Shown here: positions 1-64,000 of the stretch, one piece after another
Numbering within the stretch: the first letter of the stretch is position 1
Layout of the letters: each line of letters begins with the position of its first letter
Assembly (NCBI GenBank): GCA_964424265.1
Contig: CAYRHX010000001.1
Span: 128,498-192,497, forward strand
DNA: 64,000 nucleotides
Reading direction: 5' to 3'
Source: an uncultured Candidatus Saccharibacteria bacterium
GTDB taxonomy: Bacteria > Patescibacteriota > Minisyncoccia > Phycocordibacterales > UBA2100
Made by a program: the position numbers and the translations under genes
Notes under the pieces: generated by a model
Database searches by the model: none
What the model saw: the letters and a program-made list of their open reading frames with translations, nothing else
Told to the model about the DNA's origin: nothing

Positions 1-11
1 TCGATGCGATC

Positions 12-620
12 ATGCCACCGCGCGAACGGACGGCGCGAACGAAAAGCCGCGAACCGGGAGACATCCCCCTCGTCCTTGAGGTGCATGACCTTCTAAAGGT
101 AAACATCACTACACTCATGGACTACCGCGAGTCGGCTGTGCAAGATCTCATACGCAGCCTCAAGTACGATGGTTCGGGACACGCGGCTCGACTTGCGGCG
201 ACGCTTCTAGCGGATTATCTTCGCGAAGAGATCTCGTCACATCGTGCTTTCAGCAAAAAGAAAATACTTATTGTCCCGGTACCGCTTCACGCATCTCGTG
301 CTCGTGAGCGCGGATTTAATCAGGTAGAGCTCGTCTTGAAAGCGCTGCCACGAGAATTCCTCGACGATACCGAGGCGATGATCGCACCCCGCGCACTCAC
401 GCGCACGAGAGAAACGAAATCACAAGCTCATCTTTGCCGCTCTGAGCGATTATCCAACGTCGCGGGAGCGTTCGTCGCGCCCAATGCGGCGCTCGTAAAC
501 AAAACCCATATATTTCTTATCGACGACGTGACCACCACGGGCGCCACACTCGCAAACGCCGCGACGCCTCTGCGGCGCGCTGGCGCGGAAGTCACCCTCC
601 TTGCGCTCGCGCGAGCGTAG
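12..620 (+). CDS. comF: ComF-family protein with a phosphoribosyltransferase domain; may be 5'-truncated by the window edge
   Basis: C-terminal type I PRTase motif LIDDVTTTGATL. ComF-like layout. No N-terminal zinc-finger in the ORF, which begins 11 nt from the window start. Confidence 0.55.
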   Translation: MPPRERTARTKSREPGDIPLVLEVHDLLKVNITTLMDYRESAVQDLIRSLKYDGSGHAARLAATLLADYLREEISSHRAFSKKKILIVPVPLHASRARERGFNQVELVLKALPREFLDDTEAMIAPRALTRTRETKSQAHLCRSERLSNVAGAFVAPNAALVNKTHIFLIDDVTTTGATLANAATPLRRAGAEVTLLALARA

Positions 621-633
621 TCGCTCGGATCAC

Positions 634-2061
634 TTATTCTACGCGGGAGGTGTTGGTCCGAATGTATCGCCGCAGCCGATCCGCATCGACATCAATCGTG
701 TGGAACGCATTGTCTTTGAGAGATTTCTCGAGATTGACGAATCGTGCGGGTCTCTCAGGCACTTCCCCCAGCGCCTCTCGTATCGTCTCTTCGAATTTCA
801 CTGGCAGCGCCGTCCCCATGCATATGATCGGCACGTCTCCACTCTCTTTCTTATACTCAAAGCCGACGGCCACGGCATCCGCAGTATGAGGATCAATGAC
901 GAAACCCGCCGTCTTGTATACGTCTTGTATGGCTCGCAACCTCTTTGCGTGCGTGGACCTTCCGCTCCTAAATCCTATTTCTTCAAACCGCTTTACGTTT
1001 ACCCCATAATCGCATACGTCCACGGTCTTCTTCTTTTCAAACTCATTCATGTATTTTTTGACATTACCGGCGCTGCCATCGAACACGTCGAAAACCAATC
1101 TTTCGTAATTTGATGCCTTAGATATGTCCATGGAGGGGCTTGAGGTGACCTTCGCTTCGGTGAGCGCGTATACGCCCGTCTTAAAGAGCGTGTCCATTAC
1201 CGCATTCTCGTTGGTCGCGACGACAAGGCGGCGGATCGGCACTCCCATTCGTTTGGCGATGTATCCGGACAGCACATCGCCAAAGTTGCCGGTGGGCACG
1301 ACGAAATCCACCTCGTCTCCGACGCGCTCTACCGCCTGTAAATATCCAGAAACAAAATACGGGACCTGCGAGGAGATCCTTCCCCAATTTATGGAATTCA
1401 CCGCGCCGAGCTTTGCAAATTCTTCTTCACCTTTTAGCTTCTTTACCAAGTCCTGGCAATCATCAAATCGTCCCCGCACACTGACATTGAAAATGTTGCC
1501 GCCGGTGAGGGCGCCCATTTGTGCTTTTTGAAAATGACTCATGCCTTCTTGAGGACTCAACATAAAGAGCGTAACGTTGGCAAGCCCCTTAAACGCAGCT
1601 TCTGCGGCCGATCCCGTGTCCCCCGAAGTCGCCCCGAGTATTGTCAGGTGTTCATAGCGTTTTTGCAGTTCATAATTCATCTCTTGTCCGAGTAATTGCA
1701 TCGCCATGTCCTTGAAAGCTGCCGTCGGCCCGAGCGAGAGCTGTTGCACGTAGAAACCATTCTCCACTTCCATCAAAGGGACAATATTGCCATCGAGAGC
1801 GCCGAACGCCTCTTCCGAATACGCCTTCCGTATGAGTTCGCGCAAATCCTTATCGGGAATGTCTCCGTCCACCAACTTCTTCTTTACCACAAACGCTATT
1901 TCAGCGTACGGCAATCCTTTGAGCTGCTGCAATTCTTCTCGCGAGATCTGTGGATACTCTGCCGGCACATATAATCCCCCATCAGGCGCGAGACCGGCGA
2001 GCAGGACATCGGTGTACGATTTTGCCGTTTTCGACTCGTCTCTCGTACTAATCATTTTCAT
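634..2061 (-). CDS. thrC: threonine synthase
   Basis: 475-aa ORF. N-terminus YVPAEYP...; PLP-lysine motif TAAFKDMAMQ. Length typical of ThrC. Confidence 0.9.
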   Translation of the reverse strand: MKMISTRDESKTAKSYTDVLLAGLAPDGGLYVPAEYPQISREELQQLKGLPYAEIAFVVKKKLVDGDIPDKDLRELIRKAYSEEAFGALDGNIVPLMEVENGFYVQQLSLGPTAAFKDMAMQLLGQEMNYELQKRYEHLTILGATSGDTGSAAEAAFKGLANVTLFMLSPQEGMSHFQKAQMGALTGGNIFNVSVRGRFDDCQDLVKKLKGEEEFAKLGAVNSINWGRISSQVPYFVSGYLQAVERVGDEVDFVVPTGNFGDVLSGYIAKRMGVPIRRLVVATNENAVMDTLFKTGVYALTEAKVTSSPSMDISKASNYERLVFDVFDGSAGNVKKYMNEFEKKKTVDVCDYGVNVKRFEEIGFRSGRSTHAKRLRAIQDVYKTAGFVIDPHTADAVAVGFEYKKESGDVPIICMGTALPVKFEETIREALGEVPERPARFVNLEKSLKDNAFHTIDVDADRLRRYIRTNTSRVE

Positions 2062-2083
2062 ATGGTTAGTCTCCGCAACTCAT

Positions 2084-2740
2084 TCACGCCCTTAAATATG
2101 ACTTTATGATATCGAGTGTCTCTCGGCCACTCTTGTCGTGTAAGGTTTCGGCCGAGATATTGATGTGCGAGAGCGCGCGGTACCTTTTGAGCCGATCGGA
2201 CAAGAGAATAGGATAACAGCGCTCGAGTGTCTGTTTTTCTGTTTCGCCTTTTTTCGGAATAAATGCGCCATTCCACGTGACAGGTTTTGGGTTCTCAACA
2301 AATTTCTTCATCATCTTGTCGATCGCCGCCTCTTCAACAACCACATTCACGATCAAGCAGTTCTCTTTGAGCCATGCGAGGGTAGATGCCTGAAGATAAA
2401 TCACGCTGCCCGTCGTGTCGAATACAAGATTTTTTCCACCCGTGTGCACAAAATCCACTTTTGTATATTTGCCTTCAGCTGCTAGATATTTCTTCTCACG
2501 CTCTGGATACCCCTTACCACTTGGATATCCAAGCCACCGCGATATTTCCTCCATCGAGGTAAATCCAAACGACTTGAGTATTTCTTCATCGACCTGATAC
2601 CACATAAAACCGGACTGGTCGCGAAGCACTTTTGAGCGATAACTCTTCCCTACATTCGACATCCCGACGAAGGCAAGCCGAAACGTGCCGTTTGCAATAT
2701 GCGCCTCATATTCGACTCGAGTAAGGTTTTCTGACTCCAT
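2084..2740 (-). CDS. P-loop NTPase, kinase-like (AAA_33/zeta-like); function unknown
   Basis: Walker A FVGMSNVGKSY near the N-terminus. 218 aa. No further family assignment possible by eye. Confidence 0.5.
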   Translation of the reverse strand: MESENLTRVEYEAHIANGTFRLAFVGMSNVGKSYRSKVLRDQSGFMWYQVDEEILKSFGFTSMEEISRWLGYPSGKGYPEREKKYLAAEGKYTKVDFVHTGGKNLVFDTTGSVIYLQASTLAWLKENCLIVNVVVEEAAIDKMMKKFVENPKPVTWNGAFIPKKGETEKQTLERCYPILLSDRLKRYRALSHINISAETLHDKSGRETLDIIKSYLRA

Positions 2741-2829
2741 TCGGATAAAGGTACCCAGATTCCGATATATTACAAGGTGACCTTCGAATGCACCTTTGCA
2801 AAGACTGCTGAGCCAGTCTTATACAGCAA

Positions 2830-3489
2830 CTACAAATCAATGAGGTCGAGATATCCTATTACATCTTCGATGGTATCGGCATACAAATCGGCCCCCTCTT
2901 GCTTGTATCCTTCTGGCAGGTTGGTACTGAGCCCAATAACAAATGCGCCCGCCGCCTTGCCCGCGGCAATGCCAGAATTTGAATCTTCAAGAATGATCGT
3001 GTCCTCAGGCGTCACCTCTAGTAATCGCATTGCTTCTTGGTAGCCATCTGGGTGCGGCTTATGTCGTAAGTCCGATCGTTCCGAAAGCGACAATACGAGT
3101 GAAAGATCACCAGCAAAGGTAAGCCTTGGGAGCATAAAATTGATCCATTCCGATCGAGAGGCAGAAACAATCCCCATCAGATAACCACGCTCATGTAATA
3201 CCTTGCCGAGCTCATCAATGCCCTGAGTCATCGAAGCCAAGTCATAAATGCGATTCGCCTCGGCATCGTGTAATGCGATGTATGTTGCTTCATCAAAATC
3301 TGCACCCAATTCACGAGCTTTCTTGAATATTGTAGCGCCACTCATTCCAATTGTGCTACCGACCCTTTTCATAACCTCCTCGCCAAAAAGATCCGTCAAG
3401 AAACGCGCACCATGCCTCACCCATGTTCGCTCAGTATCAATGAGCACGCCGTCCATATCGAAAAGAAAAGCTTTTTTTCCAGATGACAT
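2830..3489 (-). CDS. HAD-superfamily hydrolase (beta-phosphoglucomutase-like)
   Basis: Motif I FLFDMDGVLIDTE and C-terminal LEDSNSGIAAGKAAG (HAD motifs III/IV). Start chosen at MSSGKKAFLFDMDG (3489). The longer ORF runs to 3576 but would abut the tRNA. Confidence 0.75.
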   Translation of the reverse strand: MSSGKKAFLFDMDGVLIDTERTWVRHGARFLTDLFGEEVMKRVGSTIGMSGATIFKKARELGADFDEATYIALHDAEANRIYDLASMTQGIDELGKVLHERGYLMGIVSASRSEWINFMLPRLTFAGDLSLVLSLSERSDLRHKPHPDGYQEAMRLLEVTPEDTIILEDSNSGIAAGKAAGAFVIGLSTNLPEGYKQEGADLYADTIEDVIGYLDLIDL

Positions 3490-3574
3490 ATGTAAGGTAC
3501 CCCTTCGCTGTCGCTGTGCTCCGACTTTTTTTCCGAGCCATGAAGCAATGGTATACCTCCGTTTACTGCTACAC

Positions 3575-3667
<93 letters not shown>

Positions 3668-3805
3668 ATTTGTCGCCTATCCGTGCAAGCCGTACTTCAT
3701 TCTCAGCTCTTCTCGTTTATACCCTTTTTTGTACTCTTTTTCCAGTTTACGAGCCTCTTCTTCCGAAACACAGTCGATACATTCGAGAAGTATCATTTAA
3801 AATTC

Positions 3806-4141
3806 TCAGAGAATCTTCTGGATAAACCAGCCCGAGATCGAGAGCACTACCGCACCGAGAAGCGCTGCGAAAAAGCCACTCACCACAAACCCCGGTACAA
3901 TGAGCGTAACAGCCCAAAAAAGAAACGCGTTGAGGAATAGAGAAAAAAGGCCGAAGGTGACGATGGTGATGTGAAGGGTCAAGATCGAGAGAACGGGCTT
4001 AATGACTATCGCAATGACGGACCACACCAAAGCAACCAAGAGCGTTGTCTCCCAACCACCCTCCACAGTGATCCCAGGTACAAGCTTCACCGTAAGTACG
4101 ACAGCTGCAACTGTACCGAGATATCGAAGTATCGCGTGCAT
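3806..4141 (-). CDS. small four-TM membrane protein, phage-holin-4/DUF360 (YvlD)-like
   Basis: Highly hydrophobic 111-aa product with four predicted TM segments. Start taken at MHAILRYLG; the ORF could extend to 4210. Confidence 0.45.
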   Translation of the reverse strand: MHAILRYLGTVAAVVLTVKLVPGITVEGGWETTLLVALVWSVIAIVIKPVLSILTLHITIVTFGLFSLFLNAFLFWAVTLIVPGFVVSGFFAALLGAVVLSISGWFIQKIL

Positions 4142-4244
4142 GATGAATTGGAGTTGGTGAGATGGTATAGCTTTTAGTCGATTCCCGCAAATATTCAACC
4201 AACTCTTCAACCAACCAACAGCGAGGCAGGGTGATGTCTTGAGG

Positions 4245-4330
4245 AACCCCCGCAGAGCTTGGCTCGAGGATTGAGGATTTTTTCAGCAGGAAAAATCCGT
4301 GTTCAGAAAGGCAGCACCCCGCCGAGCGCC
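4245..4330. repeat. intergenic hairpin repeat element, copy 1 (core GAGGATTGAGGATTTTTTCAGCAGGAAAAATCCG)
   Basis: Near-identical core also at 39047-39080. A diverged copy sits at 12086-12113. The AU-rich 8-bp stem GGAUUUUU/AAAAAUCC has a CAGCAG loop. Confidence 0.6.
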
Positions 4331-4332
4331 CT

Positions 4333-4482
4333 CTACCATCCGCCCCTCTCCTCATCGGCATCCACTTCAGCAACAAGCGGATCGGCGAGCAAGTGCGCAT
4401 CATCGTCTTCGTCTACTTCGTCGAGCACGCTGTCCGGGACGACTTTGTCTTTGTCCTCTTCTTCGTCTTCATGATGAACCAT
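4333..4482 (-). CDS. hypothetical 49-aa highly acidic peptide (MVHHEDEEEDKDKVVPDSVLDEVDEDDDAHLLADPLVAEVDADEERGGW)
   Basis: Short ORF below the track cutoff, found by reading the minus strand. Lies immediately upstream of hairpin repeat copy 1. Coding status unproven. Confidence 0.2.
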   Translation of the reverse strand: MVHHEDEEEDKDKVVPDSVLDEVDEDDDAHLLADPLVAEVDADEERGGW

Positions 4483-4580
4483 AACGATAACTTCAATATA
4501 AATTTCTTATTAACACGAATATCTTACTGGCACACCGCCCGTGTGCAATATTGAAACGATACAAACTGTGAATAACTCAA

Positions 4581-6767
4581 ATGTATACTGTCCACATGTC
4601 CCCCAAAGACCTGATGACTCAGCACTTCCGTCTCACACCAATTCAATTGGGTGGATTCAAAAAGCTCGGTATCGGGACAATTCGGGATCTTCTGTACCAC
4701 TTCCCCGCTCGCTATGATGTGGGCGGGGGCGAATCGTCCGTTGCAACTTTGACCGCAGGAACATCTGTCACTGTATATGGCACCATCGGCAAGCTGGAGA
4801 CACGACGATCCTGGAAACGCAAAATTCCCGTGGGCGAAGCAACGATCACCGATGCGTCAGGATCGATCAAGGTCATGTGGTTCCACCAACCATATGTAGT
4901 CAAAAAATTCTCCGAGGGGATGTTTGTAAAGGCGGTTGGTACTGTTTCCGGAAACGCTGGTAAGCCGTACCTCGCCAATCCGCACGTGGAAGTAGCGGAT
5001 CCGGCCGAAGTTGGCCTTTTTACCCCTCGAAAATACGGCAGTCAGACTACCGTATTTCCTGAAACGACAGACTACTTTGCCGTCTACCCCGAATCACGAG
5101 GTGTCACGTCTCTATGGTTCAGACATGCTATTGAAAAACTCTATTCGAGCGGTGCATTCGATACTATGGTCGACCCGATTCCCAAAGACATAATCGATCG
5201 ATACCATCTCCCCGATCTTAAGAGCGCTCTTTTGTACATTCACAAGCCAGGTGAACTCAAACACGCGGAGGCCGCGCGCAAGCGCTTTGCCTTCGAAGAG
5301 ATTCTTGCCATTCAGATCACGCGCGCGATGGAGCGAGCTCTCAATGACGCTCAAGCTTCATTCCCCATTCGAGAGGGTGCGGGACTCGCGGAGCGTTTCC
5401 TTACAACAATACCGTTCCCACCGACAAAAGCTCAGGGACGTGCCATCGCCGACATTGTGGCTGACTTCGGGAAGACGCATCCTATGGCACGACTCCTCGA
5501 GGGAGATGTGGGGAGCGGGAAGACGCTCGTGGCTGCGGCAACAGCATATGCGGTCGTCAATAGCCGCCCACCGAATCGCACTTCGGGTACATTGCAGGTC
5601 GCATACATGGCACCGACCGAGATACTTGCCAATCAACATTTCCAATCGTTCGTCGAATATTTCAAAGAACTTCCCATTAATATCGCCCTCATGACAGGGA
5701 GTGGTTGCAAGAAATTCCCCTCAAAGGTCGCGAAAGGTGCGGCGACCGACATTTCGCGAGCACAACTTTTGAAGTGGGTTGCAAGTGGTGAGATCGCCAT
5801 GCTCGTGGGGACCCACGCGCTCATCCAAAAATCGGTGAAATTCCAACACCTCGCATACGCGATCGTCGATGAGCAGCACCGATTCGGCACGCGCCAACGA
5901 CGCGCGCTCGCACATAAGGGCGACGCGACGCCCCACTTCCTTTCGATGACGGCGACCCCAATACCGCGCACGCTTTCACTCACCCTCTATGGCGATCTCG
6001 ATCTCTCACTTCTCGACGAATTACCGCCAGGGCGCGCAAAGATCGCAACGAAGATCGTTAAGCCCGATCGAAGAAAAGATGCGTATGAAGCGATACGCGC
6101 CGAATTACAAAAAGGAAGGCAAGCGTATGTGATATGCCCACGCATAGAGGAGCCAGACCCAGCCAAGATCAACGCCCTTCAAGCAACATCCGCCAAGGCC
6201 GAAGCCAAACGCCTGCAAGCAGAAGTGTTTCCAGAGTACGAGATCGGACTCCTGCATGGCGCCATGAAGCCGCGCGACAAAGATGAGGTGATGCGACGCT
6301 TTACGAATGGAGAATTGCATATCCTCGTCGCGACATCAGTAGTGGAAGTGGGAGTAAATGTGCCAAACGCGACGGCAATCATGATAGAAGGCGCAGAGCG
6401 ATTCGGCCTCGCACAACTGCATCAGCTGCGAGGACGCGTCATGCGGTCATCTCACCCACCCGTGTGTTTTCTCCTTACAGAATCGAAGAGCGACATATCA
6501 CTCAAGCGTTTAAGAACGCTCGAGGCAACAGACGACGGGTTTAAGCTCGCCGAAGCAGACCTCGAAAATCGAGGCGCGGGCGATCTCTTCGGACGACAGC
6601 AGTGGGGCGTCTCAGACATTGGCATGGAAGCGCTTAAGAATCCCCGGCTTATTAAGGCAGCTCGTGAGGAAGCGCGAGGCATCGTCTCCCACGATCCGCA
6701 ACTTGCGAACAATACGATCCTCGCCGAACGTGTCGCAAACTCGGGGCGAGAGCTCCATGGAGAATAG
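4581..6767 (+). CDS. recG: ATP-dependent DNA helicase RecG
   Basis: 728 aa. Walker A GDVGSGKT; DEQHRFG (motif II); helicase C motifs; N-terminal wedge domain. Typical RecG length. Confidence 0.9.
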   Translation: MYTVHMSPKDLMTQHFRLTPIQLGGFKKLGIGTIRDLLYHFPARYDVGGGESSVATLTAGTSVTVYGTIGKLETRRSWKRKIPVGEATITDASGSIKVMWFHQPYVVKKFSEGMFVKAVGTVSGNAGKPYLANPHVEVADPAEVGLFTPRKYGSQTTVFPETTDYFAVYPESRGVTSLWFRHAIEKLYSSGAFDTMVDPIPKDIIDRYHLPDLKSALLYIHKPGELKHAEAARKRFAFEEILAIQITRAMERALNDAQASFPIREGAGLAERFLTTIPFPPTKAQGRAIADIVADFGKTHPMARLLEGDVGSGKTLVAAATAYAVVNSRPPNRTSGTLQVAYMAPTEILANQHFQSFVEYFKELPINIALMTGSGCKKFPSKVAKGAATDISRAQLLKWVASGEIAMLVGTHALIQKSVKFQHLAYAIVDEQHRFGTRQRRALAHKGDATPHFLSMTATPIPRTLSLTLYGDLDLSLLDELPPGRAKIATKIVKPDRRKDAYEAIRAELQKGRQAYVICPRIEEPDPAKINALQATSAKAEAKRLQAEVFPEYEIGLLHGAMKPRDKDEVMRRFTNGELHILVATSVVEVGVNVPNATAIMIEGAERFGLAQLHQLRGRVMRSSHPPVCFLLTESKSDISLKRLRTLEATDDGFKLAEADLENRGAGDLFGRQQWGVSDIGMEALKNPRLIKAAREEARGIVSHDPQLANNTILAERVANSGRELHGE

Positions 6768-6808
6768 AGCCTTCACCAACAGCCCCGTCTAACAGGGAGG
6801 CTACAGGG

Positions 6809-7723
6809 TTAGCGTGCTTCGACGACGATAGTAGCTGAAGCCATGAGTTCTTGATTCTCTGCACACACAGCGGCTCCCGCTGCGCATGCCCCGATCTTTG
6901 AAGAGATGAGTCTTGCTGAGTACCGACCGGGAGAGGTGTACGAATGTACATGCACTCCCGAATCCAAACTGCATACTCCTGAGGACGAACATCCTGATAT
7001 TTTCTCTATAGAATTGTCACCATACTCTATTTTGTATGAGACGCCGAGAGACGACACGGAGCTGGGGATCTTTGTCGTGAACGTGACGAGAAGTGGCGAT
7101 AGACCTGAAGTTGGAGATGCAGAAAATGCATCGGATACAAGATCACGGCCCGGCATGGCGATGGAGCAGCGATACGAAACAGTACATCCACGCACATCGA
7201 CATTGGCTCGCCAACCTGTGGAGCAGGCAGACGAAGGAGGAGGCGCCGCGGGACACGTCACGACCTTAACCGCATTGCATTGGGTAGTGATCATGGATCG
7301 AGTACGTGCACCGACCATTCCCCATCCCGTCGATGCGGGCGTCCCTGTGGCCACAACTTTATAGGTTGCTTGCCACTTTTGCACCGCGCTCTCTGTACGA
7401 GGGCCGAAAATCCCGGAATCAGAGCCGGCCGTCAAAATACCGAGAGATATGAGATATTTCTGTAGAGATTGCACATCCGGGCCGTTCATGCCGCGCGACA
7501 AATTGCGCTGAAGCGTAGGGCAAGAATTGTTGCTCGAAACGTTCGCTTGCGCGCCGTTCCCCGGGACAACGGTGACGGGACGCGCTTGATTCTTAAGCGC
7601 AGCGAGTTGCAGTAGCATGCTTTGCATCTGGGCCATCAACTCTTCAGCTGTAGCGGCAGAAGAAATGATCGGTGTGAGCACCATAAGCCCAAGCACTGCG
7701 GCGCACGCAATGTTTCTTTTCAT
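6809..7723 (-). CDS. secreted protein with peptidoglycan-binding (PG_binding_1) domain
   Basis: N-terminal signal/TM, coiled LQ-rich segment, and PG-binding-like GPDVQSLQKYLISLGIL...GIFGPRTESAVQKWQ. Paralog of 7727..9526 and 25970..27469. Confidence 0.7.
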   Translation of the reverse strand: MKRNIACAAVLGLMVLTPIISSAATAEELMAQMQSMLLQLAALKNQARPVTVVPGNGAQANVSSNNSCPTLQRNLSRGMNGPDVQSLQKYLISLGILTAGSDSGIFGPRTESAVQKWQATYKVVATGTPASTGWGMVGARTRSMITTQCNAVKVVTCPAAPPPSSACSTGWRANVDVRGCTVSYRCSIAMPGRDLVSDAFSASPTSGLSPLLVTFTTKIPSSVSSLGVSYKIEYGDNSIEKISGCSSSGVCSLDSGVHVHSYTSPGRYSARLISSKIGACAAGAAVCAENQELMASATIVVEAR

Positions 7724-7726
7724 GGA

Positions 7727-9526
7727 TTACTGTGGGTATACGATCGTGAGCGAACTCTGATCAACGCGCGAGAGCGAGGCCCCTCGCTTTAAGATGATGT
7801 TATATGTGCCAGCCGCAGCGTATTGATGCACAAATGTCTTCTGTACGGGAGTTTGCGAACATGACAGCCCACCATCAGGCTGACTGGTAGTGGAGGAGAA
7901 ATAATCTCCCCAATCCAAAGTATAACCAGTGCAAGCCGATGCGAGATCAAAACTGATTGCGAACTGGAGAGGGTCAGTCCCCGAAGGAGTGACCACCGGA
8001 ACCGCGTATGAGTACGACCCTGCTGTGCCCGTGACCGTTGTAGTCGCGAGAGTAACTACAGGAGTTGTGGCGGGAGTCACCGGTACTCCGAAACCTACGA
8101 TGATGGTCGCCGAACCCACGATCGGTTGCGAAGCCCCCGCACCGCCTTGATAGAGAGTCGCTCTAAATCCGCCGCTCTTGGTATAGGTGTGCGTGACGGT
8201 GTAGTTGAGCCAGCTCCCGATGCTCCCCGGGAGATTTACGGTAGCTTGATTTCCATCTCCGAAATCCAAGACAGACGCGCAACCATCTTCACAAAATCCA
8301 GCGTCGTTGCTGTTTACCACTCCTGAAAACGTAACGGTGAGGGGCGCGTTGCCGGAGAGCGGAGCAACGTTGAATGTCTCGCGCGGGAGGCCTGGGGTAA
8401 AGACGGGTGGAGGTGATCCGCGTACCGTCACTGTTGCAGATGTCTCATGACCGCCCGCGGAAAGTTTGACAGTATATACGCCGCCATATTTATAGGTATG
8501 CGGATATACTTGGCTTGATTGATTGCAGAGACCAGCAGCAACTGGGATTTGGAGAGGCGCACTCCCATCGCCGAAATCTAAGAGGTAGGTCGCTGTCTGA
8601 CACGAATTCGTTGTGTTGACTGTCGCTGTCACTTTCACGACAAGAGGCGCTTCGCCTGTAATTGGTGAAACAGATATGAGTCCGCCAACTTGTGGCACAA
8701 CGTTTGTGTTGATGATGGGACCAGGCACCCCTGCATAACTCCCCGTTGTGCACAAAAGCGCTATCGCCGCAGCGGTGCGTGGGCCCACGACACCAAATCC
8801 CGTCGAATCGGGTGAACCCGAAGAGACCACATTATATTTGGTCTGCCAGCGTTGCACGGCCTTTTCCGTGAGAGGGCCATAATATCCCGTTACCGTTCCC
8901 TCGGGATAGATTCCAATATCTCGAGCAAGAAATTGCTGTAGTCGTGTCACATCGCTACCAGAGACTCCACGCTTCAAGACCCGTCCCACGAGCGGACATG
9001 CGTTCGAATCCGATACCGCCAACCCCGCGTTGCTACCGGAAGTATTCTGTCCTTTGAGAGCGTTCAGTTGGTTCGAAAGCGTTTGTAATTGCGCCTGTAA
9101 TTGTGCAACAGAAGCTGTCGTACTCGCCTTCGCCGCGACCACGGGAGCGATTGCCGTTATCACACCTGAAAAGTTCGTTCCGTGAATTTTGCAGTGGTAC
9201 GGATATTTACCTGCAATGTTGAAAATCGCCGCAAACGATTGCCCAGGCGCAAGAGTAACGCTTTCGAAGCTTCCATCATCCGAAGTTACCGTGTGCGATG
9301 TCGCGCCGTTATTTATCCATCGAACGGTATCCCCCGGGGCAACTGTCGCGCTCATGGGCACATACCCGCTATCATTGATAGCGATATCTACTTGCGCGGC
9401 AAAACTCATACGGGGAAACCAAAAAAGAGCGATTGTTAAAAGAACCAGAATAGACGAATAGGAAAAACGGAGAGAGTGTCGCATTGAAGTATTGTGGCAC
9501 GGCTGACTTTCAACGCAACTCCACAA
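7727..9526 (-). CDS. secreted multidomain protein: cupredoxin-like domain, PG-binding domain and Ig/PKD-like repeats
   Basis: Signal peptide. Blue-copper-like segment (TSHTVTS...YPYHCKIHG). PG_binding_1-like SDVTRLQQFLARDIGIYPEGTVTGYYGPLTEKAVQRWQ. C-terminal beta-rich repeats with DFGDG motifs. Confidence 0.7.
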   Translation of the reverse strand: MWSCVESQPCHNTSMRHSLRFSYSSILVLLTIALFWFPRMSFAAQVDIAINDSGYVPMSATVAPGDTVRWINNGATSHTVTSDDGSFESVTLAPGQSFAAIFNIAGKYPYHCKIHGTNFSGVITAIAPVVAAKASTTASVAQLQAQLQTLSNQLNALKGQNTSGSNAGLAVSDSNACPLVGRVLKRGVSGSDVTRLQQFLARDIGIYPEGTVTGYYGPLTEKAVQRWQTKYNVVSSGSPDSTGFGVVGPRTAAAIALLCTTGSYAGVPGPIINTNVVPQVGGLISVSPITGEAPLVVKVTATVNTTNSCQTATYLLDFGDGSAPLQIPVAAGLCNQSSQVYPHTYKYGGVYTVKLSAGGHETSATVTVRGSPPPVFTPGLPRETFNVAPLSGNAPLTVTFSGVVNSNDAGFCEDGCASVLDFGDGNQATVNLPGSIGSWLNYTVTHTYTKSGGFRATLYQGGAGASQPIVGSATIIVGFGVPVTPATTPVVTLATTTVTGTAGSYSYAVPVVTPSGTDPLQFAISFDLASACTGYTLDWGDYFSSTTSQPDGGLSCSQTPVQKTFVHQYAAAGTYNIILKRGASLSRVDQSSLTIVYPQ

Positions 9527-9547
9527 TACACAGAGTAATTCGTGTTT

Positions 9548-9625
9548 GTCCGCCCTCTTGGACTCGAACCAAGGATCCTCGAGAATATCTCCGATATGGT
9601 GTCATCGCTCGGAGGAACTGCAAGT
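9548..9625 (-). ncRNA. tRNA-like fragment (T-arm GGTTCGAGTCC plus 3' acceptor-like strand) with no matching 5' acceptor strand
   Basis: Reverse complement ...CCTTGGTTCGAGTCCAAGAGGGCGGACA resembles a tRNA 3' half. No complementary 5' acceptor found within the ~80 nt available. Contains GGATCCTCGAG palindromes. Confidence 0.3.
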
Positions 9626-9630
9626 GTCTG

Positions 9631-9703
9631 TCCGTCTGCCTGGACTCGAACCAGGAACCCCAGAGGTATAAGCTCTGTGCTCTAACCATTGAGCTACAGA
9701 CGG
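9631..9703 (-). tRNA. tRNA with anticodon UAU (putative tRNA-Ile reading AUA); C1:G72 first pair
   Basis: Reverse complement CCGTCTG-TA-GCTC-AATGGTTA-GAGC-A-CAGAG-CTTATAC-CTCTG-GGGTT-CCTGG-TTCGAGT-CCAGG-CAGACGG-A is a perfect 73-nt cloverleaf. U33/A37 present. CCA not encoded. Confidence 0.7.
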
Positions 9704-9722
9704 GCGAAGGTCAATTATAGTG

Positions 9723-10880
9723 CTAGCGAATGACTTTTGCGACCGCTGGGGCGACGCGCTTGTCAAACATGTCGGGGACGATCTTGTCTGCCGTTGGCTT
9801 TTTGATGAGTGATGCGATCGCGCGCGCTGCCTTGAGTTTGATCTCGGTAGTGATCTTCGTGACCTTGTGATCAAGCGCCCCGCGGAAGATTCCGGGAAAC
9901 GCAAGCGAGTTGTTGATCTGATTTGGGAAATCGGATCGTCCTGTGCCCACAACCATCGCCCCACCCCTCTTCGCTTCTTCCGGCATTATTTCGGGAGTTG
10001 GATTCGCCATCGCGAGCACGATCGCTTTCTTCGCCATAAGCTTTATATCTTCGGCTTTTACGAGATTTGGGCCCGACACACCGAGGAGCACGTCTGCACC
10101 CTTGAGCGCGTCTTGTAGATTTCCAGTGATGCCCTCGGTATTGAATGTGGCGAGTTCTTGTTTATGAGCCTCGGGCCTCGAAGATTCTAGTATTCCTTTA
10201 CTATCGAGCACTACAATCTTAGTGGCACCTGCAGCATGCAAAAGCCCCGCGGTCGCGGCTCCCGCCGCTCCCGCACCCAAAATCACAATCCGCGCCGATG
10301 CGATGCTTTTGCCAACCACCTTAAACGCATTGATGAGCGCAGCCAACACAACAACAGCAGTGCCGTGTTGATCGTCGTGCATGACGGGAATGTCGAGCGC
10401 CTCGGAGACGCGTCGCTCAATCTCAAAACACTTCGGCGCATTTATATCCTCAAGGTTGATCCCACCAAATGCGGGGGCGATCGCGATCACTGTCTCAATG
10501 ATTTTTTCGGTATCTTGTGTATCGAGAACAATCGGGAACGCGTCGACACCAGCAAACGTCTTAAAGAGCGCCGCCTTCCCTTCCATTACTGGCAGTGCGC
10601 CAAGCGCACCGATATTTCCAAGACCAAGTACAGCTGAACCATCAGAAATCACCGCCACCATGCGACCCTTAATCGTGTAATCACGCGCTTCCTTGGGATT
10701 TCTCGCTACATGCATCGAAACAGCCGCGACACCGGGCGTATAGACGAGCGAAAGGTCGGCTCGATTGCGTACGGGCGCCGCCGGCATGATGCGAATCTTC
10801 CCCCCAAGCTTTTTATGGAGCGCGAGAGCCTGTTTCGAGACATCCTTTCTTGACCTGAATTTAGTCGAGCGGTTCGCCAT
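9723..10880 (-). CDS. NAD(P)-dependent malic enzyme (small type)
   Basis: 385 aa. N-terminal region LSLVYTPGVAAVSMHVARNPKEARDYT... and Rossmann GAGAAGAATAGLL characteristic of malic enzyme. Confidence 0.85.
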   Translation of the reverse strand: MANRSTKFRSRKDVSKQALALHKKLGGKIRIMPAAPVRNRADLSLVYTPGVAAVSMHVARNPKEARDYTIKGRMVAVISDGSAVLGLGNIGALGALPVMEGKAALFKTFAGVDAFPIVLDTQDTEKIIETVIAIAPAFGGINLEDINAPKCFEIERRVSEALDIPVMHDDQHGTAVVVLAALINAFKVVGKSIASARIVILGAGAAGAATAGLLHAAGATKIVVLDSKGILESSRPEAHKQELATFNTEGITGNLQDALKGADVLLGVSGPNLVKAEDIKLMAKKAIVLAMANPTPEIMPEEAKRGGAMVVGTGRSDFPNQINNSLAFPGIFRGALDHKVTKITTEIKLKAARAIASLIKKPTADKIVPDMFDKRVAPAVAKVIR

Positions 10881-10902
10881 TCCGCCAGTGTATACTAAAC
10901 GA

Positions 10903-11994
10903 ATGGTGAATCAAACAACCATCAAAAAGCCTTTCGACTCGCACCTCCACCTCCGCCAGGGCTCGATGCTCCGCACGGTCACGCCGATTTCGGTCGCGAA
11001 ATTTGCCTCCGCGATCATCATGCCCAATACCGAACCACCCATTGAAACGGTAGAACAAGCCGCGGCATACAAAAGAGAGATCCTTTCGGCATGTGAATAC
11101 GGCAGTCAGACTGCCGTATTTGAGCCGCTCATGACGCTGTACCTTACGAAGAAACTCACTCCTGCTGAAATAGAAAAAGGTGCAAGTGGTGACGGTTGCA
11201 AAATCTATGGCGTGAAGTCGTACCCATACGGCGCAACGACCAACTCTCAGTGGGGCTATCGCGACATTCTCGAAGCTGATGAGGTGCTGCGCGCGATGGA
11301 AAAAGTCGGCATGCCTCTTCTTCTACACGGCGAGGTGCATTTGAACGATCATAACGAGGAAGAAGATCCTTACGATGCCGAGAAACTTTTTATTGCTGAT
11401 ACCTTGCCTCGCCTTTTGGATACGTATTCGAGACTCAAAGTATCGCTCGAACACATGTCGAGTGCCGAGGCGATCGACTTCATGGAAAAGAATGGCGAGG
11501 CAGGAAAATTGGTAGCGACGGTCACGCCGCACCATCTTCTGTACGATCGTCGCCACGCATTCTCGGGCGGCTATCGCGCACTTTTGCACTGTAAGCCACT
11601 TGTGAAAACAGCCTATGATCGTGAACGTTTGCGCGAGATGGTAAGAAAAGGATTGCCCTTCGTCTCGGCGGGCACCGACAGCGCGCCGCACCCAGAATCA
11701 AAGAAATTTTCATCGTGCTGCGCATTTGGTGTATTCAACTCCCCATCGGCAGTCGAGGTATACACACAGATTTTCGATGAGCTAGGGTGCCTCGACACAC
11801 TCGAAGCATTCCTCTCGATCAACGGACCAAGCTTCTATGGCGTTGCGCCGTCAGAGGAAACAATTACACTCGTCAAAAAAGATTGGCAGATCACTCAGCC
11901 GGTCGTCACCGACCAAGGAGTCAAAATCTGGCCCATGGGCCACGTGGAGCACGGCCTCGGCAACGAGACGGTTAGCTGGCAGATTCAAAAGTAA
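10903..11994 (+). CDS. pyrC: dihydroorotase (type II, homodimeric)
   Basis: FDSHLHLRQG, PNTEPP, MPLLLHGEV, GTDSAPH motifs. Strong similarity in layout to E. coli PyrC. Start moved to MVNQTTIKK to avoid overlap with the divergent malic enzyme gene. Confidence 0.85.
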   Translation: MVNQTTIKKPFDSHLHLRQGSMLRTVTPISVAKFASAIIMPNTEPPIETVEQAAAYKREILSACEYGSQTAVFEPLMTLYLTKKLTPAEIEKGASGDGCKIYGVKSYPYGATTNSQWGYRDILEADEVLRAMEKVGMPLLLHGEVHLNDHNEEEDPYDAEKLFIADTLPRLLDTYSRLKVSLEHMSSAEAIDFMEKNGEAGKLVATVTPHHLLYDRRHAFSGGYRALLHCKPLVKTAYDRERLREMVRKGLPFVSAGTDSAPHPESKKFSSCCAFGVFNSPSAVEVYTQIFDELGCLDTLEAFLSINGPSFYGVAPSEETITLVKKDWQITQPVVTDQGVKIWPMGHVEHGLGNETVSWQIQK

Positions 11995-12032
11995 CGCAAG
12001 GGGCGAAAGCCTCACAACACCACCCAGCGAAT

Positions 12033-12143
12033 GGGGCGGGAGAAAGTGCTTTGACAGAGACTTGCGAGCGCGGCGGCGCGAGCACGAGGAATTTTTCAGC
12101 AGAAAAATATCCGTGCTCTGGAGAGGCACTTTCTCCCGCCCCT
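12033..12143. repeat. hairpin repeat element copy 2 (diverged) inside a 17-bp perfect inverted repeat; likely bidirectional terminator between convergent pyrC and ftsH
   Basis: GGGGCGGGAGAAAGTGC ... GCACTTTCTCCCGCCCC arms flank the GAGGAATTTTTCAGCAGAAAAATATCCG core. Confidence 0.55.
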
Positions 12144-12153
12144 GAGCACTCCC

Positions 12154-14085
12154 CTACCCCTGATGCTCAATATCCTGCTTCTTTTTTGGTGTAATGCCGT
12201 GCGCGATGAGAATCTTCTCAAATTCTTCTCGCTCAAGCGTCTCCACTTCTACGAGCTGCTGCGCAATCGCATTGAGCGCGGCCCGATGTTTTGCTATCAC
12301 CGACTCCGCTTTCTTGTACGAGCCAGAAATTATTTTCTTTACCTCAGAATCCACGGTCGCCGCTGCCTCTTGCGACTGCTCGTTGCCCTCAATACCACTA
12401 CCAAACATGGTTCTACCCTGGCTCGCTTCAAATGCCATCGGCCCCACTTTGTCGGACATGCCGTAGCGGGTCACCATATCGCGCGCGAGCGCGGTCAATA
12501 CTTGCAAATCATTTGAGGCGCCGGTAGTGATGTCGCCAAACACAGTCTTCTCAGCGATGTAGCCACCGAGCGCGACAGAAATGTCATCGAGAAATTCTTT
12601 GCGCGACTGCATCTTTCTGTCTTCGAGTGGCAGCTTCAATGTGTAGCCTGCGGCGCGCCCACGCGAAATGATCGATATCTTGTGCACCGGATCAGCGTAT
12701 GGCAATACAGACGCAATGAGCGCGTGCCCAGCCTCGTGATATGCAGTAATCTCTTTTTCCTTCTTATTGAGCACGTGGCTCTTGCGTTCCGGCCCGAGCA
12801 TCACTTTTTCAATTGAGCGAATGAGGTCGTATTGTGTGATCTCGGTGCGATCCTCGCGCGCCGCGAGAATTGCCGCTTCGTTCATGAGGCTGGCGAGATC
12901 GGCTCCGGAAAATCCGGGTGTTCGCTCCGCTATCACGGGAAGCTTAACATCAGCGCCGAGCGGCTTTGAGCGCGCGTGCACGCGTAGTATCTCTTCGCGG
13001 TCTTTGCGATCCGGAAGATCGATCGTCACACGCCTGTCGAAACGGCCCGGACGCAAAAGGGCCGGATCGAGCACATCGGGTCTGTTGGACGCAGCCATCA
13101 CGATCACTTTTTCATTCGGCTCGAACCCGTCCATCTCTACCAATATCTGATTGAGTGTCTGCTCACGCTCGTCGTTGCCACCCCCTACCCCGGTACCGCG
13201 CACGCGGCCCACCGCATCGATCTCATCGACGAAAATGATAGACGGCGCGGCTTTCTTGGCGGTCTGGAAAAGATCGCGGACGCGCGATGCACCCACTCCC
13301 ACAAACATCTCGACAAACTCTGAGCCCGAGATTGAGAAAAACGGCACGCCCGCCTCCCCTGCTACCGCCCGAGCGAGCAAGGTCTTCCCAGTGCCTGGCG
13401 CTCCCATGAGGAGCACTCCCTTCGGGATTCGCGCACCAATCTGAATGAACTTCTTGGGATTTTTCAAGAAATCAACGATCTCAGAGAGCTCGGCTTTTGC
13501 CTCCTTCGCTCCGGCAACATCGGCAAACGTTACTTTCTGCACTTCGTCTTCTGGATTCACCAATCGCGCCATTGATCGCCCAAACGTGAGCGCTTGCATT
13601 CCGGCCCCCTTCATCTGTCGCGAGAGATACCAAATCACGCCAAAGAGAAATATGATGGGCACGAGAATCGGCAAAAGCGTAAGCGCCCAAAAGCGCACAC
13701 CGCCCTCGTCTTTTATCTCAATCTTCACGGCCGACAATTTCGCAGGGGTAAGGCTGTAGTCTGAGAGCGTCTGCACGAGAGAGCTCTCTTGTTCTTTGCG
13801 AGAATTCTTTTTTATCTCATCCTTATATATCGCTGTAATCGCGTCTCCCGCGAGCTCTATAGAAACAATATTGCCCGCCTCAATATCTGCGGCGATCTGT
13901 GAAAGAGGGACTTCCTCTGGAGGATTTTCGAAATATTTTCTCGCATACGAGTATCCAAAAGAAAGAACCAGGAACACTGCAAATGCCGCCGCCAGCTGCA
14001 CCCATATCGACGGGCCGGCCCCGGGAGTGGGCTCTTTCACATCTTTCGCCTTCTTGCGGAAATCTTGTTTTCTTGGTGGTGTCAT
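12154..14085 (-). CDS. ftsH: ATP-dependent zinc metalloprotease FtsH
   Basis: 643 aa. N-terminal TMs; AAA Walker A GAPGTGKT; SRH; zinc motif HEAGHAL. Confidence 0.9.
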
Positions 14086-14149
14086 GAAGGCGCATTATAC
14101 ATAACGAAAGCGTGAGGGAAAGAACGCGCTCACAGTGTATAGTGTCTGA

Positions 14150-14593
14150 ATGACCGTCGTAGAAAACAAAAAGGTCGGCTTTGATTACACAATCCTCGAG
14201 GAGATGGAGGCGGGTTTGGAGCTGCTGGGGTTTGAAGTGAAATCACTTCGCGCTGGCCACGGCTCGCTCAAGGGTGCGCGTGTGGTCGCTCGCGGCGGCG
14301 AGGCCTATTTGGTGGGCGCTACGATCCCCCCTTGGCAAGTCCTCAATGCCCCAAAGTCCTATGATCCCGAGCGAACGCGCCGCTTACTCCTTTCGACCAA
14401 GGAAATAGCTCACGTAGCCTCTGCGGAGGGCCAAAAAGGGTTGACAATTGTGCCTTTAAAGGTATATAATAAAGGGCGAAAACTGAAGCTTCTGATCGCG
14501 ATTGCGCGTGGTAAAAAGAAAGAGGATAAACGCAGCACGCTCCGCGCCCGCGACGAAAAAAGAAGCATTGAACGTACGTTGAAAAATGCATAG
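14150..14593 (+). CDS. smpB: SsrA-binding protein SmpB
   Basis: 147 aa. N-terminus KKVGFDYTILEEMEAGLEL. Gene sits directly upstream of a tmRNA gene. Confidence 0.9.
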   Translation: MTVVENKKVGFDYTILEEMEAGLELLGFEVKSLRAGHGSLKGARVVARGGEAYLVGATIPPWQVLNAPKSYDPERTRRLLLSTKEIAHVASAEGQKGLTIVPLKVYNKGRKLKLLIAIARGKKKEDKRSTLRARDEKRSIERTLKNA

Positions 14594-14685
14594 CCGCCGT
14601 TTCCAGCCGGTCCCCACTCACGACTCTCGCGGGTCTTGCCTGCAGAAGCGAAAGCTTCTTGCGTGGCGCGTTAGAGTCGTGAGTG

Positions 14686-15072
14686 GGGGGTGACTGGCTT
14701 CGACAGGAAATTCAGTGTGCCTGTGGGCGATGCGGAAGTGAGTGACTTCCTTAAAACACTCAAATCTAAGTGCAAACAAAACTGCACGGGGGATCCTCTC
14801 TCCTATTCAGGCGAAGGATCTCGGCCTCGTTTTCGCTTAATCGCCTAGACGACCGTTCGCTCAGTTGACATCCGATATATTGATGCGAGCGTCATAAAAT
14901 TCGGGTCCGATCTTCGCTTCACTCCGAGCGATGATCTAAAGAAAGAGAGTTCGGCTACGCGTTATCTTGTACGTTCTCGAGACGCATGGCCTAAACCAAA
15001 AGAACGTCCTACGCATCGTAGAATCGCTTTCACATCATTTTCTGGACTCGGGATCGTTCCCCGACACCTCCA
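14686..15072 (+). ncRNA. ssrA: tmRNA (SsrA), one-piece
   Basis: 5' GGGGGUGACUGGCUUCGACAGG matches the tmRNA consensus. 3' T-arm-like stem-loop plus acceptor CACCUCC pairing with the 5' end. Internal tag ORF from GCA at 14772 gives ANKTARGILSPIQAKDLGLVFA*. Located after smpB. Confidence 0.75.
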
Positions 15073-15082
15073 CATTAGTCCA

Positions 15083-15120
15083 AAATAGCCCGCTTTAGCC
15101 CAAGTGGGCTATTTTGTGTA
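15083..15120 (+). terminator. rho-independent terminator after ssrA
   Basis: Hairpin AAAATAGCCC...GGGCTATTTT followed by a T-rich tract. Confidence 0.5.
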
Positions 15121-15477
15121 ATAGCTTGATTTATTCTTCTTTTTAGATAAGTATTCCTGTGCGGCTTGAAGACCATGCTACTGAGATGTGGCGAAAGGCA
15201 CTGAAAATCGGGTGTGTCGTTCCGAGTAGACCAGATCGAAAGGAAGACGGCGACACTTAGACATGGGTTAGCAGCCCACCGATGCGCCTTAGGGAGAGCC
15301 GTTCCAACAAAGGAGGTGCGACGCTGTGGTAGTTTCGCACGAGGGGCACCCGCTTGGTGCCCTTCGTCTTTTCAACCTTTCACTTTCACAACAACACCAA
15401 GGGCAGACATAAATTCATCAACGGAGCTGCCGTAAATAATCTGCGGCAGTAGCGTTTTCCAAACTCCCCGACTATCT

Positions 15478-15575
15478 CCACTCGATTCGGCCATGAAATG
15501 GCCTCGCTCGTGGCAAGCCACCACGACTCGTCGACCGCCCATCAAGGGCGGTTTTCGCGTTGCCGAATCGAGTGT
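15478..15575. repeat. structured ~100-nt element closed by a 12-bp stem (CACTCGATTCGG/CCGAATCGAGTG) with internal hairpins; its 5' ~60 nt repeated at 15960-16005
   Basis: Direct repeat CCACTYGATTCGGCCATRAAATGGCCKCGCTCGTKGCAAG flanks the GIY-YIG gene on both sides. Confidence 0.5.
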
Positions 15576-15610
15576 CCCGAGCAACGTCGAGGGACTGGTA
15601 TTATTTATTC

Positions 15611-15877
15611 ATGTACTTTGTCTACATGATCCAAAACGTCCACGGCGATCTCTATGTCGGGATTACTGACAGCCCCGAACAGCGCCTCAAGTATCACAAT
15701 CAGCAACGTGGGGCTCAATTTACAAAAAGGGTCCCGACATTCGAGGTTGTATTCCTCGAACACTACCCGACCCTGGCTGCGGCGCGTAAGCGGGAAGTCC
15801 AAATCAAGAAGTGGCGCCGAGACAAAAAAGAAATACTGATTGAAAGGTACCAAAAAGGTTTAGAAACAAAAAAATAA
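15611..15877 (+). CDS. GIY-YIG nuclease-domain protein (YhbQ/UPF0213-like, standalone)
   Basis: YVYMIQNVHGDLYVGITDSPEQRLKYH = GIY-YIG motif. ~89 aa. Start chosen at MYFVYMIQ; the ORF opens at 15560. Confidence 0.7.
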   Translation: MYFVYMIQNVHGDLYVGITDSPEQRLKYHNQQRGAQFTKRVPTFEVVFLEHYPTLAAARKREVQIKKWRRDKKEILIERYQKGLETKK

Positions 15878-16071
15878 ATTCTCACATTCTTCCATTCGAC
15901 CCACTGCGTTCTCTCATGATAAACCATATTCCGTTTTGCCGGCAGTCGTTCATTAGGTTCCACTTGATTCGGCCATAAAATGGCCGCGCTCGTTGCAAGA
16001 CACCGCGCAGGATAACTCTTCCCTGCTCCGTCGACACTGACACCTTCATCGGGGAGTGTTAATATTTCGTT

Positions 16072-16959
16072 ATGGAATCAACGCACGCATCTACCCCACC
16101 AATACCCCAGACCGCATACGTGCTTATTGTCGCCGGTGCTGCTGCAGCTGGCGCATTGGCGGGCGTTGTCGTGATGGATTTCGTACAAGACTCGATGTTG
16201 CGGGGCCCAACTTTCGGAGTCCCCTATGCATGCAACGTGATCGGTGTACAAGTGCACGGCACAATCGTGGGAAGCGTGGCCGATATCCCGATCATGGACT
16301 TTTTGCAAACATACGACGAGATGGGGGTGTCTACAATCACACATCCTAATTACACGGTTACCAACGAGGTAGAGGATCGCCTCCGATACTACAGAGAGGA
16401 TCCAACTATACGAGGACTACTTATCGACGTGCAATCGAGCGGCGGCGGAGTGGTGCCAGGTAATGAGCTCGCGAGTGCGTTTAAGAATTTTGGTAGACCC
16501 TCGGCTGCTGTCATCCACGAGATCGGCGCGTCTGCCGGCTACCTTGCGGCAGCGTCAGGAAATATCGTATTCGCCGCAAAGGGATCACTCGTCGGCTCTA
16601 TCGGCGTGACCAGTTCATACGTCGACAACGTGCGACAAAACGAAAAGGACGGGCTGACATTCAATCAGCTGAGCTCTGGTCCGCTCAAAGATACATTCAA
16701 TCCAAACAAAACCCTCACAAAAGCGGAGCGCGATCTGATAATGGCCGACTTGAAGATCTTGCGAGACAGCTTCGTACAGCGAGTCGCTGATTTTCGCGGC
16801 AAGACGTATGAAGCAATCGATCAGCTTGCCGATGGTTCCACACTCCTCGGCAACGCAGCACTTGAGAAGGGCCTGATCGATAAAATCGGCGGCACCGATG
16901 ACGCGATAGCATATCTTGAAGAACAAATCGGCGAGCCCGTAACTATTTGTTGGCAATAA
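16072..16959 (+). CDS. sppA: signal peptide peptidase SppA (S49 family)
   Basis: N-terminal TM. ClpP/crotonase-fold motifs LLIDVQSSGGGV and EIGASAGYLAAASGNIVFAAKGSLVGSIGV (Ser nucleophile context). Confidence 0.8.
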   Translation: MESTHASTPPIPQTAYVLIVAGAAAAGALAGVVVMDFVQDSMLRGPTFGVPYACNVIGVQVHGTIVGSVADIPIMDFLQTYDEMGVSTITHPNYTVTNEVEDRLRYYREDPTIRGLLIDVQSSGGGVVPGNELASAFKNFGRPSAAVIHEIGASAGYLAAASGNIVFAAKGSLVGSIGVTSSYVDNVRQNEKDGLTFNQLSSGPLKDTFNPNKTLTKAERDLIMADLKILRDSFVQRVADFRGKTYEAIDQLADGSTLLGNAALEKGLIDKIGGTDDAIAYLEEQIGEPVTICWQ

Positions 16960-16985
16960 GTCTAGGTTGACGGGCACCATCCTCT

Positions 16986-18293
16986 TCACCCCACCTCCCC
17001 CAAGCTTGGAATACCCAAGCGGCGGCGGGAGGTTTCGCCTTTAAAAAGGGTGCGTGTGCGCTCAGGTGTGTCTCCGCGATCGCCAAGGTACGCACCGAAG
17101 CGCATGGCATCAAAGCTTGAACCAAGAAAGACAGCATGCTTACCATACCGACGCGAGATATTATCGACACTCTCATACACCTTTTTTAGCCCTTCTGATT
17201 TTAGTACCGACCCGAAGAGATCGAGTTGCGCACTACCCGCGTCGTGCAATTTCATGAGGGTGATGCCGGTCGCACGGTACTCCGTGCGTTGTCGAAAGAC
17301 TTTTGGAAAATACTCGGATACCACTTTCAAAATATCTTGCGGCACTGAGGTCGCGTGCGAGAGTTTGATTTCGTATCCGTGATACCGAAAATCTTGTGTT
17401 TTGAGAAAAAAGAATATTTCGCGCGTCGCGAGGTTCCACCGACGCGCCTTGATGCAAGCATTCTCGACATTTTTAGAAAGCTGAGAGAAGACGAACTGCA
17501 GATCGCGCGATGGCGGCGTAAACGTTTTGGTTTTTTGGATGGATTGGTAGCTCTTGCGCCCTGTTGTGTCGAGCTCATATACCACTTCCCCATTGATCTC
17601 CCGCCATATTTCCACGTAGGGTTTCGAGAGGTTTGCGCGCACCCACTCTTCGTCTTTGCGCGCAAGCTGAAGCGCGGTGCGTATGCCAAATTTCTCGAGA
17701 TACGCGGCCGTATTTGATCCAATACCCCACAAGTTGATACACGGAGTTTTCGCGAGATACTGCTCTGCGTCGCGTAGCGGAATAATCGTGAGCCCCGCGG
17801 GCTTCTTCCACTTAGAGCCAATCTTTGCCAACACCTTCGTGGCAGAGACACCGATGGAGAAGGTCATGCCGAGCTCGCGTTCGAGATCGCGCTGCATCGC
17901 TTCGGCGATTTTCGGATATGGCATGTGATGCACGCGCCGGAGGCCCGTGAGGTCAGCAAAACATTCGTCGATCGAATATTCTTCGACCGCGGGCGTGTAA
18001 CGGCGCACGATCTCATACATCCGATGCGAAAAGAGACTGTACGTCTCATAATCCGACGGCAATATGATCGCATCGGGACACGCCTTCAGCGCCTCGCGAA
18101 GCGAGACTCCACGCTTCACCCCCCTCGCCTTTGCTTCGTACGTGCACGCCGATACAATCCCCCGCTCTTTCCCCGTGATCACGGGCTTTCCTCGTAGACT
18201 CGGATTTTTCGCAACTTCGCACGACGCAAAAAAAGAATCTCCATCGATGTGCAAAATCGCTCTTGGTAGCGAATGTAAGTTTCCCCAGGACAT
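16986..18293 (-). CDS. dinB: Y-family DNA polymerase IV
   Basis: ILHIDGDSFFASCE (catalytic Asp motif), SIDECFADLTG, little-finger domain. 435 aa. Confidence 0.85.
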   Translation of the reverse strand: MSWGNLHSLPRAILHIDGDSFFASCEVAKNPSLRGKPVITGKERGIVSACTYEAKARGVKRGVSLREALKACPDAIILPSDYETYSLFSHRMYEIVRRYTPAVEEYSIDECFADLTGLRRVHHMPYPKIAEAMQRDLERELGMTFSIGVSATKVLAKIGSKWKKPAGLTIIPLRDAEQYLAKTPCINLWGIGSNTAAYLEKFGIRTALQLARKDEEWVRANLSKPYVEIWREINGEVVYELDTTGRKSYQSIQKTKTFTPPSRDLQFVFSQLSKNVENACIKARRWNLATREIFFFLKTQDFRYHGYEIKLSHATSVPQDILKVVSEYFPKVFRQRTEYRATGITLMKLHDAGSAQLDLFGSVLKSEGLKKVYESVDNISRRYGKHAVFLGSSFDAMRFGAYLGDRGDTPERTRTLFKGETSRRRLGIPSLGEVG

Positions 18294-18393
18294 ACGTACA
18301 GTGTTTTGACTTTTACGAGTTGTCTAGTATTATTCCTGTACAAATGCCTTCGGGCTTGCCCTTCTCGAAAGAGAAGGGAGAAAGAGGAAGCCG

Positions 18394-18786
18394 TTAGAGC
18401 ATGTCTCTGACGGCTTTTCTCACACGATCGAAAATATCTTCTTTCATGTTTTCAATCTTACGGTCCAGACGTTTCGTATCAATGAGTCGTATCTGAGAAA
18501 TGATAGCGGATGCTTTTCGACTTCCTACCGTCCCAATAGGGACATAGTACTGATTCCGTTTGGCAGAAGTTGTAAGCGGCACAACAAGACAAACCGAACG
18601 ACTAAAAGCTTTGAGAACCAATACTGGCCTGGCTCGGTGCAAGCCCGACCCATCTTGTTCGAAACCAACATTTACACCAAGCTGACACCAGCGAATATCG
18701 CGCTCATGATACAAGAGCACATCACTACGAACATTGATTCTCTTCTTCTGTTCATTCCACCCATCAAAATCCTTCTCCATATTCAA
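18394..18786 (-). CDS. PemK/MazF-family endoribonuclease toxin homolog
   Basis: ERDIRWCQLGVNVGFEQDG..RARPVLVLKAFSRSVCLVVPLTTSAK...SQIRLIDTKRL aligns with Kid/MazF conserved blocks. Start codon overlaps the lexA stop (ATGA). Confidence 0.7.
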   Translation of the reverse strand: MNMEKDFDGWNEQKKRINVRSDVLLYHERDIRWCQLGVNVGFEQDGSGLHRARPVLVLKAFSRSVCLVVPLTTSAKRNQYYVPIGTVGSRKASAIISQIRLIDTKRLDRKIENMKEDIFDRVRKAVRDML

Positions 18787-19361
18787 TACTTCCGCACAAC
18801 CGCCGTGACAACAGCTTCGACGCGAAACGATTCTTTTGGATAGATCGGTTTGTATTTTTTGTTGGCAGGCTCTAGGTAAAAATCATTACCTTTTTTACGG
18901 AGGTATTTCATCGTGTATTCATTATCAACACTTGCGATAACGATTTGCCCCGGTTTGTATGAGGCTTTGCGCTCTACGATTACCATATCCCCTGGCTGAA
19001 TGCCCGCATCAACCATCGAATCACCCTTGACCTTGAGGATGTAGCTCGACTCTTTGTTGGGGGTGAGGTATTCGTCGAAATCTATGACGTCAAGAAGCTC
19101 CTCTTCCGCAGGCGAGGGAAATCCCGCTTCGACCAAACCAAGGAGCCGAGACCCCCTATCAAATAATCTGGCAAAAGAACCGGGCGATAACCTTCCTCGC
19201 GCATCTTTTCTGACCACTCCATCCTCGACAAGTTTACCGATAAATTTGAACACAGCGTTCTTGGATCTAAAACCCGTGAGTGCCATGATCTCTTTGTATC
19301 CGGGCATACGCCGATGCTTCTCATAAAACGCCGACAGTTTGTTTTTATATTCCTCATACAT
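18783..19361 (-). CDS. lexA: LexA repressor (wHTH + S24 peptidase)
   Basis: 192 aa. Blocks RMPGYKEIMALTGFRSKNAV, LGLVEAGFPSP, KVKGDSMVDAGIQPGDMVIVERK (Ser nucleophile) and the catalytic Lys region. Collinear with E. coli LexA. Confidence 0.9.
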   Translation of the reverse strand: MYEEYKNKLSAFYEKHRRMPGYKEIMALTGFRSKNAVFKFIGKLVEDGVVRKDARGRLSPGSFARLFDRGSRLLGLVEAGFPSPAEEELLDVIDFDEYLTPNKESSYILKVKGDSMVDAGIQPGDMVIVERKASYKPGQIVIASVDNEYTMKYLRKKGNDFYLEPANKKYKPIYPKESFRVEAVVTAVVRKY

Positions 19362-19375
19362 TACTTTCAGTGTAG

Positions 19376-19391
19376 TGAACTATGGTTCACC
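19376..19391. promoter_or_regulatory. putative LexA (SOS/Cheo-type) operator GTGAAC-TATG-GTTCAC upstream of lexA
   Basis: Perfect 16-bp palindrome of GAAC-N4-GTTC type, 15-30 nt upstream of the lexA start codon. Confidence 0.6.
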
Positions 19392-19486
19392 TGTCAATCC
19401 GCGCCCTGTGGATAAGACCCCCACAAGACGCCTTGAAAACAAAAGACCGCTCGTGAGCGGTCTTTTGGGGATTCACGATTTCTTCC

Positions 19487-19642
19487 CTACTCCCCCTCTT
19501 CGATCTTCGAACGATTCGTCGGGCACTTCCTTCCACACCCCTTGCACGACCCTCCACCGCCTGGCGTACACGTGCTGTGTTCGCCGCAATCACATTCACT
19601 TTCATTCATACAATTATTGTGACGGCTGATAATTGCACTCAT
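19487..19642 (-). CDS. hypothetical small Cys-rich peptide (7 Cys in 51 aa)
   Basis: MSAIISRHNNCMNESECDCGEHSTCTPGGGGSCKGCGRKCPTNRSKIEEGE. No clear SD. Downstream of the DUF3298-like gene. Speculative. Confidence 0.25.
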   Translation of the reverse strand: MSAIISRHNNCMNESECDCGEHSTCTPGGGGSCKGCGRKCPTNRSKIEEGE

Positions 19643-19670
19643 GATACGCTCGCCAATAACTCTGTAAAGA

Positions 19671-20360
19671 CTATTTCTTGCGTTCAAATGAAATCGTCTG
19701 TGGCCCCGCAACGTATGGCGCGACTTGGTACGGCTGGAAAATGAATGTCACCGTGTCCGCGGATATCAGAAACGAGCTAAAATTTCCTGAATTAGAATCT
19801 GCTCCATCGGGAAAGAACACATCGCCAAGCCGCTCCTCAAGCTGCGCCGTCGCGGCAACCGAGACTTGCTTGAGCGTGAGACCAATCATGCGAAGCGCAT
19901 CATCGAGCACAAGCTGTCGCCCGGTAGCCTTGTCGAAGTTTAAACCGTGCGAGAGCGAATTTGGATGCGCGCCACCTGTGTACTCTGTATGAACGATCTC
20001 GACCGAGACAATATCAGGGCCGATGTAGGGGGTGTCGAAGTCGAGAGTGAGTTCGAGTAGAGGCGATGCCATGTCGGGAGGATTAGCTGTCAGGGTCTTA
20101 AATTCTTTAACAATTTCGTTCACCACCTTTTCAATCTTTGGATCAATCGTGACAATCCCAAACTTTGGGTACTTCACATCTATCGAATGCGTCGCTGTCA
20201 CCTCTTTCATCTCCATTGTCGTAAACGGCACAACGGCAACCTGTGGCGTCGTGGTCGCAACGAATGATGGCCTCGATGCGGGTATTGTGAGTATCGAGAG
20301 ATAGTATCCGGCCCCCAGCGCCAACGTCGCCACCAAAAGGTATGAGAAGAAACGGCCCAT
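19671..20360 (-). CDS. membrane-anchored DUF3298/DUF4163-like (RsiV-like) protein
   Basis: N-terminal TM then beta-rich extracytoplasmic domain. Family call by overall resemblance only. Confidence 0.45.
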   Translation of the reverse strand: MGRFFSYLLVATLALGAGYYLSILTIPASRPSFVATTTPQVAVVPFTTMEMKEVTATHSIDVKYPKFGIVTIDPKIEKVVNEIVKEFKTLTANPPDMASPLLELTLDFDTPYIGPDIVSVEIVHTEYTGGAHPNSLSHGLNFDKATGRQLVLDDALRMIGLTLKQVSVAATAQLEERLGDVFFPDGADSNSGNFSSFLISADTVTFIFQPYQVAPYVAGPQTISFERKK

Positions 20361-20450
20361 GACCTCAGTATACTACTCTATAAAAACGTACCTGCTTGCC
20401 ACGAGGCTCCTGGAAGAAACGAGGGGCTTATGCTATAGTCCACCTAACAG

Positions 20451-21059
20451 ATGGGGTTCACTAAATACACTTCGCAGGCGGAAAAGGAGCGCGCGCGCAT
20501 GAACGAAGGCATTCGTGCGCCCGAAGTACGCGTCATTGGGCCGGAAGGAGAGAATTTCGGTATCCTCCCGTTGCGCGAAGCGCTCGCGAAGGCGCAGGAG
20601 CTTGGATACGATCTCATCGAAATCTCACCGAATGCGCAGCCACCTGTCGCCAAAATAACCGACTACGGAAAATTTAAATACGAACAAAAGAAAAAGGACA
20701 AAGAGATTAAATCGAAGGCGCACGTGACCGAGACCAAGGTCACACAAGTGAAAATCGGGACTTCCGAGCGAGACATGCAGATCAAGGCAGCCAAAGCAGC
20801 GGCATGGCTCAAAGAAGGGCACCGCGTACGTGTCGACCTTTTCCTTTGGGGCCGCTACAAGTACATGGAATTCGACTTCCTCAAGGAGCGCCTAGACCGT
20901 TTCCTCTCCGTCATTCCCGAAGGGTACAAAATCGCAGAAGCGGTCCAGAAAGGGCCGAAGGGACTCTCTGTCTCCATCGAACGAGATCCCTCAAAGAAGC
21001 CTCAGGTATCCAAGACCTCCAAAGCTGTCCCCGCGCCCCCTCCTCCAGAGGAGGCCTAG
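20451..21059 (+). CDS. infC: translation initiation factor IF-3
   Basis: NEGIRAPEVRVIGPEGENFGILPLREALAKAQELGYDLIEISPNAQPPVAKITDYGKFKYE collinear with E. coli IF3. C-terminal Pro-rich tail. Start uncertain, as IF3 often uses a non-AUG start. Confidence 0.85.
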   Translation: MGFTKYTSQAEKERARMNEGIRAPEVRVIGPEGENFGILPLREALAKAQELGYDLIEISPNAQPPVAKITDYGKFKYEQKKKDKEIKSKAHVTETKVTQVKIGTSERDMQIKAAKAAAWLKEGHRVRVDLFLWGRYKYMEFDFLKERLDRFLSVIPEGYKIAEAVQKGPKGLSVSIERDPSKKPQVSKTSKAVPAPPPPEEA

Positions 21060-21142
21060 CCGAAGTTTGCGTTTTCTCATATTTCCGGCATAATGGTCCG
21101 ACCCTCAAATCGCCCTATCGACTGGCAAGAAGGGATTACATC

Positions 21143-21331
21143 ATGAAAAACAACAAATCATACTCAAAGCGCCTCCGAGTGACGAAGAACGGCAAAATCA
21201 TCGCTCGCGTCCCTGGCCAGAACCACTTCAATGCGAAGGAGGGCGGTAGAAGCCAAATGCGTCGTGGACGGTCGGTCGCCTTTCACGGGATCATGACAGC
21301 TACAGACAAAAGCCGGTTCCTTCCCCATTAA
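21143..21331 (+). CDS. rpmI: 50S ribosomal protein L35
   Basis: 62-aa basic protein MKNNKSYSKRLRVTKNGKIIARVPGQNHFNAKEG.. between infC and rplT. The longer ORF 20804..21331 is a frame artefact. Confidence 0.8.
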   Translation: MKNNKSYSKRLRVTKNGKIIARVPGQNHFNAKEGGRSQMRRGRSVAFHGIMTATDKSRFLPH

Positions 21332-21334
21332 ATT

Positions 21335-21679
21335 ATGTCGAGAGTAAAACGAGGAACAACGAAGCTGAAGCGCCGCCGAAACGTCTTGGCACAAACCAAG
21401 GGATATCGCTTCGGTAGATCGACCAAAGAGCGCGTCGCAAAAGAGGCTATTCGCCACGCAGGCGCTCACGCATTTAGACATCGTCGCGCAAAGAAGCGTG
21501 AATTCCGCAACCTCTGGACGCTCCGTATCAACGCCGCCGTCCGCCCACTCGGACTTTCCTACTCACGATTTATCGATGTCCTCAAGAAAGGCAACATCGC
21601 GCTTGATAGAAAATCGCTTTCGTCGCTTGCAAAAGATCATCCTGAAACCTTCGCTCGACTCGTCCAAAAGGTCAAGTAA
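21335..21679 (+). CDS. rplT: 50S ribosomal protein L20
   Basis: MSRVKRGTTKLKRRRNVLAQTKGYRFGRS... classic L20. Confidence 0.9.
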   Translation: MSRVKRGTTKLKRRRNVLAQTKGYRFGRSTKERVAKEAIRHAGAHAFRHRRAKKREFRNLWTLRINAAVRPLGLSYSRFIDVLKKGNIALDRKSLSSLAKDHPETFARLVQKVK

Positions 21680-21695
21680 ATCCACGTGCTAGAGT

Positions 21696-22268
21696 GTGCG
21701 CATGGCGGACCTACTCTTCCAGTTGGTCATCGTGTTCGCCCAAATGTGCCTCCTCGTATGGATCATAGGCTTCCTGCGCCAATCGATACTCGTGAAAATA
21801 TATGGCGATGCGCCATTTTTACCAACACCATACGATGCGCTTGCAACTATCGCGAAATCTCTTGAGATCGAGGCGCGCGATGTCGTGTATGAGCTCGGGA
21901 GCGGCGATGGACGATTCCTTATCTATTGCGCGCGCCAAGAACCATCCGCGCAGTACGTTGGGATAGAGCGCAACGTCGCTTTAGTCTTCTGGGCACGCGT
22001 ACGAACATACTTTTCCGGCAACCCAAAAAACGTGCAATTCCTTCGCAAGAATATCCACGAAGTGGATCTCACAAACGCGACAAAGATTTATGCTTATTTA
22101 TTGGGGCCCGTAATGGACAAGCTGCTGCCCACCTTTCAACGTGAGTTTCGCGGCCGTCTCGCCTCACGCGCTTTCGTCTTCCGAGAAAAACAAGCGACTT
22201 CTGTCGTCACTCTTTCGGAAAAAAAAGGGAGGTTCGGAGAGCACCTCCTGCACGTGTACGATTTTTAG
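21696..22268 (+). CDS. class I SAM-dependent methyltransferase (membrane-anchored)
   Basis: N-terminal TM. SAM motif I VYELGSGDGRFLIY. Confidence 0.7.
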   Translation: MRMADLLFQLVIVFAQMCLLVWIIGFLRQSILVKIYGDAPFLPTPYDALATIAKSLEIEARDVVYELGSGDGRFLIYCARQEPSAQYVGIERNVALVFWARVRTYFSGNPKNVQFLRKNIHEVDLTNATKIYAYLLGPVMDKLLPTFQREFRGRLASRAFVFREKQATSVVTLSEKKGRFGEHLLHVYDF

Positions 22269-22948
22269 AGAATCACCTCTTGCCTCTTCCCTGTCGCACT
22301 CCAGCCGTCGTGGTTGTTATAGACGAGCATCGCCTTCTCTTTGTCTTTTGTCACCATTTCTATGAGACGTTCCACCATCGCCTTCGGATCAGAATCAAAA
22401 ACGATTTTGTCGTTGGGTCGATGCGCAGCGTCGATGACATGGTGCAAAATCTCGTCGGTCTCCCATGTGCCCTCGAGGATACCAAGCGGGCGACGATCTT
22501 CGAATGCCACGGAAAATTCATTCAAGGTCCCGATGCGGCCACAACCGATAATCATCGCGTCCGACGAGCGGACAAAGAGCAGATCGCGACCTGCGTAGCC
22601 AAACCCTGTGTAGATCACAACATCCATGAAGTCGAGCGGGAGCTTATACGTTTCTACGTGCTCACGCTCGTTCGCAGCAGGAGAAAGGCCGATAGAAAAT
22701 CCGCACTCATCTTTTGCGCCCATCGCCGCATACATGGGAAATCCTGTGGTAGCACCCGTGGTAATGATTGCGCCGTGTCGCGCAATCTCGCGTCCTACCT
22801 CTTTTGCTTTTTCGTAGGCATCAAGGCCACACGCACCCGTCTCCGCGGCACCCGAGACGCCGATTTTCACAACACCGTAGCCGTCGGGTAGACGGCAGAA
22901 ATTTGACGGCACCGCTGTGTGATTGGGGTGAAGAATTCTTTTTGCCAT
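22265..22948 (-). CDS. LOG/TIGR00725-like Rossmann-fold protein
   Basis: GCGRIGTLNEFSV and Gly-rich nucleotide-binding loops resembling the LOG/SLOG family. Confidence 0.5.
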   Translation of the reverse strand: MAKRILHPNHTAVPSNFCRLPDGYGVVKIGVSGAAETGACGLDAYEKAKEVGREIARHGAIITTGATTGFPMYAAMGAKDECGFSIGLSPAANEREHVETYKLPLDFMDVVIYTGFGYAGRDLLFVRSSDAMIIGCGRIGTLNEFSVAFEDRRPLGILEGTWETDEILHHVIDAAHRPNDKIVFDSDPKAMVERLIEMVTKDKEKAMLVYNNHDGWSATGKRQEVIL

Positions 22949-22972
22949 TTGAGGGTACAGTATAACATTTCC

Positions 22973-24343
22973 CTACCAGTCGATCTCTATGGTTTCGCTA
23001 GCGTGTGGAACGACGGCATCGACACCGAGAAAATCACGGACGCGTTGAGCAAAAAAGAGCGAGGCTTGTGGCTCTCCCATGGTTACAAAGACTCGCTTGA
23101 GGGATGTGCCTGCTTTATCGACAAAATCGAGCAATTGATCGCGATCCGCGTGGCCCGAATACCCTGTAAGCGTGGCGATGCGAGCGTAGACACGGATATG
23201 TTCACCATCAATCTCGACGCGCTTTTCGCCATCTTGAATCCTGCGGCCGAGAGAACCGGGTGCCTGATAACCTACGAAAAGAACTGTCGCATGTTTATCA
23301 CCCAAATAATACTTTTCGTGCGAGCGGATGCGCCCCCCACTCGACATCCCCGCACCCGCGATCACAATCTTCGGGCTTGGAGATTTATGGATCGCCTGCG
23401 ACTCACCCGTGTGAGCCGTGAGCGTAAGGCTTTTGAAAGAAAACGGATCGTGGCCACTCTCAAAATGCTCTCGTGAGGCAGGATTGAGGATCTCTTTATA
23501 TTTTCGAAAGACCCCCGTCACTTCGATCGCAAGCGGCGCATCGAGGTACACGGTTATGGGCTTCATGATCCCCTCCTCGATCATAGTATTCATTTCATAC
23601 AGGAGTATCTGCGTCCTCTCGATTGAAAACGATGGAATGAGAAGCGTGCCCTTTCGTGTGCGTGTGTCCTCGATGCACAGACGCAAACGCTCCCGACGCT
23701 CGTCTCGTGCCTCATGCAGCCGATCGCCATAGACACTTTCCATCACGACATACTGCGCGCCTTCGGGACTTTCGACGTCGTTCAAAATCGGCTCTGGAGA
23801 ATTACCGATGTCGCCGGTGAAAATAATGGTCTTCTCGCTCCGTCTAATATGCACCAAGGCCGAACCCAATATATGTCCCGCGTCAAAGAATTCCACTTGT
23901 GCGTCTCCTAAAGAAAATGGCTTGTGATATTCGTGCGTTTGCCACAATGAGAGAGATTTTTCTGCATCCTCTTTTTCGTACAGCATTTCACATCCCTTAC
24001 GCTCCGCATCCTGTCCCATTACTTTTAGCGCGTCATCAAACATAAGCGCGGCAAGATCTTTCGTCGCAGGAGTGGAATAGATTGCACCTTTGAATCCGCT
24101 GTGCACCAGCCGCGGAATACGCCCGATGTGATCAGCGTGTGCGTGCGTGACGATGAGCGCCGATATTGAGCTCGGGTCGTATGGAAACGGCGCGAAATTT
24201 GCGGTATCACAACGATCACCGTGCAGATATTCACGCTGGAGTATTCCACAATCAACTAAGATCTTCGATGAATTTGTGTCGAGTAGAAAATTCGCTCCGG
24301 TCACCGTCCCTGCACCTCCGCAAAATGTTATACGCGCGGTCAT
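22973..24343 (-). CDS. MBL-fold metallo-hydrolase, beta-CASP family (RNase J/CPSF-like ribonuclease)
   Basis: HAHADHIG motif 2, later Asp/His motifs, beta-CASP insertion, C-terminal RNA-metabolising MBL region. 456 aa. Confidence 0.7.
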   Translation of the reverse strand: MTARITFCGGAGTVTGANFLLDTNSSKILVDCGILQREYLHGDRCDTANFAPFPYDPSSISALIVTHAHADHIGRIPRLVHSGFKGAIYSTPATKDLAALMFDDALKVMGQDAERKGCEMLYEKEDAEKSLSLWQTHEYHKPFSLGDAQVEFFDAGHILGSALVHIRRSEKTIIFTGDIGNSPEPILNDVESPEGAQYVVMESVYGDRLHEARDERRERLRLCIEDTRTRKGTLLIPSFSIERTQILLYEMNTMIEEGIMKPITVYLDAPLAIEVTGVFRKYKEILNPASREHFESGHDPFSFKSLTLTAHTGESQAIHKSPSPKIVIAGAGMSSGGRIRSHEKYYLGDKHATVLFVGYQAPGSLGRRIQDGEKRVEIDGEHIRVYARIATLTGYSGHADRDQLLDFVDKAGTSLKRVFVTMGEPQASLFFAQRVRDFLGVDAVVPHASETIEIDW

Positions 24344-24523
24344 CGATGGATTCTAGCACCCAAAAACCCTGCTCTCGCAGGGTTTCTCGGAGGCGGCGAT
24401 ACGGTGAGCCTGGTATTGGAGCCAGGTGGGTGCTCTCAGCATCTACACCAAGGCGCAGAGCAATTCGAGCTCCCTTTTTCGCACCAGCAGGTTTTCGTAT
24501 CAACCGCTTCAAAAAGTATAGCA

Positions 24524-24832
24524 CTACTTGACCGTGAGTACATGTGACTTAACTTCAAATATGTGACTAGTGGGGTTGTGGTTGGGATGGAATTTCGTGG
24601 TATGGATCTCATCTCCCCGGATCTCAAACGTCGCATGAGGGCTCGGACCAGTCGGATGATGCGCGGTCGCAAAAGCCTGATCGCCTCGTATATTGTAGAT
24701 AGGTTTTGTGATATCGGGACGCCCGCCTTTGATATCGTAGATGTGCCCTCGAGACCGATCCATAGCCATGACCGGTCGCGCAGTATGCACGCCACCCGCA
24801 TGACCATATGTAGACTGGTGCAAGAATTCCAT
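24524..24832 (-). CDS. hypothetical His-rich small protein with internal I[RK]GD/HTTKFH repeats
   Basis: 102-aa ORF in the 527-bp gap between ndk and the MBL RNase. Competing ORFs in other frames. Low confidence. Confidence 0.3.
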   Translation of the reverse strand: MEFLHQSTYGHAGGVHTARPVMAMDRSRGHIYDIKGGRPDITKPIYNIRGDQAFATAHHPTGPSPHATFEIRGDEIHTTKFHPNHNPTSHIFEVKSHVLTVK

Positions 24833-24870
24833 AGAAAGAGTACTTTATTCTCCCCTCGCCCAAAAACGAA

Positions 24871-25473
24871 CTACTCCAATATGCCGTCGAGGTTTACGTC
24901 GTAGAGGATTTGCTCGTTCACGAGGCGATAGTCGGTCATTTCGCTTTCAGCAAACCAGATCGCGATCTCACGCTTGGCCTCATCTACAGACTCCGAGCAA
25001 TGGATCAAGTTGCGCACCGCACGATCGTCGACCGCTGAAATATTGTAGGAATCGAGGGTAAGATCGCCACGAATCGTCCCGACATCTGAAGTTGACGGCT
25101 CTGTGTCGCCTGTGATTTTCTTCACGACAACCGCTGCCTGATTCCCTTCCCATACCATCATAAGGACCGGCCCGCAGGTCATAAACTTCACGAGCTGACG
25201 AATGATGTCTTTGCCGTATTCAATCGGCTCCTTTGTGACCGGAAGATTATTGGCTTTTTTGTCCTCAACGATTTTCGTCCCCTTTTTGAGAAACCACGCA
25301 TCGTCTTTGTTGTAGTGCTCCCAAAACTTCTTTTCATCGGCGACGCCGAATTTCATGCCGACGAGCTTGAGGCCCGTGCGCTCATACCGCTTCATAACCT
25401 CTCCGATCAAACCTCGCTGCACGCCGTCAGGCTTAATGATGACAAACGTACGCTCTTTTTTTGGATGTGGCAT
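24871..25473 (-). CDS. ndk: nucleoside diphosphate kinase (with insertions)
   Basis: FVIIKPDGVQRGLIGEV..., active-site His region NLIHCSES. 200 aa. Confidence 0.85.
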   Translation of the reverse strand: MPHPKKERTFVIIKPDGVQRGLIGEVMKRYERTGLKLVGMKFGVADEKKFWEHYNKDDAWFLKKGTKIVEDKKANNLPVTKEPIEYGKDIIRQLVKFMTCGPVLMMVWEGNQAAVVVKKITGDTEPSTSDVGTIRGDLTLDSYNISAVDDRAVRNLIHCSESVDEAKREIAIWFAESEMTDYRLVNEQILYDVNLDGILE

Positions 25474-25484
25474 ATATGTTATTT

Positions 25485-25937
25485 CTATTTAGTAAGTAAC
25501 CCCGCTTTCCGCTCGAGAACAGTGATGCGCTTGCCGTGATCGTAGAGAGTCTTTGCGTCCACGTCGACCGCTTTCGCAATTGGCTCAAATGTCTCTTCTC
25601 TCAGACGATCCAGGTCATTCTTGGTCGCGCAATCCTTCACCGAGTCAGCGAGATCGGATTTTGTCACTGCCCAGGTGGCAAGGTTCTTTATACCACCCTC
25701 CACATGGTCGAGTCTTTCAGAAAATTCTGCGACCGTCTTCTCGACCAACGTCTCGAATCTTGTAATTTTGCTGCTCACTCTCGACATCTCATTGTCCAAA
25801 CGACTCGATCGCCGCACTTGCACCTCCATCAAAGACTCGACAGCTTCGACTTTTTTGCCCATATCGAGCAAGACCTCCATAATCTTCTCGTTGGTGACTT
25901 CACGTGGCAGCTTCTTTTTCACCATGCGGATCATCAT
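25485..25937 (-). CDS. hypothetical coiled-coil protein
   Basis: 150-aa charged, helical-looking product immediately upstream of ndk. Confidence 0.45.
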   Translation of the reverse strand: MMIRMVKKKLPREVTNEKIMEVLLDMGKKVEAVESLMEVQVRRSSRLDNEMSRVSSKITRFETLVEKTVAEFSERLDHVEGGIKNLATWAVTKSDLADSVKDCATKNDLDRLREETFEPIAKAVDVDAKTLYDHGKRITVLERKAGLLTK

Positions 25938-25969
25938 ATCATCCGCCGAAAACCCGCGCTATAAGATCA

Positions 25970-27469
25970 TTATCTTACAAATACGTACGCGCCGACACCC
26001 CCGTGTGCACCCGTATTTACATTGAGAATATCGAGGTAGTAATCTCCTATCGGAAGATCACCAATGTATATCGAAGCGGATGTCACGCCATTCGTCTTTT
26101 TTTCGACGTTTGTTGGTGTTCTCTCGTAAATATTCGACACGCCGCTGCCGGAGAAGGTTCGGAAATATACTACGTATACATCGCCAGCTTGACCCGTGGG
26201 GTCAAGAAATTCTATGGAGTAGGCCGGCGTGTTTTTTTGTAAGTAATCGTTTGGATATGGTTTTGTAATGCTGATGTATGTTCCGCCGTCTTTTACACCG
26301 TTTGATGTGAGTACTTGTTGGCCCCACCGACACACGATATTGGTATACGAATCGATCGTTACTGCAGCTGCATCACAAAGCTTTTGTGCCGTATCCTGCT
26401 TCAGACCGGTTCCGAGTAGGAAAATTTTATCTCTCCAACTTATTGAGAGCGGGGCCCTCACATCATCATCAATGACTGTAAACGTAACGCTGTGCGAAGT
26501 GGCGTGGGTTTGTACTGGCCCATACCCGGGCTCTGGGAAATCCGGATTTTGATCACATCCTTTTGGAGAACAGTCCCGTAGGGCCAAAGATACTGCGTAC
26601 GTTCCTGGCACTGAATCGTTCAATCCCCAATCTTGCTCGAATGTCCCGTAGTGCGTCCCGGGTTCTATCGTCTTCATAAAACCACTTCCGCTAACCGATC
26701 CTACCGGATGGGGGTTGTTGGTATTGGGAGTGCTAATGAGTGTAATGGCCCCTGTAACGATTCGTCTCTTATCCGTCGAGGCTCTCCAAGAAATCGTCAT
26801 CTTACCTTTTCTGCTCACGGTAAATCCTTGAGCTGGCGAGAGTAGTTCAACAGCCGGTGCAACGTACGGTGATGGGATGTTGCCGATAGTGATAATTGGG
26901 ATCGGTGTACTTGCCGGTGTGGATGAGATGTTGCTACATCTTTGCGCCATCGCAGTACGGGTCTTGGGTCCAACGTACCCATAGCCCGTAGAATCGGGAT
27001 CGCCGGAAGAGACGAGTCCGTGCGCCGCTTGCCATCGCTGCACAGCGCGGAGTGTTGCAGGTCCGAAGTAGCCCGTAATTCGCCGCTCGGGATAAACGGA
27101 CCCTCCCTGACTTGCTAGAAATCTCTGCAGTTTGGTGACATCGCCGTTGGTATCTGCATCAGTATCATCAAGTGACAGACTGTTTGAAAGCGAAACACAA
27201 GCAACCCCTGTGCTTGCGCTAGAAGTCGGAGGAGCGCCAATTTGAGATTGGAGGCTCGCGATTTGCGCGAGGAGAGATCGGATTTGCGCTTGCAAATCGG
27301 AAAGCGCGTCCGCCGAGGCGAAGACAGGAGAAACGAGCAATACAAAGCCAAGACCGCTAGAGGTGATTTTTTTAAACATATATGGGCGACTGAGGGATAA
27401 TAACGAATGATAGCAACCCCCCCCCTGATGTCTAGCCTCGATATCTAGAGCTTGTTTACAGCGGTCCAA
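25970..27469 (-). CDS. secreted protein with peptidoglycan-binding (PG_binding_1) domain
   Basis: Signal peptide, LQ-rich coiled leader, then GDVTKLQRFLASQGGSVYPERRITGYFGPATLRAVQRWQ. Third paralog of this architecture. Confidence 0.7.
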   Translation of the reverse strand: MDRCKQALDIEARHQGGGCYHSLLSLSRPYMFKKITSSGLGFVLLVSPVFASADALSDLQAQIRSLLAQIASLQSQIGAPPTSSASTGVACVSLSNSLSLDDTDADTNGDVTKLQRFLASQGGSVYPERRITGYFGPATLRAVQRWQAAHGLVSSGDPDSTGYGYVGPKTRTAMAQRCSNISSTPASTPIPIITIGNIPSPYVAPAVELLSPAQGFTVSRKGKMTISWRASTDKRRIVTGAITLISTPNTNNPHPVGSVSGSGFMKTIEPGTHYGTFEQDWGLNDSVPGTYAVSLALRDCSPKGCDQNPDFPEPGYGPVQTHATSHSVTFTVIDDDVRAPLSISWRDKIFLLGTGLKQDTAQKLCDAAAVTIDSYTNIVCRWGQQVLTSNGVKDGGTYISITKPYPNDYLQKNTPAYSIEFLDPTGQAGDVYVVYFRTFSGSGVSNIYERTPTNVEKKTNGVTSASIYIGDLPIGDYYLDILNVNTGAHGGVGAYVFVR

Positions 27470-28302
27470 TCAGCGTCGCCAAGCCCTTTATGGCTAGCAT
27501 CATCGAAACACGAGAGTAACGCGTCGAGAAGTGGCGTTGGGAGCGTACCTGAAAAGTCCTTGGCGTAGTGAAGATCTTTTGTAATCCACTTCACCGCGAA
27601 ATTAGTTTGTTGCGGAGGATTCTGATACGCGCGCCAGGCCATATTGGTCGCTACACCCCCGGGGCGATCAGCGAGCGCCGCGCCTACCGCATCGAGATCC
27701 ATATGGTGATTCTTCGCGATGCGTAATGCCTCACCGAGGCCCGCCACATGGAGTGCTTGCAGCGCATTGAGTATGAGCTTGAAACGCGCGCCCGAGCCGT
27801 TCGACCCAAAGTAATACACTTTCTCGCTAATGGGAGTGAGGTCCGACCTCAATGTCTCCAACTGCTCCTTATCGCCGCCAACCAGAAGTGTCATCGTCCC
27901 CCCTTCCGCACCCGCGCGACTGCCCGTGAGAGGAATATCAAAGTGAATATGAGTTCGCTGTGCACATAGCCGCGCGAGCTCATCGATCCAGGGAATAGAA
28001 AATGTCCCGCTCGCGATAAGTATGCTCCCGATCCTGGATCCCGCGAGAATACCATCGTCTCCCAGCCAGACAGAGCGCGATGCCGCGTCATCCGACGTTA
28101 CGTCAAATACTATGTCTGCGTGCTTCGCGGCATCTCTTGGGGAAGGCATGGCGACTGCGCCTTGCGCGATCAAAGGAGCGATTTTCTCTTTCGTGCGATT
28201 CCAGAGATAGACAGAATACCCGCGCTTCAGGTAGTTAGCCGCCATCCCGGCGCCCATAATCCCAACTCCTATGATCGCTATTTTCCTCATGAGGGTCTTC
28301 AC
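27445..28302 (-). CDS. NAD(P)-binding oxidoreductase, 3-hydroxyisobutyrate/6-phosphogluconate dehydrogenase-like
   Basis: N-terminal Rossmann IAIIGVGIMGAGMAANYLKRGYSVYLWNRT; HIBADH-type catalytic region. Confidence 0.75.
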   Translation of the reverse strand: MKTLMRKIAIIGVGIMGAGMAANYLKRGYSVYLWNRTKEKIAPLIAQGAVAMPSPRDAAKHADIVFDVTSDDAASRSVWLGDDGILAGSRIGSILIASGTFSIPWIDELARLCAQRTHIHFDIPLTGSRAGAEGGTMTLLVGGDKEQLETLRSDLTPISEKVYYFGSNGSGARFKLILNALQALHVAGLGEALRIAKNHHMDLDAVGAALADRPGGVATNMAWRAYQNPPQQTNFAVKWITKDLHYAKDFSGTLPTPLLDALLSCFDDASHKGLGDADWTAVNKL

Positions 28303-31136
28303 TGATACAACGACGAAACATCGGGGAGATCGAGCCCCGCTGGTGCGTCAGGCTTCTTGCCATACGCCGCGTCAAACTTACGACGCGTTTCCGCTTCCAC
28401 CTCTTCCCTGTCTTTACCGTACGTGCGATACGAAAGCTCCTTCATCGCGCCGAGATGGTCATAATTCATTTTCGGTAGTTCTTGGGTCTGAATAGTGAAA
28501 GGGCGCGCGGGTACGCCATTTACCAAGAGCGAGAGTACCGCATTACGGTTGGGCAAATTCTCGAGATCTTGCGCGGTGAACGTCGGGGTAAATTGTTTCT
28601 CCAAAAATTCGGCATCAGTGGTGCCGATGCGGAACGCTGCTTTGGTACCGACGTTGCCCACGACCGCGTCCCGAATGTCTTCTTCGAGCTGCGCGATAAA
28701 TTGGTGCGCGATGGTGAGTGAGAGTTTGTATTTTCGAGCTTCGGAAAGAATCGTTGCGATAGAAGGCGTGGCGAAATTTTGAAATTCGTCGATATAGAGA
28801 TAGAAGACGGGCAATAGATCGCCTCGTGTATCCACGCGAGAAAATGCGGCTTGTAAAAATTTGGACACGAGAATGAGGCCGAGAAGCGAAGTGTTGCGAT
28901 CGCCTAGACGACCCTTGGAAAGATTCGCGAGGAAAATCTTTTTTGAGTCCATAATCTGCCGGAAATCGAACGCGGATTTTTCCTGGCTTACAATCGGGCG
29001 CATGATGTCGTTTGTCAAAAAGACGTCGAATTTACTGGTGATGTACGGGGCGACGTTTTCAAGTGACGGATCTCCCTGCGCCTGCTCGGCAATTTTGCGC
29101 CAGAATTGAACGATGATTGGGTTGTTGCAGTGGCTAAGCTTCAGATTACGAAATGCCGTGTCGGCAAAGACGCGTGGAATCTCGACAAACGTGCTTCCCG
29201 TGTCGGGGTCTTCAACGACGAGCTGAACGGCATTGCGGTAGTATTGCTCAAACATCGGTCCAAACGCTTCGGGCACATCGGCGTACAGTTTGCGGAAAAT
29301 ACCGTATACTTCGTCGACGACAAACGTCTTCATCTCGGGCTTTGTGCGATCATACTCAAGCATGTTGAGGCCCATGGGGCGCGCAGTGTATGCGGGATCA
29401 AAATAGATGACATCCTTCATGCGCTCTGGCGGCACGCACGCAAGCACATCGTCGATGTCGTTGCCGTGCGGATCGATAAACGCGACACCCTCGCCATTTT
29501 TGATGTCTTGAATAATCATATTTTTGATGAGTCCAGTCTTTCCGGTACCTGTCTGTCCTATAACGTACGCGTGACGCAAACGATCGGAGGTGCCAAAACG
29601 CACCGGTGTCTCATCTGCGCCGTATTTATTTATTCCGATTATTATGCCCTCCGCGGGAGTTTCAACGGGTGCGGGAGCTTGCTTCGCAAAACTGCGCTTG
29701 AGCTCCCGCGATGAAGTGAGGCGCTCTGCGGTAAAGTGGAAAATCGAAGTAACTTCATTGAGTGAAAGTGGCATGGCGATTGCACTATCAAATGATCGAT
29801 ACGTGAAGTCGCGAAGGAAATCATCGAGCCCCCAGCTTCCGACTTTTTTAAAGACAAAATGATTTCCTTTCGGATCATCGTATTGACTAAATGGTGCCTC
29901 GAGGTTGCTGACCAGCTCCTCGGCGCGCTCCTTCGTGGGGGCGGAAGCAACAAGCCGGATGGAAACAGGCGCTATACGCGATTTTACCTTGCGAGTAATG
30001 CCTTCGGTCGTGACCTGATCGGACGTGCGACGAAATTGCTTATCTATTTCTTCTTTGTGTTTGCTGGGCGTAAATATCTGCTGAGCGAGAATCTTCACCG
30101 CCTCTCCAATCTCCGACTCTGGCACCTTAAGTGCTTTCTCAAAAATTTTCCCCTTTTCGAGTTCGCGAAGAATCTTCTTGTAGTGATGATTGTAGCGGTC
30201 ACCCTCGGTGGAAACGGTAATCTGGAGCGCCGCGCCTTCCCCATGCTTTGCGAGCTTCGCAAACGCAGCAAGTAGTACGTTCATCGGATCGCGCTCAAAC
30301 ATCTCGGGAGTCTTGAGAGGGAGCGAGGGATGATTTGAGAGCGTCGCATAGGATGCAGCGTGCACTCCGTCGTAATTAAAGATATTGTAATCCCCCCGCG
30401 ACTCCGATATACGCGCATTTGGAAATACCGATGACATGAGTCGTTCGGCAAGGATCTTTTTCGCACGCGGTACCGCCAAATATAAATACGCAGCTTCACT
30501 ACCTTCTTGCACCGCTATTTCGAGTGAGAATCCTTCTCCTTTCTCGATGAGCGTCACGAGGCCGGCATAGAGTTGTTCAGACGAGGAGAGCAGTTGCTCC
30601 AGTTTGTGTTGTTGGCTGTCTTGCTTGTCGCCTTCTCCGTGTGCCTGAGGCTGAATCTCAAAAAGGACCATGTGAAGGGCCCGTTTCACTTTTTCAGGGA
30701 CCCCCATCCCCTTGTCCGGTAGACCCTCGGAAATGTAACTCACGAGCGCTCGATGTATGTCGTCCTCGAGATGCGGATTTTTCAGACGCGCAGCCACTGA
30801 GAGCGCATTGCGTATACCTCGCTGCATTACAATATTGAGGATTCCATCCACTTGCTGGTCGTGTGTCTCGGGTTCAAGCTTGAGAACATTCCTCAAAATA
30901 TCGTGCTCCGCCATCACGACCGTCTCATGCAAAATAGTTGCCGCTGGCGTGTCGGCATATGAGGCAACCTCCCGCCGCGCGATGCGATCGCTCTCGAATC
31001 TGTTTTTGGGCGCTTCCATTTCGGCCTCCTTCTCGCGCACTCGCGCGCGCAAATAGGCCAACTCCTCTTCAGGAGATTTAAACTTCTCTAAAACCGCTCC
31101 ACCAGCGGGCCGCGGCTTCTCCATCAAGGGAGGCAT
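28299..31136 (-). CDS. large P-loop ATPase, HerA/FtsK-VirD4 superfamily (DUF87-like AAA domain) with ~480-aa unknown N-terminal region
   Basis: Walker A RHAYVIGQTGTGKTG followed by FIDPHGNDID; Walker B YLYIDEFQNF. No N-terminal TM. Confidence 0.6.
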   Translation of the reverse strand: MPPLMEKPRPAGGAVLEKFKSPEEELAYLRARVREKEAEMEAPKNRFESDRIARREVASYADTPAATILHETVVMAEHDILRNVLKLEPETHDQQVDGILNIVMQRGIRNALSVAARLKNPHLEDDIHRALVSYISEGLPDKGMGVPEKVKRALHMVLFEIQPQAHGEGDKQDSQQHKLEQLLSSSEQLYAGLVTLIEKGEGFSLEIAVQEGSEAAYLYLAVPRAKKILAERLMSSVFPNARISESRGDYNIFNYDGVHAASYATLSNHPSLPLKTPEMFERDPMNVLLAAFAKLAKHGEGAALQITVSTEGDRYNHHYKKILRELEKGKIFEKALKVPESEIGEAVKILAQQIFTPSKHKEEIDKQFRRTSDQVTTEGITRKVKSRIAPVSIRLVASAPTKERAEELVSNLEAPFSQYDDPKGNHFVFKKVGSWGLDDFLRDFTYRSFDSAIAMPLSLNEVTSIFHFTAERLTSSRELKRSFAKQAPAPVETPAEGIIIGINKYGADETPVRFGTSDRLRHAYVIGQTGTGKTGLIKNMIIQDIKNGEGVAFIDPHGNDIDDVLACVPPERMKDVIYFDPAYTARPMGLNMLEYDRTKPEMKTFVVDEVYGIFRKLYADVPEAFGPMFEQYYRNAVQLVVEDPDTGSTFVEIPRVFADTAFRNLKLSHCNNPIIVQFWRKIAEQAQGDPSLENVAPYITSKFDVFLTNDIMRPIVSQEKSAFDFRQIMDSKKIFLANLSKGRLGDRNTSLLGLILVSKFLQAAFSRVDTRGDLLPVFYLYIDEFQNFATPSIATILSEARKYKLSLTIAHQFIAQLEEDIRDAVVGNVGTKAAFRIGTTDAEFLEKQFTPTFTAQDLENLPNRNAVLSLLVNGVPARPFTIQTQELPKMNYDHLGAMKELSYRTYGKDREEVEAETRRKFDAAYGKKPDAPAGLDLPDVSSLYQ

Positions 31137-31151
31137 GCGAAAAGTATATCA

Positions 31152-32444
31152 TCACGCAGCAAGCGCTTTTGCCCCGATGTCGTGTCGGAATTGCATTCCC
31201 TCAAAGTGGATCTTTCCGACGGCCTCGTACGTCCGATCAAGCGCTTGCTTGAGAGTACCTCCACGCGCCGAAACACTAAGCACACGCCCACCCGTGGTGA
31301 TGAACTGCCCGTTTTCCATTTTTGTGCCTGCGTGGAAGACGACGACGTCGGGTACCATTTCCGCCTCCTCAATTCCCGTGATGGGAAATCCTGTTTGATA
31401 TGCATCCGGATATCCCCCTGAAGCAATTACTACGTTCGCCGCAAAACCCGAGTGCCACAGAATCGTCCTCGCCACAGAATCCAAAGTGCCGTCGATGCAC
31501 GCTTCAAAAAGATCGAGGATATCGCTTCGCAAAAGCCGCATATAGATCTGAGTCTCCGGGTCACCAAAACGCGCATTAAACTCCAGGACTTTCGGGCCCT
31601 CGAGCGTCATCATGATGCCTGGGAAGAGAAGTCCCTTAAACTGACTTCCTTGTTGTAACAGCGTGTCAAACGTCCGCTTCACAACATGATCTTCGACAGT
31701 CGACATCATCTCCGTCGTCATCCACGGAACGGGCGCGATCGTACCCATGCCTCCCGTATTTTTCCCCAAGTCTCCATCAAGCGCGGGCTTATGATCCTGC
31801 GACGAAGGAAATGTGTAGTGAGAAATGCCGTCAGAAAGCACGTGAATCGAAGCCTCGGGCCCTTCCAAGAACTCTTCGATAACGACCTCGTTTCCGGCAT
31901 CTTTGTGCACACGCTCAACCATGATTTCGGTAATTGCGCTTTCGGCTTCATGTATCGTCTTGCACACATAGACCCCCTTTCCAAGCGCAAGACCGCTCGC
32001 CTTAATCACCACGGGAGCCCCATGGATTCGTATGTGCGCAAGGGCAGAGTCTGCACTTGTAAAGACTTTGAATTTCGCAGTGGGGATATTTCCATCATTC
32101 ATCAGAACTTTTGAATGTGCCTTCGACCCTTCAATCTGCGCAGCATCTTTAGTTGGACCCCATATACGCAGGCCATGTGCCGAGAAAACATCGACGATTC
32201 CAGCAACAAACGCGTCATCGGGGCCCGGGATGGTGAGACTTACATTTTTTTCTTTGGCAAAACTCGCGAGTTTCTCAAATTCCATAACACCGATTGGTAC
32301 ATTTTCAGCTATGCCCCATGTGCCACCATTGCCGGGCGCCACGTAGATCTTTCCAGCACGTGAAGATTGCTTCAGCTTCCACACAAGCGCATGTTCTCGC
32401 GCCCCGCCGCCAATTACCAAAATGTCAGTTGCCATGTTCAGCAA
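31152..32444 (-). CDS. purD: phosphoribosylamine--glycine ligase
   Basis: ILVIGGGAREHALVWKL, ATP-grasp motifs. 430 aa. Confidence 0.9.
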   Translation of the reverse strand: MLNMATDILVIGGGAREHALVWKLKQSSRAGKIYVAPGNGGTWGIAENVPIGVMEFEKLASFAKEKNVSLTIPGPDDAFVAGIVDVFSAHGLRIWGPTKDAAQIEGSKAHSKVLMNDGNIPTAKFKVFTSADSALAHIRIHGAPVVIKASGLALGKGVYVCKTIHEAESAITEIMVERVHKDAGNEVVIEEFLEGPEASIHVLSDGISHYTFPSSQDHKPALDGDLGKNTGGMGTIAPVPWMTTEMMSTVEDHVVKRTFDTLLQQGSQFKGLLFPGIMMTLEGPKVLEFNARFGDPETQIYMRLLRSDILDLFEACIDGTLDSVARTILWHSGFAANVVIASGGYPDAYQTGFPITGIEEAEMVPDVVVFHAGTKMENGQFITTGGRVLSVSARGGTLKQALDRTYEAVGKIHFEGMQFRHDIGAKALAA

Positions 32445-32958
32445 TATACCGCATTACTTCCTGCGGCGTACGAGCAAAATACACCAACTCATCGAGCGTC
32501 TCCGGCAAGAATCCCTCCTCTTCCATCCGCTTGAGCTGCGTCTGTAACCCTTGATAGAAATTCTCTGTATTGAGAACAGCGATTGGCTTCTTATGTTGAC
32601 CATGCTTTTTTAACTCCAAGACCTGTGCCATTTCGTCGAGCGTACCGATGCCACCCACGAGCACAACAAGCGCATCCGCGCGTGCGAGCAAAGCCGCTTT
32701 TCGGGCTCCTAAATCCTTCGCGATGATCATTTCGTCAGCATTTTTTCTCGCCTTATGCTTGAGAAACTCCATCGAAACACCAATTATTGTGCCTCCTTCT
32801 CCCTGGACAGCGTCGGCCATGATTTTCATGAGGCCTTCATCCGATCCGCCCCACACAAATCCGTGGCGACCTCGTGCAATGAGCGTTGCGAGTTCTACGG
32901 CAGGTCCTGAATACGTGGGGGCGACATCGCTTGCCGAACAAAATACGCAGATATTCAT
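32425..32958 (-). CDS. LOG-family cytokinin riboside 5'-monophosphate phosphoribohydrolase-like protein
   Basis: ICVFCSAS..., VWGGSDEGLMK, VVLVGGIGTLDE motifs typical of LOG. Confidence 0.8.
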   Translation of the reverse strand: MNICVFCSASDVAPTYSGPAVELATLIARGRHGFVWGGSDEGLMKIMADAVQGEGGTIIGVSMEFLKHKARKNADEMIIAKDLGARKAALLARADALVVLVGGIGTLDEMAQVLELKKHGQHKKPIAVLNTENFYQGLQTQLKRMEEEGFLPETLDELVYFARTPQEVMRYIAEHGN

Positions 32959-32972
32959 CTGAGCATTCTACT

Positions 32973-33743
32973 CTATTCTTTGGTCAAAATCTCAGGACCG
33001 CCCTTGGCGATTAAAACGGTGTGCTCAGCATGTGCAGTGCGTGAACCATCCTTGGTGCGATATGAATGGCCATCATCGTCGACGAAGAGATCGCCGCTTC
33101 CGAGGGTCATCATTGGTTCAATCGCGATCACGAGCCCCTCCTGAAGTTTGACACCCTTCCCAGGCTCACCGAAGTTCGGCACATGTGGTTCTTCGTGCAC
33201 CTTGATGCCAACTCCATGACCCGAAAGATTCTTTGGGTATCCAAAATGATATTTTTCCGCTACCCTCTGAACGGCGTATCCGATATCACCCGTAGTATTC
33301 CCTACCCGAGCCGCCTTGATACCCGCTTCAAGCGCTTCGTAAGTTCCTTTCACAAGCTCTTCGTCATTGGGATCGCGTTTTCCACCGGCGATAACGGTGA
33401 CCGCATGATCGGTGTATAAACCCTTGTGTTTGATGCCGAAATCAAGACATACGATGTCTCCATCTTCTATGACGACGCCATTCTCACTAGCGGGAGAATG
33501 GACGATCACATCATTGACCGAGAGACACAATCCTGATGGATAGGGGCGATCGTTCTTTCTTTCGGTGTGTCCATAAAACGCCAGTACATCGCCGTCCGCC
33601 TTCACCATTTCGCGAGCCTTTTGTTCGAGCACATGACCCGTAACTCCCGGAACAACCATTGCGCTAAGTAAGCGAAGATGCCGAGCGAGCCGACGCCCGC
33701 CTTCTCGCAATATTTCGATCTCCTCTTTCGTTTTTGCAATCAT
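32973..33743 (-). CDS. map: type I methionine aminopeptidase
   Basis: MIAKTKEEIEILREGGRRLA..., metal-ligand Asp/His/Glu blocks. Start set at MIAKT; the ORF extends to 33875. Confidence 0.85.
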   Translation of the reverse strand: MIAKTKEEIEILREGGRRLARHLRLLSAMVVPGVTGHVLEQKAREMVKADGDVLAFYGHTERKNDRPYPSGLCLSVNDVIVHSPASENGVVIEDGDIVCLDFGIKHKGLYTDHAVTVIAGGKRDPNDEELVKGTYEALEAGIKAARVGNTTGDIGYAVQRVAEKYHFGYPKNLSGHGVGIKVHEEPHVPNFGEPGKGVKLQEGLVIAIEPMMTLGSGDLFVDDDGHSYRTKDGSRTAHAEHTVLIAKGGPEILTKE

Positions 33744-33745
33744 TG

Positions 33746-34330
33746 TTATATCCCGAGTTCGGTCAAGATACTTTTGTGGACCGCATCCATGTCCGGAGAT
33801 CCGTCTACCCGATGGACCATGCGCCCGCGCTCCGCAAGAAATGCCAACTGCGGCTCCACTTCGGCCTTGTGCCACGAGAGTCGCTTTTTGATCGCATCCT
33901 CCACATCGTCACTCCTCCCACGGATGAGAAGTCGCTTGACGCTCTCTTCCTCAGACAACTCAAGGGAAACGATGTGATAGTCTGCTCTCTTGTAAAATAC
34001 CATCGCGTCGTCCCACCCCCGTGTCTGATCCGGACCGCGCGCGAGTCCGTCTGCGATTATGTGCTCCTCGCCTGTAAACTCTCGTACCAATGCGTCAGTC
34101 GTCAGGTAGATCGGCATAAAATCCGGCATGCGCGCACCAATGCCTACTATTTTATCGGTGAGTTTACCTGTATAACTGCCCTTGGCTATCATGTTGCGCA
34201 AGAGCTGACCCATATCGATATGGATGATGTCTCGATCGGATTGCTTTTTGAGGACGTCGATCAATAGTTTGACTTGAGTGCCCTTCCCAGCGCCTTGCGG
34301 ACCGAAAAAAAGAACGGTGAGCGGTTCCAT
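33746..34330 (-). CDS. adk: adenylate kinase
   Basis: FFGPQGAGKGTQ P-loop, LID region. 194 aa. Follows secY as in spc operons. Confidence 0.9.
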   Translation of the reverse strand: MEPLTVLFFGPQGAGKGTQVKLLIDVLKKQSDRDIIHIDMGQLLRNMIAKGSYTGKLTDKIVGIGARMPDFMPIYLTTDALVREFTGEEHIIADGLARGPDQTRGWDDAMVFYKRADYHIVSLELSEEESVKRLLIRGRSDDVEDAIKKRLSWHKAEVEPQLAFLAERGRMVHRVDGSPDMDAVHKSILTELGI

Positions 34331-34345
34331 ATCCGAGATTATAGA

Positions 34346-34906
34346 TTATTGTTCGCGCCAGCGCGAATAGCGATCGAGCAAGATACGAATGACATTCTCG
34401 AGATCATTCTCTTTCGTATCGATAATCAGATCGAAGTTCTTTGGATCGGTCGGATCGACGCCGTAAAGCGCCATGTACCTCTTTTGTTCGCTCGCAAATC
34501 TGCGCTCGATACTTGCACGTACCTCCTCTAGAGAGTCGGCATCCTCGCTCACGCGGCGCTTCTCACGTACATCGTTGAAAATACGTTGTGCAGCGTGGTC
34601 GATACCGAGCGAAAGAAACACCTTGAAAGAATCCGGCATCCAATGCCATGCCATTCGAGAATCGATCACAAGCTTCGATTCACTTTTTCCCATTTCTTGC
34701 AGCAATCTATCCACTTCGTAATCAATATCCCTTTGCGCCTCTGCCGAGAGGTTGGTCGCCTCGACCGATTCGCCGCGTTCGGCTGCCATCTTGCGAAAGA
34801 GATCGCCGGAAGAAAAGTGTCGGTACCCTAAAATCTTTGCGACTTCTTTCGCAGTTGAAGACTTTCCTGAACCGAGCGAGCCCGCTATCGTTATGAGCTC
34901 CCGTTT
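34346..34906 (-). CDS. cmk: cytidylate kinase-like (CMP kinase) protein
   Basis: ITIAGSLGSGKSSTAKEVAKILGYRHFSSGDLFR. Start chosen at MKRELITIAG to avoid overlap with secY. Confidence 0.65.
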   Translation of the reverse strand, partial: KRELITIAGSLGSGKSSTAKEVAKILGYRHFSSGDLFRKMAAERGESVEATNLSAEAQRDIDYEVDRLLQEMGKSESKLVIDSRMAWHWMPDSFKVFLSLGIDHAAQRIFNDVREKRRVSEDADSLEEVRASIERRFASEQKRYMALYGVDPTDPKNFDLIIDTKENDLENVIRILLDRYSRWREQ

Positions 34907-34913
34907 CATTTGG

Positions 34914-36188
34914 TTAATATTCGCGAATTGAGGTCTGCGCGTCAATCTTTTTCACGACATCAAGCACGACTGAAACGACGATGAGAAGCGCTGTTCCCCC
35001 GATCGTAATTGCGGTAATACCCGTAATACCTTGGAGTATGATCGGCAAAACCGCAAGCACGCCGAGGAAGAGAGCTCCGACGAGGGTGATGCGCGTGATG
35101 ATATTGCCAAGGTATTCGGATGTCGTGACGCCAGGACGCACGCCAGGAATAAACGCCCCATTCTTTTGCAGATTCTTGGCGATCTGATTTGGCTCAAAGG
35201 TAATGGCTGTATAGAAGTAGGTAAAGACGACGACGAGGAAGAAGTAGAGTCCTCCGTAGACCCACTGATTCGCGAGCATGCCAACCACGGCGTTTCCCGC
35301 CGATGCGATCACGGCAACTGAACTTTTGGAGAGAAACGTCGCTATCATCTGCGGGAAAAGCAAAATGGACAGGGCAAAGATAATAGGAATGACACCAGCT
35401 TGGTTGACACGAAGTGGCAAGTAGGTGGAAATACCGCCCAAGACTTTTGTCCCTCGCACGCGACGCGCGTATGTTACAGGTATTGGTCGCTCAGCCTCGG
35501 TGATATACACAACTCCCGCGATAACCGCCGTCGCTGCTGCGGCAAAGCCTATGTATACAGGTATCTGCGCGACGTCAAATGAGAGTATGAGCTGGGCCGC
35601 AGTCGACGGCAGTGTCGATACGATGCCCGCGAAGATAATGAGTGAGATACCGTTGCCGATGCCGAATTCGGAGATGAGTTCTCCAATCCACATGATGAGT
35701 ATGGCGCCCGCAGCAATTACAATGACGTTCGTAGCAAAGCCGAGAATAGAAAGTTGCGAGACGATGCCATTTTGCTGAAGGAGAAGGAGGAAGCCGAATG
35801 CTTGGATGAAAGCGAGCGGAACGGAAAGGTATCGCGAATACTGCATAAATCGCATGCGGCCTGCATCTCCCTCCTCCTGGTACATCTCCTTCAATTTTGG
35901 AACCAAGATCGTCATAAGCTGCATGACAATAGACGCGGTAATGAACGGAGAGACGCCGATCATCATGATTGAGAGGTTGGAAAATCCTCCTCCTGAGAAG
36001 ACGTTGAGAAGTCCTAAAAATTGGTTGTTGATTAAGAATGATTCAAGCTGGGCGACATCGATGCCTGGAATTGGAATTGCAGCAAGGAAACGAAACACGA
36101 CGAGCGCGCCGAGTACAAAGAGGATCCGCGTCCTCAACACCTCATCTTGAAAGATGAGTTTTACTTTGCGAAGAAATTGTTCTCCCAT
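34914..36188 (-). CDS. secY: preprotein translocase subunit SecY
   Basis: 424 aa, 10 TM. Conserved plug and TM2/TM7 regions. Confidence 0.9.
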   Translation of the reverse strand: MGEQFLRKVKLIFQDEVLRTRILFVLGALVVFRFLAAIPIPGIDVAQLESFLINNQFLGLLNVFSGGGFSNLSIMMIGVSPFITASIVMQLMTILVPKLKEMYQEEGDAGRMRFMQYSRYLSVPLAFIQAFGFLLLLQQNGIVSQLSILGFATNVIVIAAGAILIMWIGELISEFGIGNGISLIIFAGIVSTLPSTAAQLILSFDVAQIPVYIGFAAAATAVIAGVVYITEAERPIPVTYARRVRGTKVLGGISTYLPLRVNQAGVIPIIFALSILLFPQMIATFLSKSSVAVIASAGNAVVGMLANQWVYGGLYFFLVVVFTYFYTAITFEPNQIAKNLQKNGAFIPGVRPGVTTSEYLGNIITRITLVGALFLGVLAVLPIILQGITGITAITIGGTALLIVVSVVLDVVKKIDAQTSIREY

Positions 36189-36192
36189 AGCC

Positions 36193-36636
36193 CTATGCGA
36201 TTATACCGCCCGCTTTTTCAATAGCACTTCGTGCGGAAGCAGACACTGCAATCCCCTTAAACGAGATCTTTTTGCTCATAACGCCGCCTCCCACGACCTT
36301 GACGGGCACTACCTTGCGCGCTCTCACGACCCCCTTGTCTGCGAGCGCACGGAGCGTGACCTCGCTTCCCGAATCAAACAACGCCTCGACTCGCGCGATA
36401 GTGAGCACGAGCGCATCGAGCTTAGTGCCATCCACGGTACGACCGCGATTCTTCCCATACCCACGCCGCTTCGGCAACTTCTTGATGATGTCGCGCATTT
36501 CGGGGCGCTTCTTGCGACCAGCACGCGCATCCTGACCCTTGGTACCACGGCCTGCCGTTTTGCCACGCTTCCCTCCCCGACCAACACGAGGTTTTGAGCG
36601 TGCCGTTACTCGCCTAAGTAAATTAAGTGTTGCCAT
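36193..36636 (-). CDS. rplO: 50S ribosomal protein L15
   Basis: MATLNLLRRVTARSKPRVGRGGKRGKTAGRGTKGQ.. typical L15. Confidence 0.9.
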   Translation of the reverse strand: MATLNLLRRVTARSKPRVGRGGKRGKTAGRGTKGQDARAGRKKRPEMRDIIKKLPKRRGYGKNRGRTVDGTKLDALVLTIARVEALFDSGSEVTLRALADKGVVRARKVVPVKVVGGGVMSKKISFKGIAVSASARSAIEKAGGIIA

Positions 36637-36637
36637 A

Positions 36638-37255
36638 TTATTTTATACGAGAGAGACTCTTTAGAGCTTCGATAGCTGCGCGCGCGTTGTTGACAGGATT
36701 CTTGCTGCGAGAAAGCAACTTCGCAGTAACATCTGATACTCCCGCGAGCTCGAGTACGGTTCTCACTGAAGAACCCGCTACCAATCCGCGGCCTGGGCTC
36801 GGACGGATCTCAACGCGAGACGCGCAGTACTTTGCTTCAACGTTTCGAGAGAGGCTTCGATTCTTCGTGAGGTTGAGAGTGATCATCGCACGCTTCGCTG
36901 CACGAGTCGCCTTCTCAATCGCCTGCGCTGTATCAGCTGCCTTGCCGAGGCCAACACCCACACGACCCTTCTTGTCCCCGAGCACAAGTGCTGCGCTAAA
37001 GTTAAAACGTCGTCCGCCGGCCATAACTCGCGCGACACGCCGAATACCAATCAGCTTCTGTGCGAATTCGCTGCGACGCTCGTCGCCGCCACGTCGAGGG
37101 CCGCCGCGACCACGCTGACCACCACCTCGGCGATCGCGATTGCCACGCGTACCTGCGAAGGGTGACTTCGCACGATCATCAACAGGTACTGACGCAACCT
37201 CTACGACCTCCGCAACTGCCTCTGCCACCAATCCTCCTGTTTGATCATTAGACAT
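36638..37255 (-). CDS. rpsE: 30S ribosomal protein S5 (no L30 gene between S5 and L15)
   Basis: Gly/Arg-rich N-terminal extension, then IGIRRVARVMAGGRRFNFSAALVLGDKKGRVGVGLGKA. Confidence 0.9.
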   Translation of the reverse strand: MSNDQTGGLVAEAVAEVVEVASVPVDDRAKSPFAGTRGNRDRRGGGQRGRGGPRRGGDERRSEFAQKLIGIRRVARVMAGGRRFNFSAALVLGDKKGRVGVGLGKAADTAQAIEKATRAAKRAMITLNLTKNRSLSRNVEAKYCASRVEIRPSPGRGLVAGSSVRTVLELAGVSDVTAKLLSRSKNPVNNARAAIEALKSLSRIK

Positions 37256-37264
37256 ACGGTTTCA

Positions 37265-37609
37265 TTAAAATTCTAATCCGGCAGCGCGCGCGGCGTCGGC
37301 GAAGGCTTTTATTGTCCCCACGTATTGGAATCCTCCACGATCGAAGACAACAGCTTTCACCCCCTTCTCTCCCGCCTTCTTAGCGAGCGCTCCGGCAGCA
37401 GCCTCCGCCCGTTCGCGCGGTGTCTTTCCTTTCTCTGAAAGCGAAGAAACCGAAGCGATCGTAATCCCCTTTGCGTCGTCGATAATCTGAGCCCGGAGAC
37501 GCGTGTTCGATTTGTGGATGGAAAGCCGCGGACGCAAAGAGCTGCCAATTACTTTGGCACGCACCCTGTTGTGTCTTCGGTCCCTTTTCTGTGATTTTGA
37601 AAGTTCCAT
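37265..37609 (-). CDS. rplR: 50S ribosomal protein L18
   Basis: ...GITIASVSSLSEKGKTPRERAEAAAGALAKKAGEKGVKAVVFDRGGFQYVG. Confidence 0.9.
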   Translation of the reverse strand: MELSKSQKRDRRHNRVRAKVIGSSLRPRLSIHKSNTRLRAQIIDDAKGITIASVSSLSEKGKTPRERAEAAAGALAKKAGEKGVKAVVFDRGGFQYVGTIKAFADAARAAGLEF

Positions 37610-37623
37610 ATACTATTTTTATC

Positions 37624-38169
37624 TTATGCAGCCGCAGTAGCAGCTTTCTTGCCCTGCTTCTGGCGAACCACTTCTCCTTCATACCGAATACCCTTCCCTT
37701 TGTATGGTTCTGGCTTCTTAGTGGCACGAATCGATGCCGCGAATTCACCTACTTGCTCTTTATCGGGTCCAGAAACGGTAATGATATTTTTATCGACGGT
37801 TGTGGTGATGCCTTGCGGAACGGTGAGCAGGACAGGGTGCGAGAAGCCAACAGAGAGCTTGACCTGCTTTCCCGCGAGCTCCGCTTTGTATCCGATCCCT
37901 TCTACCTGCAGCTTCTTTACAAACGGAGTATTTACTCCTGCGATCATGTTTCGTACGTGCGCGGCGTATGTGCCCCACAACGCTCGTCCGAGACGAGACA
38001 TCTCTTTAGGCACGACGGAGACCTCACCATTTGCAACCGTGATCGTTACCGCAGGATGGATCGGGCGCTTGAGAGTAGCAGCTTTACCTTTCACAATGAT
38101 TTCATGCGAAACGACGGACACATCGGTGCCTGTCGGTACTGGAATTGCTCGTTTGCCTATACGTGACAT
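37624..38169 (-). CDS. rplF: 50S ribosomal protein L6
   Basis: MSRIGKRAIPVPTGTDVSV... two L6 repeats. Start set at MSRIGK. Confidence 0.9.
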   Translation of the reverse strand: MSRIGKRAIPVPTGTDVSVVSHEIIVKGKAATLKRPIHPAVTITVANGEVSVVPKEMSRLGRALWGTYAAHVRNMIAGVNTPFVKKLQVEGIGYKAELAGKQVKLSVGFSHPVLLTVPQGITTTVDKNIITVSGPDKEQVGEFAASIRATKKPEPYKGKGIRYEGEVVRQKQGKKAATAAA

Positions 38170-38186
38170 ATAAATTTTTCGTGATA

Positions 38187-38582
38187 CTACCAAATCTCGA
38201 AGAGGGCTTCGCCGCCGACTTTTTCTTTTCGCGCTTCTTTATCGGTCAGAACACCCTTTGGAGTTGAGAGTACAAGCGCTCCATATCCATAGCGCACGGG
38301 GATAATTTCTCGAAAACTCTTGTACAGACGACGGCCGGGCTTTGAGATCCGCCTCACCCCAGAGATTGCATGCTGACCGGTCGCATCGTATTTGAGGGTG
38401 ATGTCGAGTGTTTTGCGTACCTTCTTTCCCTTCTTTTCTACTGCTGCAACGAAGCCCGCGTCTTTCAATTTCTCCGCAACTGCAAGTTTGAACGAGGAGT
38501 ACGGCACGGATACAGACGCCCTGCGAATGGCCCCAGCGTTTGTGAGACGAACGATAAGATCTCCAATTACGTCGCTAATCAT
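38187..38582 (-). CDS. rpsH: 30S ribosomal protein S8
   Basis: MISDVIGDLIVRLTNAG... Confidence 0.9.
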   Translation of the reverse strand: MISDVIGDLIVRLTNAGAIRRASVSVPYSSFKLAVAEKLKDAGFVAAVEKKGKKVRKTLDITLKYDATGQHAISGVRRISKPGRRLYKSFREIIPVRYGYGALVLSTPKGVLTDKEARKEKVGGEALFEIW

Positions 38583-38611
38583 AGTGTTTATTTATAGTGA
38601 GCAGTGTCGAA

Positions 38612-38797
38612 CTACCAAGAAGATTTCTTAATACCCGGAATATTTCCCTCCAACGCTTCCTCACGGAAACAGATACGGCAAAGGTTGAAATCGCGCATAA
38701 AACCACGCGGACGACCACACTTGAAACAGCGGCGGACCGTACGACTCGAAAATTTCGGCGTACGATTTGCCTTTATGATCATTGATTTCTTTGCCAT
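38612..38797 (-). CDS. rpsN: 30S ribosomal protein S14 type Z (zinc-binding)
   Basis: [46 protein letters not shown], 61 aa, CxxC...CxxC. Confidence 0.8.
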
Positions 38798-39024
38798 GAG
38801 TGAATGCCAAGAAAGGAGAGCGTGAAGTCCTTGCACCCCACCTTTCGGATGTTGGGTTACGGAAACTTCGTGCGTGACTTTGTTCTTGCGATATCCTCCC
38901 TTCGACAAGTTCAGGGTAAAGAGGATCAGACCTAAAAACAAAGCCCCCTACGAGGCTCGGCAATACTACGCGAAGCAAGAGGCAAAGTCAAATTTAACCG
39001 GAGTGAGAGAGGGTATTCCCGAGG

Positions 39025-39110
39025 AATCCCCGCAGCACGAGGAGTGCGAGGATTGAGGATTTTTCAGCAGGAAAATCCGGTTTCCGAGGGGATATCGCCT
39101 CGAAGCGAAA
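39025..39110. repeat. hairpin repeat element copy 3, inside an unusual 348-bp gap between rplE and rpsN
   Basis: CCCCGCAG...GCGAGGATTGAGGATTTTTCAGCAGGAAAATCCGG, near-identical to copy 1 at 4245-4330. Confidence 0.6.
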
Positions 39111-39145
39111 GTCTCCAAACATGCCCTAGGTGTCGTGTCGGGTGT

Positions 39146-39688
39146 TTATCTGCCCACCTTTCCCTCTTGCAATGGAACGCCGAGATAGCGGAGAAACGCC
39201 TCAGCCTCTTTTTTGTTTTTTGCAGTCGTCACGATAGTTATCGCAATACCAAAAATATCTTTTGCATCTTCGTCGGAAGTTTCTGGAAACACCGTGTGTT
39301 CTTTGAGGCCGATAGAAATGTTACCCATCTCGTCGATCGACGAGGGTTTAATGCCTCGGAAATCTTTGACCCGAGGGAAAACGATGTGAACCAACTTGTC
39401 GAAAAAAGCCTGCATACGCGCTCCTCGGAGCGTTACTTGGTATCCGGCGACGTCGCCCACGCGAATCTTGAAGTTGGCGATAGATTTCTTGGCACCTCTC
39501 ACTGCTGGAGCTTGGCCGGTGATCGCCGTCATGCGATCAACGATGAGTTCGAGTTTCTTTTTGTCTTTGAGAGACCCGACGCCCGTAGAGACGACGATCT
39601 TCATCATGCGAGGCGCCTGCATGACGTTGGTATAACCGAACGCGCCCTTGAGCGCATCAAATGTCTTTGTGTGTAAAGTGGTAGTCAT
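39146..39688 (-). CDS. rplE: 50S ribosomal protein L5
   Basis: 180 aa, typical L5 blocks. Confidence 0.9.
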   Translation of the reverse strand: MTTTLHTKTFDALKGAFGYTNVMQAPRMMKIVVSTGVGSLKDKKKLELIVDRMTAITGQAPAVRGAKKSIANFKIRVGDVAGYQVTLRGARMQAFFDKLVHIVFPRVKDFRGIKPSSIDEMGNISIGLKEHTVFPETSDEDAKDIFGIAITIVTTAKNKKEAEAFLRYLGVPLQEGKVGR

Positions 39689-39693
39689 ACTCG

Positions 39694-40005
39694 TTATTTG
39701 AGCTCTTGCCCGCTTTTTACCGCTATACGTCCACGATTTCCATCTTTATCGCGAGTGATCCTAATACGGGTCGGCTTGCCCGATTTAGGGTCGACTAACA
39801 TGACGTTGGATGCATGAATGGGCATTGATTTATCGACAACCTGCCCTTTGCGATTTTGCGCGGACGGCTTGCGGTGCTTCTTCACGAGATTTATTCCATC
39901 GAGCAGGACCATATTTTTCGCCGTCAAAATACGCACAATTGCGCCAGTTTGACCTTTGCTCTTTCCTGCAATAACAACAACCTTGTCGCCTTTTTTGAGT
40001 TTCAT
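39694..40005 (-). CDS. rplX: 50S ribosomal protein L24
   Basis: MKLKKGDKVVVIAGKSKGQTGAI.. KOW motif. Confidence 0.9.
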   Translation of the reverse strand: MKLKKGDKVVVIAGKSKGQTGAIVRILTAKNMVLLDGINLVKKHRKPSAQNRKGQVVDKSMPIHASNVMLVDPKSGKPTRIRITRDKDGNRGRIAVKSGQELK

Positions 40006-40010
40006 AGTAT

Positions 40011-40391
40011 TTATACAATCTCGGGCGCAAGCGAGCCGATTTTCTGGTAACCACGAGCGACGACTTCGCGCGGGATAGGACCAAACACGCGATTTGCTTT
40101 TGGTTCTTTGGGTTCTTTCCCGGATCCGGTGATCAAAACAACAGCGTTCTCATCAAAACGCACGTACGATCCATCTTCGCGGCGGTACGCGTTCTTCTGA
40201 CGCACCACAACCGCACGATGAACCTCCTTCTTCTTCACGGACTTTCGTGGTTGCGCCGTCTGAATAGATATCACGATCTCGTCGCCGATTCCCGCGTAAC
40301 GACGTTTGGAACCACCGAGTACCTTGAAAACACGGCCAATGATGCCGCCGGAATTATCTGCAATCTTCACGAGTGTTCTGTCTTGAATCAT
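40011..40391 (-). CDS. rplN: 50S ribosomal protein L14
   Basis: MIQDRTLVKIADNSGG... start set at MIQDRT. Confidence 0.9.
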   Translation of the reverse strand: MIQDRTLVKIADNSGGIIGRVFKVLGGSKRRYAGIGDEIVISIQTAQPRKSVKKKEVHRAVVVRQKNAYRREDGSYVRFDENAVVLITGSGKEPKEPKANRVFGPIPREVVARGYQKIGSLAPEIV

Positions 40392-40398
40392 ATACTTT

Positions 40399-40662
40399 CT
40401 ACTTGGTCGCACCGACCTCTTTTACAATGATGAAACGCTTCCTCTTAGAAATCGGACGTGTTTCGCGGATGGTGACCCTCTCCCCCACCTGCGCGGTATT
40501 GCCGGGGTTATGCACGAGGAACTTCTTGCTGTGTTTCTGATACTTTTTGTATTTCGGGTGCTTGACGTATCGCTCAACTTGCACGGTTACCGTGTCGGTC
40601 ATGGCGGCCTTCACAACGACGCCTTCAAGTAACTTTCCTGTGTTTTGTTCTTCCATATGCAT
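40399..40662 (-). CDS. rpsQ: 30S ribosomal protein S17
   Basis: GKLLEGVVVKAAMTDTVTVQVERYVKHPKYKKY. Confidence 0.9.
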   Translation of the reverse strand: MHMEEQNTGKLLEGVVVKAAMTDTVTVQVERYVKHPKYKKYQKHSKKFLVHNPGNTAQVGERVTIRETRPISKRKRFIIVKEVGATK

Positions 40663-40676
40663 TTGTGCGAAGGATA

Positions 40677-40898
40677 CTACGCTGTCTTTGCCTTTGAAGC
40701 AATTCCTGTATTAAGAGACAAATCTCGCGCTCGAAGCTCTGTTAAGATCTGAGCAACTTCACGTCGAAGATTGCGACCCTCACGAACATTTCGGGTACGC
40801 GAACCTGCTCCGCCAAAACGAAATGCCCGCAATGCTTCGCGCTTCTCCGCGAGAATCTTGTTCAGCTCTGCGATATCCTGTTTCGAAAATTCTGACAT
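40677..40898 (-). CDS. rpmC: 50S ribosomal protein L29
   Basis: 73 aa, MSEFSKQDIAELNKILAEKREAL. Confidence 0.85.
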   Translation of the reverse strand: MSEFSKQDIAELNKILAEKREALRAFRFGGAGSRTRNVREGRNLRREVAQILTELRARDLSLNTGIASKAKTA

Positions 40899-40926
40899 AA
40901 TTTTACTTGTAGTGAGTATGATCGAA

Positions 40927-41349
40927 CTATTGACGAGCTACGACACGCACTGTGAGTGGCAGTTTGGTCCCGGCTTTGCGAAGTGCCTCGCGCGCTATCG
41001 CCTCCGTGGCGCCATCTATCTCGAAAATAACCCGTCCTGGACGTACGTCGAACACGTATCCCGCAACATCACCCTTACCGCTACCCATTCCTACTTCGGC
41101 TGCCTTCTGGGTAAACGGACGGTCTGGAAAAATGCGTGTCCAGATCTTGGCACTCTTACCACCTGCGCGCGTGAGTGCGCGGCGGGCCGCTTCGAGCTGA
41201 TTCGAGGTTACGCGCGCTTGCGTAAGCGACTTCAATCCGAACGACCCGAAGGCGACGGTGATGCCGCGTGTTTCCGGAGCTTCAAGACGACGCTGATGCC
41301 TGCGTCCGGTCTGCCATTTGCGATATTTTGCTTTTTTTGGTGCCAACAT
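40927..41349 (-). CDS. rplP: 50S ribosomal protein L16
   Basis: MLAPKKAKYRKWQTGRR... start set at MLAPKK. Confidence 0.9.
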   Translation of the reverse strand: MLAPKKAKYRKWQTGRRHQRRLEAPETRGITVAFGSFGLKSLTQARVTSNQLEAARRALTRAGGKSAKIWTRIFPDRPFTQKAAEVGMGSGKGDVAGYVFDVRPGRVIFEIDGATEAIAREALRKAGTKLPLTVRVVARQ

Positions 41350-41354
41350 AAAAA

Positions 41355-42026
41355 TTACTTTTTTGCGTCTTTGTCGAATATTTCGCCTCGATAGATCCAC
41401 ACTTTGATGCCGATCACTCCGTAAGGAAGGTATGCCTGCTCTCGCGCAAAATCGATATCCGCACGAAGTGTCTGGAGTGGTACGCGGCCACGCTTGATCT
41501 CCTCAGTACGAGACATTTCGGCACCTCCGAGGCGACCGGCGATCGCTATGCGAACGCCCTGCACATCTCGATTTGCCATAACCTTCTCTACCGTCTGCTT
41601 GAGCACTCGGCGGAAGGTCTGGCGCTTCTCCAAGCCCTCTGCCACCATGTAAGCGACGACGGGTGATTGCGATTCTGGCGAACGCACCTCTTCGATATCA
41701 AGACGGACAGCTTTGCGCTCCGCGTGCGGAACGGTGCCGATGATTCGTTCGATTTCTTTTGTGAGCTTGACAGAGCCCTCTCCCCCACGACCGATTACAA
41801 GACCAGGGCGGGAGGTCTTTATGATTACTCGAATCGCTTTCTCGTTGCGCTCGATCTCTACGGAAGTGACGTAGCTTCCACGCAGACGCTTCTTAAGAAA
41901 GCGTCGGATCGCCGCATCAACACATACGTTTTCACGATATTTTGCGGGTGACTTCGAAAACCATCGCGATTTCCAATCACGAATGATGCCGAGACGGTGA
42001 GCGAATGGATGTACGGTGTGTGTCAT
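41355..42026 (-). CDS. rpsC: 30S ribosomal protein S3
   Basis: KH domain and C-terminal domain; MTHTVHPFAHRLGIIRDWKSRWF. Confidence 0.9.
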   Translation of the reverse strand: MTHTVHPFAHRLGIIRDWKSRWFSKSPAKYRENVCVDAAIRRFLKKRLRGSYVTSVEIERNEKAIRVIIKTSRPGLVIGRGGEGSVKLTKEIERIIGTVPHAERKAVRLDIEEVRSPESQSPVVAYMVAEGLEKRQTFRRVLKQTVEKVMANRDVQGVRIAIAGRLGGAEMSRTEEIKRGRVPLQTLRADIDFAREQAYLPYGVIGIKVWIYRGEIFDKDAKK

Positions 42027-42412
42027 ACGTGTTTTTCCTCTTTTTTAGCCTTCACGACTTTTTTTGCGCGAGATGCTTTTGGAGGCTTCGTAGATGCGCC
42101 GAGCTCGAGAAAGATGATGCTCATCTCTTTTCGGATTGAGCCCGATCTTCCGCGCGCGAATGGTCGTGCGCGACGCATTACCAAACCCTTGTTGACCGTG
42201 ATTGTCTTAATGAAGAGGTTCTCAGGGGATGCGCCGATAGCTCCCGCGTTTGCAATAGCAGAATCTAGCAATTTCCCAATCGCAGGAGAAGACTTCTTCG
42301 GCAGATACGACAACGCGGCACGCGCCGCAGGGACGCTCTTCCCACGAATGAGATCCGCGACGAGACGCACCTTCCGGGGCGCTTGGTGGTAATTGGTAAG
42401 AAGTGCTTTCAT
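42023..42412 (-). CDS. rplV: 50S ribosomal protein L22
   Basis: MKALLTNYHQAPRKVRLVADLIRGKSV. Confidence 0.9.
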   Translation of the reverse strand: MKALLTNYHQAPRKVRLVADLIRGKSVPAARAALSYLPKKSSPAIGKLLDSAIANAGAIGASPENLFIKTITVNKGLVMRRARPFARGRSGSIRKEMSIIFLELGASTKPPKASRAKKVVKAKKEEKHV

Positions 42413-42457
42413 ATATTGATAGAATGCGGGATTTCTGAATGAGTGTTGAGAAACGAA

Positions 42458-42799
42458 TTATTTGGCTGAAGATGTAGCGGTTGCCTTCGCTGCGGTCGCT
42501 GCGGCGACCTCCGCGGCCTTGGCAGCCATTTCGTTCTCCTTTTGCATTTTACCGCCGTGCTTGATGAATTTGGTCGTGGGAGCGAATTCTCCCAACCGAT
42601 GTCCCACCATATCTTCCGTCACAAACACCTCGTCAAAATTCTTACCGGTGTGGACAGAAAAAGTGTAGCCAACAAATTCCGGTGCGATCTGGCTTGCGCG
42701 TGCCCACGTCTTAATCGAGCCCTGCCCACTCTTGCGGGTAGAGACCTTCTTCATCAATTTGACGTCCACGTAGGGACCCTTTTTTAGTGAGCGTGTCAT
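42458..42799 (-). CDS. rpsS: 30S ribosomal protein S19 (Ala-rich C-terminal tail)
   Basis: [19 protein letters not shown]... start set at MTRSLKKG. Confidence 0.85.
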
Positions 42800-42905
42800 A
42801 CTTCGTTTTGTCTGCAATTGAAAACCCGCTTCTGCGGGAGTCCGCACAATGTATAGGAAACAATGACGAATGTCAACAAAAAGTCCGCATACGCGGACTT
42901 TTTGT

Positions 42906-43754
42906 TTACTTCCTCTTTCCTACCTTGCGGCGAGAGACGATAAAGACGTTGGAATACTTCTTTGGCCGGCGGGTTTTTTGACCCTTTCCTGCTGGCTTGC
43001 CCCAGAGCGTCTTCTGGCGACGAGATCCGCGACCCTGCTTGCCTTCGCCTCCACCGTGCGGGTGGTCCACCGGGTTCATGGCTGATCCGCGGACCGTCGG
43101 GCGCACGCCCATCCAGCGGGTTCTGCCCGCTTTGCCAATACGCACGAGGCGATGCTCTTCGTTGGACACCTCCCCTACGGAAGCCCAAGCAGTCGAAATG
43201 ATTCGACGGATCTCGGTGGACGGCATTTTGACGTGGGTGTAGCCCGCATCCTGCGCAACGACTTCACAAAAGTTACCGGCGGAGCGCGCGAGTACTGCGC
43301 CACCGTTTGGCCGCAATTCGATATTGTAAACGAACGTACCTACAGGCATATTGCCAAGCGGCAGACGATTACCGAGCGTCACGGGCGCACTTTCCGAAAC
43401 GAGAAATGTGTCGCCGACCTTCACGCGCTGCGGGAGCACGACATAACGCTTTTCGCCATCGGCGTAGATCGCAACTCCGATAAAGCCGCTTCGAAACGGA
43501 TCGTACTCGACCGACGTGATTTTGGCGGGGATATTTTTCTTATCATATCGGAAATCCACCAGTCGATGGGTCTTTTTGTGTCCGCCACCCTGATGTCGTA
43601 CCGTGATCCGACCGAATGAGTTGCGACCCGCATTACTCTTCGCCCCCTTCATGAGCGACTTCTCAGGCTTGTGTCCGGAAAGCACGGCGCGATAGTTGAT
43701 TGAGATGCGACCGCGCTGTGAGGGAGATGTTGGTTTGTATTCTTTCATTGACAT
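42906..43754 (-). CDS. rplB: 50S ribosomal protein L2
   Basis: 282 aa; [24 protein letters not shown]; conserved C-terminal His region. Confidence 0.9.
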
Positions 43755-43765
43755 ACGCGAGTATA

Positions 43766-44125
43766 TTATCCAATAGTTATCGTTTCTCCCTTCTTAAGAT
43801 ACACGTACGCCTTCTTGCCTCCCCGTGTGATTCCGATCTTACCCGTGCGAGGATTGCGGCGCATCTTTGTGGGCACTCTTACGACACGAATCATGCGTGG
43901 AAGGACTTTGTAGAGGGCCTGAACCGCCTGTGCAATGTCGCGTTTCGTCGCGCCATCTGCGATATCAAAGGTGTAGACTCCTTCCGAAGAATGCATCGTG
44001 GCCTTCTCAGTAATACGTGCATGCTTCAATACATGGGAAAGGTCCCTGCTCACACTGCTCGGCGATGCCACCACGGCCTTCGTCTCCTGAGGTGCGATTT
44101 TGTCTTTTTTGCTGAAGATTGCCAT
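43766..44125 (-). CDS. rplW: 50S ribosomal protein L23
   Basis: position between L4 and L2; ...HARITEKATMHSSEGVYTFDI... Confidence 0.85.
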   Translation of the reverse strand: MAIFSKKDKIAPQETKAVVASPSSVSRDLSHVLKHARITEKATMHSSEGVYTFDIADGATKRDIAQAVQALYKVLPRMIRVVRVPTKMRRNPRTGKIGITRGGKKAYVYLKKGETITIG

Positions 44126-44137
44126 ATGAGTACGTGC

Positions 44138-44833
44138 TTATGATTTAGAAGGAGCGGCGGGGGCAGATTTCTTGGTTGTGCGACTCTCGACTATAGCGAC
44201 AGCAGCCTCCGGATTTTCGATAATGAGGTACGAGCTTTTGAGGACAGCCGCTGGATTAAGATTGCGAGCCGCAACGTAGTCTACATTGCCAATGTTGCGG
44301 AAGCTCTTCTGCGCAGCAACGGTGGGTTCTGCAAACGCAATGAGAGCCGCGTTCTTCTTTTTTGTCGAAAGCTTCTCAAACCCAGATACCTTCGAGAGCA
44401 TGACGAGCACCTTTCGAGCAGCCGCCGTCTTCGGCGCGTCGAGTCCAAATGAATCAACAAACATGATTTCGCCATCCTTTAACTTGCGAGAAAGAGCCAT
44501 GAATAGCGCTTTCGCGCGCATCTTCTTTGGAATCGTTTGGCTGTAATTCTTTTCCGATGTCGGACCGTGCGTAACGCCTCCACCTTTCCAGATCGGGGAA
44601 CGACTCGAGCCATGGCGCGCACGGCCCGTACCCTTCTGGGCCCACGGCTTTTTACCACCACCGCGCACTTCCCCGCGAGTTTTTACGTGCGCAATGCTTT
44701 TGCGCGCGTTCGCCTGCATGCCTGTAACCACCTGATGCATCAGGCCATCGTTCCATGCAACACCGAAAATACTCTCCGGCAATGTGATGGAGCCGTTCTT
44801 TTTCCCCTGTGCGCTGTATATAGGTGATTCCAT
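44138..44833 (-). CDS. rplD: 50S ribosomal protein L4
   Basis: KPWAQKGTGRARHGSSRSPIWKGGGVTHGP. Confidence 0.9.
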   Translation of the reverse strand: MESPIYSAQGKKNGSITLPESIFGVAWNDGLMHQVVTGMQANARKSIAHVKTRGEVRGGGKKPWAQKGTGRARHGSSRSPIWKGGGVTHGPTSEKNYSQTIPKKMRAKALFMALSRKLKDGEIMFVDSFGLDAPKTAAARKVLVMLSKVSGFEKLSTKKKNAALIAFAEPTVAAQKSFRNIGNVDYVAARNLNPAAVLKSSYLIIENPEAAVAIVESRTTKKSAPAAPSKS

Positions 44834-44841
44834 ACAAAATA

Positions 44842-45456
44842 TTATCCGCGGATTTCGATAAGAGTCCCGGGTCGGCCAGGTACTGCCCCTGAAATAAGAA
44901 GTGTGTTGGTCGCCACATCGATTTGCAGCACTTTGAGATTCTTGACCGTGACGCGATCCCCTCCCATACGGCCAGCCATGCGCATCCCAGGCACCACTCG
45001 TCCTCCGGCGCGACCACCACCTCCGATAGAGCCAGGACTTCGCTCTTTATTCTTCTGGCCGTGTGAACGCGGACCTCCATGGAAACCGTGACGCTTCACA
45101 ACACCCTGAAAACCTTTGCCTTTAGAAATAGCAGATACCGCAACCACATCTCCCGGCGAGAAAACTGACACATCGATCACGTCTCCCCTTTTCATTTCGC
45201 CTGCCAAGGGGAATTCTCTTAAATATCGAAACGTGGTGAGATCCTTCAAATGCCCTTTTTGCGCGGAATTCGTATTTTTTTCTTTGCGAAAGCCAAAACC
45301 GACTTGCGCCGCTTCGTACCCCTCTTTTTCCTTACCTTTCACTTGTGTAACGGTGAGCGGACCCGCGGTGATGATAGTCGCAGCAGACACAACGCCTTTT
45401 TCATCAAAGACCTGCGTCATACGACCCTTGGTGCCGAGCATAAATTTGGTTGTCAT
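44842..45456 (-). CDS. rplC: 50S ribosomal protein L3
   Basis: MTTKFMLGTKGRMTQVFDEKG... start set at MTTKF. The ORF extends upstream spuriously to 45756. Confidence 0.9.
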   Translation of the reverse strand: MTTKFMLGTKGRMTQVFDEKGVVSAATIITAGPLTVTQVKGKEKEGYEAAQVGFGFRKEKNTNSAQKGHLKDLTTFRYLREFPLAGEMKRGDVIDVSVFSPGDVVAVSAISKGKGFQGVVKRHGFHGGPRSHGQKNKERSPGSIGGGGRAGGRVVPGMRMAGRMGGDRVTVKNLKVLQIDVATNTLLISGAVPGRPGTLIEIRG

Positions 45457-45565
45457 AAAATAGCGAATCCGCGCAACAGCGCGGATGACGGACCCGCACC
45501 ATTGGTCCCGATATGGGGACGTAGCGTGGAAAGCAGTATACGCAGAACCTTCAGAAACGCAATAG

Positions 45566-46030
45566 CTATGTCTCCGAACCACCGAGTGATCGTCGGGAAC
45601 GCTTATGCAAAACTTCTGCAAGGATCCAGACCATACCCATAGAAGTCGATCCCAGGATAAACGGAATGATGCTTCCACTGTCGTCAAATCCAAATGCTGC
45701 GTTAAATTGACAAAAGAAGGATCCCGGTTCGCATCCCCTCCCATGCGCTCCTGCACCGTTTTGCACAGGAGAGCCAGCGTCCGCAGGCTTCCACAAAATG
45801 TCCTCTACCGTAAGACCTCTTTTCTGTGACTCTTGTGCGAGCATGTCGACTATTGAATCAAGACTTGCTTGCGATAATCCTGACGTACGAGGATCAGTCA
45901 AAAGCGAGCTTCGGATGGCCGCTCGAATGTCGGAACCATCTTCTGCGTGTGCGATGAGCGGCATTGCACTCATCAGCACGATCACGGCCACGGCGCATGG
46001 CGCCCACCCAAAAATAGCAGATGTATTCAT
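45566..46030 (-). CDS. hypothetical secreted protein
   Basis: Signal peptide MNTSAIFGWAPCAVAVIVLMSAMPLIAHA. 154 aa. Downstream of the giant protein gene. Confidence 0.4.
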   Translation of the reverse strand: MNTSAIFGWAPCAVAVIVLMSAMPLIAHAEDGSDIRAAIRSSLLTDPRTSGLSQASLDSIVDMLAQESQKRGLTVEDILWKPADAGSPVQNGAGAHGRGCEPGSFFCQFNAAFGFDDSGSIIPFILGSTSMGMVWILAEVLHKRSRRSLGGSET

Positions 46031-46058
46031 ACAAAAAATTGTATCACGCTCTTTAGCC

Positions 46059-49000
46059 TTACCGCTCTTGAAACGCGGGAAGTATGTTGACAGTGGATGA
46101 TCGGCTCACACTTGACGGCGAGGAACCAGGAAGCCCCTCACATGTGATAGTAAAGACGGTCTGAGAACTCAAAACCGTTCCCCCGCTGCCCTCAGTCCCA
46201 CTCCACGAATCACCATTCGCACTGACGACGGTACACAATTGAGTATTAGCGGTTTGCCAACGAACCTGCACTTGATTCCCTGCTCTTATCAACAATGGCG
46301 TGACGAGCCATTCCGTAATGGAAGGAGGTGGGGTGCCGTTACATCCGCCTAAAGTACATCCATTCGTGCACTGATACACCCGACGGCTTCCACTTTGGCA
46401 TTGGTTTATGATGTCGTCGTGGTCCTCTCCTTGATTTACATCTCCACAACGATTGAAGCACCCTTGGGGCGGCGTACACCGCGTCTGATTCAATATCTGA
46501 TCAAAGGACTCCGTCCACCCTTCTGGACAGCGGTCGAAACGACATGATAAAGATCCTCCGGTACCTTCTTGCCGGTAACCAACGGGACATTGACCAAATC
46601 GACACACCCCGTCGGCGTATAACTCATACCCAGCGGAGCACGTGTATTGGCATTTGGGGGTTCCGCAACTGAGGGCAACCGTGCGGGGTGTGTTTGCGGT
46701 AAGACCAGCAGCGTCTCCTGTGCAGATATTTGTGTTTGAGGGAGTAGCGCCTGTGCAAGAATACTGAGAGACACATTCACCCCCTTGCTTAACGTACCCT
46801 GGAGAACAGTAGTACTCACATTTCTTTGATGGAGTGCAGCTTGAAACGAGAACACGGCCGGAGTCTGATGTGACATTTTCATCGCCCGGGCATGAGGCAG
46901 CATGTTCAGGGATATAACCTCTGCACTCTGGGGGGGTACAGTACCCTGCCTTTACATATTTACAATCCGGCGTATCCGAGTCTACGGCAAAATATGTGTT
47001 AGTGGAGACTTCACAATACCCTCTCTTGAGGAGACATTCTGGTATCGGATTACACTGCCCGCCGTACACGTAAGCACATGCGACTGGATCGACGTCGTTT
47101 TGGACACCATTGACCCCATCCGCATTCGCGTCGCAGTAGGGTTGTTTGGTGCAGGATTGAGTATCCCTCACCACCACATTCACCCAATCGGAGCAGTTGT
47201 TGTTTTCGTTTGTTGATGTTGCGGTGAGTCCTTCACGGACAGAACCAGTATCGGTAGCGGAGCTCTTGTCTGCACATGCTCTCACTGAGGATGTGCCTGT
47301 TGACGTGAAGATGTACGAGCGGGAGATGTCGTCGCTCGATCCTTCCACAAGCGGAGGGAGAGAGTTTGCGACGAGGCCTGTGATGGCGCCTCCGCCGTCT
47401 GGCGCGGTAGCTACTTGGAAGAAGTTGTAGAAGTTCTGACTGCCTGTCGGGGCGCCTCCCTGGTTTACGATGGTGGCTGAGAGTGTGGTTGATGCGTTGC
47501 GGATCGTGGCTGTAGGGCTTGTGTTGATGGCGGTGAGGTCGGGGTAGATGGGATCGCACCTGAGACCCGAGGGATATGGTTGACATGCGTCATTGATTTC
47601 TTGTTGGATGTAGGTTTCTGCGTCGCAGTAGGGTTGCCTGTTGCAAACACACGCTCCATTCTGAAGTACTTGGCCTGCGGGGCACACAATGACGCACTCG
47701 CCATTTTGAAGTGTCTGGCCAGCTGGGCAAATCAAAACGCATGTGCCATTTTGACGTGTTTGACCAGCGGGACACGCAACGTCTGTCACCACCACATTCA
47801 CCCACAGGGAGCAGTTGTTGTTTTCTCCTAGATCTTCGTCGGGTCCTTCGTAAACGGAACCTGTGTTGGTAGCAGAACTCTTGTCTGCGCATGCTCTCAC
47901 AGAGTATGTGCCGGCTGATGTGAAAGTGTATGGACTGGAGATGCTGCCACTGGCTCCCGACGTGAGAGCGGATATGAATACAGGAGAAAGGCCTGTGATG
48001 GCGCCTCCGCCATCTGCCGCGGTAGCTACTTGGAAGAAGTTGTAGAAACCGCTCCCCGTTGGAGCGCCCCCTCTGTTTGTAATATCGGCAGAGAGTGTGG
48101 TCGAGGCGTTGCGGGTTGTCGTTGCGGGGCTTGTGTTGAGGGCGGTGAGGTCGGGGTAGTGAGGGTTGCATTGTCCCCCATACACATATGCGCAAACGGT
48201 TGCATCGACTTCGTAGAAGGTATCGGTGTTTGCATCACAGTAGGCAGTTTTGCTACATGGTATCGGATTACACTGCCCCCCGTACACGTACGTGCACGAT
48301 TCCACGTCGACGTCATTCTGAGTGTCTGTTGCTGCGTCGCAGTAGGGTTGCCTGTTGCAAACACACGCTCCATTCTGAAGTACTTGGCCTGCGGGGCACA
48401 CAATGACGCACTCGCCATTTTGGCGTGTTTGACCAGCGGGACACGCAACGTCTGTCACCACCACATTCACCCACAGGGAGCAGTTGTTGTTTTCTCCTAG
48501 ATCTTCGTCGGGTCCTTCGTAAACGGAACCTGTGTTGGTAGCAGAACTCTTGTCTGCGCATGCTCTCACAGAGTATGTGCCTGTTGACGTGAAGATGTAC
48601 GAGCGGGAGATGTCGTCGCTCGATCCTTCCACAAGCGGAGGGAGAGAGTTTGCGACGAGGCCTGTGATGGCGCCTCCGCCGTCTGGCGCGGTAGCTACTT
48701 GGAAGAAGTTGTAGAAGTTCTGACTGCCTGTCGGGGCGCCTCCCTGGTTTACGATGGTGGCTGAGAGTGTGGTTGATGCGTTGCGGATCGTGGCTGTAGG
48801 GCTTGTGTTGATGGCGGTGAGGTCGGGGTAGAGGTCGTTGCACAACCTTCCGGAAGGCCGGAGTGTACATGCACTTGTGTTCCCTACGACCTCTTGATAT
48901 TGACCGTTTTCGCAGAACCCTACGAGAGTACACGTGTCTGGGACACACGATCCATTCTGAAGTACTTGGCCTGCGGGGCAGCCGTCGTCAACACACGATC

Positions 49001-52000
49001 CATTCTGAAGCACTTGGCCTGCGAGGCACACAATGACGCACTCGCCATTTTGAAGTGTCTGGCCAGCTGGGCAAATCAAAACGCATGTGCCATTTTGACG
49101 TGTTTGACCAGCGGGACACGCAACGTCTGTCACCACCACATTCACCCACAGGGAGCAGTTGTTGTTTTCTCCTAGATCTTCGTCGGGTCCTTCGTAAACG
49201 GAACCTGTGTTGGTAGCGGAGCTCTTGTCTGCACATGCTCTCACTGAGGATGTGCCTGTTGACGTGAAGATGTATGAACTGGAGATGCTGCCACTGGCTC
49301 CCGACGCGAGAGCGGATATGAATACGGGAGAAAGGCCTGTGATAGAGCCTCCGCCGTCTGCCGCGGTAGCTACTTGGAAGAAGTTTTGGAATCCACTTCC
49401 TGTCGAATGGGCTCCACGATTTGTGATGACGGCAGAGAGTGTGGTTGATGCGTTGCGGGTTGTCGTTGCGGGGCTTGTGTTGAGGGCGGTGAGGTCGGGG
49501 TAGAGGTCGTCGATGGTCGCAACCTCCACATTCACCCACGCGGAACAATTATTGCCTTCGTAGGGTCCTTCGTTGTTTGATCCAGGATCATTCGCATAAC
49601 TTTTGTCCGCACACACTCGCGTGGAGTATATACCGGCAGATGTGAATGTGTGCGGAAGATAAATGTCGCGACTTGTTCCTGGCGCAAGCGGAAGAGAAGT
49701 GGCAGACGCGAGGTTGGTAATGGCAATGTCGCCTCCGCCATTTGCACCTAAAGCTACCTGAAATAAATTCTTGAAGCTGTTGCCTGCCAGGGCGCCTCCT
49801 TGATTTGTAATGGTGGCTGAGAGTGTGACAGAAACACCGACCGTTGCAGATGTTGGACTCGTATTAAAGGCTACGAGATCTGGATATATGGAGACACATC
49901 CTTCACCATCCTTGGTAAATCCAGAAGAGCACGTGTACTCACATTTGGATGCTTCGCTAGGCACACTACAGTCGTAGACAAGCTTTCTGGGCGTGTCTGA
50001 GGCGAGACCATCGGCGTCTCCTCCGCAGAGATTCGCGTTGGAGGGGGCGGAGCCGGTGCAGGAGTAGGTGATAGCGACACACGCGCCATCTTGAAGTACG
50101 TATCCGGAAGAACATGTGTATTCACATTTTGTTGACGGACTGCAACTGGATACAAGAGTGCGAGGGGTACTCGTAGCGAGCTCAACGTCGTCGCCTGTGC
50201 AAATATTTGAATTCGAGGGAGTTGCTCCGGTGCAAGCGCAACTCCCAACTGTGGAGGTAGCCCCCGCTGCTATATATGTAATCACGACAAGACCAGAACC
50301 GCCGGAAGTGCCGTTGCTATAGCCAGCTGTCGCCTGAGCTCCCATACCAACACCGGGAACATACGAGGAGTCCGTCATGTTCGCGGCATTGCGGCCACTC
50401 CCCGCGATGAGAGTTGCTCCGACCCCATATCCAGAACCACCGCCGCCACTTCCCACCTGTGCGCCACTGTCGACTCCATTTCCGCCACCACCCCCAAAAT
50501 ATCCTCCTCCGCCGCCACCACCACCATAACTCCTCGCACCACCGCCCGAGCCAGAACCTCCCTGAAGCGCGCTCCCAGATGACCAGCCTCCTCCACCTGC
50601 AGATTGCGTGCCACCAGTACCGCTCAAAGATGCTGCGCCACCACTCGCTCCACCACCGGGACCTGCATTACTTGCAGATCCTTGATCTCCTACTCCTCCC
50701 GATCCGCCTCCCCCTCCTGCAATGATGAGCGCACTTGCCTGAGAAACAGCACCTCGAAATACTCCCGAGTAGCCTCCACCCCCACCACCGCTTGTACACG
50801 GGACCCGGAAATTACATGCCACAGCTCCGCCTACTCCGCCTCCCGGTGAACCGCCCGCCCCCGGCGCAAAATCTCCGAGTTGTGAGGTTTTACCACCTTT
50901 TCCAGAATCACCCACGGCAATTGTAAGGGTCTCACCTGCTGTCACGCTGAGAGTGCGCTGTGCAAATCCACCTCCACCCCCAATGCCGCCCGTTACACCA
51001 CTCGCGCCCCCTCCACCTCCTCCTGCTCCCCATGCTTTCACGGTAACATTTGTCACGCCTGTGGGAACGACAAATGAGTGCACACCTATCGTAGAAAAAG
51101 TCCTAGTGTCGGAAGAGGTCGTCGATACTGACTGAGAACAGGAAGGTCCGGGGGGAGGAGTGACGACACACACACCGCCTTCATTGGTATATCCAGCAGC
51201 GCATGTGTATCTAATGTCAACGAGGCCAGTGCCTCCAGCAGTTCCGCTTGCCTGAGCTCCCATACCAACACCAGGAACATACGAAGAGTCCGTCATGTTC
51301 GCGGCATTGCGGCCACTCCCCGCAACGAGAGTTGCTCCGACCCCATATCCAGAACCGCCGCCGCCGCTTCCTACCTGATAACTAAAATCTACTCCATTCC
51401 CGCCTCCACCGCCAAAGTATCCACCACCACCACCGCCACCGCCATAATTTGTTCCTCTTGTGCCAGCTCCCCCCGATAGAACGCTCCCGGAGTACGAACC
51501 TCCAGCCAATTGTGTCCCGCCAAAGCCATGTTGCTCTACAAACGAGCTGTTTACACCAGATGAACCTCCTCCTGCTCCGCCATTGCTTGCATAAGCATAA
51601 TTTCCGGTACCCCCTGAGCCGCCGCCGCCGCCAGCAATCAATAGTGCGCCGGCTTGTGATACGGTGCCACGAAAGACCCCTGAATATCCTCCCCCTCCTC
51701 CTCCGGTCGAACACAAGATCGCATTTTGACAACCTGCGTAAGAAGCTCCTGGAGCGCCTCCTGGAGCGCCTCCTGCTCCCGCAATGTTTGAAAGAGTGCT
51801 ACCGCCTTTACCGGAATCGCCGACGGCAATGGTGAGCGTCTCGCCCGATGTCACGCTAAAAGTGCGCTGCGCAAATCCACCGCCGCCGCCATATCCACTT
51901 GCGGCGCCATTACCCCCTCCTGATCCTCCACCAGCGCCCCACGCTTTCACGGTAATTTCTGTGACCCCAACAGGAACAACGAAGGTGCGCGTGCCTGGTG

Positions 52001-52142
52001 TTGAGAAAATACTTGCGGCAAACGCGGAGGAAGGCGCTAATATCGCCGCTATAAAAACAAGCGCAACACCTACCAAAAAGAAATTCTCTGAAATGTGATC
52101 GACGACCGCTGAGATGTAACCATGCCTCACACGCTTGATCAT
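46059..52142 (-). CDS. giant (2027-aa) cell-surface protein: N-terminal TM/signal, two glycine-rich modules, tandem CARDB-like and Cys-rich (CPAGQxxQNGxCV) repeat units, C-terminal Ig-like domain
   Basis: One uninterrupted ORF. Repeated protein blocks YPDLTALNTSPATTTRNASTTLSA...SVRACADKSSATNTGSVYEGPDEDLGENNNCSLWVNVVVTDVACPAGQTRQNG. Gly-rich GGGSGGG...GFAQRT(F/L)SVT(S/A)GETLTIAVGDSGKGG occurs twice. Confidence 0.8.
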   Translation of the reverse strand: MIKRVRHGYISAVVDHISENFFLVGVALVFIAAILAPSSAFAASIFSTPGTRTFVVPVGVTEITVKAWGAGGGSGGGNGAASGYGGGGGFAQRTFSVTSGETLTIAVGDSGKGGSTLSNIAGAGGAPGGAPGASYAGCQNAILCSTGGGGGGYSGVFRGTVSQAGALLIAGGGGGSGGTGNYAYASNGGAGGGSSGVNSSFVEQHGFGGTQLAGGSYSGSVLSGGAGTRGTNYGGGGGGGGYFGGGGGNGVDFSYQVGSGGGGSGYGVGATLVAGSGRNAANMTDSSYVPGVGMGAQASGTAGGTGLVDIRYTCAAGYTNEGGVCVVTPPPGPSCSQSVSTTSSDTRTFSTIGVHSFVVPTGVTNVTVKAWGAGGGGGGASGVTGGIGGGGGFAQRTLSVTAGETLTIAVGDSGKGGKTSQLGDFAPGAGGSPGGGVGGAVACNFRVPCTSGGGGGGYSGVFRGAVSQASALIIAGGGGGSGGVGDQGSASNAGPGGGASGGAASLSGTGGTQSAGGGGWSSGSALQGGSGSGGGARSYGGGGGGGGYFGGGGGNGVDSGAQVGSGGGGSGYGVGATLIAGSGRNAANMTDSSYVPGVGMGAQATAGYSNGTSGGSGLVVITYIAAGATSTVGSCACTGATPSNSNICTGDDVELATSTPRTLVSSCSPSTKCEYTCSSGYVLQDGACVAITYSCTGSAPSNANLCGGDADGLASDTPRKLVYDCSVPSEASKCEYTCSSGFTKDGEGCVSIYPDLVAFNTSPTSATVGVSVTLSATITNQGGALAGNSFKNLFQVALGANGGGDIAITNLASATSLPLAPGTSRDIYLPHTFTSAGIYSTRVCADKSYANDPGSNNEGPYEGNNCSAWVNVEVATIDDLYPDLTALNTSPATTTRNASTTLSAVITNRGAHSTGSGFQNFFQVATAADGGGSITGLSPVFISALASGASGSISSSYIFTSTGTSSVRACADKSSATNTGSVYEGPDEDLGENNNCSLWVNVVVTDVACPAGQTRQNGTCVLICPAGQTLQNGECVIVCLAGQVLQNGSCVDDGCPAGQVLQNGSCVPDTCTLVGFCENGQYQEVVGNTSACTLRPSGRLCNDLYPDLTAINTSPTATIRNASTTLSATIVNQGGAPTGSQNFYNFFQVATAPDGGGAITGLVANSLPPLVEGSSDDISRSYIFTSTGTYSVRACADKSSATNTGSVYEGPDEDLGENNNCSLWVNVVVTDVACPAGQTRQNGECVIVCPAGQVLQNGACVCNRQPYCDAATDTQNDVDVESCTYVYGGQCNPIPCSKTAYCDANTDTFYEVDATVCAYVYGGQCNPHYPDLTALNTSPATTTRNASTTLSADITNRGGAPTGSGFYNFFQVATAADGGGAITGLSPVFISALTSGASGSISSPYTFTSAGTYSVRACADKSSATNTGSVYEGPDEDLGENNNCSLWVNVVVTDVACPAGQTRQNGTCVLICPAGQTLQNGECVIVCPAGQVLQNGACVCNRQPYCDAETYIQQEINDACQPYPSGLRCDPIYPDLTAINTSPTATIRNASTTLSATIVNQGGAPTGSQNFYNFFQVATAPDGGGAITGLVANSLPPLVEGSSDDISRSYIFTSTGTSSVRACADKSSATDTGSVREGLTATSTNENNNCSDWVNVVVRDTQSCTKQPYCDANADGVNGVQNDVDPVACAYVYGGQCNPIPECLLKRGYCEVSTNTYFAVDSDTPDCKYVKAGYCTPPECRGYIPEHAASCPGDENVTSDSGRVLVSSCTPSKKCEYYCSPGYVKQGGECVSQYSCTGATPSNTNICTGDAAGLTANTPRTVALSCGTPKCQYTCSAGYELYADGVCRFGQCPVGYRQEGTGGSLSCRFDRCPEGWTESFDQILNQTRCTPPQGCFNRCGDVNQGEDHDDIINQCQSGSRRVYQCTNGCTLGGCNGTPPPSITEWLVTPLLIRAGNQVQVRWQTANTQLCTVVSANGDSWSGTEGSGGTVLSSQTVFTITCEGLPGSSPSSVSRSSTVNILPAFQER
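47190..49560. repeat. near-identical tandem DNA repeats (~670-675 bp period, at least 3 copies) inside the giant gene
   Basis: String CACCCACAGGGAGCAGTTGTTGTTTTCTCCTAGATCTTCGTCGGGTCC recurs near 47795, 48470 and 49144. Long stretches are identical between copies. Confidence 0.75.
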
Positions 52143-52152
52143 AATATAGGGT

Positions 52153-53010
52153 TCATTGTACCGTGCCTGATTCGACTTTCATTTCGATAGTGTGCATATT
52201 GTTCGCGACAGCACCCCTAAATGCGTCGAGGCCCTGCCCAGCTATCTTCGGATCATTACCCGGATACGCCACGAGCCACTCATACTCGGTCACATCAACT
52301 ACCGCTGCCTGCGCTTTTTTCACCGCTTTCAGCGCTTCCTCATAGCGGCCAAGCTCGAAAAGCGCGGTCGCATACGAATTGAGCAACCACGGATTCTCCG
52401 GAAAGTATTTGAGTCCCCTTTCGATCGCATCGGCAGCTTTTTGGAATTTTTCCGATTTCAAAAGTACCCACGCCAAGTCGTTGATCGCGGCCCAATTGTT
52501 GGGATCAGATTTGAGGTAGATTTCATAATCCTTTGCAGACTGAGTGTACTCTCCCATATATCCTTCGATAAGCCCGCGAATATAGTACGAGGATGGGGAT
52601 GGCGAAGCGTTGAGATCAAGCTCTTTATTGATGTGCCACATCGCACTGTGGAAATCCCCTCTCAAAAACGCGACTCGTGCGAGTTGGTGGTGCACGTATG
52701 GAAGCCTCGGATCAAGCGCGAGTGACTTCTTATACCAATGCTCAGCCCGACCGATATCATATTGACGAGAGTTGAACGCTCGAAAGTGTATGTCGCCATA
52801 TTCGTACGCTCGCTGCGCAGAAGGCCGAATCGCAAACATCACATCATTGATCGCGCGTCTTGGAATGTCATAGACGAAAAAAAAGACTGCAACGACACAT
52901 GTTGTGAATAACGCGACTATAAAATGCCACTCCTTCGGAATTTCGTGGAATATAGATTGATAATTTCTCTTCATACTTAACTTGCGTAGAGAGACGAACG
53001 TACCAAACAT
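52153..53010 (-). CDS. membrane-anchored tetratricopeptide-repeat protein
   Basis: N-terminal TM, then several TPR-like 34-aa repeats (W/LG/Y/A/F/A/P pattern). Confidence 0.7.
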   Translation of the reverse strand: MFGTFVSLRKLSMKRNYQSIFHEIPKEWHFIVALFTTCVVAVFFFVYDIPRRAINDVMFAIRPSAQRAYEYGDIHFRAFNSRQYDIGRAEHWYKKSLALDPRLPYVHHQLARVAFLRGDFHSAMWHINKELDLNASPSPSSYYIRGLIEGYMGEYTQSAKDYEIYLKSDPNNWAAINDLAWVLLKSEKFQKAADAIERGLKYFPENPWLLNSYATALFELGRYEEALKAVKKAQAAVVDVTEYEWLVAYPGNDPKIAGQGLDAFRGAVANNMHTIEMKVESGTVQ

Positions 53011-53070
53011 CTAGCAAATGCGTCTCTTTCCAGCGACATACTGCTCGCTGGAGTCGTAGATATCTGGACT

Positions 53071-54279
53071 TTACATTGCTCCATTCATTACATTGGGGTC
53101 GTAATATATCTTATCCGATTTATGCGAGACAAGGTCGATACATTCATACGTCCTGTAAAAAGGAAGCGTCTTGCATATATCGTGAAGGGCTTGTATGTAC
53201 AACTCATTACCCCTTGATCGGTCAATGGAATAGGCAATCCTAGTCGCAACTACCGCCGTACACATTACTCGTTCTGCAGGACTGCTCGTTTCAGCACACA
53301 TTCCACTCACATCTTCATACTGTACGGCCCTCGTGGCACGACCTGCAATAAACTTGACGCACGCCATTCGATAGCGGTCGTTTTCAATCTGTTTGCAGTA
53401 ACGCATATTCTTAGTGAAATCATCTGGAGTCAGATTAAAATTCTCAAAAAACGCAGAGTGTTGTCCATAACATGCAACTTTGTATTTTTCATCTACAGAA
53501 TCACATACTTTAAACGTCATTCGCCCGTCTTTTACCTCGACCATGTCTCGTGTCGCGAAATCTTGTGCCATCTCCATAAACACTCCCATATAACATGAGT
53601 AGTTCTTTACAGGATCGCTGGTGACATTGTCGCATACATAGAGAGCGTCGTCGGTCGCATATTCTAATTGGACAAACGCTGCATGCCCCATGCCATGGAA
53701 GCAATCGATCGCATTTTTCAGCCCCGGTTCCTTGCACACATTCGAAAGTATCTTCACCAACATTTCTTTATCGTTCGTCTGTTTAGAGTACTCTTCTATC
53801 ACGCCGTGAAAATACCCGTTGCCACACGTGGATACATTCTTGAAGTAGGCATCTTCAGACATCGTCGCAAAGGCTTTCCCGATGTCTCCTTTGTTAACTT
53901 GCAACTGCGCATGCCCAATGCCGTGTGATACATAGTGGCAATCTTCAACGAAGCTTTTACTCTCCTTTTGCAAAAGCGCGAGATGCGAGAATGATCTCCT
54001 AACACCGTGCGTAAGCGTGTATTCGATATAAAAATCCCTTAGACAGTCTTGTGTTCTCTTATTCGCAAGGGCGCCTCGTGTCTGTTTGCATTTGTTGATA
54101 TGCTCCCATTCAGCGTCAGTGATGGCGATACTGCCTACAACCGATTCTTGAGCAGTAATCCTGGAATAGTAGTAAGCGAGACTCTCCTTGGGGACGAAAG
54201 TCCGATAACAGTAGCCCGATAAAATACCCACCACTAGGAGGCCGAGCACGACTACCCACTTGCTGACCTGCTTGAACAT
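53071..54279 (-). CDS. membrane-anchored Cys/His-rich protein with repeated C..HGxGHA motifs (paralog A)
   Basis: N-terminal TM. CHYVSHGIGHA, CGNGYFHGVIEE, CFHGMGHAA, CYMGVFME. Paralogous to 55891..57126. Confidence 0.6.
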   Translation of the reverse strand: MFKQVSKWVVVLGLLVVGILSGYCYRTFVPKESLAYYYSRITAQESVVGSIAITDAEWEHINKCKQTRGALANKRTQDCLRDFYIEYTLTHGVRRSFSHLALLQKESKSFVEDCHYVSHGIGHAQLQVNKGDIGKAFATMSEDAYFKNVSTCGNGYFHGVIEEYSKQTNDKEMLVKILSNVCKEPGLKNAIDCFHGMGHAAFVQLEYATDDALYVCDNVTSDPVKNYSCYMGVFMEMAQDFATRDMVEVKDGRMTFKVCDSVDEKYKVACYGQHSAFFENFNLTPDDFTKNMRYCKQIENDRYRMACVKFIAGRATRAVQYEDVSGMCAETSSPAERVMCTAVVATRIAYSIDRSRGNELYIQALHDICKTLPFYRTYECIDLVSHKSDKIYYDPNVMNGAM

Positions 54280-54336
54280 GATCGTATACTACCACTCTCG
54301 AATCAGAGGACGTGAGTCAGCCTAATGCAATATGCG

Positions 54337-55584
54337 CTAGATCTTGAGACCCTCTGCTGAGAGAAAATCCCGAAATTGCGCATCTTGTTTTGCAATTTCC
54401 AACATATCCTGACGAGCGAGATCCCGTGACCCTCCGGACGTTTTTAGTATTTGAATATAGTCTGTAAATAATCTCCTCATTTCTTGATTATATTGAAATT
54501 TCGTCTTAAAGCCTTCTATGTCCCTCAGAACACGTGAGACGTCATGATTTACAACTTTATCGTTGGCATTAAAGAGAAACGCTGCGTAATTCACATCCAA
54601 GATTACCTTAGAAAATAAGAGGATGTCCTCGTCGGAAAGGATGTTGGCTGCAATAGATGCGTAAGCCTGATCGAAAGATTGTTTTGCTTGATCTTCCGTA
54701 ACGATATCAAATCGAGCAAGTATCCCGACCCCTAATGCATAGTCGACGAGCGGTCTTACGTCATTTTCGGATTTTGAGTTCGTAAGTTTAGTTGTCGAAG
54801 CGGTGGGAAATATTCGCATGAGCTCCAAGCTCTCATCGACAATTTTCGACTTTAGGCCAAGGTCTTCGACTACCCCCTGGCGATAGAGTAACTGGGCGAG
54901 GCTAAGAATCTTTATGCTGACCATGTAATTATCGCGCGGCAAGTCATCACGACTAAAAAGATGGTCATTTATATAGAGCGTCGATGCAATGCGCTTATCT
55001 GTGGAGTACTTCTGGATAAGGGTTTTCAATTGCGGTTCATTCGCGAAACGAGAGTCTAAGAATGAATTCGGGTCAATGTTGTAGATGAAATTGATTACAT
55101 AAACGTAGAATCTTCGCAAATATCTTGGGTTTCTTTTGTCTTTCTGAGCCGCTTCGGCGATACTAAAGATGCCATCGTAAAGTCCATCGTACGCCTCGAC
55201 CATCATCGCCTTTCTTTTTATCGGATCACTCGTATTGGTAAACGCAACGGAAGCGAGTTTTTTGTAGTACATGGCTCTTTTAAACAACAATTCAGTCTCG
55301 GTATCAACTCCTGCAGAATTCTTCAGGTCCACCTCCATCTTCGCCAACTCCTCCTCGAGGTACTTATACTTCGTACCCGTCTCCGTCCCTTGAAGATTTC
55401 TGAAAGTATCGCTAGTAGGAATACGACTATTGATGAAATCACTTGTAACGATACTCTGTAAATCATCCAGGGAGACTTCCCGCGTAATACTAGACTGCGA
55501 CACGATGTGATACGCGAATCCCGCCACACCCACAAGGATGGCGATGATCGCAATGTATATTGATATTCTTGGAGAATTATTCAT
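54337..55584 (-). CDS. hypothetical membrane-anchored protein
   Basis: N-terminal TM then a 390-aa helical-looking domain. No recognisable motifs. Confidence 0.5.
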   Translation of the reverse strand: MNNSPRISIYIAIIAILVGVAGFAYHIVSQSSITREVSLDDLQSIVTSDFINSRIPTSDTFRNLQGTETGTKYKYLEEELAKMEVDLKNSAGVDTETELLFKRAMYYKKLASVAFTNTSDPIKRKAMMVEAYDGLYDGIFSIAEAAQKDKRNPRYLRRFYVYVINFIYNIDPNSFLDSRFANEPQLKTLIQKYSTDKRIASTLYINDHLFSRDDLPRDNYMVSIKILSLAQLLYRQGVVEDLGLKSKIVDESLELMRIFPTASTTKLTNSKSENDVRPLVDYALGVGILARFDIVTEDQAKQSFDQAYASIAANILSDEDILLFSKVILDVNYAAFLFNANDKVVNHDVSRVLRDIEGFKTKFQYNQEMRRLFTDYIQILKTSGGSRDLARQDMLEIAKQDAQFRDFLSAEGLKI

Positions 55585-55613
55585 GCGACCACAAATATGA
55601 GCATCGCTCGTGA

Positions 55614-55886
55614 CTACTCAGAACTGTCAGAGCTAGCACCGGCCCCACAGTCACTACTACCAGAGTCAGAGTCGGAGTCGCCACCGGTGCCACCAGAAAC
55701 GTCGCCAGCAGTGCCGCCAGCAGTGCCGCCAGCATCTGCTGAGGCTGTCTGTGTATCAAAGTCGAGTAAAATAGAGTGCTTCCTTGAAGCGTCATCCGTC
55801 TTTATCGAGATGAAAAAACCCACGATGAGCGCTGCCCCCGTTAGGATTCCGAATCGGACCAGCTTGGAGAGTTTGCGAACATTCAT
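55614..55886 (-). CDS. small membrane-anchored peptide with Gly/Ser/Asp-rich acidic tail
   Basis: MNVRKLSKLVRFGILTGAALIVGFFISIK... then GGTAGGTAGDVSGGTGGDSDSDSGSSDCGAGASSDSSE. Sits between the two Cys/His-rich paralogs. Confidence 0.4.
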   Translation of the reverse strand: MNVRKLSKLVRFGILTGAALIVGFFISIKTDDASRKHSILLDFDTQTASADAGGTAGGTAGDVSGGTGGDSDSDSGSSDCGAGASSDSSE

Positions 55887-55890
55887 ACCA

Positions 55891-57126
55891 TTACAGCCAT
55901 GCTACCAAGTGATACCACTTTGACAACTCATCAACTGTAGAGAACCGCAAATCTTTTTCAGATGTAAAGAAAAGGCGACTCCTATCGACAAAGACGAGAT
56001 GCTTGCATTCTCGCGCATAGAGAGGATTGAGCGTATCGCACACATACTTCACAACGGATTGATAATCCTCACTTTTCCGAGCACTGTCCATTGAACCTCC
56101 GATTCTATCTGCCATCACTGCAGTACACATGACACGCTCTTGAGCAGAAGTGATATTAAGGCACATCTCATATATTTCCTTGTAGTGGACCAACCTTACT
56201 GCCCTGATCGCAAAGAGCTTGACACAAGCCATACGATTGAGACCGTCTCCAATTTGCTTGCAGAAACCAATATTCCTCGTGTAATTTTTCCCTTCTTTCG
56301 AATACGACTGAAAGAATGAGGATTGCTCCAAATAACATGCCGGTTGGTATTTTTTCTCCAATGAATCACACAGGACGAAACTCATTTTTTGATTTTCCAC
56401 GCGGACTGCATCCTTAAATTCTTGACCATACTCCATAAAACCGCCCGTGTGACATCCGAATACACGGTCGGGTCTCTGTGAAATCCGATCACAAACGTAC
56501 ACCATGTCTTCAACACTGTAATCGGTCTGGATCATTGCCGCATGCCCTACTCCATGAAAACAGCCTCCGGCGTTAGAAATCTCTTTGTTATTACAAATGG
56601 GACGAAGAACCGTTACGAGATCATCTCTGTCTGCGACATCTTTTGCCATTTCTTCAATCACGCCGTGAAAGAAACCATTTCCGCATGTGACCACATTTTT
56701 GAAATAACCCCCAGACGACATGAACGTATACGCCTTATATGGATCGTCGCCGCTTAGACGAAAGACGGCATGTCCAATACCATGAGAAATATAGTGGCAG
56801 CTCGAGAGCAACTCGGGGCGCTCTTTTTGTAATCGCGCAAGATGCGCGAAGGCCCTTTCACCCCCCTGCTCCATAGCATACGTATCGTAAAAACTACGCA
56901 TACACTCCTCCACCCTACTTCCTCCCGATTTGACTTTCTGACACCGATTGATTTTCTCTAGATCTTCCGCTGTGACCTTTACGTCATCTATGATCTTCTC
57001 CTGATTTTCAATAATCGAATAGTAGCGAGCTATTTCTGCTTTCTTTATGTGCTGAGAGTACTGGAGTGCCGCGAAAGTACCGATTATTACAAAAGCCACA
57101 AAGGCAATTTCTCTTCTACTAAGCAT
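55891..57126 (-). CDS. membrane-anchored Cys/His-rich protein with repeated C..HGxGHA motifs (paralog B)
   Basis: CHYISHGIGHA, CGNGFFHGVIEE, CFHGVGHAA, CHTGGFME. Collinear with paralog A. Confidence 0.6.
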   Translation of the reverse strand: MLSRREIAFVAFVIIGTFAALQYSQHIKKAEIARYYSIIENQEKIIDDVKVTAEDLEKINRCQKVKSGGSRVEECMRSFYDTYAMEQGGERAFAHLARLQKERPELLSSCHYISHGIGHAVFRLSGDDPYKAYTFMSSGGYFKNVVTCGNGFFHGVIEEMAKDVADRDDLVTVLRPICNNKEISNAGGCFHGVGHAAMIQTDYSVEDMVYVCDRISQRPDRVFGCHTGGFMEYGQEFKDAVRVENQKMSFVLCDSLEKKYQPACYLEQSSFFQSYSKEGKNYTRNIGFCKQIGDGLNRMACVKLFAIRAVRLVHYKEIYEMCLNITSAQERVMCTAVMADRIGGSMDSARKSEDYQSVVKYVCDTLNPLYARECKHLVFVDRSRLFFTSEKDLRFSTVDELSKWYHLVAWL

Positions 57127-57167
57127 ACGACTTCCTGCGCAAGAGGATACGTATATAATAACACTGT

Positions 57168-58574
57168 ATGGTGTCCACCCTTAGGGAGAGATATTATCGA
57201 CTGTTTGCAATTCATGAGATCGAAGGGAGTGCGATTTTACAGCTCCTCTTTTATGTCATCAGCCTCTCATTTTTTGTCACGTTTTATGGGTGGGTTGAGA
57301 GAGGCTTGATTAGCATCACAACATTCGAAATCGGGACTCATATTTGTCCGCCATACTTCCCTTCGTGCGGAAATCTTTACTTCTTGGAAGCGCTTCCGTA
57401 CGGCTATAGCCAGAGCGCTTTTTACGTATTCCTTTTTCTCGTTCTCGGCTACGGCGTGTATTCCGCATACCGAAGGGATTGGGTGTCGGCCCATGCGGCA
57501 TTGTTACTGTGTCTCGTCTGGAAGATAATCTGGGCCTTTGTTCTGACGTACGGCGTAACGGGAAATTTCGACTATTATGACATGGCGTTTGCCTTCCTCT
57601 TGCTCTTCGCGCGAGAAAAAGAATACTTCGCGAAAGTCACGTTTGTATTCTTCTATGTACTCGCATCAAGTATAAAAATCGGAGACGGATGGATCTTCGC
57701 AAACTACTTCAACGGACTCTTCACCTCATCACCCATCTTCGGGCCCGCCTACTTACCCGCTTTTACCAACCTGCTCATCGTGATGCAAATGGTCGGCTGC
57801 TGGCTCCTGTTGTCGAAAAACAAGATCGTGCAGCGAAGCGCACTCGTATACTTCCTCCTCTTCCATATCTATTCGGGAATAATCGTCAACTACCGCTATA
57901 TCACTGTTTCCGTACCAACGCTCTTCGTCCTTTTCTCAAATCCGAGCGAATTTCACGTAAAACGAATAAACAGGACCACGCTCTTTGGATACCTTTTTTT
58001 GCTCTTCCTTCTTTGCAGCCAGCTTATTGCAATCCTTACCCCAGGAGATCAGAAAAAGACCTTGGAGGGCAATTACTATGGGCTGTATATGTTTGAGGCA
58101 AATCATCAATGCATTTCAGAAACGGCCATCTATCGCAAAGACGCGGAGCCTGTCGTGACGAAGCGCGAAAATCATGTCGCCAACAATCGCTGCGACCCAT
58201 ATCGATATTGGTTCCCGCTTACAACCCTGTGCGCGCGCGACGCGAGTGTTGAGCGAATAGCGTGGACCTTTGACCATTCTATCAACGGTGGCGCGTACGA
58301 ACGTATCGTAGACGTGGAAGACGCGTGCACGCTCACCTATCGGGCAATCGGCCATAACGAATGGATACAGATAGACCAGCCGAAAATCTTGGATATACCC
58401 GTATACAAAACGGGGTTTGCGAATCCTCTCGACTCGCGAATACAGGTATCTGCCGTGCCCATAAAGAATGAACCCTTACTTGAAGACATTACAACAGCTT
58501 ATTGGGCATTGTGGATCACGTCGCTCTCGTTTGCCTTTGGGGCACTTGCGTACGCGCACGTTAAAAGACAATGA
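57168..58574 (+). CDS. polytopic integral membrane protein (at least 8 TM) with Cys-containing C-terminal extracytoplasmic domain; possibly HTTM/VKGC-like
   Basis: Highly hydrophobic 468-aa product; Trp/Tyr-rich TM helices. The family guess is unverified. Confidence 0.55.
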   Translation: MVSTLRERYYRLFAIHEIEGSAILQLLFYVISLSFFVTFYGWVERGLISITTFEIGTHICPPYFPSCGNLYFLEALPYGYSQSAFYVFLFLVLGYGVYSAYRRDWVSAHAALLLCLVWKIIWAFVLTYGVTGNFDYYDMAFAFLLLFAREKEYFAKVTFVFFYVLASSIKIGDGWIFANYFNGLFTSSPIFGPAYLPAFTNLLIVMQMVGCWLLLSKNKIVQRSALVYFLLFHIYSGIIVNYRYITVSVPTLFVLFSNPSEFHVKRINRTTLFGYLFLLFLLCSQLIAILTPGDQKKTLEGNYYGLYMFEANHQCISETAIYRKDAEPVVTKRENHVANNRCDPYRYWFPLTTLCARDASVERIAWTFDHSINGGAYERIVDVEDACTLTYRAIGHNEWIQIDQPKILDIPVYKTGFANPLDSRIQVSAVPIKNEPLLEDITTAYWALWITSLSFAFGALAYAHVKRQ

Positions 58575-60193
58575 GCACGATCCGAGACGAGCTCAAGACA
58601 CTCATTGAACAGCGAGTGTTCTCCCGCTACAAAGACCTTGGCGAAGAAAAATGGATTTTCGATTTCCGCACCGTGAGCATGACCCGTGAGTTCATGGATC
58701 TGTATTCGCATGCTTTCTTCGAACACTTCAAAGGAGAAAAGGACGTCCAGATATGCGGACTTGAATCTGCGTCTATCCCTCTCGTCACGACACTCGTTTA
58801 TGCGTCGGAAGCGTTTGATGTAAAAGCAAACGGGCTTTTCATACGGAAAGGAAGAAAGAAGCACGATCTCCATAAGATTATTGAGGGTACGCCAAACAAA
58901 CAGCCCGTAATCCTCGTCGACGACATACTGAACACGGGGAAATCTATTGAAAAACAAATTGAAGTTTTAAAGAACGCCGGACTCACGGTCAGCGGCATAT
59001 TCTGCCTCGTGCGATTTCGAGACGAGTCGTTTTATGGTTTTTTGACCAAAGGTGAGATACCACTCACATCACTCTTCGAACTCAACGACTTCAAATCATC
59101 CCTCAACATCGAAAACCTTCAGAGAAAGAAAGAACTTCAGTCGCTCTCCTTCACCTACAAATGGGGATTCACTATTCCCGCCGATCTCGTCAACTATAAG
59201 AACGTCGCCCCGAAATCCGCGCCCGTGATATATCGAGATACGATACTTTTCGGCACGGACTCCGGCATATTCTATTGTTTGGATAAACGCACGGGAGACA
59301 CAATATGGACGTACAAAATCCTGTTTGGTGATCGTGGGAAAATGATCCATTCCTCCCCCGTCGTCCACAAGGACACCGTATACTTCGGCGCATACGACGG
59401 CAATTTCTACTCACTTGATGCGCGCACGGGAAAAAGAAAGTGGGTGTACATGGAGGCAGACTGGATAGGGTCTTCTCCTTGTGTCTCTGCAAAAGATAAT
59501 CTCGTATACGTCGGCCTGGAATTTGGCTTATGGAAAAAGAGGGGGGGCATAGTGGCACTAGACGCGAATACAGGCAAAGAAAAGTGGCGCGACACCCACA
59601 TCGGCCTCACGCACTGCTCACCATATGTCTCTCTAAAAAATAACCAGCTCTACTGCGGATCAAACGACGGGATCCTGCGAATATACAACGCACAAACGGG
59701 CGAGCATCTCAAGAATCACGTAATCGGTGCGCCCATACGACTCTCGTTTTCTGAAAATGATGCCGGCACCAAGATCGTCTTCGGGGCATTCGATAAGCAC
59801 TGCCATGTTGTCGACACGACCACGCTTGAGATCGTGGATAAACTCGAGACGCTCGAAGCAATATATTCCACTCCTCTGTGGATCGGCGAAACTATCATCG
59901 TCAATTCACTCGACAAAAGAGTCTATTCGTACGACGCGGTACATAAGAAACTGAACTGGACCTTTCTGACCAAAGGCAGGATCTTTAGTAATCCCGTATT
60001 AATTAAAGGATCGCTATTTGTAGGCTCAAATGACGGGGCTTTATATAAATTAGATCCAGAGACAGGCAAAGAAATCGGGCACATACAATTCCCCGAAAGA
60101 ATCGTGAACAAGGTGCTGTTCGATGAAGAAACTGGCTACACGTACATCCCTACGTTTGCCAACGAACTCCACTGTCTTTCCATTGTTCCATGA
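58571..60193 (+). CDS. fusion protein: N-terminal type I phosphoribosyltransferase-like domain + C-terminal PQQ-like beta-propeller repeats
   Basis: PRTase motif PVILVDDILNTGKSI. At least five repeats of the PQQ/BamB type (FYCLDKRTGDTIWTY, FYSLDARTGKRKWVY, VALDANTGKEKWRD, LRIYNAQTGEHLKNH, LYKLDPETGKEIGHI). Start overlaps the upstream gene stop (ATGA). Confidence 0.7.
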   Translation: MSTIRDELKTLIEQRVFSRYKDLGEEKWIFDFRTVSMTREFMDLYSHAFFEHFKGEKDVQICGLESASIPLVTTLVYASEAFDVKANGLFIRKGRKKHDLHKIIEGTPNKQPVILVDDILNTGKSIEKQIEVLKNAGLTVSGIFCLVRFRDESFYGFLTKGEIPLTSLFELNDFKSSLNIENLQRKKELQSLSFTYKWGFTIPADLVNYKNVAPKSAPVIYRDTILFGTDSGIFYCLDKRTGDTIWTYKILFGDRGKMIHSSPVVHKDTVYFGAYDGNFYSLDARTGKRKWVYMEADWIGSSPCVSAKDNLVYVGLEFGLWKKRGGIVALDANTGKEKWRDTHIGLTHCSPYVSLKNNQLYCGSNDGILRIYNAQTGEHLKNHVIGAPIRLSFSENDAGTKIVFGAFDKHCHVVDTTTLEIVDKLETLEAIYSTPLWIGETIIVNSLDKRVYSYDAVHKKLNWTFLTKGRIFSNPVLIKGSLFVGSNDGALYKLDPETGKEIGHIQFPERIVNKVLFDEETGYTYIPTFANELHCLSIVP

Positions 60194-60300
60194 GCGATTT
60201 GTGAGGACTGTACTATGATCATGGGGCGGTCCACGCCCGAAAGAGTCGCCCATGTATAGTGAGTAGTGCGCATCCGTCGCCAGATGCGCACTATCGAGGG

Positions 60301-60606
60301 TCAGAATGGGATCCCCATCCTAACCCTCCTTTCCCCCTCGTCGCACCACTCGCGTGGATTCTTTTTATCCTGGTTTGCCCGCAGGCAACCAGAATAGGAC
60401 CAGTTGGCATGGCCCTGTAGTTCCGGCCGCGCGGCCGGAACTACAATACCCTTCCCGGGGGGTCGTATAGTCCTCGCCTCCGGCGAGTCCCAATGGGGCC
60501 TCGCCGAAGGCGCCACCTGACCCCCGGTGGCGGGGGGGGTCTGGCCATAGGCCAGACCCGTCATCATGACGAGGGCGAAGAGCCCCGCCATAATTCTCTT
60601 TTTCAT
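60301..60606 (-). CDS. hypothetical signal-peptide ORF in an atypically GC-rich segment
   Basis: MKKRIMAGLFALVMMTGLAYGQ then Pro/Ala/Gly/Arg-rich sequence. Overlapped by a second-frame ORF. May not be coding. Confidence 0.3.
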   Translation of the reverse strand: MKKRIMAGLFALVMMTGLAYGQTPPATGGQVAPSARPHWDSPEARTIRPPGKGIVVPAARPELQGHANWSYSGCLRANQDKKNPREWCDEGERRVRMGIPF

Positions 60607-60840
60607 GGGTTTCTCCTTCTCCTCGTCCTTCGACCGCGGATGTGCGGCCTATCGTAAACGAGGCATCCGAACACAAATCGTATTATGTGCGCATGCCTCG
60701 CCCATAGGATCAGGCGGAGAAGTGTACCGTGGGATAATATGTCCAACCTGTCAAGGTGCTCTTTCGCCACTGTAGCCCCCCTCCACGCAATAGTCAAGCG
60801 CACCCTGAGCACATTCCCGAGAGCCGGAAGGCTTCGGGGT

Positions 60841-61221
60841 TTACATCATCTTCACGTCGATTGAGACGCCAGATGGAAGGTCGATATTGGTGAGAGCTTC
60901 GATCACCTTTGGCTCTGGATTCAAAATATCGATCATGCGCTTATGGATACGCATTTCAAATTGCTCGCGAGAATCTTTGTCGATGAAAGCAGCGCGGTTG
61001 ACCGTGTATTTCTTGATATCAATGGGGAGCGGGACGGGGCCGATGACTTCTGCGTTGTGCCGTGCAGCGACATCGATGATTTGCTTCACCGCACCATCAA
61101 GGACACCGTGCTCATAGGCACGCACGCGAATACGCAAGCGGCTTGGGCCCGCAGCTTTTTTGACAGCACGTGGAGCACGAGCCTTCACAGGAGCCTTGGT
61201 GACCTTTGATTCCGCTGTCAT
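60841..61221 (-). CDS. rpsJ: 30S ribosomal protein S10 (with basic N-terminal extension)
   Basis: LRIRVRAYEHGVLDGAVKQIIDVAARHNAEVIGPVPLP...FEMRIHKRMIDILNPEPKVIEALTNIDLPSGVSIDVK collinear with S10. Confidence 0.85.
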   Translation of the reverse strand: MTAESKVTKAPVKARAPRAVKKAAGPSRLRIRVRAYEHGVLDGAVKQIIDVAARHNAEVIGPVPLPIDIKKYTVNRAAFIDKDSREQFEMRIHKRMIDILNPEPKVIEALTNIDLPSGVSIDVKMM

Positions 61222-61301
61222 AGAACCCAGAGAGTATGCACTAGGGCCCCCAAAAAAGCAACCATTTGCACCCCTGCCGGCAAAACCAGCGATGTTGTGC
61301 G

Positions 61302-61649
61302 TTACTTACTTATATTCTGCCACTCCGACATTTCCATGACTTCGATTTTAGCTTCCGCCTCGAGTTCGTCGAAATGAGGACTATCTTGCATAAGCTTCGC
61401 CGCCGCATCGTGGGATTCCGCTTTCACAATCATGTAGCCGCCGATATCGTTGTGAGTATCGGTGACACCCCGCTTGGTCACTTGTTTCACTTTGCTTAAG
61501 GGAGCGCCGGGATCCACGATGTCGGCCTTATGCGCCTCCATCCACGAGTTCCACGCTTCCATCCCCTTCCTTTGTTCTTCTTTCGACATGCTCATCCACT
61601 TTTTAAATTGCTCCGGACTCGCCCTATACAGTACGAAAAACTTTTTCAT
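61302..61649 (-). CDS. hypothetical small protein (possible YciI/Dabb-like fold)
   Basis: 115 aa, MKKFFVLYRASPEQFKKWM... Family call tentative. Confidence 0.45.
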   Translation of the reverse strand: MKKFFVLYRASPEQFKKWMSMSKEEQRKGMEAWNSWMEAHKADIVDPGAPLSKVKQVTKRGVTDTHNDIGGYMIVKAESHDAAAKLMQDSPHFDELEAEAKIEVMEMSEWQNISK

Positions 61650-61745
61650 ATGATTTTTATTAAGGAATAAGTTTGTTGATTATACACCCGCACGGAGGAG
61701 AACTGAACAGCACCAGAAGACCCACCTCACAGTGGGTTTCTCTAG

Positions 61746-62732
61746 CTAGACCAACGAGATGAGGTCTTTCGGATCTTTTAGGACGGGGACGATACCCAAT
61801 TCGGTGCCGACACCGTTCTCGTGAAGCATGCGGAGCATTGAGAAGTCAGCGAGCGCGAAGCCTACGGAATCGAACACAATGATGCGATCTTTCTTGGTAC
61901 GCCCTGGCTTTGTACCCTGTACGATCTCCCAGACCTCGTCGTACGCAACAGTTCCCTTGAGGTTCTGGATCTCCCCTTCGCGCTTCGTTTGTTCGTAGAA
62001 TTCCACCACGATGCGACCATTGCGCATGACCTCTGGATCAAGTTCGGTTTTGCCTGGGCAATCTCCACCAATTGCGTTGATAAACAAGTGGTCATTCTCA
62101 GCTACGGAGGCGTACTTGAAGAGTCTCACTTTCTTCTTCTCGCAGATACACGTCGTGAGAATATCAACGCCTCGTACAACCTCATCGCCATTCTTGCACG
62201 CAACGAGCGTCACGCCACTCCCTTGCAGATTGCGTGCGAATTTTTTCATCGCTTTCGGATCGCGATCGTAGTAGCGAATAGTAGAAATGGGAAACACGCC
62301 GCGCATCGCATGTACTTGGAATTCTGATTGCGCACCGGTGCCGATAAGTCCGAGCACGCGCGAGTCCGCATGTGCGAGGTGTTTTGCGGCGATGGCAGAC
62401 ATGGCCGCAGTGCGTATTGCCGTGAGAATTGTCATGTCGGCTATGAGCTGCGGGTAGCCAGTCGCGATATCGGCGAGCATGCCGAGCGCAACGATCGAGA
62501 GTTTGCCTAGTGCAGGGTTACCAGGATGCGCATTCACGTATTTGTACGTGTAGTACTGATGATCGGCACATGGCATGAGCTCAAAAACTCCGTGCTTGTA
62601 ATGAGTCGCATGCCGAGCACTTTTCTTGAACGATTCCCACCGATGTAGGTCGGCTTCGAGATACGCGACACCCTTTTTGAAGAGCATATCGAGTTTTTGA
62701 CGAGAGATATCTGATGCAGTGACGATTTTCAT
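61746..62732 (-). CDS. ornithine cyclodeaminase/mu-crystallin family protein
   Basis: Rossmann LGLIGTGAQSEFQVHAM and overall OCD family layout. 328 aa. Confidence 0.8.
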   Translation of the reverse strand: MKIVTASDISRQKLDMLFKKGVAYLEADLHRWESFKKSARHATHYKHGVFELMPCADHQYYTYKYVNAHPGNPALGKLSIVALGMLADIATGYPQLIADMTILTAIRTAAMSAIAAKHLAHADSRVLGLIGTGAQSEFQVHAMRGVFPISTIRYYDRDPKAMKKFARNLQGSGVTLVACKNGDEVVRGVDILTTCICEKKKVRLFKYASVAENDHLFINAIGGDCPGKTELDPEVMRNGRIVVEFYEQTKREGEIQNLKGTVAYDEVWEIVQGTKPGRTKKDRIIVFDSVGFALADFSMLRMLHENGVGTELGIVPVLKDPKDLISLV

Positions 62733-62935
62733 AGGTTATGTGTGGGTTAGAAACTAAAAAAGCCCGCTTGCCGCGGACTTTGTCTGATGGAATAGGAGAC
62801 AAATTAGAAACGCGGCTGGTACATCGAATACAACTGCGGGACTGGCACCACATTTTCGTTGGAAATGTATATCGTATACGCATTCATACCTGTATTTTTG
62901 AGACTATCACGGGTATTTTTATCGTCAAATATCCA

Positions 62936-62966
62936 AAAAGAAAACCCGCCTTGCGGCGGGTCTTCT
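62936..62966 (-). terminator. rho-independent terminator downstream of tuf
   Basis: Minus-strand GAAGACCCGCCGCAAGGCGGGTTTTCTTTTT hairpin plus T-tract. Confidence 0.5.
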
Positions 62967-62988
62967 TGGCTCGAACCTTTGTTCGAAA

Positions 62989-64000
62989 TTAAGCAACAAC
63001 TTTTGTTACTACACCTGCGCCTACCGTTTTTCCTCCTTCGCGAATGGCGAAGCGCATCTGATCTTCGAGTGCGATTGGAGCAACCAATTTCACTTTGAAG
63101 GTGACGGTGTCGCCTGGCATAACCATCTCCACTCCCTCCTTGAGCGTTACCTCTCCGGTAACGTCTGTGGTGCGAACGTAGAATTGTGGTTTGTAGCCAG
63201 TGAAGAACGGTGTGTGACGACCGCCCTCTTCCTTGGTCAAAATGTAGACTTCGGATTCGAATTCGGTGTGCGGCTTCACTGAGGCTGGCTTGCAGAGCAC
63301 TTGTCCGCGGTGCACATCTTCTTTCTTTGTGCCGCGGAGAAGCACGCCCGCGTTGTCGCCTGCCTGACCTTGCTGGAGTGATTTGTTGAACATTTCGACA
63401 CCGGTGACTGTCGTCTTCGCCGTATCCTTGATACCGACGATTTCGATTTCTTCACCAACCTTCACGACGCCGCGCTCAATACGGCCCGTAACAACGGTGC
63501 CTCGGCCTTCGATCGAAAACACGTCTTCGATGGGCATAAGGAACGGCTTGTCGAGTTCACGCACTGGCTGTGGGATGTATTCGTCGAGCGCTTTCACAAG
63601 CTCCATGATCTTTGCGCTCCATTCATTGCCTGGCTCAGGCGACTCAAGCGCTTTCAAGCCAGAACCTCGGATGACCGGAGTATTTTTGCCGTCAAAGCCT
63701 TGCTTCTCGAGGAGCTCGCGGATCTCCTCTTCGACGAGATCGATGAGGTCTTTGTCGTCCACCTGATCTACTTTGTTCAAGAATACGATGACCTTGGGCA
63801 CTCCCACCTGCTTTGCAAGGAGGATGTGTTCACGCGTCTGAGGCATCACGCCGTCGGACGCTGCGACCACGAGGATAGCGCCGTCCATCTGGGCGGCACC
63901 CGTGATCATGTTTTTAATGTAGTCGGCGTGTCCGGGAGCGTCGACGTGCGCGTAGTGACGAGCTGGCGTCTCATACTCAGAGTGCGAGAGCGAAATCGTA
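62989..64000 (-). CDS. tuf: elongation factor Tu (3' portion; N-terminus beyond the window end)
   Basis: [34 protein letters not shown]...; domains II/III of EF-Tu. The ORF runs off the window end. Confidence 0.9.

What the first reader, a model, noticed from the sequence alone, without database searches (positions are those of the whole stretch)
57168..60193. Translationally coupled pair: polytopic membrane protein + PRTase-PQQ beta-propeller fusion
The 468-aa multi-TM protein has a Cys-containing extracytoplasmic tail and possibly an HTTM/VKGC-like fold. Its stop overlaps (ATGA) the start of a 540-aa protein whose N-terminal ~170 aa carry a type I phosphoribosyltransferase signature (VILVDDILNTGKSI). 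The rest is a PQQ/BamB-type beta-propeller. A PRPP/nucleotide-binding PRTase domain fused to a PQQ propeller is not a standard architecture. The pair lies on the plus strand, opposite to all surrounding genes, inside the S10-L3 island, near an acidic Gly/Ser/Asp-rich small peptide gene and Cys/His-rich paralogs. The pair could form a membrane-associated modification or transport module.
Basis: partly seen in the sequence, partly recalled or inferred. Interest (0 to 1): 0.6.

Follow-up and report, generated by a model that had tools for sequence, protein, structure and literature searches.

The report
VKGC-like membrane enzyme plus PRTase-propeller
An uncultured Patescibacteria genome carries, inside its ribosomal-protein gene block, an unrecognised relative of the vitamin K-dependent carboxylase overlapping a phosphoribosyltransferase-propeller fusion gene; both belong to a conserved, unstudied island that probably tailors small acidic surface peptides.

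Summary
ORF A (57168-58574, 468 aa) and ORF B (58571-60193, 540 aa) overlap by ATGA on the plus strand between S10 and L3.

ORF A matches no Pfam or NCBIfam model. Its confident AlphaFold model matches only human gamma-glutamyl carboxylase (E 3e-9), and the family keeps the catalytic Lys218 equivalent (K170) but not His160.

ORF B is a soluble orotate-PRTase-like domain with a conserved PRPP motif and catalytic loop, fused to an 8-bladed BamB-type propeller. It is not a PQQ dehydrogenase.

The linkage is real but asymmetric. About 75% of Patescibacteria ORF A genes lie within 10 kb of ORF B, in several orientations. Only about 15% of ORF B genes have ORF A nearby.

ORF B is a core gene of a Patescibacteria island with a TPR protein, a c6/p415 protein, small TM-anchored "AHADAP" acidic peptides, and often a SagD-SagB azole maturase operon ending in ORF B. 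In the window ORF A takes that operon slot.

Best reading: ORF A is an accessory outer-face peptide or protein-tailoring enzyme, and ORF B is a cytoplasmic PRPP-using partner. The chemistry is inferred, not shown.

Verdict: new variant of known kinds, moderately high interest.

The parts
57168..58574 (+). ORF A, 468 aa. A polytopic membrane protein of the HTTM / vitamin K-dependent gamma-carboxylase superfamily. It has a TM domain, an outer-face beta-rich four-Cys domain (residues 291-434) and a C-terminal TM helix.
   Evidence: ORF. No Pfam or NCBIfam hit. AF2 model pLDDT 91.5, pTM 0.90. Foldseek top 14 hits are all GGCX. Family invariants include C60, C67, N133, K170, W175, H233, H313, Q314, C315, C342 and C387. 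The collinear hhalign alignment pairs K170 with K218 and W175 with W223.
58470..58562 (+). The C-terminal TM helix of ORF A (residues about 435-465). It corresponds to the separate roughly 67-aa gene c2 that follows ORF A in 47 of the A-recruited loci analysed (38 CPR-type, 8 proteobacterial).
   Evidence: The helix is present only in long-form family members. The c2 cluster is in 47 loci. The c2 HMM matches only this helix (per-domain E 8e-5 to 0.02). c2 fills the A-B gap in other loci.
58571..58574 (+). ATGA stop/start overlap between ORF A and ORF B.
   Evidence: Sequence read directly. The same -4 overlap occurs only in the synteny twin L007.
58571..59125 (+). ORF B N-terminal domain (residues about 1-185), a type I PRTase of the orotate-PRTase type.
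   Evidence: Pfam PF00156 and TIGR00336. The best PDB sequence matches are OPRTases (2yzk, E 1.3e-8). hhalign against E. coli PyrE gives probability 86%, with R92/K93/K96/H98 pairing with R99/K100/K103/H105 and D117-D118 with D124-D125. R92, K93, E105, G106, D117, D118 and N121 are invariant.
59150..60193 (+). ORF B C-terminal 8-bladed beta-propeller (residues about 194-540), BamB/YxaL/ACSF4 type, cytoplasmic.
   Evidence: Pfam Beta-prop_ACSF4 E 6e-46. AF2 model pLDDT 90.5 with eight four-strand blades. Foldseek best hits are Cake8 (E 5e-30) and BamB (about 1e-23). No TM segment or signal sequence.
57151..57158 (+). TATATAAT, a -10-like box about 10 nt upstream of ORF A's ATG. It suggests a near-leaderless transcript in the 41-bp divergent gap.
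   Evidence: Sequence read directly. The consensus scan did not report it because no -35 element is present. This is an inference only.
55614..55886 (-). A 90-aa member of the 'AHADAP' small-peptide family: an N-terminal TM anchor, the motif ASADAG, then an acidic Gly/Ser/Asp tail. It is a candidate substrate or precursor of the island.
   Evidence: It is the only hit of the motif-plus-composition filter in the 64-kb window. The family was found in 23 A-recruited and 34 B-recruited loci, 62 hits among 14,946 ORFs screened.
54337..55584 (-). A 415-aa N-terminally anchored helical protein, a divergent member of the c6 family. c6 is the commonest immediate neighbour of the peptide genes.
   Evidence: The c6 HMM hits it at E 4e-9. 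The peptide gene is adjacent to c6 for 32 of 62 peptides. No Pfam, NCBIfam or PDB match.
52153..53010 (-). A membrane-anchored TPR protein, the most frequent neighbour of ORF B.
   Evidence: Pfam TPR families. It lies near ORF B in 22 of 28 loci with long flanks, and 37 of 80 overall.
55891..57126 (-). Cys/His-rich paralog, 411 aa, N-terminal TM, divergent from ORF A.
   Evidence: Cluster c12 is in 17 of 64 CPR-type A-recruited loci, 18 loci counting the window itself. No family or PDB match.
53071..54279 (-). Second Cys/His-rich paralog, 402 aa.
   Evidence: Same cluster c12. No family match.

Best explanation
ORF A is a very divergent member of the HTTM / vitamin K-dependent gamma-carboxylase (GGCX) superfamily. 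Like GGCX, it has a TM catalytic domain with a conserved Lys base at the outer membrane face, an outer-face peptide-binding-like domain, and a closing TM helix that is a separate subunit (c2) in other lineages.

ORF B is a soluble cytoplasmic enzyme or adaptor. It combines an orotate-PRTase-like PRPP-binding domain, with an intact catalytic loop, and an 8-bladed BamB-type propeller that serves as a docking or substrate-binding platform.

Both belong to a Patescibacteria-specific island that often lies in the S10-L3 gap. Its recurrent elements are:
- ORF B;
- a TM-anchored TPR protein;
- the c6/p415 protein;
- small TM-anchored peptides with an AHADAP-type motif and an acidic Gly-rich tail;
- optional tailoring enzymes, chiefly a SagD-SagB azole maturase operon ending in ORF B.

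In this window the SagD-SagB slot is taken by ORF A. The most likely working model has three parts:
1. The island matures exported acidic peptides or envelope proteins.
2. ORF A is an accessory outer-face tailoring enzyme. It uses GGCX-type Lys-initiated chemistry with a hydroquinone-type cofactor, and performs carboxylation or another base-driven or oxidative modification.
3. ORF B performs or organises a PRPP-dependent step on the cytoplasmic side and is shared between alternative tailoring enzymes.

What is shown: the folds, the conserved residues, the topology and the gene linkage. What is inferred: the substrate, the cofactor, the reaction and any physical A-B contact.
For: ORF A fold and residues:
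- The AF2 model is confident (pLDDT 91.5). Foldseek finds only GGCX, with 14 hits at E 3e-9 to 1e-6 and TMq 0.49-0.58.
- A collinear 327-column profile alignment pairs C60 with C99, N133 with N159, K170 with K218, W175 with W223, F232-H233 with F286-H287, Y307 with Y395, S371-I372-N373 with S472-I473-N474, and W399 with W501. Of these ORF A residues, all but Y307, S371, I372 and N373 are invariant in 38 family members; S371, I372 and N373 are nearly invariant and Y307 is not on either list.
- The roles of the GGCX residues come from PMC12589487 and PMC13486548.
- Topology puts these residues and the four-Cys domain on the outer face.

ORF B:
- Conserved PRPP loop and flexible loop.
- No TM segment or signal sequence.
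- BamB-like 8-blade propeller.

Linkage:
- ORF B lies within 10 kb of ORF A in 48 of 64 CPR-type loci. 27 pairs are directly adjacent: 14 co-directional A to B, 10 divergent, 2 convergent and 1 B to A. The operon form is A-c2-B.
- ORF B's commonest neighbours are TPR 37, SagD 36, c6 30 and SagB 27 of 80 loci.
- SagB lies directly upstream on the same strand in 11 loci.
- SagB passes the TIGR03605 cutoff, and the YcaO is SagD-type at E 9e-53.
- The peptide family is in 23 plus 34 loci and in the window.

Precedents for bacterial HTTM proteins in peptide or natural-product tailoring: MloH, linaridin clusters, and HTTM-DCC1 with DUF5819.
Against: - Sequence-level support for HTTM membership is weak. 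There is no PF05090 hit for any member, no PDB profile hit, and hhalign gives only E 0.015 and probability 2.9%.
- GGCX His160, K217 and R436 are not conserved, and the D263 equivalent is unclear. Glu gamma-carboxylation as such is therefore doubtful.
- Patescibacteria are generally thought to lack quinone biosynthesis, and many are thought to be anaerobes (general knowledge, not tested here). The cofactor and the oxidant are unexplained.
- ORF B mostly occurs without ORF A nearby (12 of 80), and ORF A occurs without ORF B in Proteobacteria. Neither strictly needs the other.
- The peptide genes are tied to c6 rather than to A or B, and no peptide was found in the proteobacterial ORF A loci.
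- OPRTase K73 is replaced by Ala67 and the K26 region does not align, so the PRTase substrate is unknown.
- No physical interaction was tested.
Confidence: 0.42

Rival explanations
1. ORF A is a quinone-linked thiol-disulfide oxidoreductase, a functional analogue of DsbB or VKOR, as suspected for the MauE, DoxX and HTTM-DCC proteins. It would oxidise exported Cys-rich island proteins (the Cys/His-rich paralogs and Cys-bearing peptides) rather than carboxylate anything. ORF B would be only an operon neighbour or a regulator.
For: - An invariant C60-X6-C67 pair sits in the first outer loop, and four conserved Cys lie in the outer domain.
- One family member hits Pfam MauE/DoxX.
- DsbA-like and rhodanese genes recur in the island, in 10 and 12 loci.
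- A DCC1-like thiol oxidoreductase lies next to the pair in L004/L005, L011 and L012.
- HTTM-DCC1 fusions are known.
- Cys/His-rich paralogs flank ORF A in the window and co-occur in 17 of 64 CPR-type A-recruited loci.
Against: - The best-conserved features are the GGCX catalytic Lys motif and the GGCX-like linker and lumenal domain, not a CXXC redox motif.
- The DCC1-like, DsbA-like and CH-rich genes are present in only a minority of loci.
- In GGCX the Cys99 equivalent forms a structural disulfide.
Confidence: 0.2
2. There is no functional coupling. ORF B is simply the organism's orotate or nucleobase phosphoribosyltransferase for nucleotide salvage, carrying a propeller for oligomerisation or localisation. 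ORF A and the other island genes are packed next to it because the S10-L3 gap is a permissive insertion site.
For: - The closest families by sequence are OPRTases, and JGI names family members 'orotate phosphoribosyltransferase'.
- The catalytic loop is intact.
- ORF B is mostly found without ORF A.
- A bona fide PurD sits near ORF B in 11 of 80 loci.
- The island's GC content is 46.3%, against 51.5% for the window.
Against: - All OPRTase equivalog scores are far below their cutoffs, for example 62 against 106.8 bits. K73 is lost.
- 27 of the 48 co-located A-B pairs are directly adjacent, in four different orientations and across distant CPR lineages.
- ORF B is the last gene of SagD-SagB-ORF B operons.
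- The propeller carries many invariant non-structural residues, including D297, W298, S301, S302, P303, E317, R470, Q506 and R510.
Confidence: 0.15
3. ORF A is a substrate-free quinol epoxidase or lipid-remodelling enzyme, like the truncated GGCX-like epoxidases of giant viruses or the Leptospira orthologue. It would act on host-derived quinones or lipids in host-dependent bacteria. The island context would be incidental.
For: - The family occurs without the island in Micavibrio-like, Rickettsiales, Bdellovibrio-like and other host- or prey-dependent lineages.
- The catalytic Lys and several quinone-pocket residues are kept, but the Glu-pocket His160 is not.
- There is a giant-virus precedent.
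Against: - Unlike the viral epoxidases, ORF A retains the TMD-PBD linker motif and the whole lumenal, peptide-binding-like domain, which is the most conserved part of the family.
- In CPR it strongly prefers the peptide-maturation island.
Confidence: 0.12

Closest known systems
[quoted passage not shown]
   Same: - Overall fold: TM domain, lumenal domain and a late TM helix.
- Equivalents of the K218 base, W223, F286, N159, Y395, C99, the SIN...RI.D motif and W501.
- Outer-face active-site topology.
   Different: - 13-18% identity, and no PF05090 hit.
- About 290 residues shorter.
- His160, K217 and R436 are not conserved, and the 374-418 linker is shortened.
- The organism likely has no quinone pathway.
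- No propeptide or Gla-type substrate was recognised.
Bacterial HTTM proteins: MloH (malonomycin carboxylase), HTTM-DCC1 with DUF5819 pairs, SdpB, and the linaridin-cluster HTTM proteins (CrdG/CypH type)
   Same: HTTM-superfamily membrane enzymes that sit in peptide or natural-product tailoring clusters, sometimes with a small TM partner that completes the GGCX-like fold. Here that partner is c2 or the fused C-terminal helix.
   Different: - Those proteins are recognised by Pfam HTTM. ORF A is not.
- None of them is reported with a PRTase-propeller partner.
- The DCC1-like gene is only an occasional neighbour here.
- No direct sequence comparison with these proteins was possible with the tools available.
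Orotate phosphoribosyltransferase (PyrE; PDB 2yzk, 1sto, 1oro)
   Same: Type I PRTase core, the PRPP loop (VDDxxNxG against VDDVITAG), flexible-loop R/K/K equivalents, and a probable Arg156 equivalent.
   Different: - Below every OPRTase equivalog cutoff.
- K73 is replaced by Ala, and the N-terminal K26/SG..S region does not align.
- Fused to a 350-aa propeller.
- Encoded in peptide-maturation operons rather than pyr operons.
BamB, YxaL and the AASDH (ACSF4) C-terminal 'PQQ-like' 8-bladed propellers
   Same: 8-bladed PQQ-repeat propeller. These are the best structural and Pfam matches.
   Different: - Cytoplasmic, with no lipoprotein or secretion signal.
- The top 50 Foldseek PDB matches are BamB, YxaL, designed propellers, ODA16 and tetrathionate hydrolase, with no PQQ dehydrogenase among them.
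- Fused to a PRTase domain.
- Like AASDH, it is attached to a nucleotide-using catalytic domain, and its role is unknown.
TOMM / linear azole peptide systems (SagBCD, microcin B17 McbABCD)
   Same: Sister loci carry SagD-type YcaO and SagB dehydrogenase genes next to Gly/Ser/Cys-rich small precursor-like peptides.
   Different: - No SagC or E1-like protein was seen. ORF B occupies the third operon position.
- The peptides have an N-terminal TM anchor and an AHADAP motif, and many have 0-3 Cys.
- The window itself lacks SagB and SagD.

Membership tests
HTTM / vitamin K-dependent gamma-carboxylase superfamily (Pfam PF05090 plus PF22777) | Sequence match to the HTTM profile (PF05090) at the gathering threshold | tested here: not met
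   No PF05090 hit for ORF A, for 38 family members at E up to 10, or for 10 distant members. Only 2 of 38 members give a weak PF22777 lumenal-domain hit (E 0.007).
HTTM / vitamin K-dependent gamma-carboxylase superfamily (Pfam PF05090 plus PF22777) | GGCX-like three-dimensional fold (TM domain plus lumenal domain) | tested here: met
   AF2 model pLDDT 91.5. The top 14 Foldseek PDB hits are all GGCX, at E 2.9e-9 to 1.4e-6, probability 1.00 and 439-487 aligned columns. The next hit has E 0.79.
HTTM / vitamin K-dependent gamma-carboxylase superfamily (Pfam PF05090 plus PF22777) | Catalytic base Lys218 in the K-x-x-x-x-W motif at the lumenal membrane face | tested here: met
   Invariant K170 and W175 align with K218 and W223. 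They are predicted to lie on the outer face. The alignment itself has low statistical confidence (E 0.015).
HTTM / vitamin K-dependent gamma-carboxylase superfamily (Pfam PF05090 plus PF22777) | Glu-carboxylation residues (His160, R436) and the complete 374-418 motif | tested here: not met
   H160 aligns with F134 and R436 is not conserved. The linker motif is present but about 7 residues shorter (TLEGNxYGLYMFEANHQC).
HTTM / vitamin K-dependent gamma-carboxylase superfamily (Pfam PF05090 plus PF22777) | C99-C450 type disulfide linking the TM and lumenal domains | tested here: inconclusive
   Invariant C60 aligns with C99. C450 aligns one helical turn from the nearly invariant C355.
HTTM / vitamin K-dependent gamma-carboxylase superfamily (Pfam PF05090 plus PF22777) | Vitamin K hydroquinone-dependent epoxidase or carboxylase activity | not testable with these tools
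   This needs biochemistry.
Orotate phosphoribosyltransferase (PyrE, TIGR00336) / type I PRTase | Type I PRPP-binding loop (four hydrophobic residues, two acidic residues, xx-T/N-x-G) | tested here: met
   VILVDDILNTGKS. D117, D118 and N121 are invariant and G123 is nearly invariant. PF00156 scores 26.8 against a cutoff of 26.3.
Orotate phosphoribosyltransferase (PyrE, TIGR00336) / type I PRTase | Flexible catalytic loop R99/K100/K103 | tested here: met
   R92 and K93 (invariant) and K96 (nearly invariant) align with R99, K100 and K103.
Orotate phosphoribosyltransferase (PyrE, TIGR00336) / type I PRTase | PPi and orotate ligands K73 and K26, and the equivalog score cutoff | tested here: not met
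   K73 aligns with the nearly invariant Ala67, and the K26 region is not aligned. TIGR00336 scores 62.1 bits against a cutoff of 106.8, and all other OPRTase models are far below their cutoffs.
PQQ-dependent dehydrogenases (quinoproteins) | Family score cutoffs, periplasmic location, and closest structural similarity to PQQ enzymes | tested here: not met
   TIGR03075 scores 67.5 against a cutoff of 480. There is no signal peptide or TM segment. The top 50 Foldseek hits are designed propellers, BamB, YxaL, ODA16 and tetrathionate hydrolase, with no PQQ dehydrogenase.
BamB (outer-membrane protein assembly factor) | Lipoprotein signal, BAM-complex context, and the equivalog cutoff | tested here: not met
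   TIGR03300 scores 82 against a cutoff of 285. There is no signal sequence. Only the 8-bladed fold resembles BamB.
TOMM / SagBCD azole-peptide maturation system | SagD-type YcaO cyclodehydratase, SagB dehydrogenase and a precursor peptide in the locus | tested here: not met
   In the window there is no tblastn hit to the island's SagD or SagB representatives. Only the peptide (55614-55886) is present. Sister loci do meet this feature: SagB scores 126.6 against a cutoff of 78.4, and SagD gives E 9e-53 but is below its cutoff.
Known anti-phage defence systems (PADLOC) | Match to a defence-protein model | tested here: not met
   Only generic PRTase-motif hits, at E 0.001-0.008.

The most novel reading that the evidence does not exclude
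ORF B is a new kind of shared partner for peptide-tailoring machineries. Either it replaces the missing SagC-type leader-binding protein, or it is itself a PRPP-dependent peptide-modifying enzyme, and it serves either the cytoplasmic SagD/SagB pair or the membrane GGCX-like ORF A.

ORF A then carries out vitamin K-type, Lys-initiated chemistry, such as Asp or Glu carboxylation, on secreted AHADAP acidic peptides at the cell surface of episymbiotic bacteria that cannot make quinones. It would use a host-derived quinone or a cofactor generated by ORF B.

This would be the first Gla-like peptide modification system in Patescibacteria, and the first functional link between PRPP chemistry and a GGCX homolog.
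Probability: 0.1. Interest if true: 0.9.

Novelty: new variant of a known kind. Interest (0 to 1): 0.6.

Why it matters
- **An unclassified GGCX family.** The GGCX/HTTM superfamily has very few characterised bacterial members. This family has about 700 representatives at 50% identity, is invisible to Pfam and NCBIfam, and keeps both the catalytic Lys and the peptide-binding-like outer domain.
- **A cofactor puzzle.** The family is concentrated in host- or prey-dependent bacteria, including Patescibacteria, Micavibrio-like and Rickettsiales lineages. Patescibacteria are thought to lack quinones, which raises a concrete biochemical question about the cofactor.
- **An annotation risk.** The PRTase-propeller fusion is one of the commoner unexplained proteins of Paceibacterota. 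Some pipelines name it 'orotate phosphoribosyltransferase' or 'BamB', which could distort metabolic reconstructions.
- **A route to experiments.** Placing both genes in one conserved island, with a new family of TM-anchored acidic peptides and SagB/SagD, gives experimentalists a defined and testable candidate for a surface or secreted peptide system. Such a system could mediate episymbiont-host interaction.

Tried and rejected
- **Direct profile searches for ORF A.** Pfam and NCBIfam gave nothing. A permissive Pfam scan of 38 members gave only two weak VKGC_lumenal_dom hits. The A1 profile found nothing in PDB sequences.
- **Bridging through distant members.** Pfam scans of the most distant listed members of the exhaustive search gave no HTTM hit and a single MauE/DoxX hit.
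- **Profile-profile comparison with GGCX.** The vertebrate GGCX profile has low diversity because the last homolog search returned only vertebrate sequences at 71% identity or more. hhalign therefore gave a collinear but statistically weak alignment (E 0.015). I use it only for residue mapping, not as proof of homology.
- **ORF B as a PQQ quinoprotein.** Rejected.
- **DCC1-like thiol oxidoreductase as a regular third partner.** Rejected, because it is present in only L004/L005, L011 and L012.
- **ORF A and ORF B as mutually obligate partners.** Rejected by the reverse co-occurrence test: 12 of 80 loci, confirmed with an HMM.
- **AHADAP peptides as ORF A-specific substrates.** Weakened. The peptide genes are tied to c6 (32 of 62 adjacent) and are absent from the proteobacterial ORF A loci.
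- **Defence-system origin.** No support from PADLOC.
- **Neighbouring proteins.** PDB sequence searches for the Cys/His-rich paralog and for p415 gave nothing meaningful.
- **Literature.** Searches for the fusion, for PRTase with YcaO, and for YcaO in Patescibacteria found no description.

Full report
**Observation**

ORF listing confirms two plus-strand ORFs, 57168-58574 (468 aa, ORF A) and 58571-60193 (540 aa, ORF B). The large flanking ORFs at 46059-57126 and 60841-63909, and a small unannotated ORF at 60301-60606, are on the minus strand. The junction reads GACAATGAGC, an ATGA stop/start overlap. A TATATAAT box lies about 10 nt before ORF A's ATG, inside the 41-bp gap to the divergent 411-aa gene. 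The pair lies between S10 (60841-61221) and L3 (44842-45756). The stretch 52153-60193 has 46.3% GC, against 51.5% for the whole window. The best homologs carry Patescibacteria, Paceibacterota and Kaiserbacteria names.

**ORF A**

ORF A has no Pfam or NCBIfam hit, and none of the 120 listed homologs has a precomputed Pfam domain. The family is sizeable: 557 hits in the word-indexed search, and 706 representatives at E up to 1e-3 in the exhaustive search, of which 607 are at 1e-10 or better. An alignment of 38 members (A1) shows these invariant residues: C60, C67, N133, K170, W175, H233, E300-G301, M308-F309, H313-Q314-C315, R341-C342 and C387.

AlphaFold2 with A1 gave a confident model (pLDDT 91.5, pTM 0.90). 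Foldseek against the PDB returned 14 hits at E 2.9e-9 to 1.4e-6, and every one is human gamma-glutamyl carboxylase. They cover 439-487 alignment columns at TMq 0.49-0.58. The fifteenth hit has E 0.79.

Sequence-level support is weak:
- The A1 profile finds nothing in PDB sequences.
- Only 2 of 38 members touch VKGC_lumenal_dom (E 0.007).
- One distant member hits MauE/DoxX. From memory, not checked here, that family shares a Pfam clan with HTTM.

Its length and landmark residues checked out, and it proved 95% identical to a database GGCX. hhalign of A1 against a 15-sequence vertebrate GGCX profile gave E 0.015 and probability 2.9%, but the alignment is collinear over 327 columns.

| ORF A | GGCX | Conservation in A1 |
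|---|---|---|
| C60 | C99 | invariant |
| N133 | N159 | invariant |
| Y163 | Y211 | invariant |
| K170 | K218 | invariant |
| W175 | W223 | invariant |
| F232-H233 | F286-H287 | invariant |
| S236 | N290 | invariant |
| G305-L306-Y307 | G393-L394-Y395 | G305 nearly invariant; L306 and Y307 on neither list |
| H313-Q314 | H408-Q409 | invariant |
| S371-I372-N373 | S472-I473-N474 | nearly invariant |
| W399 | W501 | invariant |

According to the GGCX structure papers (PMC12589487; PMC13486548):
- K218 is the base that deprotonates the hydroquinone.
- W223 and F286 line the naphthoquinone pocket.
- N159 and Y395 help hold the Glu substrate.
- C99-C450 is a disulfide.
- Residues 374-418 are needed for carboxylation.

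ORF A keeps these features, with the linker in shortened form, but it lacks His160 (F134), K217 and R436. Helix positions and loop charges place C60/C67, N133, K170 and the four-Cys domain (291-434) on the outer face, as in GGCX.

The C-terminal TM helix exists only in long-form members. In 47 of the A-recruited loci analysed, a separate gene of about 67 aa with one TM helix (c2) follows ORF A. A c2 HMM matches only the C-terminal helix of the long forms (per-domain E 8e-5 to 0.02). The window's clade therefore probably fused c2 to ORF A. This would explain why the ATGA overlap is seen only here and in the twin locus L007, while other co-directional loci read A-c2-B.

**ORF B**

The N-terminal domain matches Pfam Pribosyltran (26.8 bits against a cutoff of 26.3) and TIGR00336 pyrE (E 5e-17, but 62 bits against a cutoff of 106.8). 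The C-terminal part matches Beta-prop_ACSF4 (E 6e-46), PQQ_2 and PQQ.

The best solved relatives of the N-terminal domain are orotate PRTases (2yzk E 1.3e-8; 1sto, 1oro and 1lh0 about 2e-5). R92/K93/K96/H98 pair with R99/K100/K103/H105, and D117-D118 with D124-D125. PyrE K73 falls on the nearly invariant Ala67, and the K26 region does not align. R92, K93, E105, G106, D117, D118 and N121 are invariant in 37 members at 41-64% identity. A working PRPP site is therefore likely, but the second substrate is unknown.

The AF2 model (pLDDT 90.5) shows eight four-stranded blades. The best Foldseek matches are designed 8-blade propellers, BamB, YxaL and tetrathionate hydrolase, with no PQQ dehydrogenase in the top 50. 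ORF B has no hydrophobic segment (maximum KD19 of 1.28), so it is cytoplasmic. The propeller carries many invariant polar and aromatic residues, such as D297-W298, S301-S302-P303, E317, R470, Q506 and R510. This suggests a specific binding site.

**Linkage starting from ORF A**

A scan of one genome per GTDB species with A1 gave 79 loci. Most are Patescibacteria (Paceibacterota, Kaiserbacteria, Nomurabacteria, Gracilibacteria, Altimarinota). Fifteen carry proteobacterial labels (Micavibrio and Micavibrionaceae, Rickettsiales, Caenarcanales, Pseudobdellovibrionaceae, Burkholderiales and others).

ORF B lies within the fetched flanks in 44 of 63 CPR-type loci by ORF clustering. Four more loci (L063, L068, L071, L080) show it by tblastn only, because my table-11 ORF calling or clustering failed there. 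I suspect, but did not test, an alternative genetic code in the Gracilibacteria-labelled loci. That makes 48 of 64.

Twenty-seven pairs are directly adjacent: 14 co-directional A to B, 10 divergent, 2 convergent and 1 B to A. Several negatives are short contigs, or second ORF A paralogs in genomes whose other copy is beside ORF B. None of the 15 proteobacterial loci has ORF B.

**Linkage starting from ORF B**

Three look-ups of ORF B homologs had already shown loci without ORF A. A metagenome scan with A2 gave 80 loci. ORF A is present in only 12 of them, and in only 4 of the 28 loci with at least 4 kb on both sides. An A1 HMM search gave the same 12.

ORF B's commonest neighbours among these 80 loci:

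| Neighbour | Loci of 80 |
|---|---|
| TM-anchored TPR protein (22 of the 28 long loci) | 37 |
| YcaO | 36 |
| c6, about 385 aa, N-terminally anchored and helical | 30 |
| Nitroreductase-family protein | 27 |
| PaaK/F390-synthetase-like adenylating enzyme | 14 |
| Rhodanese | 13 |
| ORF A | 12 |
| PurD | 11 |
| S10 | 10 |

NCBIfam identifies the YcaO as SagD-type (TIGR03604, E 9e-53, below its cutoff) and the nitroreductase as a SagB peptide dehydrogenase (126.6 bits against a cutoff of 78.4). SagB lies immediately upstream of ORF B on the same strand in 11 loci, with SagD upstream on the same strand in 13. SagD-SagB-ORF B operons are therefore common. The window has neither SagB nor SagD, and ORF A occupies that operon position. 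The linkage is real but asymmetric: ORF B is a core island gene, and ORF A (plus c2) is an accessory gene that preferentially sits beside it.

**The small peptides**

The window's 90-aa ORF (55614-55886, minus strand) is a member of a family that I defined by architecture: an N-terminal TM anchor, 20-30 residues, a motif [AV][HSNY]A[DE][AVT]P ('AHADAP'; ASADAG in the window), and then a 16-95 residue tail rich in Gly, Asp, Ser, Glu and Cys. It occurs in 23 ORF A-recruited loci and 34 ORF B-recruited loci. That is 62 hits among 14,946 ORFs screened, and only one hit in the 64-kb window.

The tails are always acidic and Gly-rich. Some are Cys-rich, like microcin B17, but many have 0-3 Cys. The peptide gene is most often adjacent to c6 (32 of 62). 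In the window it directly precedes the 415-aa ORF, which a c6 HMM recognises at E 4e-9.

The island therefore has two arms. One is peptide-c6-TPR. The other, divergent, arm is (SagD-SagB or ORF A-c2)-ORF B.

**Interpretation**

The folds, conserved residues, topology and gene linkage are shown by the evidence above. The rest is inferred. I propose:
- The island matures exported acidic peptides or envelope proteins.
- ORF A acts at the outer face with GGCX-type Lys-initiated chemistry.
- ORF B supplies a cytoplasmic PRPP-dependent or adaptor function that it shares between SagBD and ORF A.

Precedents for HTTM proteins in peptide or natural-product tailoring are MloH, linaridin clusters, and HTTM-DCC1 with DUF5819.

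The main weaknesses are:
- no sequence-level HTTM match;
- His160 is missing;
- there is no known quinone source in Patescibacteria (general knowledge, not tested here);
- ORF A is independent of ORF B in Proteobacteria;
- the peptides are tied to c6 rather than to ORF A or ORF B;
- the PRTase substrate is unknown.

The rival explanations are:
- a DsbB/VKOR-like thiol oxidase role for ORF A, based on the invariant C60-X6-C67 pair, the MauE hit, and the occasional DsbA-like, rhodanese and DCC1-like neighbours;
- ORF B as a plain salvage PRTase with no coupling to ORF A;
- ORF A as a substrate-free quinol epoxidase or lipid remodeller, like the giant-virus enzymes.

PADLOC gives no defence-system membership. 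No paper in the searchable library describes the fusion or the island.

**Verdict**

ORF A is a new, highly divergent family within a known superfamily. ORF B is an uncharacterised but widespread architecture. Their context, a conserved peptide-maturation-like island inside the ribosomal gene block of Patescibacteria, is the more interesting result. Novelty: new variant of a known kind. Interest: 0.6.

Noticed in passing
L043, L056, L059, L064 (ORF A match at about 10001-11200 or 4032-5231); window 57168-58574: In four Micavibrio-like alphaproteobacterial loci the ORF A homolog lies between rpoC and rpsL-rpsG-fusA, on the opposite strand. It is therefore again inside the rpoBC/str/S10 ribosomal superoperon, as in the CPR copies between S10 and L3, but without ORF B. 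Two apparently independent placements of one family in the ribosomal gene block are unexplained.
   Followed up: partly
window 55614-55886 (-); for example L030 7369-7698, L054 19643-20044, L149 4461-5265: A previously unnoticed small-protein family: a TM anchor, an 'AHADAP' motif (Ala-X-Ala, like a signal-peptidase site) and an acidic Gly/Asp/Ser/Cys tail. It gave 62 hits in CPR island loci and none in the proteobacterial loci.
   Followed up: yes
L085-L164, for example L085 18784-20313; absent from the window: SagD-type YcaO and SagB dehydrogenase genes form operons ending in the ORF B homolog, with no recognisable SagC or E1-like partner. This looks like an undescribed TOMM-like system in Paceibacterota, often in the S10-L3 gap.
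   Followed up: partly
window 46059-52142 (-): A giant 2027-aa secreted protein with Gly-rich blocks, repeated Cys modules and repeated units that looked CARDB-like on reading the sequence (not profile-tested). Its last 110 residues or so recur as part of small or mid-size proteins in at least 13 related loci, usually near the TPR gene.
   Followed up: partly
window 53071-54279 (-) and 55891-57126 (-): Two paralogous N-terminally anchored Cys/His-rich proteins with repeated HGxGH and CxHG motifs. They match no Pfam, NCBIfam or PDB family. They co-occur with ORF A in 17 of 64 CPR-type A-recruited loci (18 loci counting the window itself), and could be metal-binding or redox substrates.
   Followed up: partly
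window 52153-60193: The TPR-to-ORF B stretch has 46.3% GC, against 51.5% for the whole window. This is compatible with a mobile or compositionally distinct island.
   Followed up: no
L135 11620-12894, L107 8574-9848 and 9 other loci: A bona fide PurD (TIGR00877, 481 bits) lies within 3 kb of ORF B in 11 of 80 loci, in mixed orientations. It may hint at phosphoribosylamine or PRPP chemistry, or it may simply be a flanking gene in one lineage.
   Followed up: partly
L004 5894-6265 (-), L011, L012: A DCC1-like thiol-disulfide oxidoreductase gene sits beside the ORF A/ORF B pair in a few loci. This echoes the HTTM-DCC1 fusions reported elsewhere.
   Followed up: yes
L063, L068, L071, L080; also L009, L020, L025 and others (record titles): In L068, L071 and L080 (two labelled Gracilibacteria, one only 'bacterium'), ORF B is detectable only by tblastn, because my table-11 ORF calling or clustering failed. 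I suspect an alternative genetic code but did not test this. In L063 no ORF A ORF was called, although ORF B was found both ways. Several TPA MAG records that carry this CPR-type locus are titled 'Candidatus Saccharibacteria' or 'Methanosarcinales archaeon'. Those labels look unreliable.
   Followed up: no
window 60301-60606 (-): A 101-aa ORF with a signal-peptide-like N-terminus lies between ORF B and S10. It has no Pfam hit and no tblastn match in the A-recruited loci L001-L084. It may not be a real gene.
   Followed up: no
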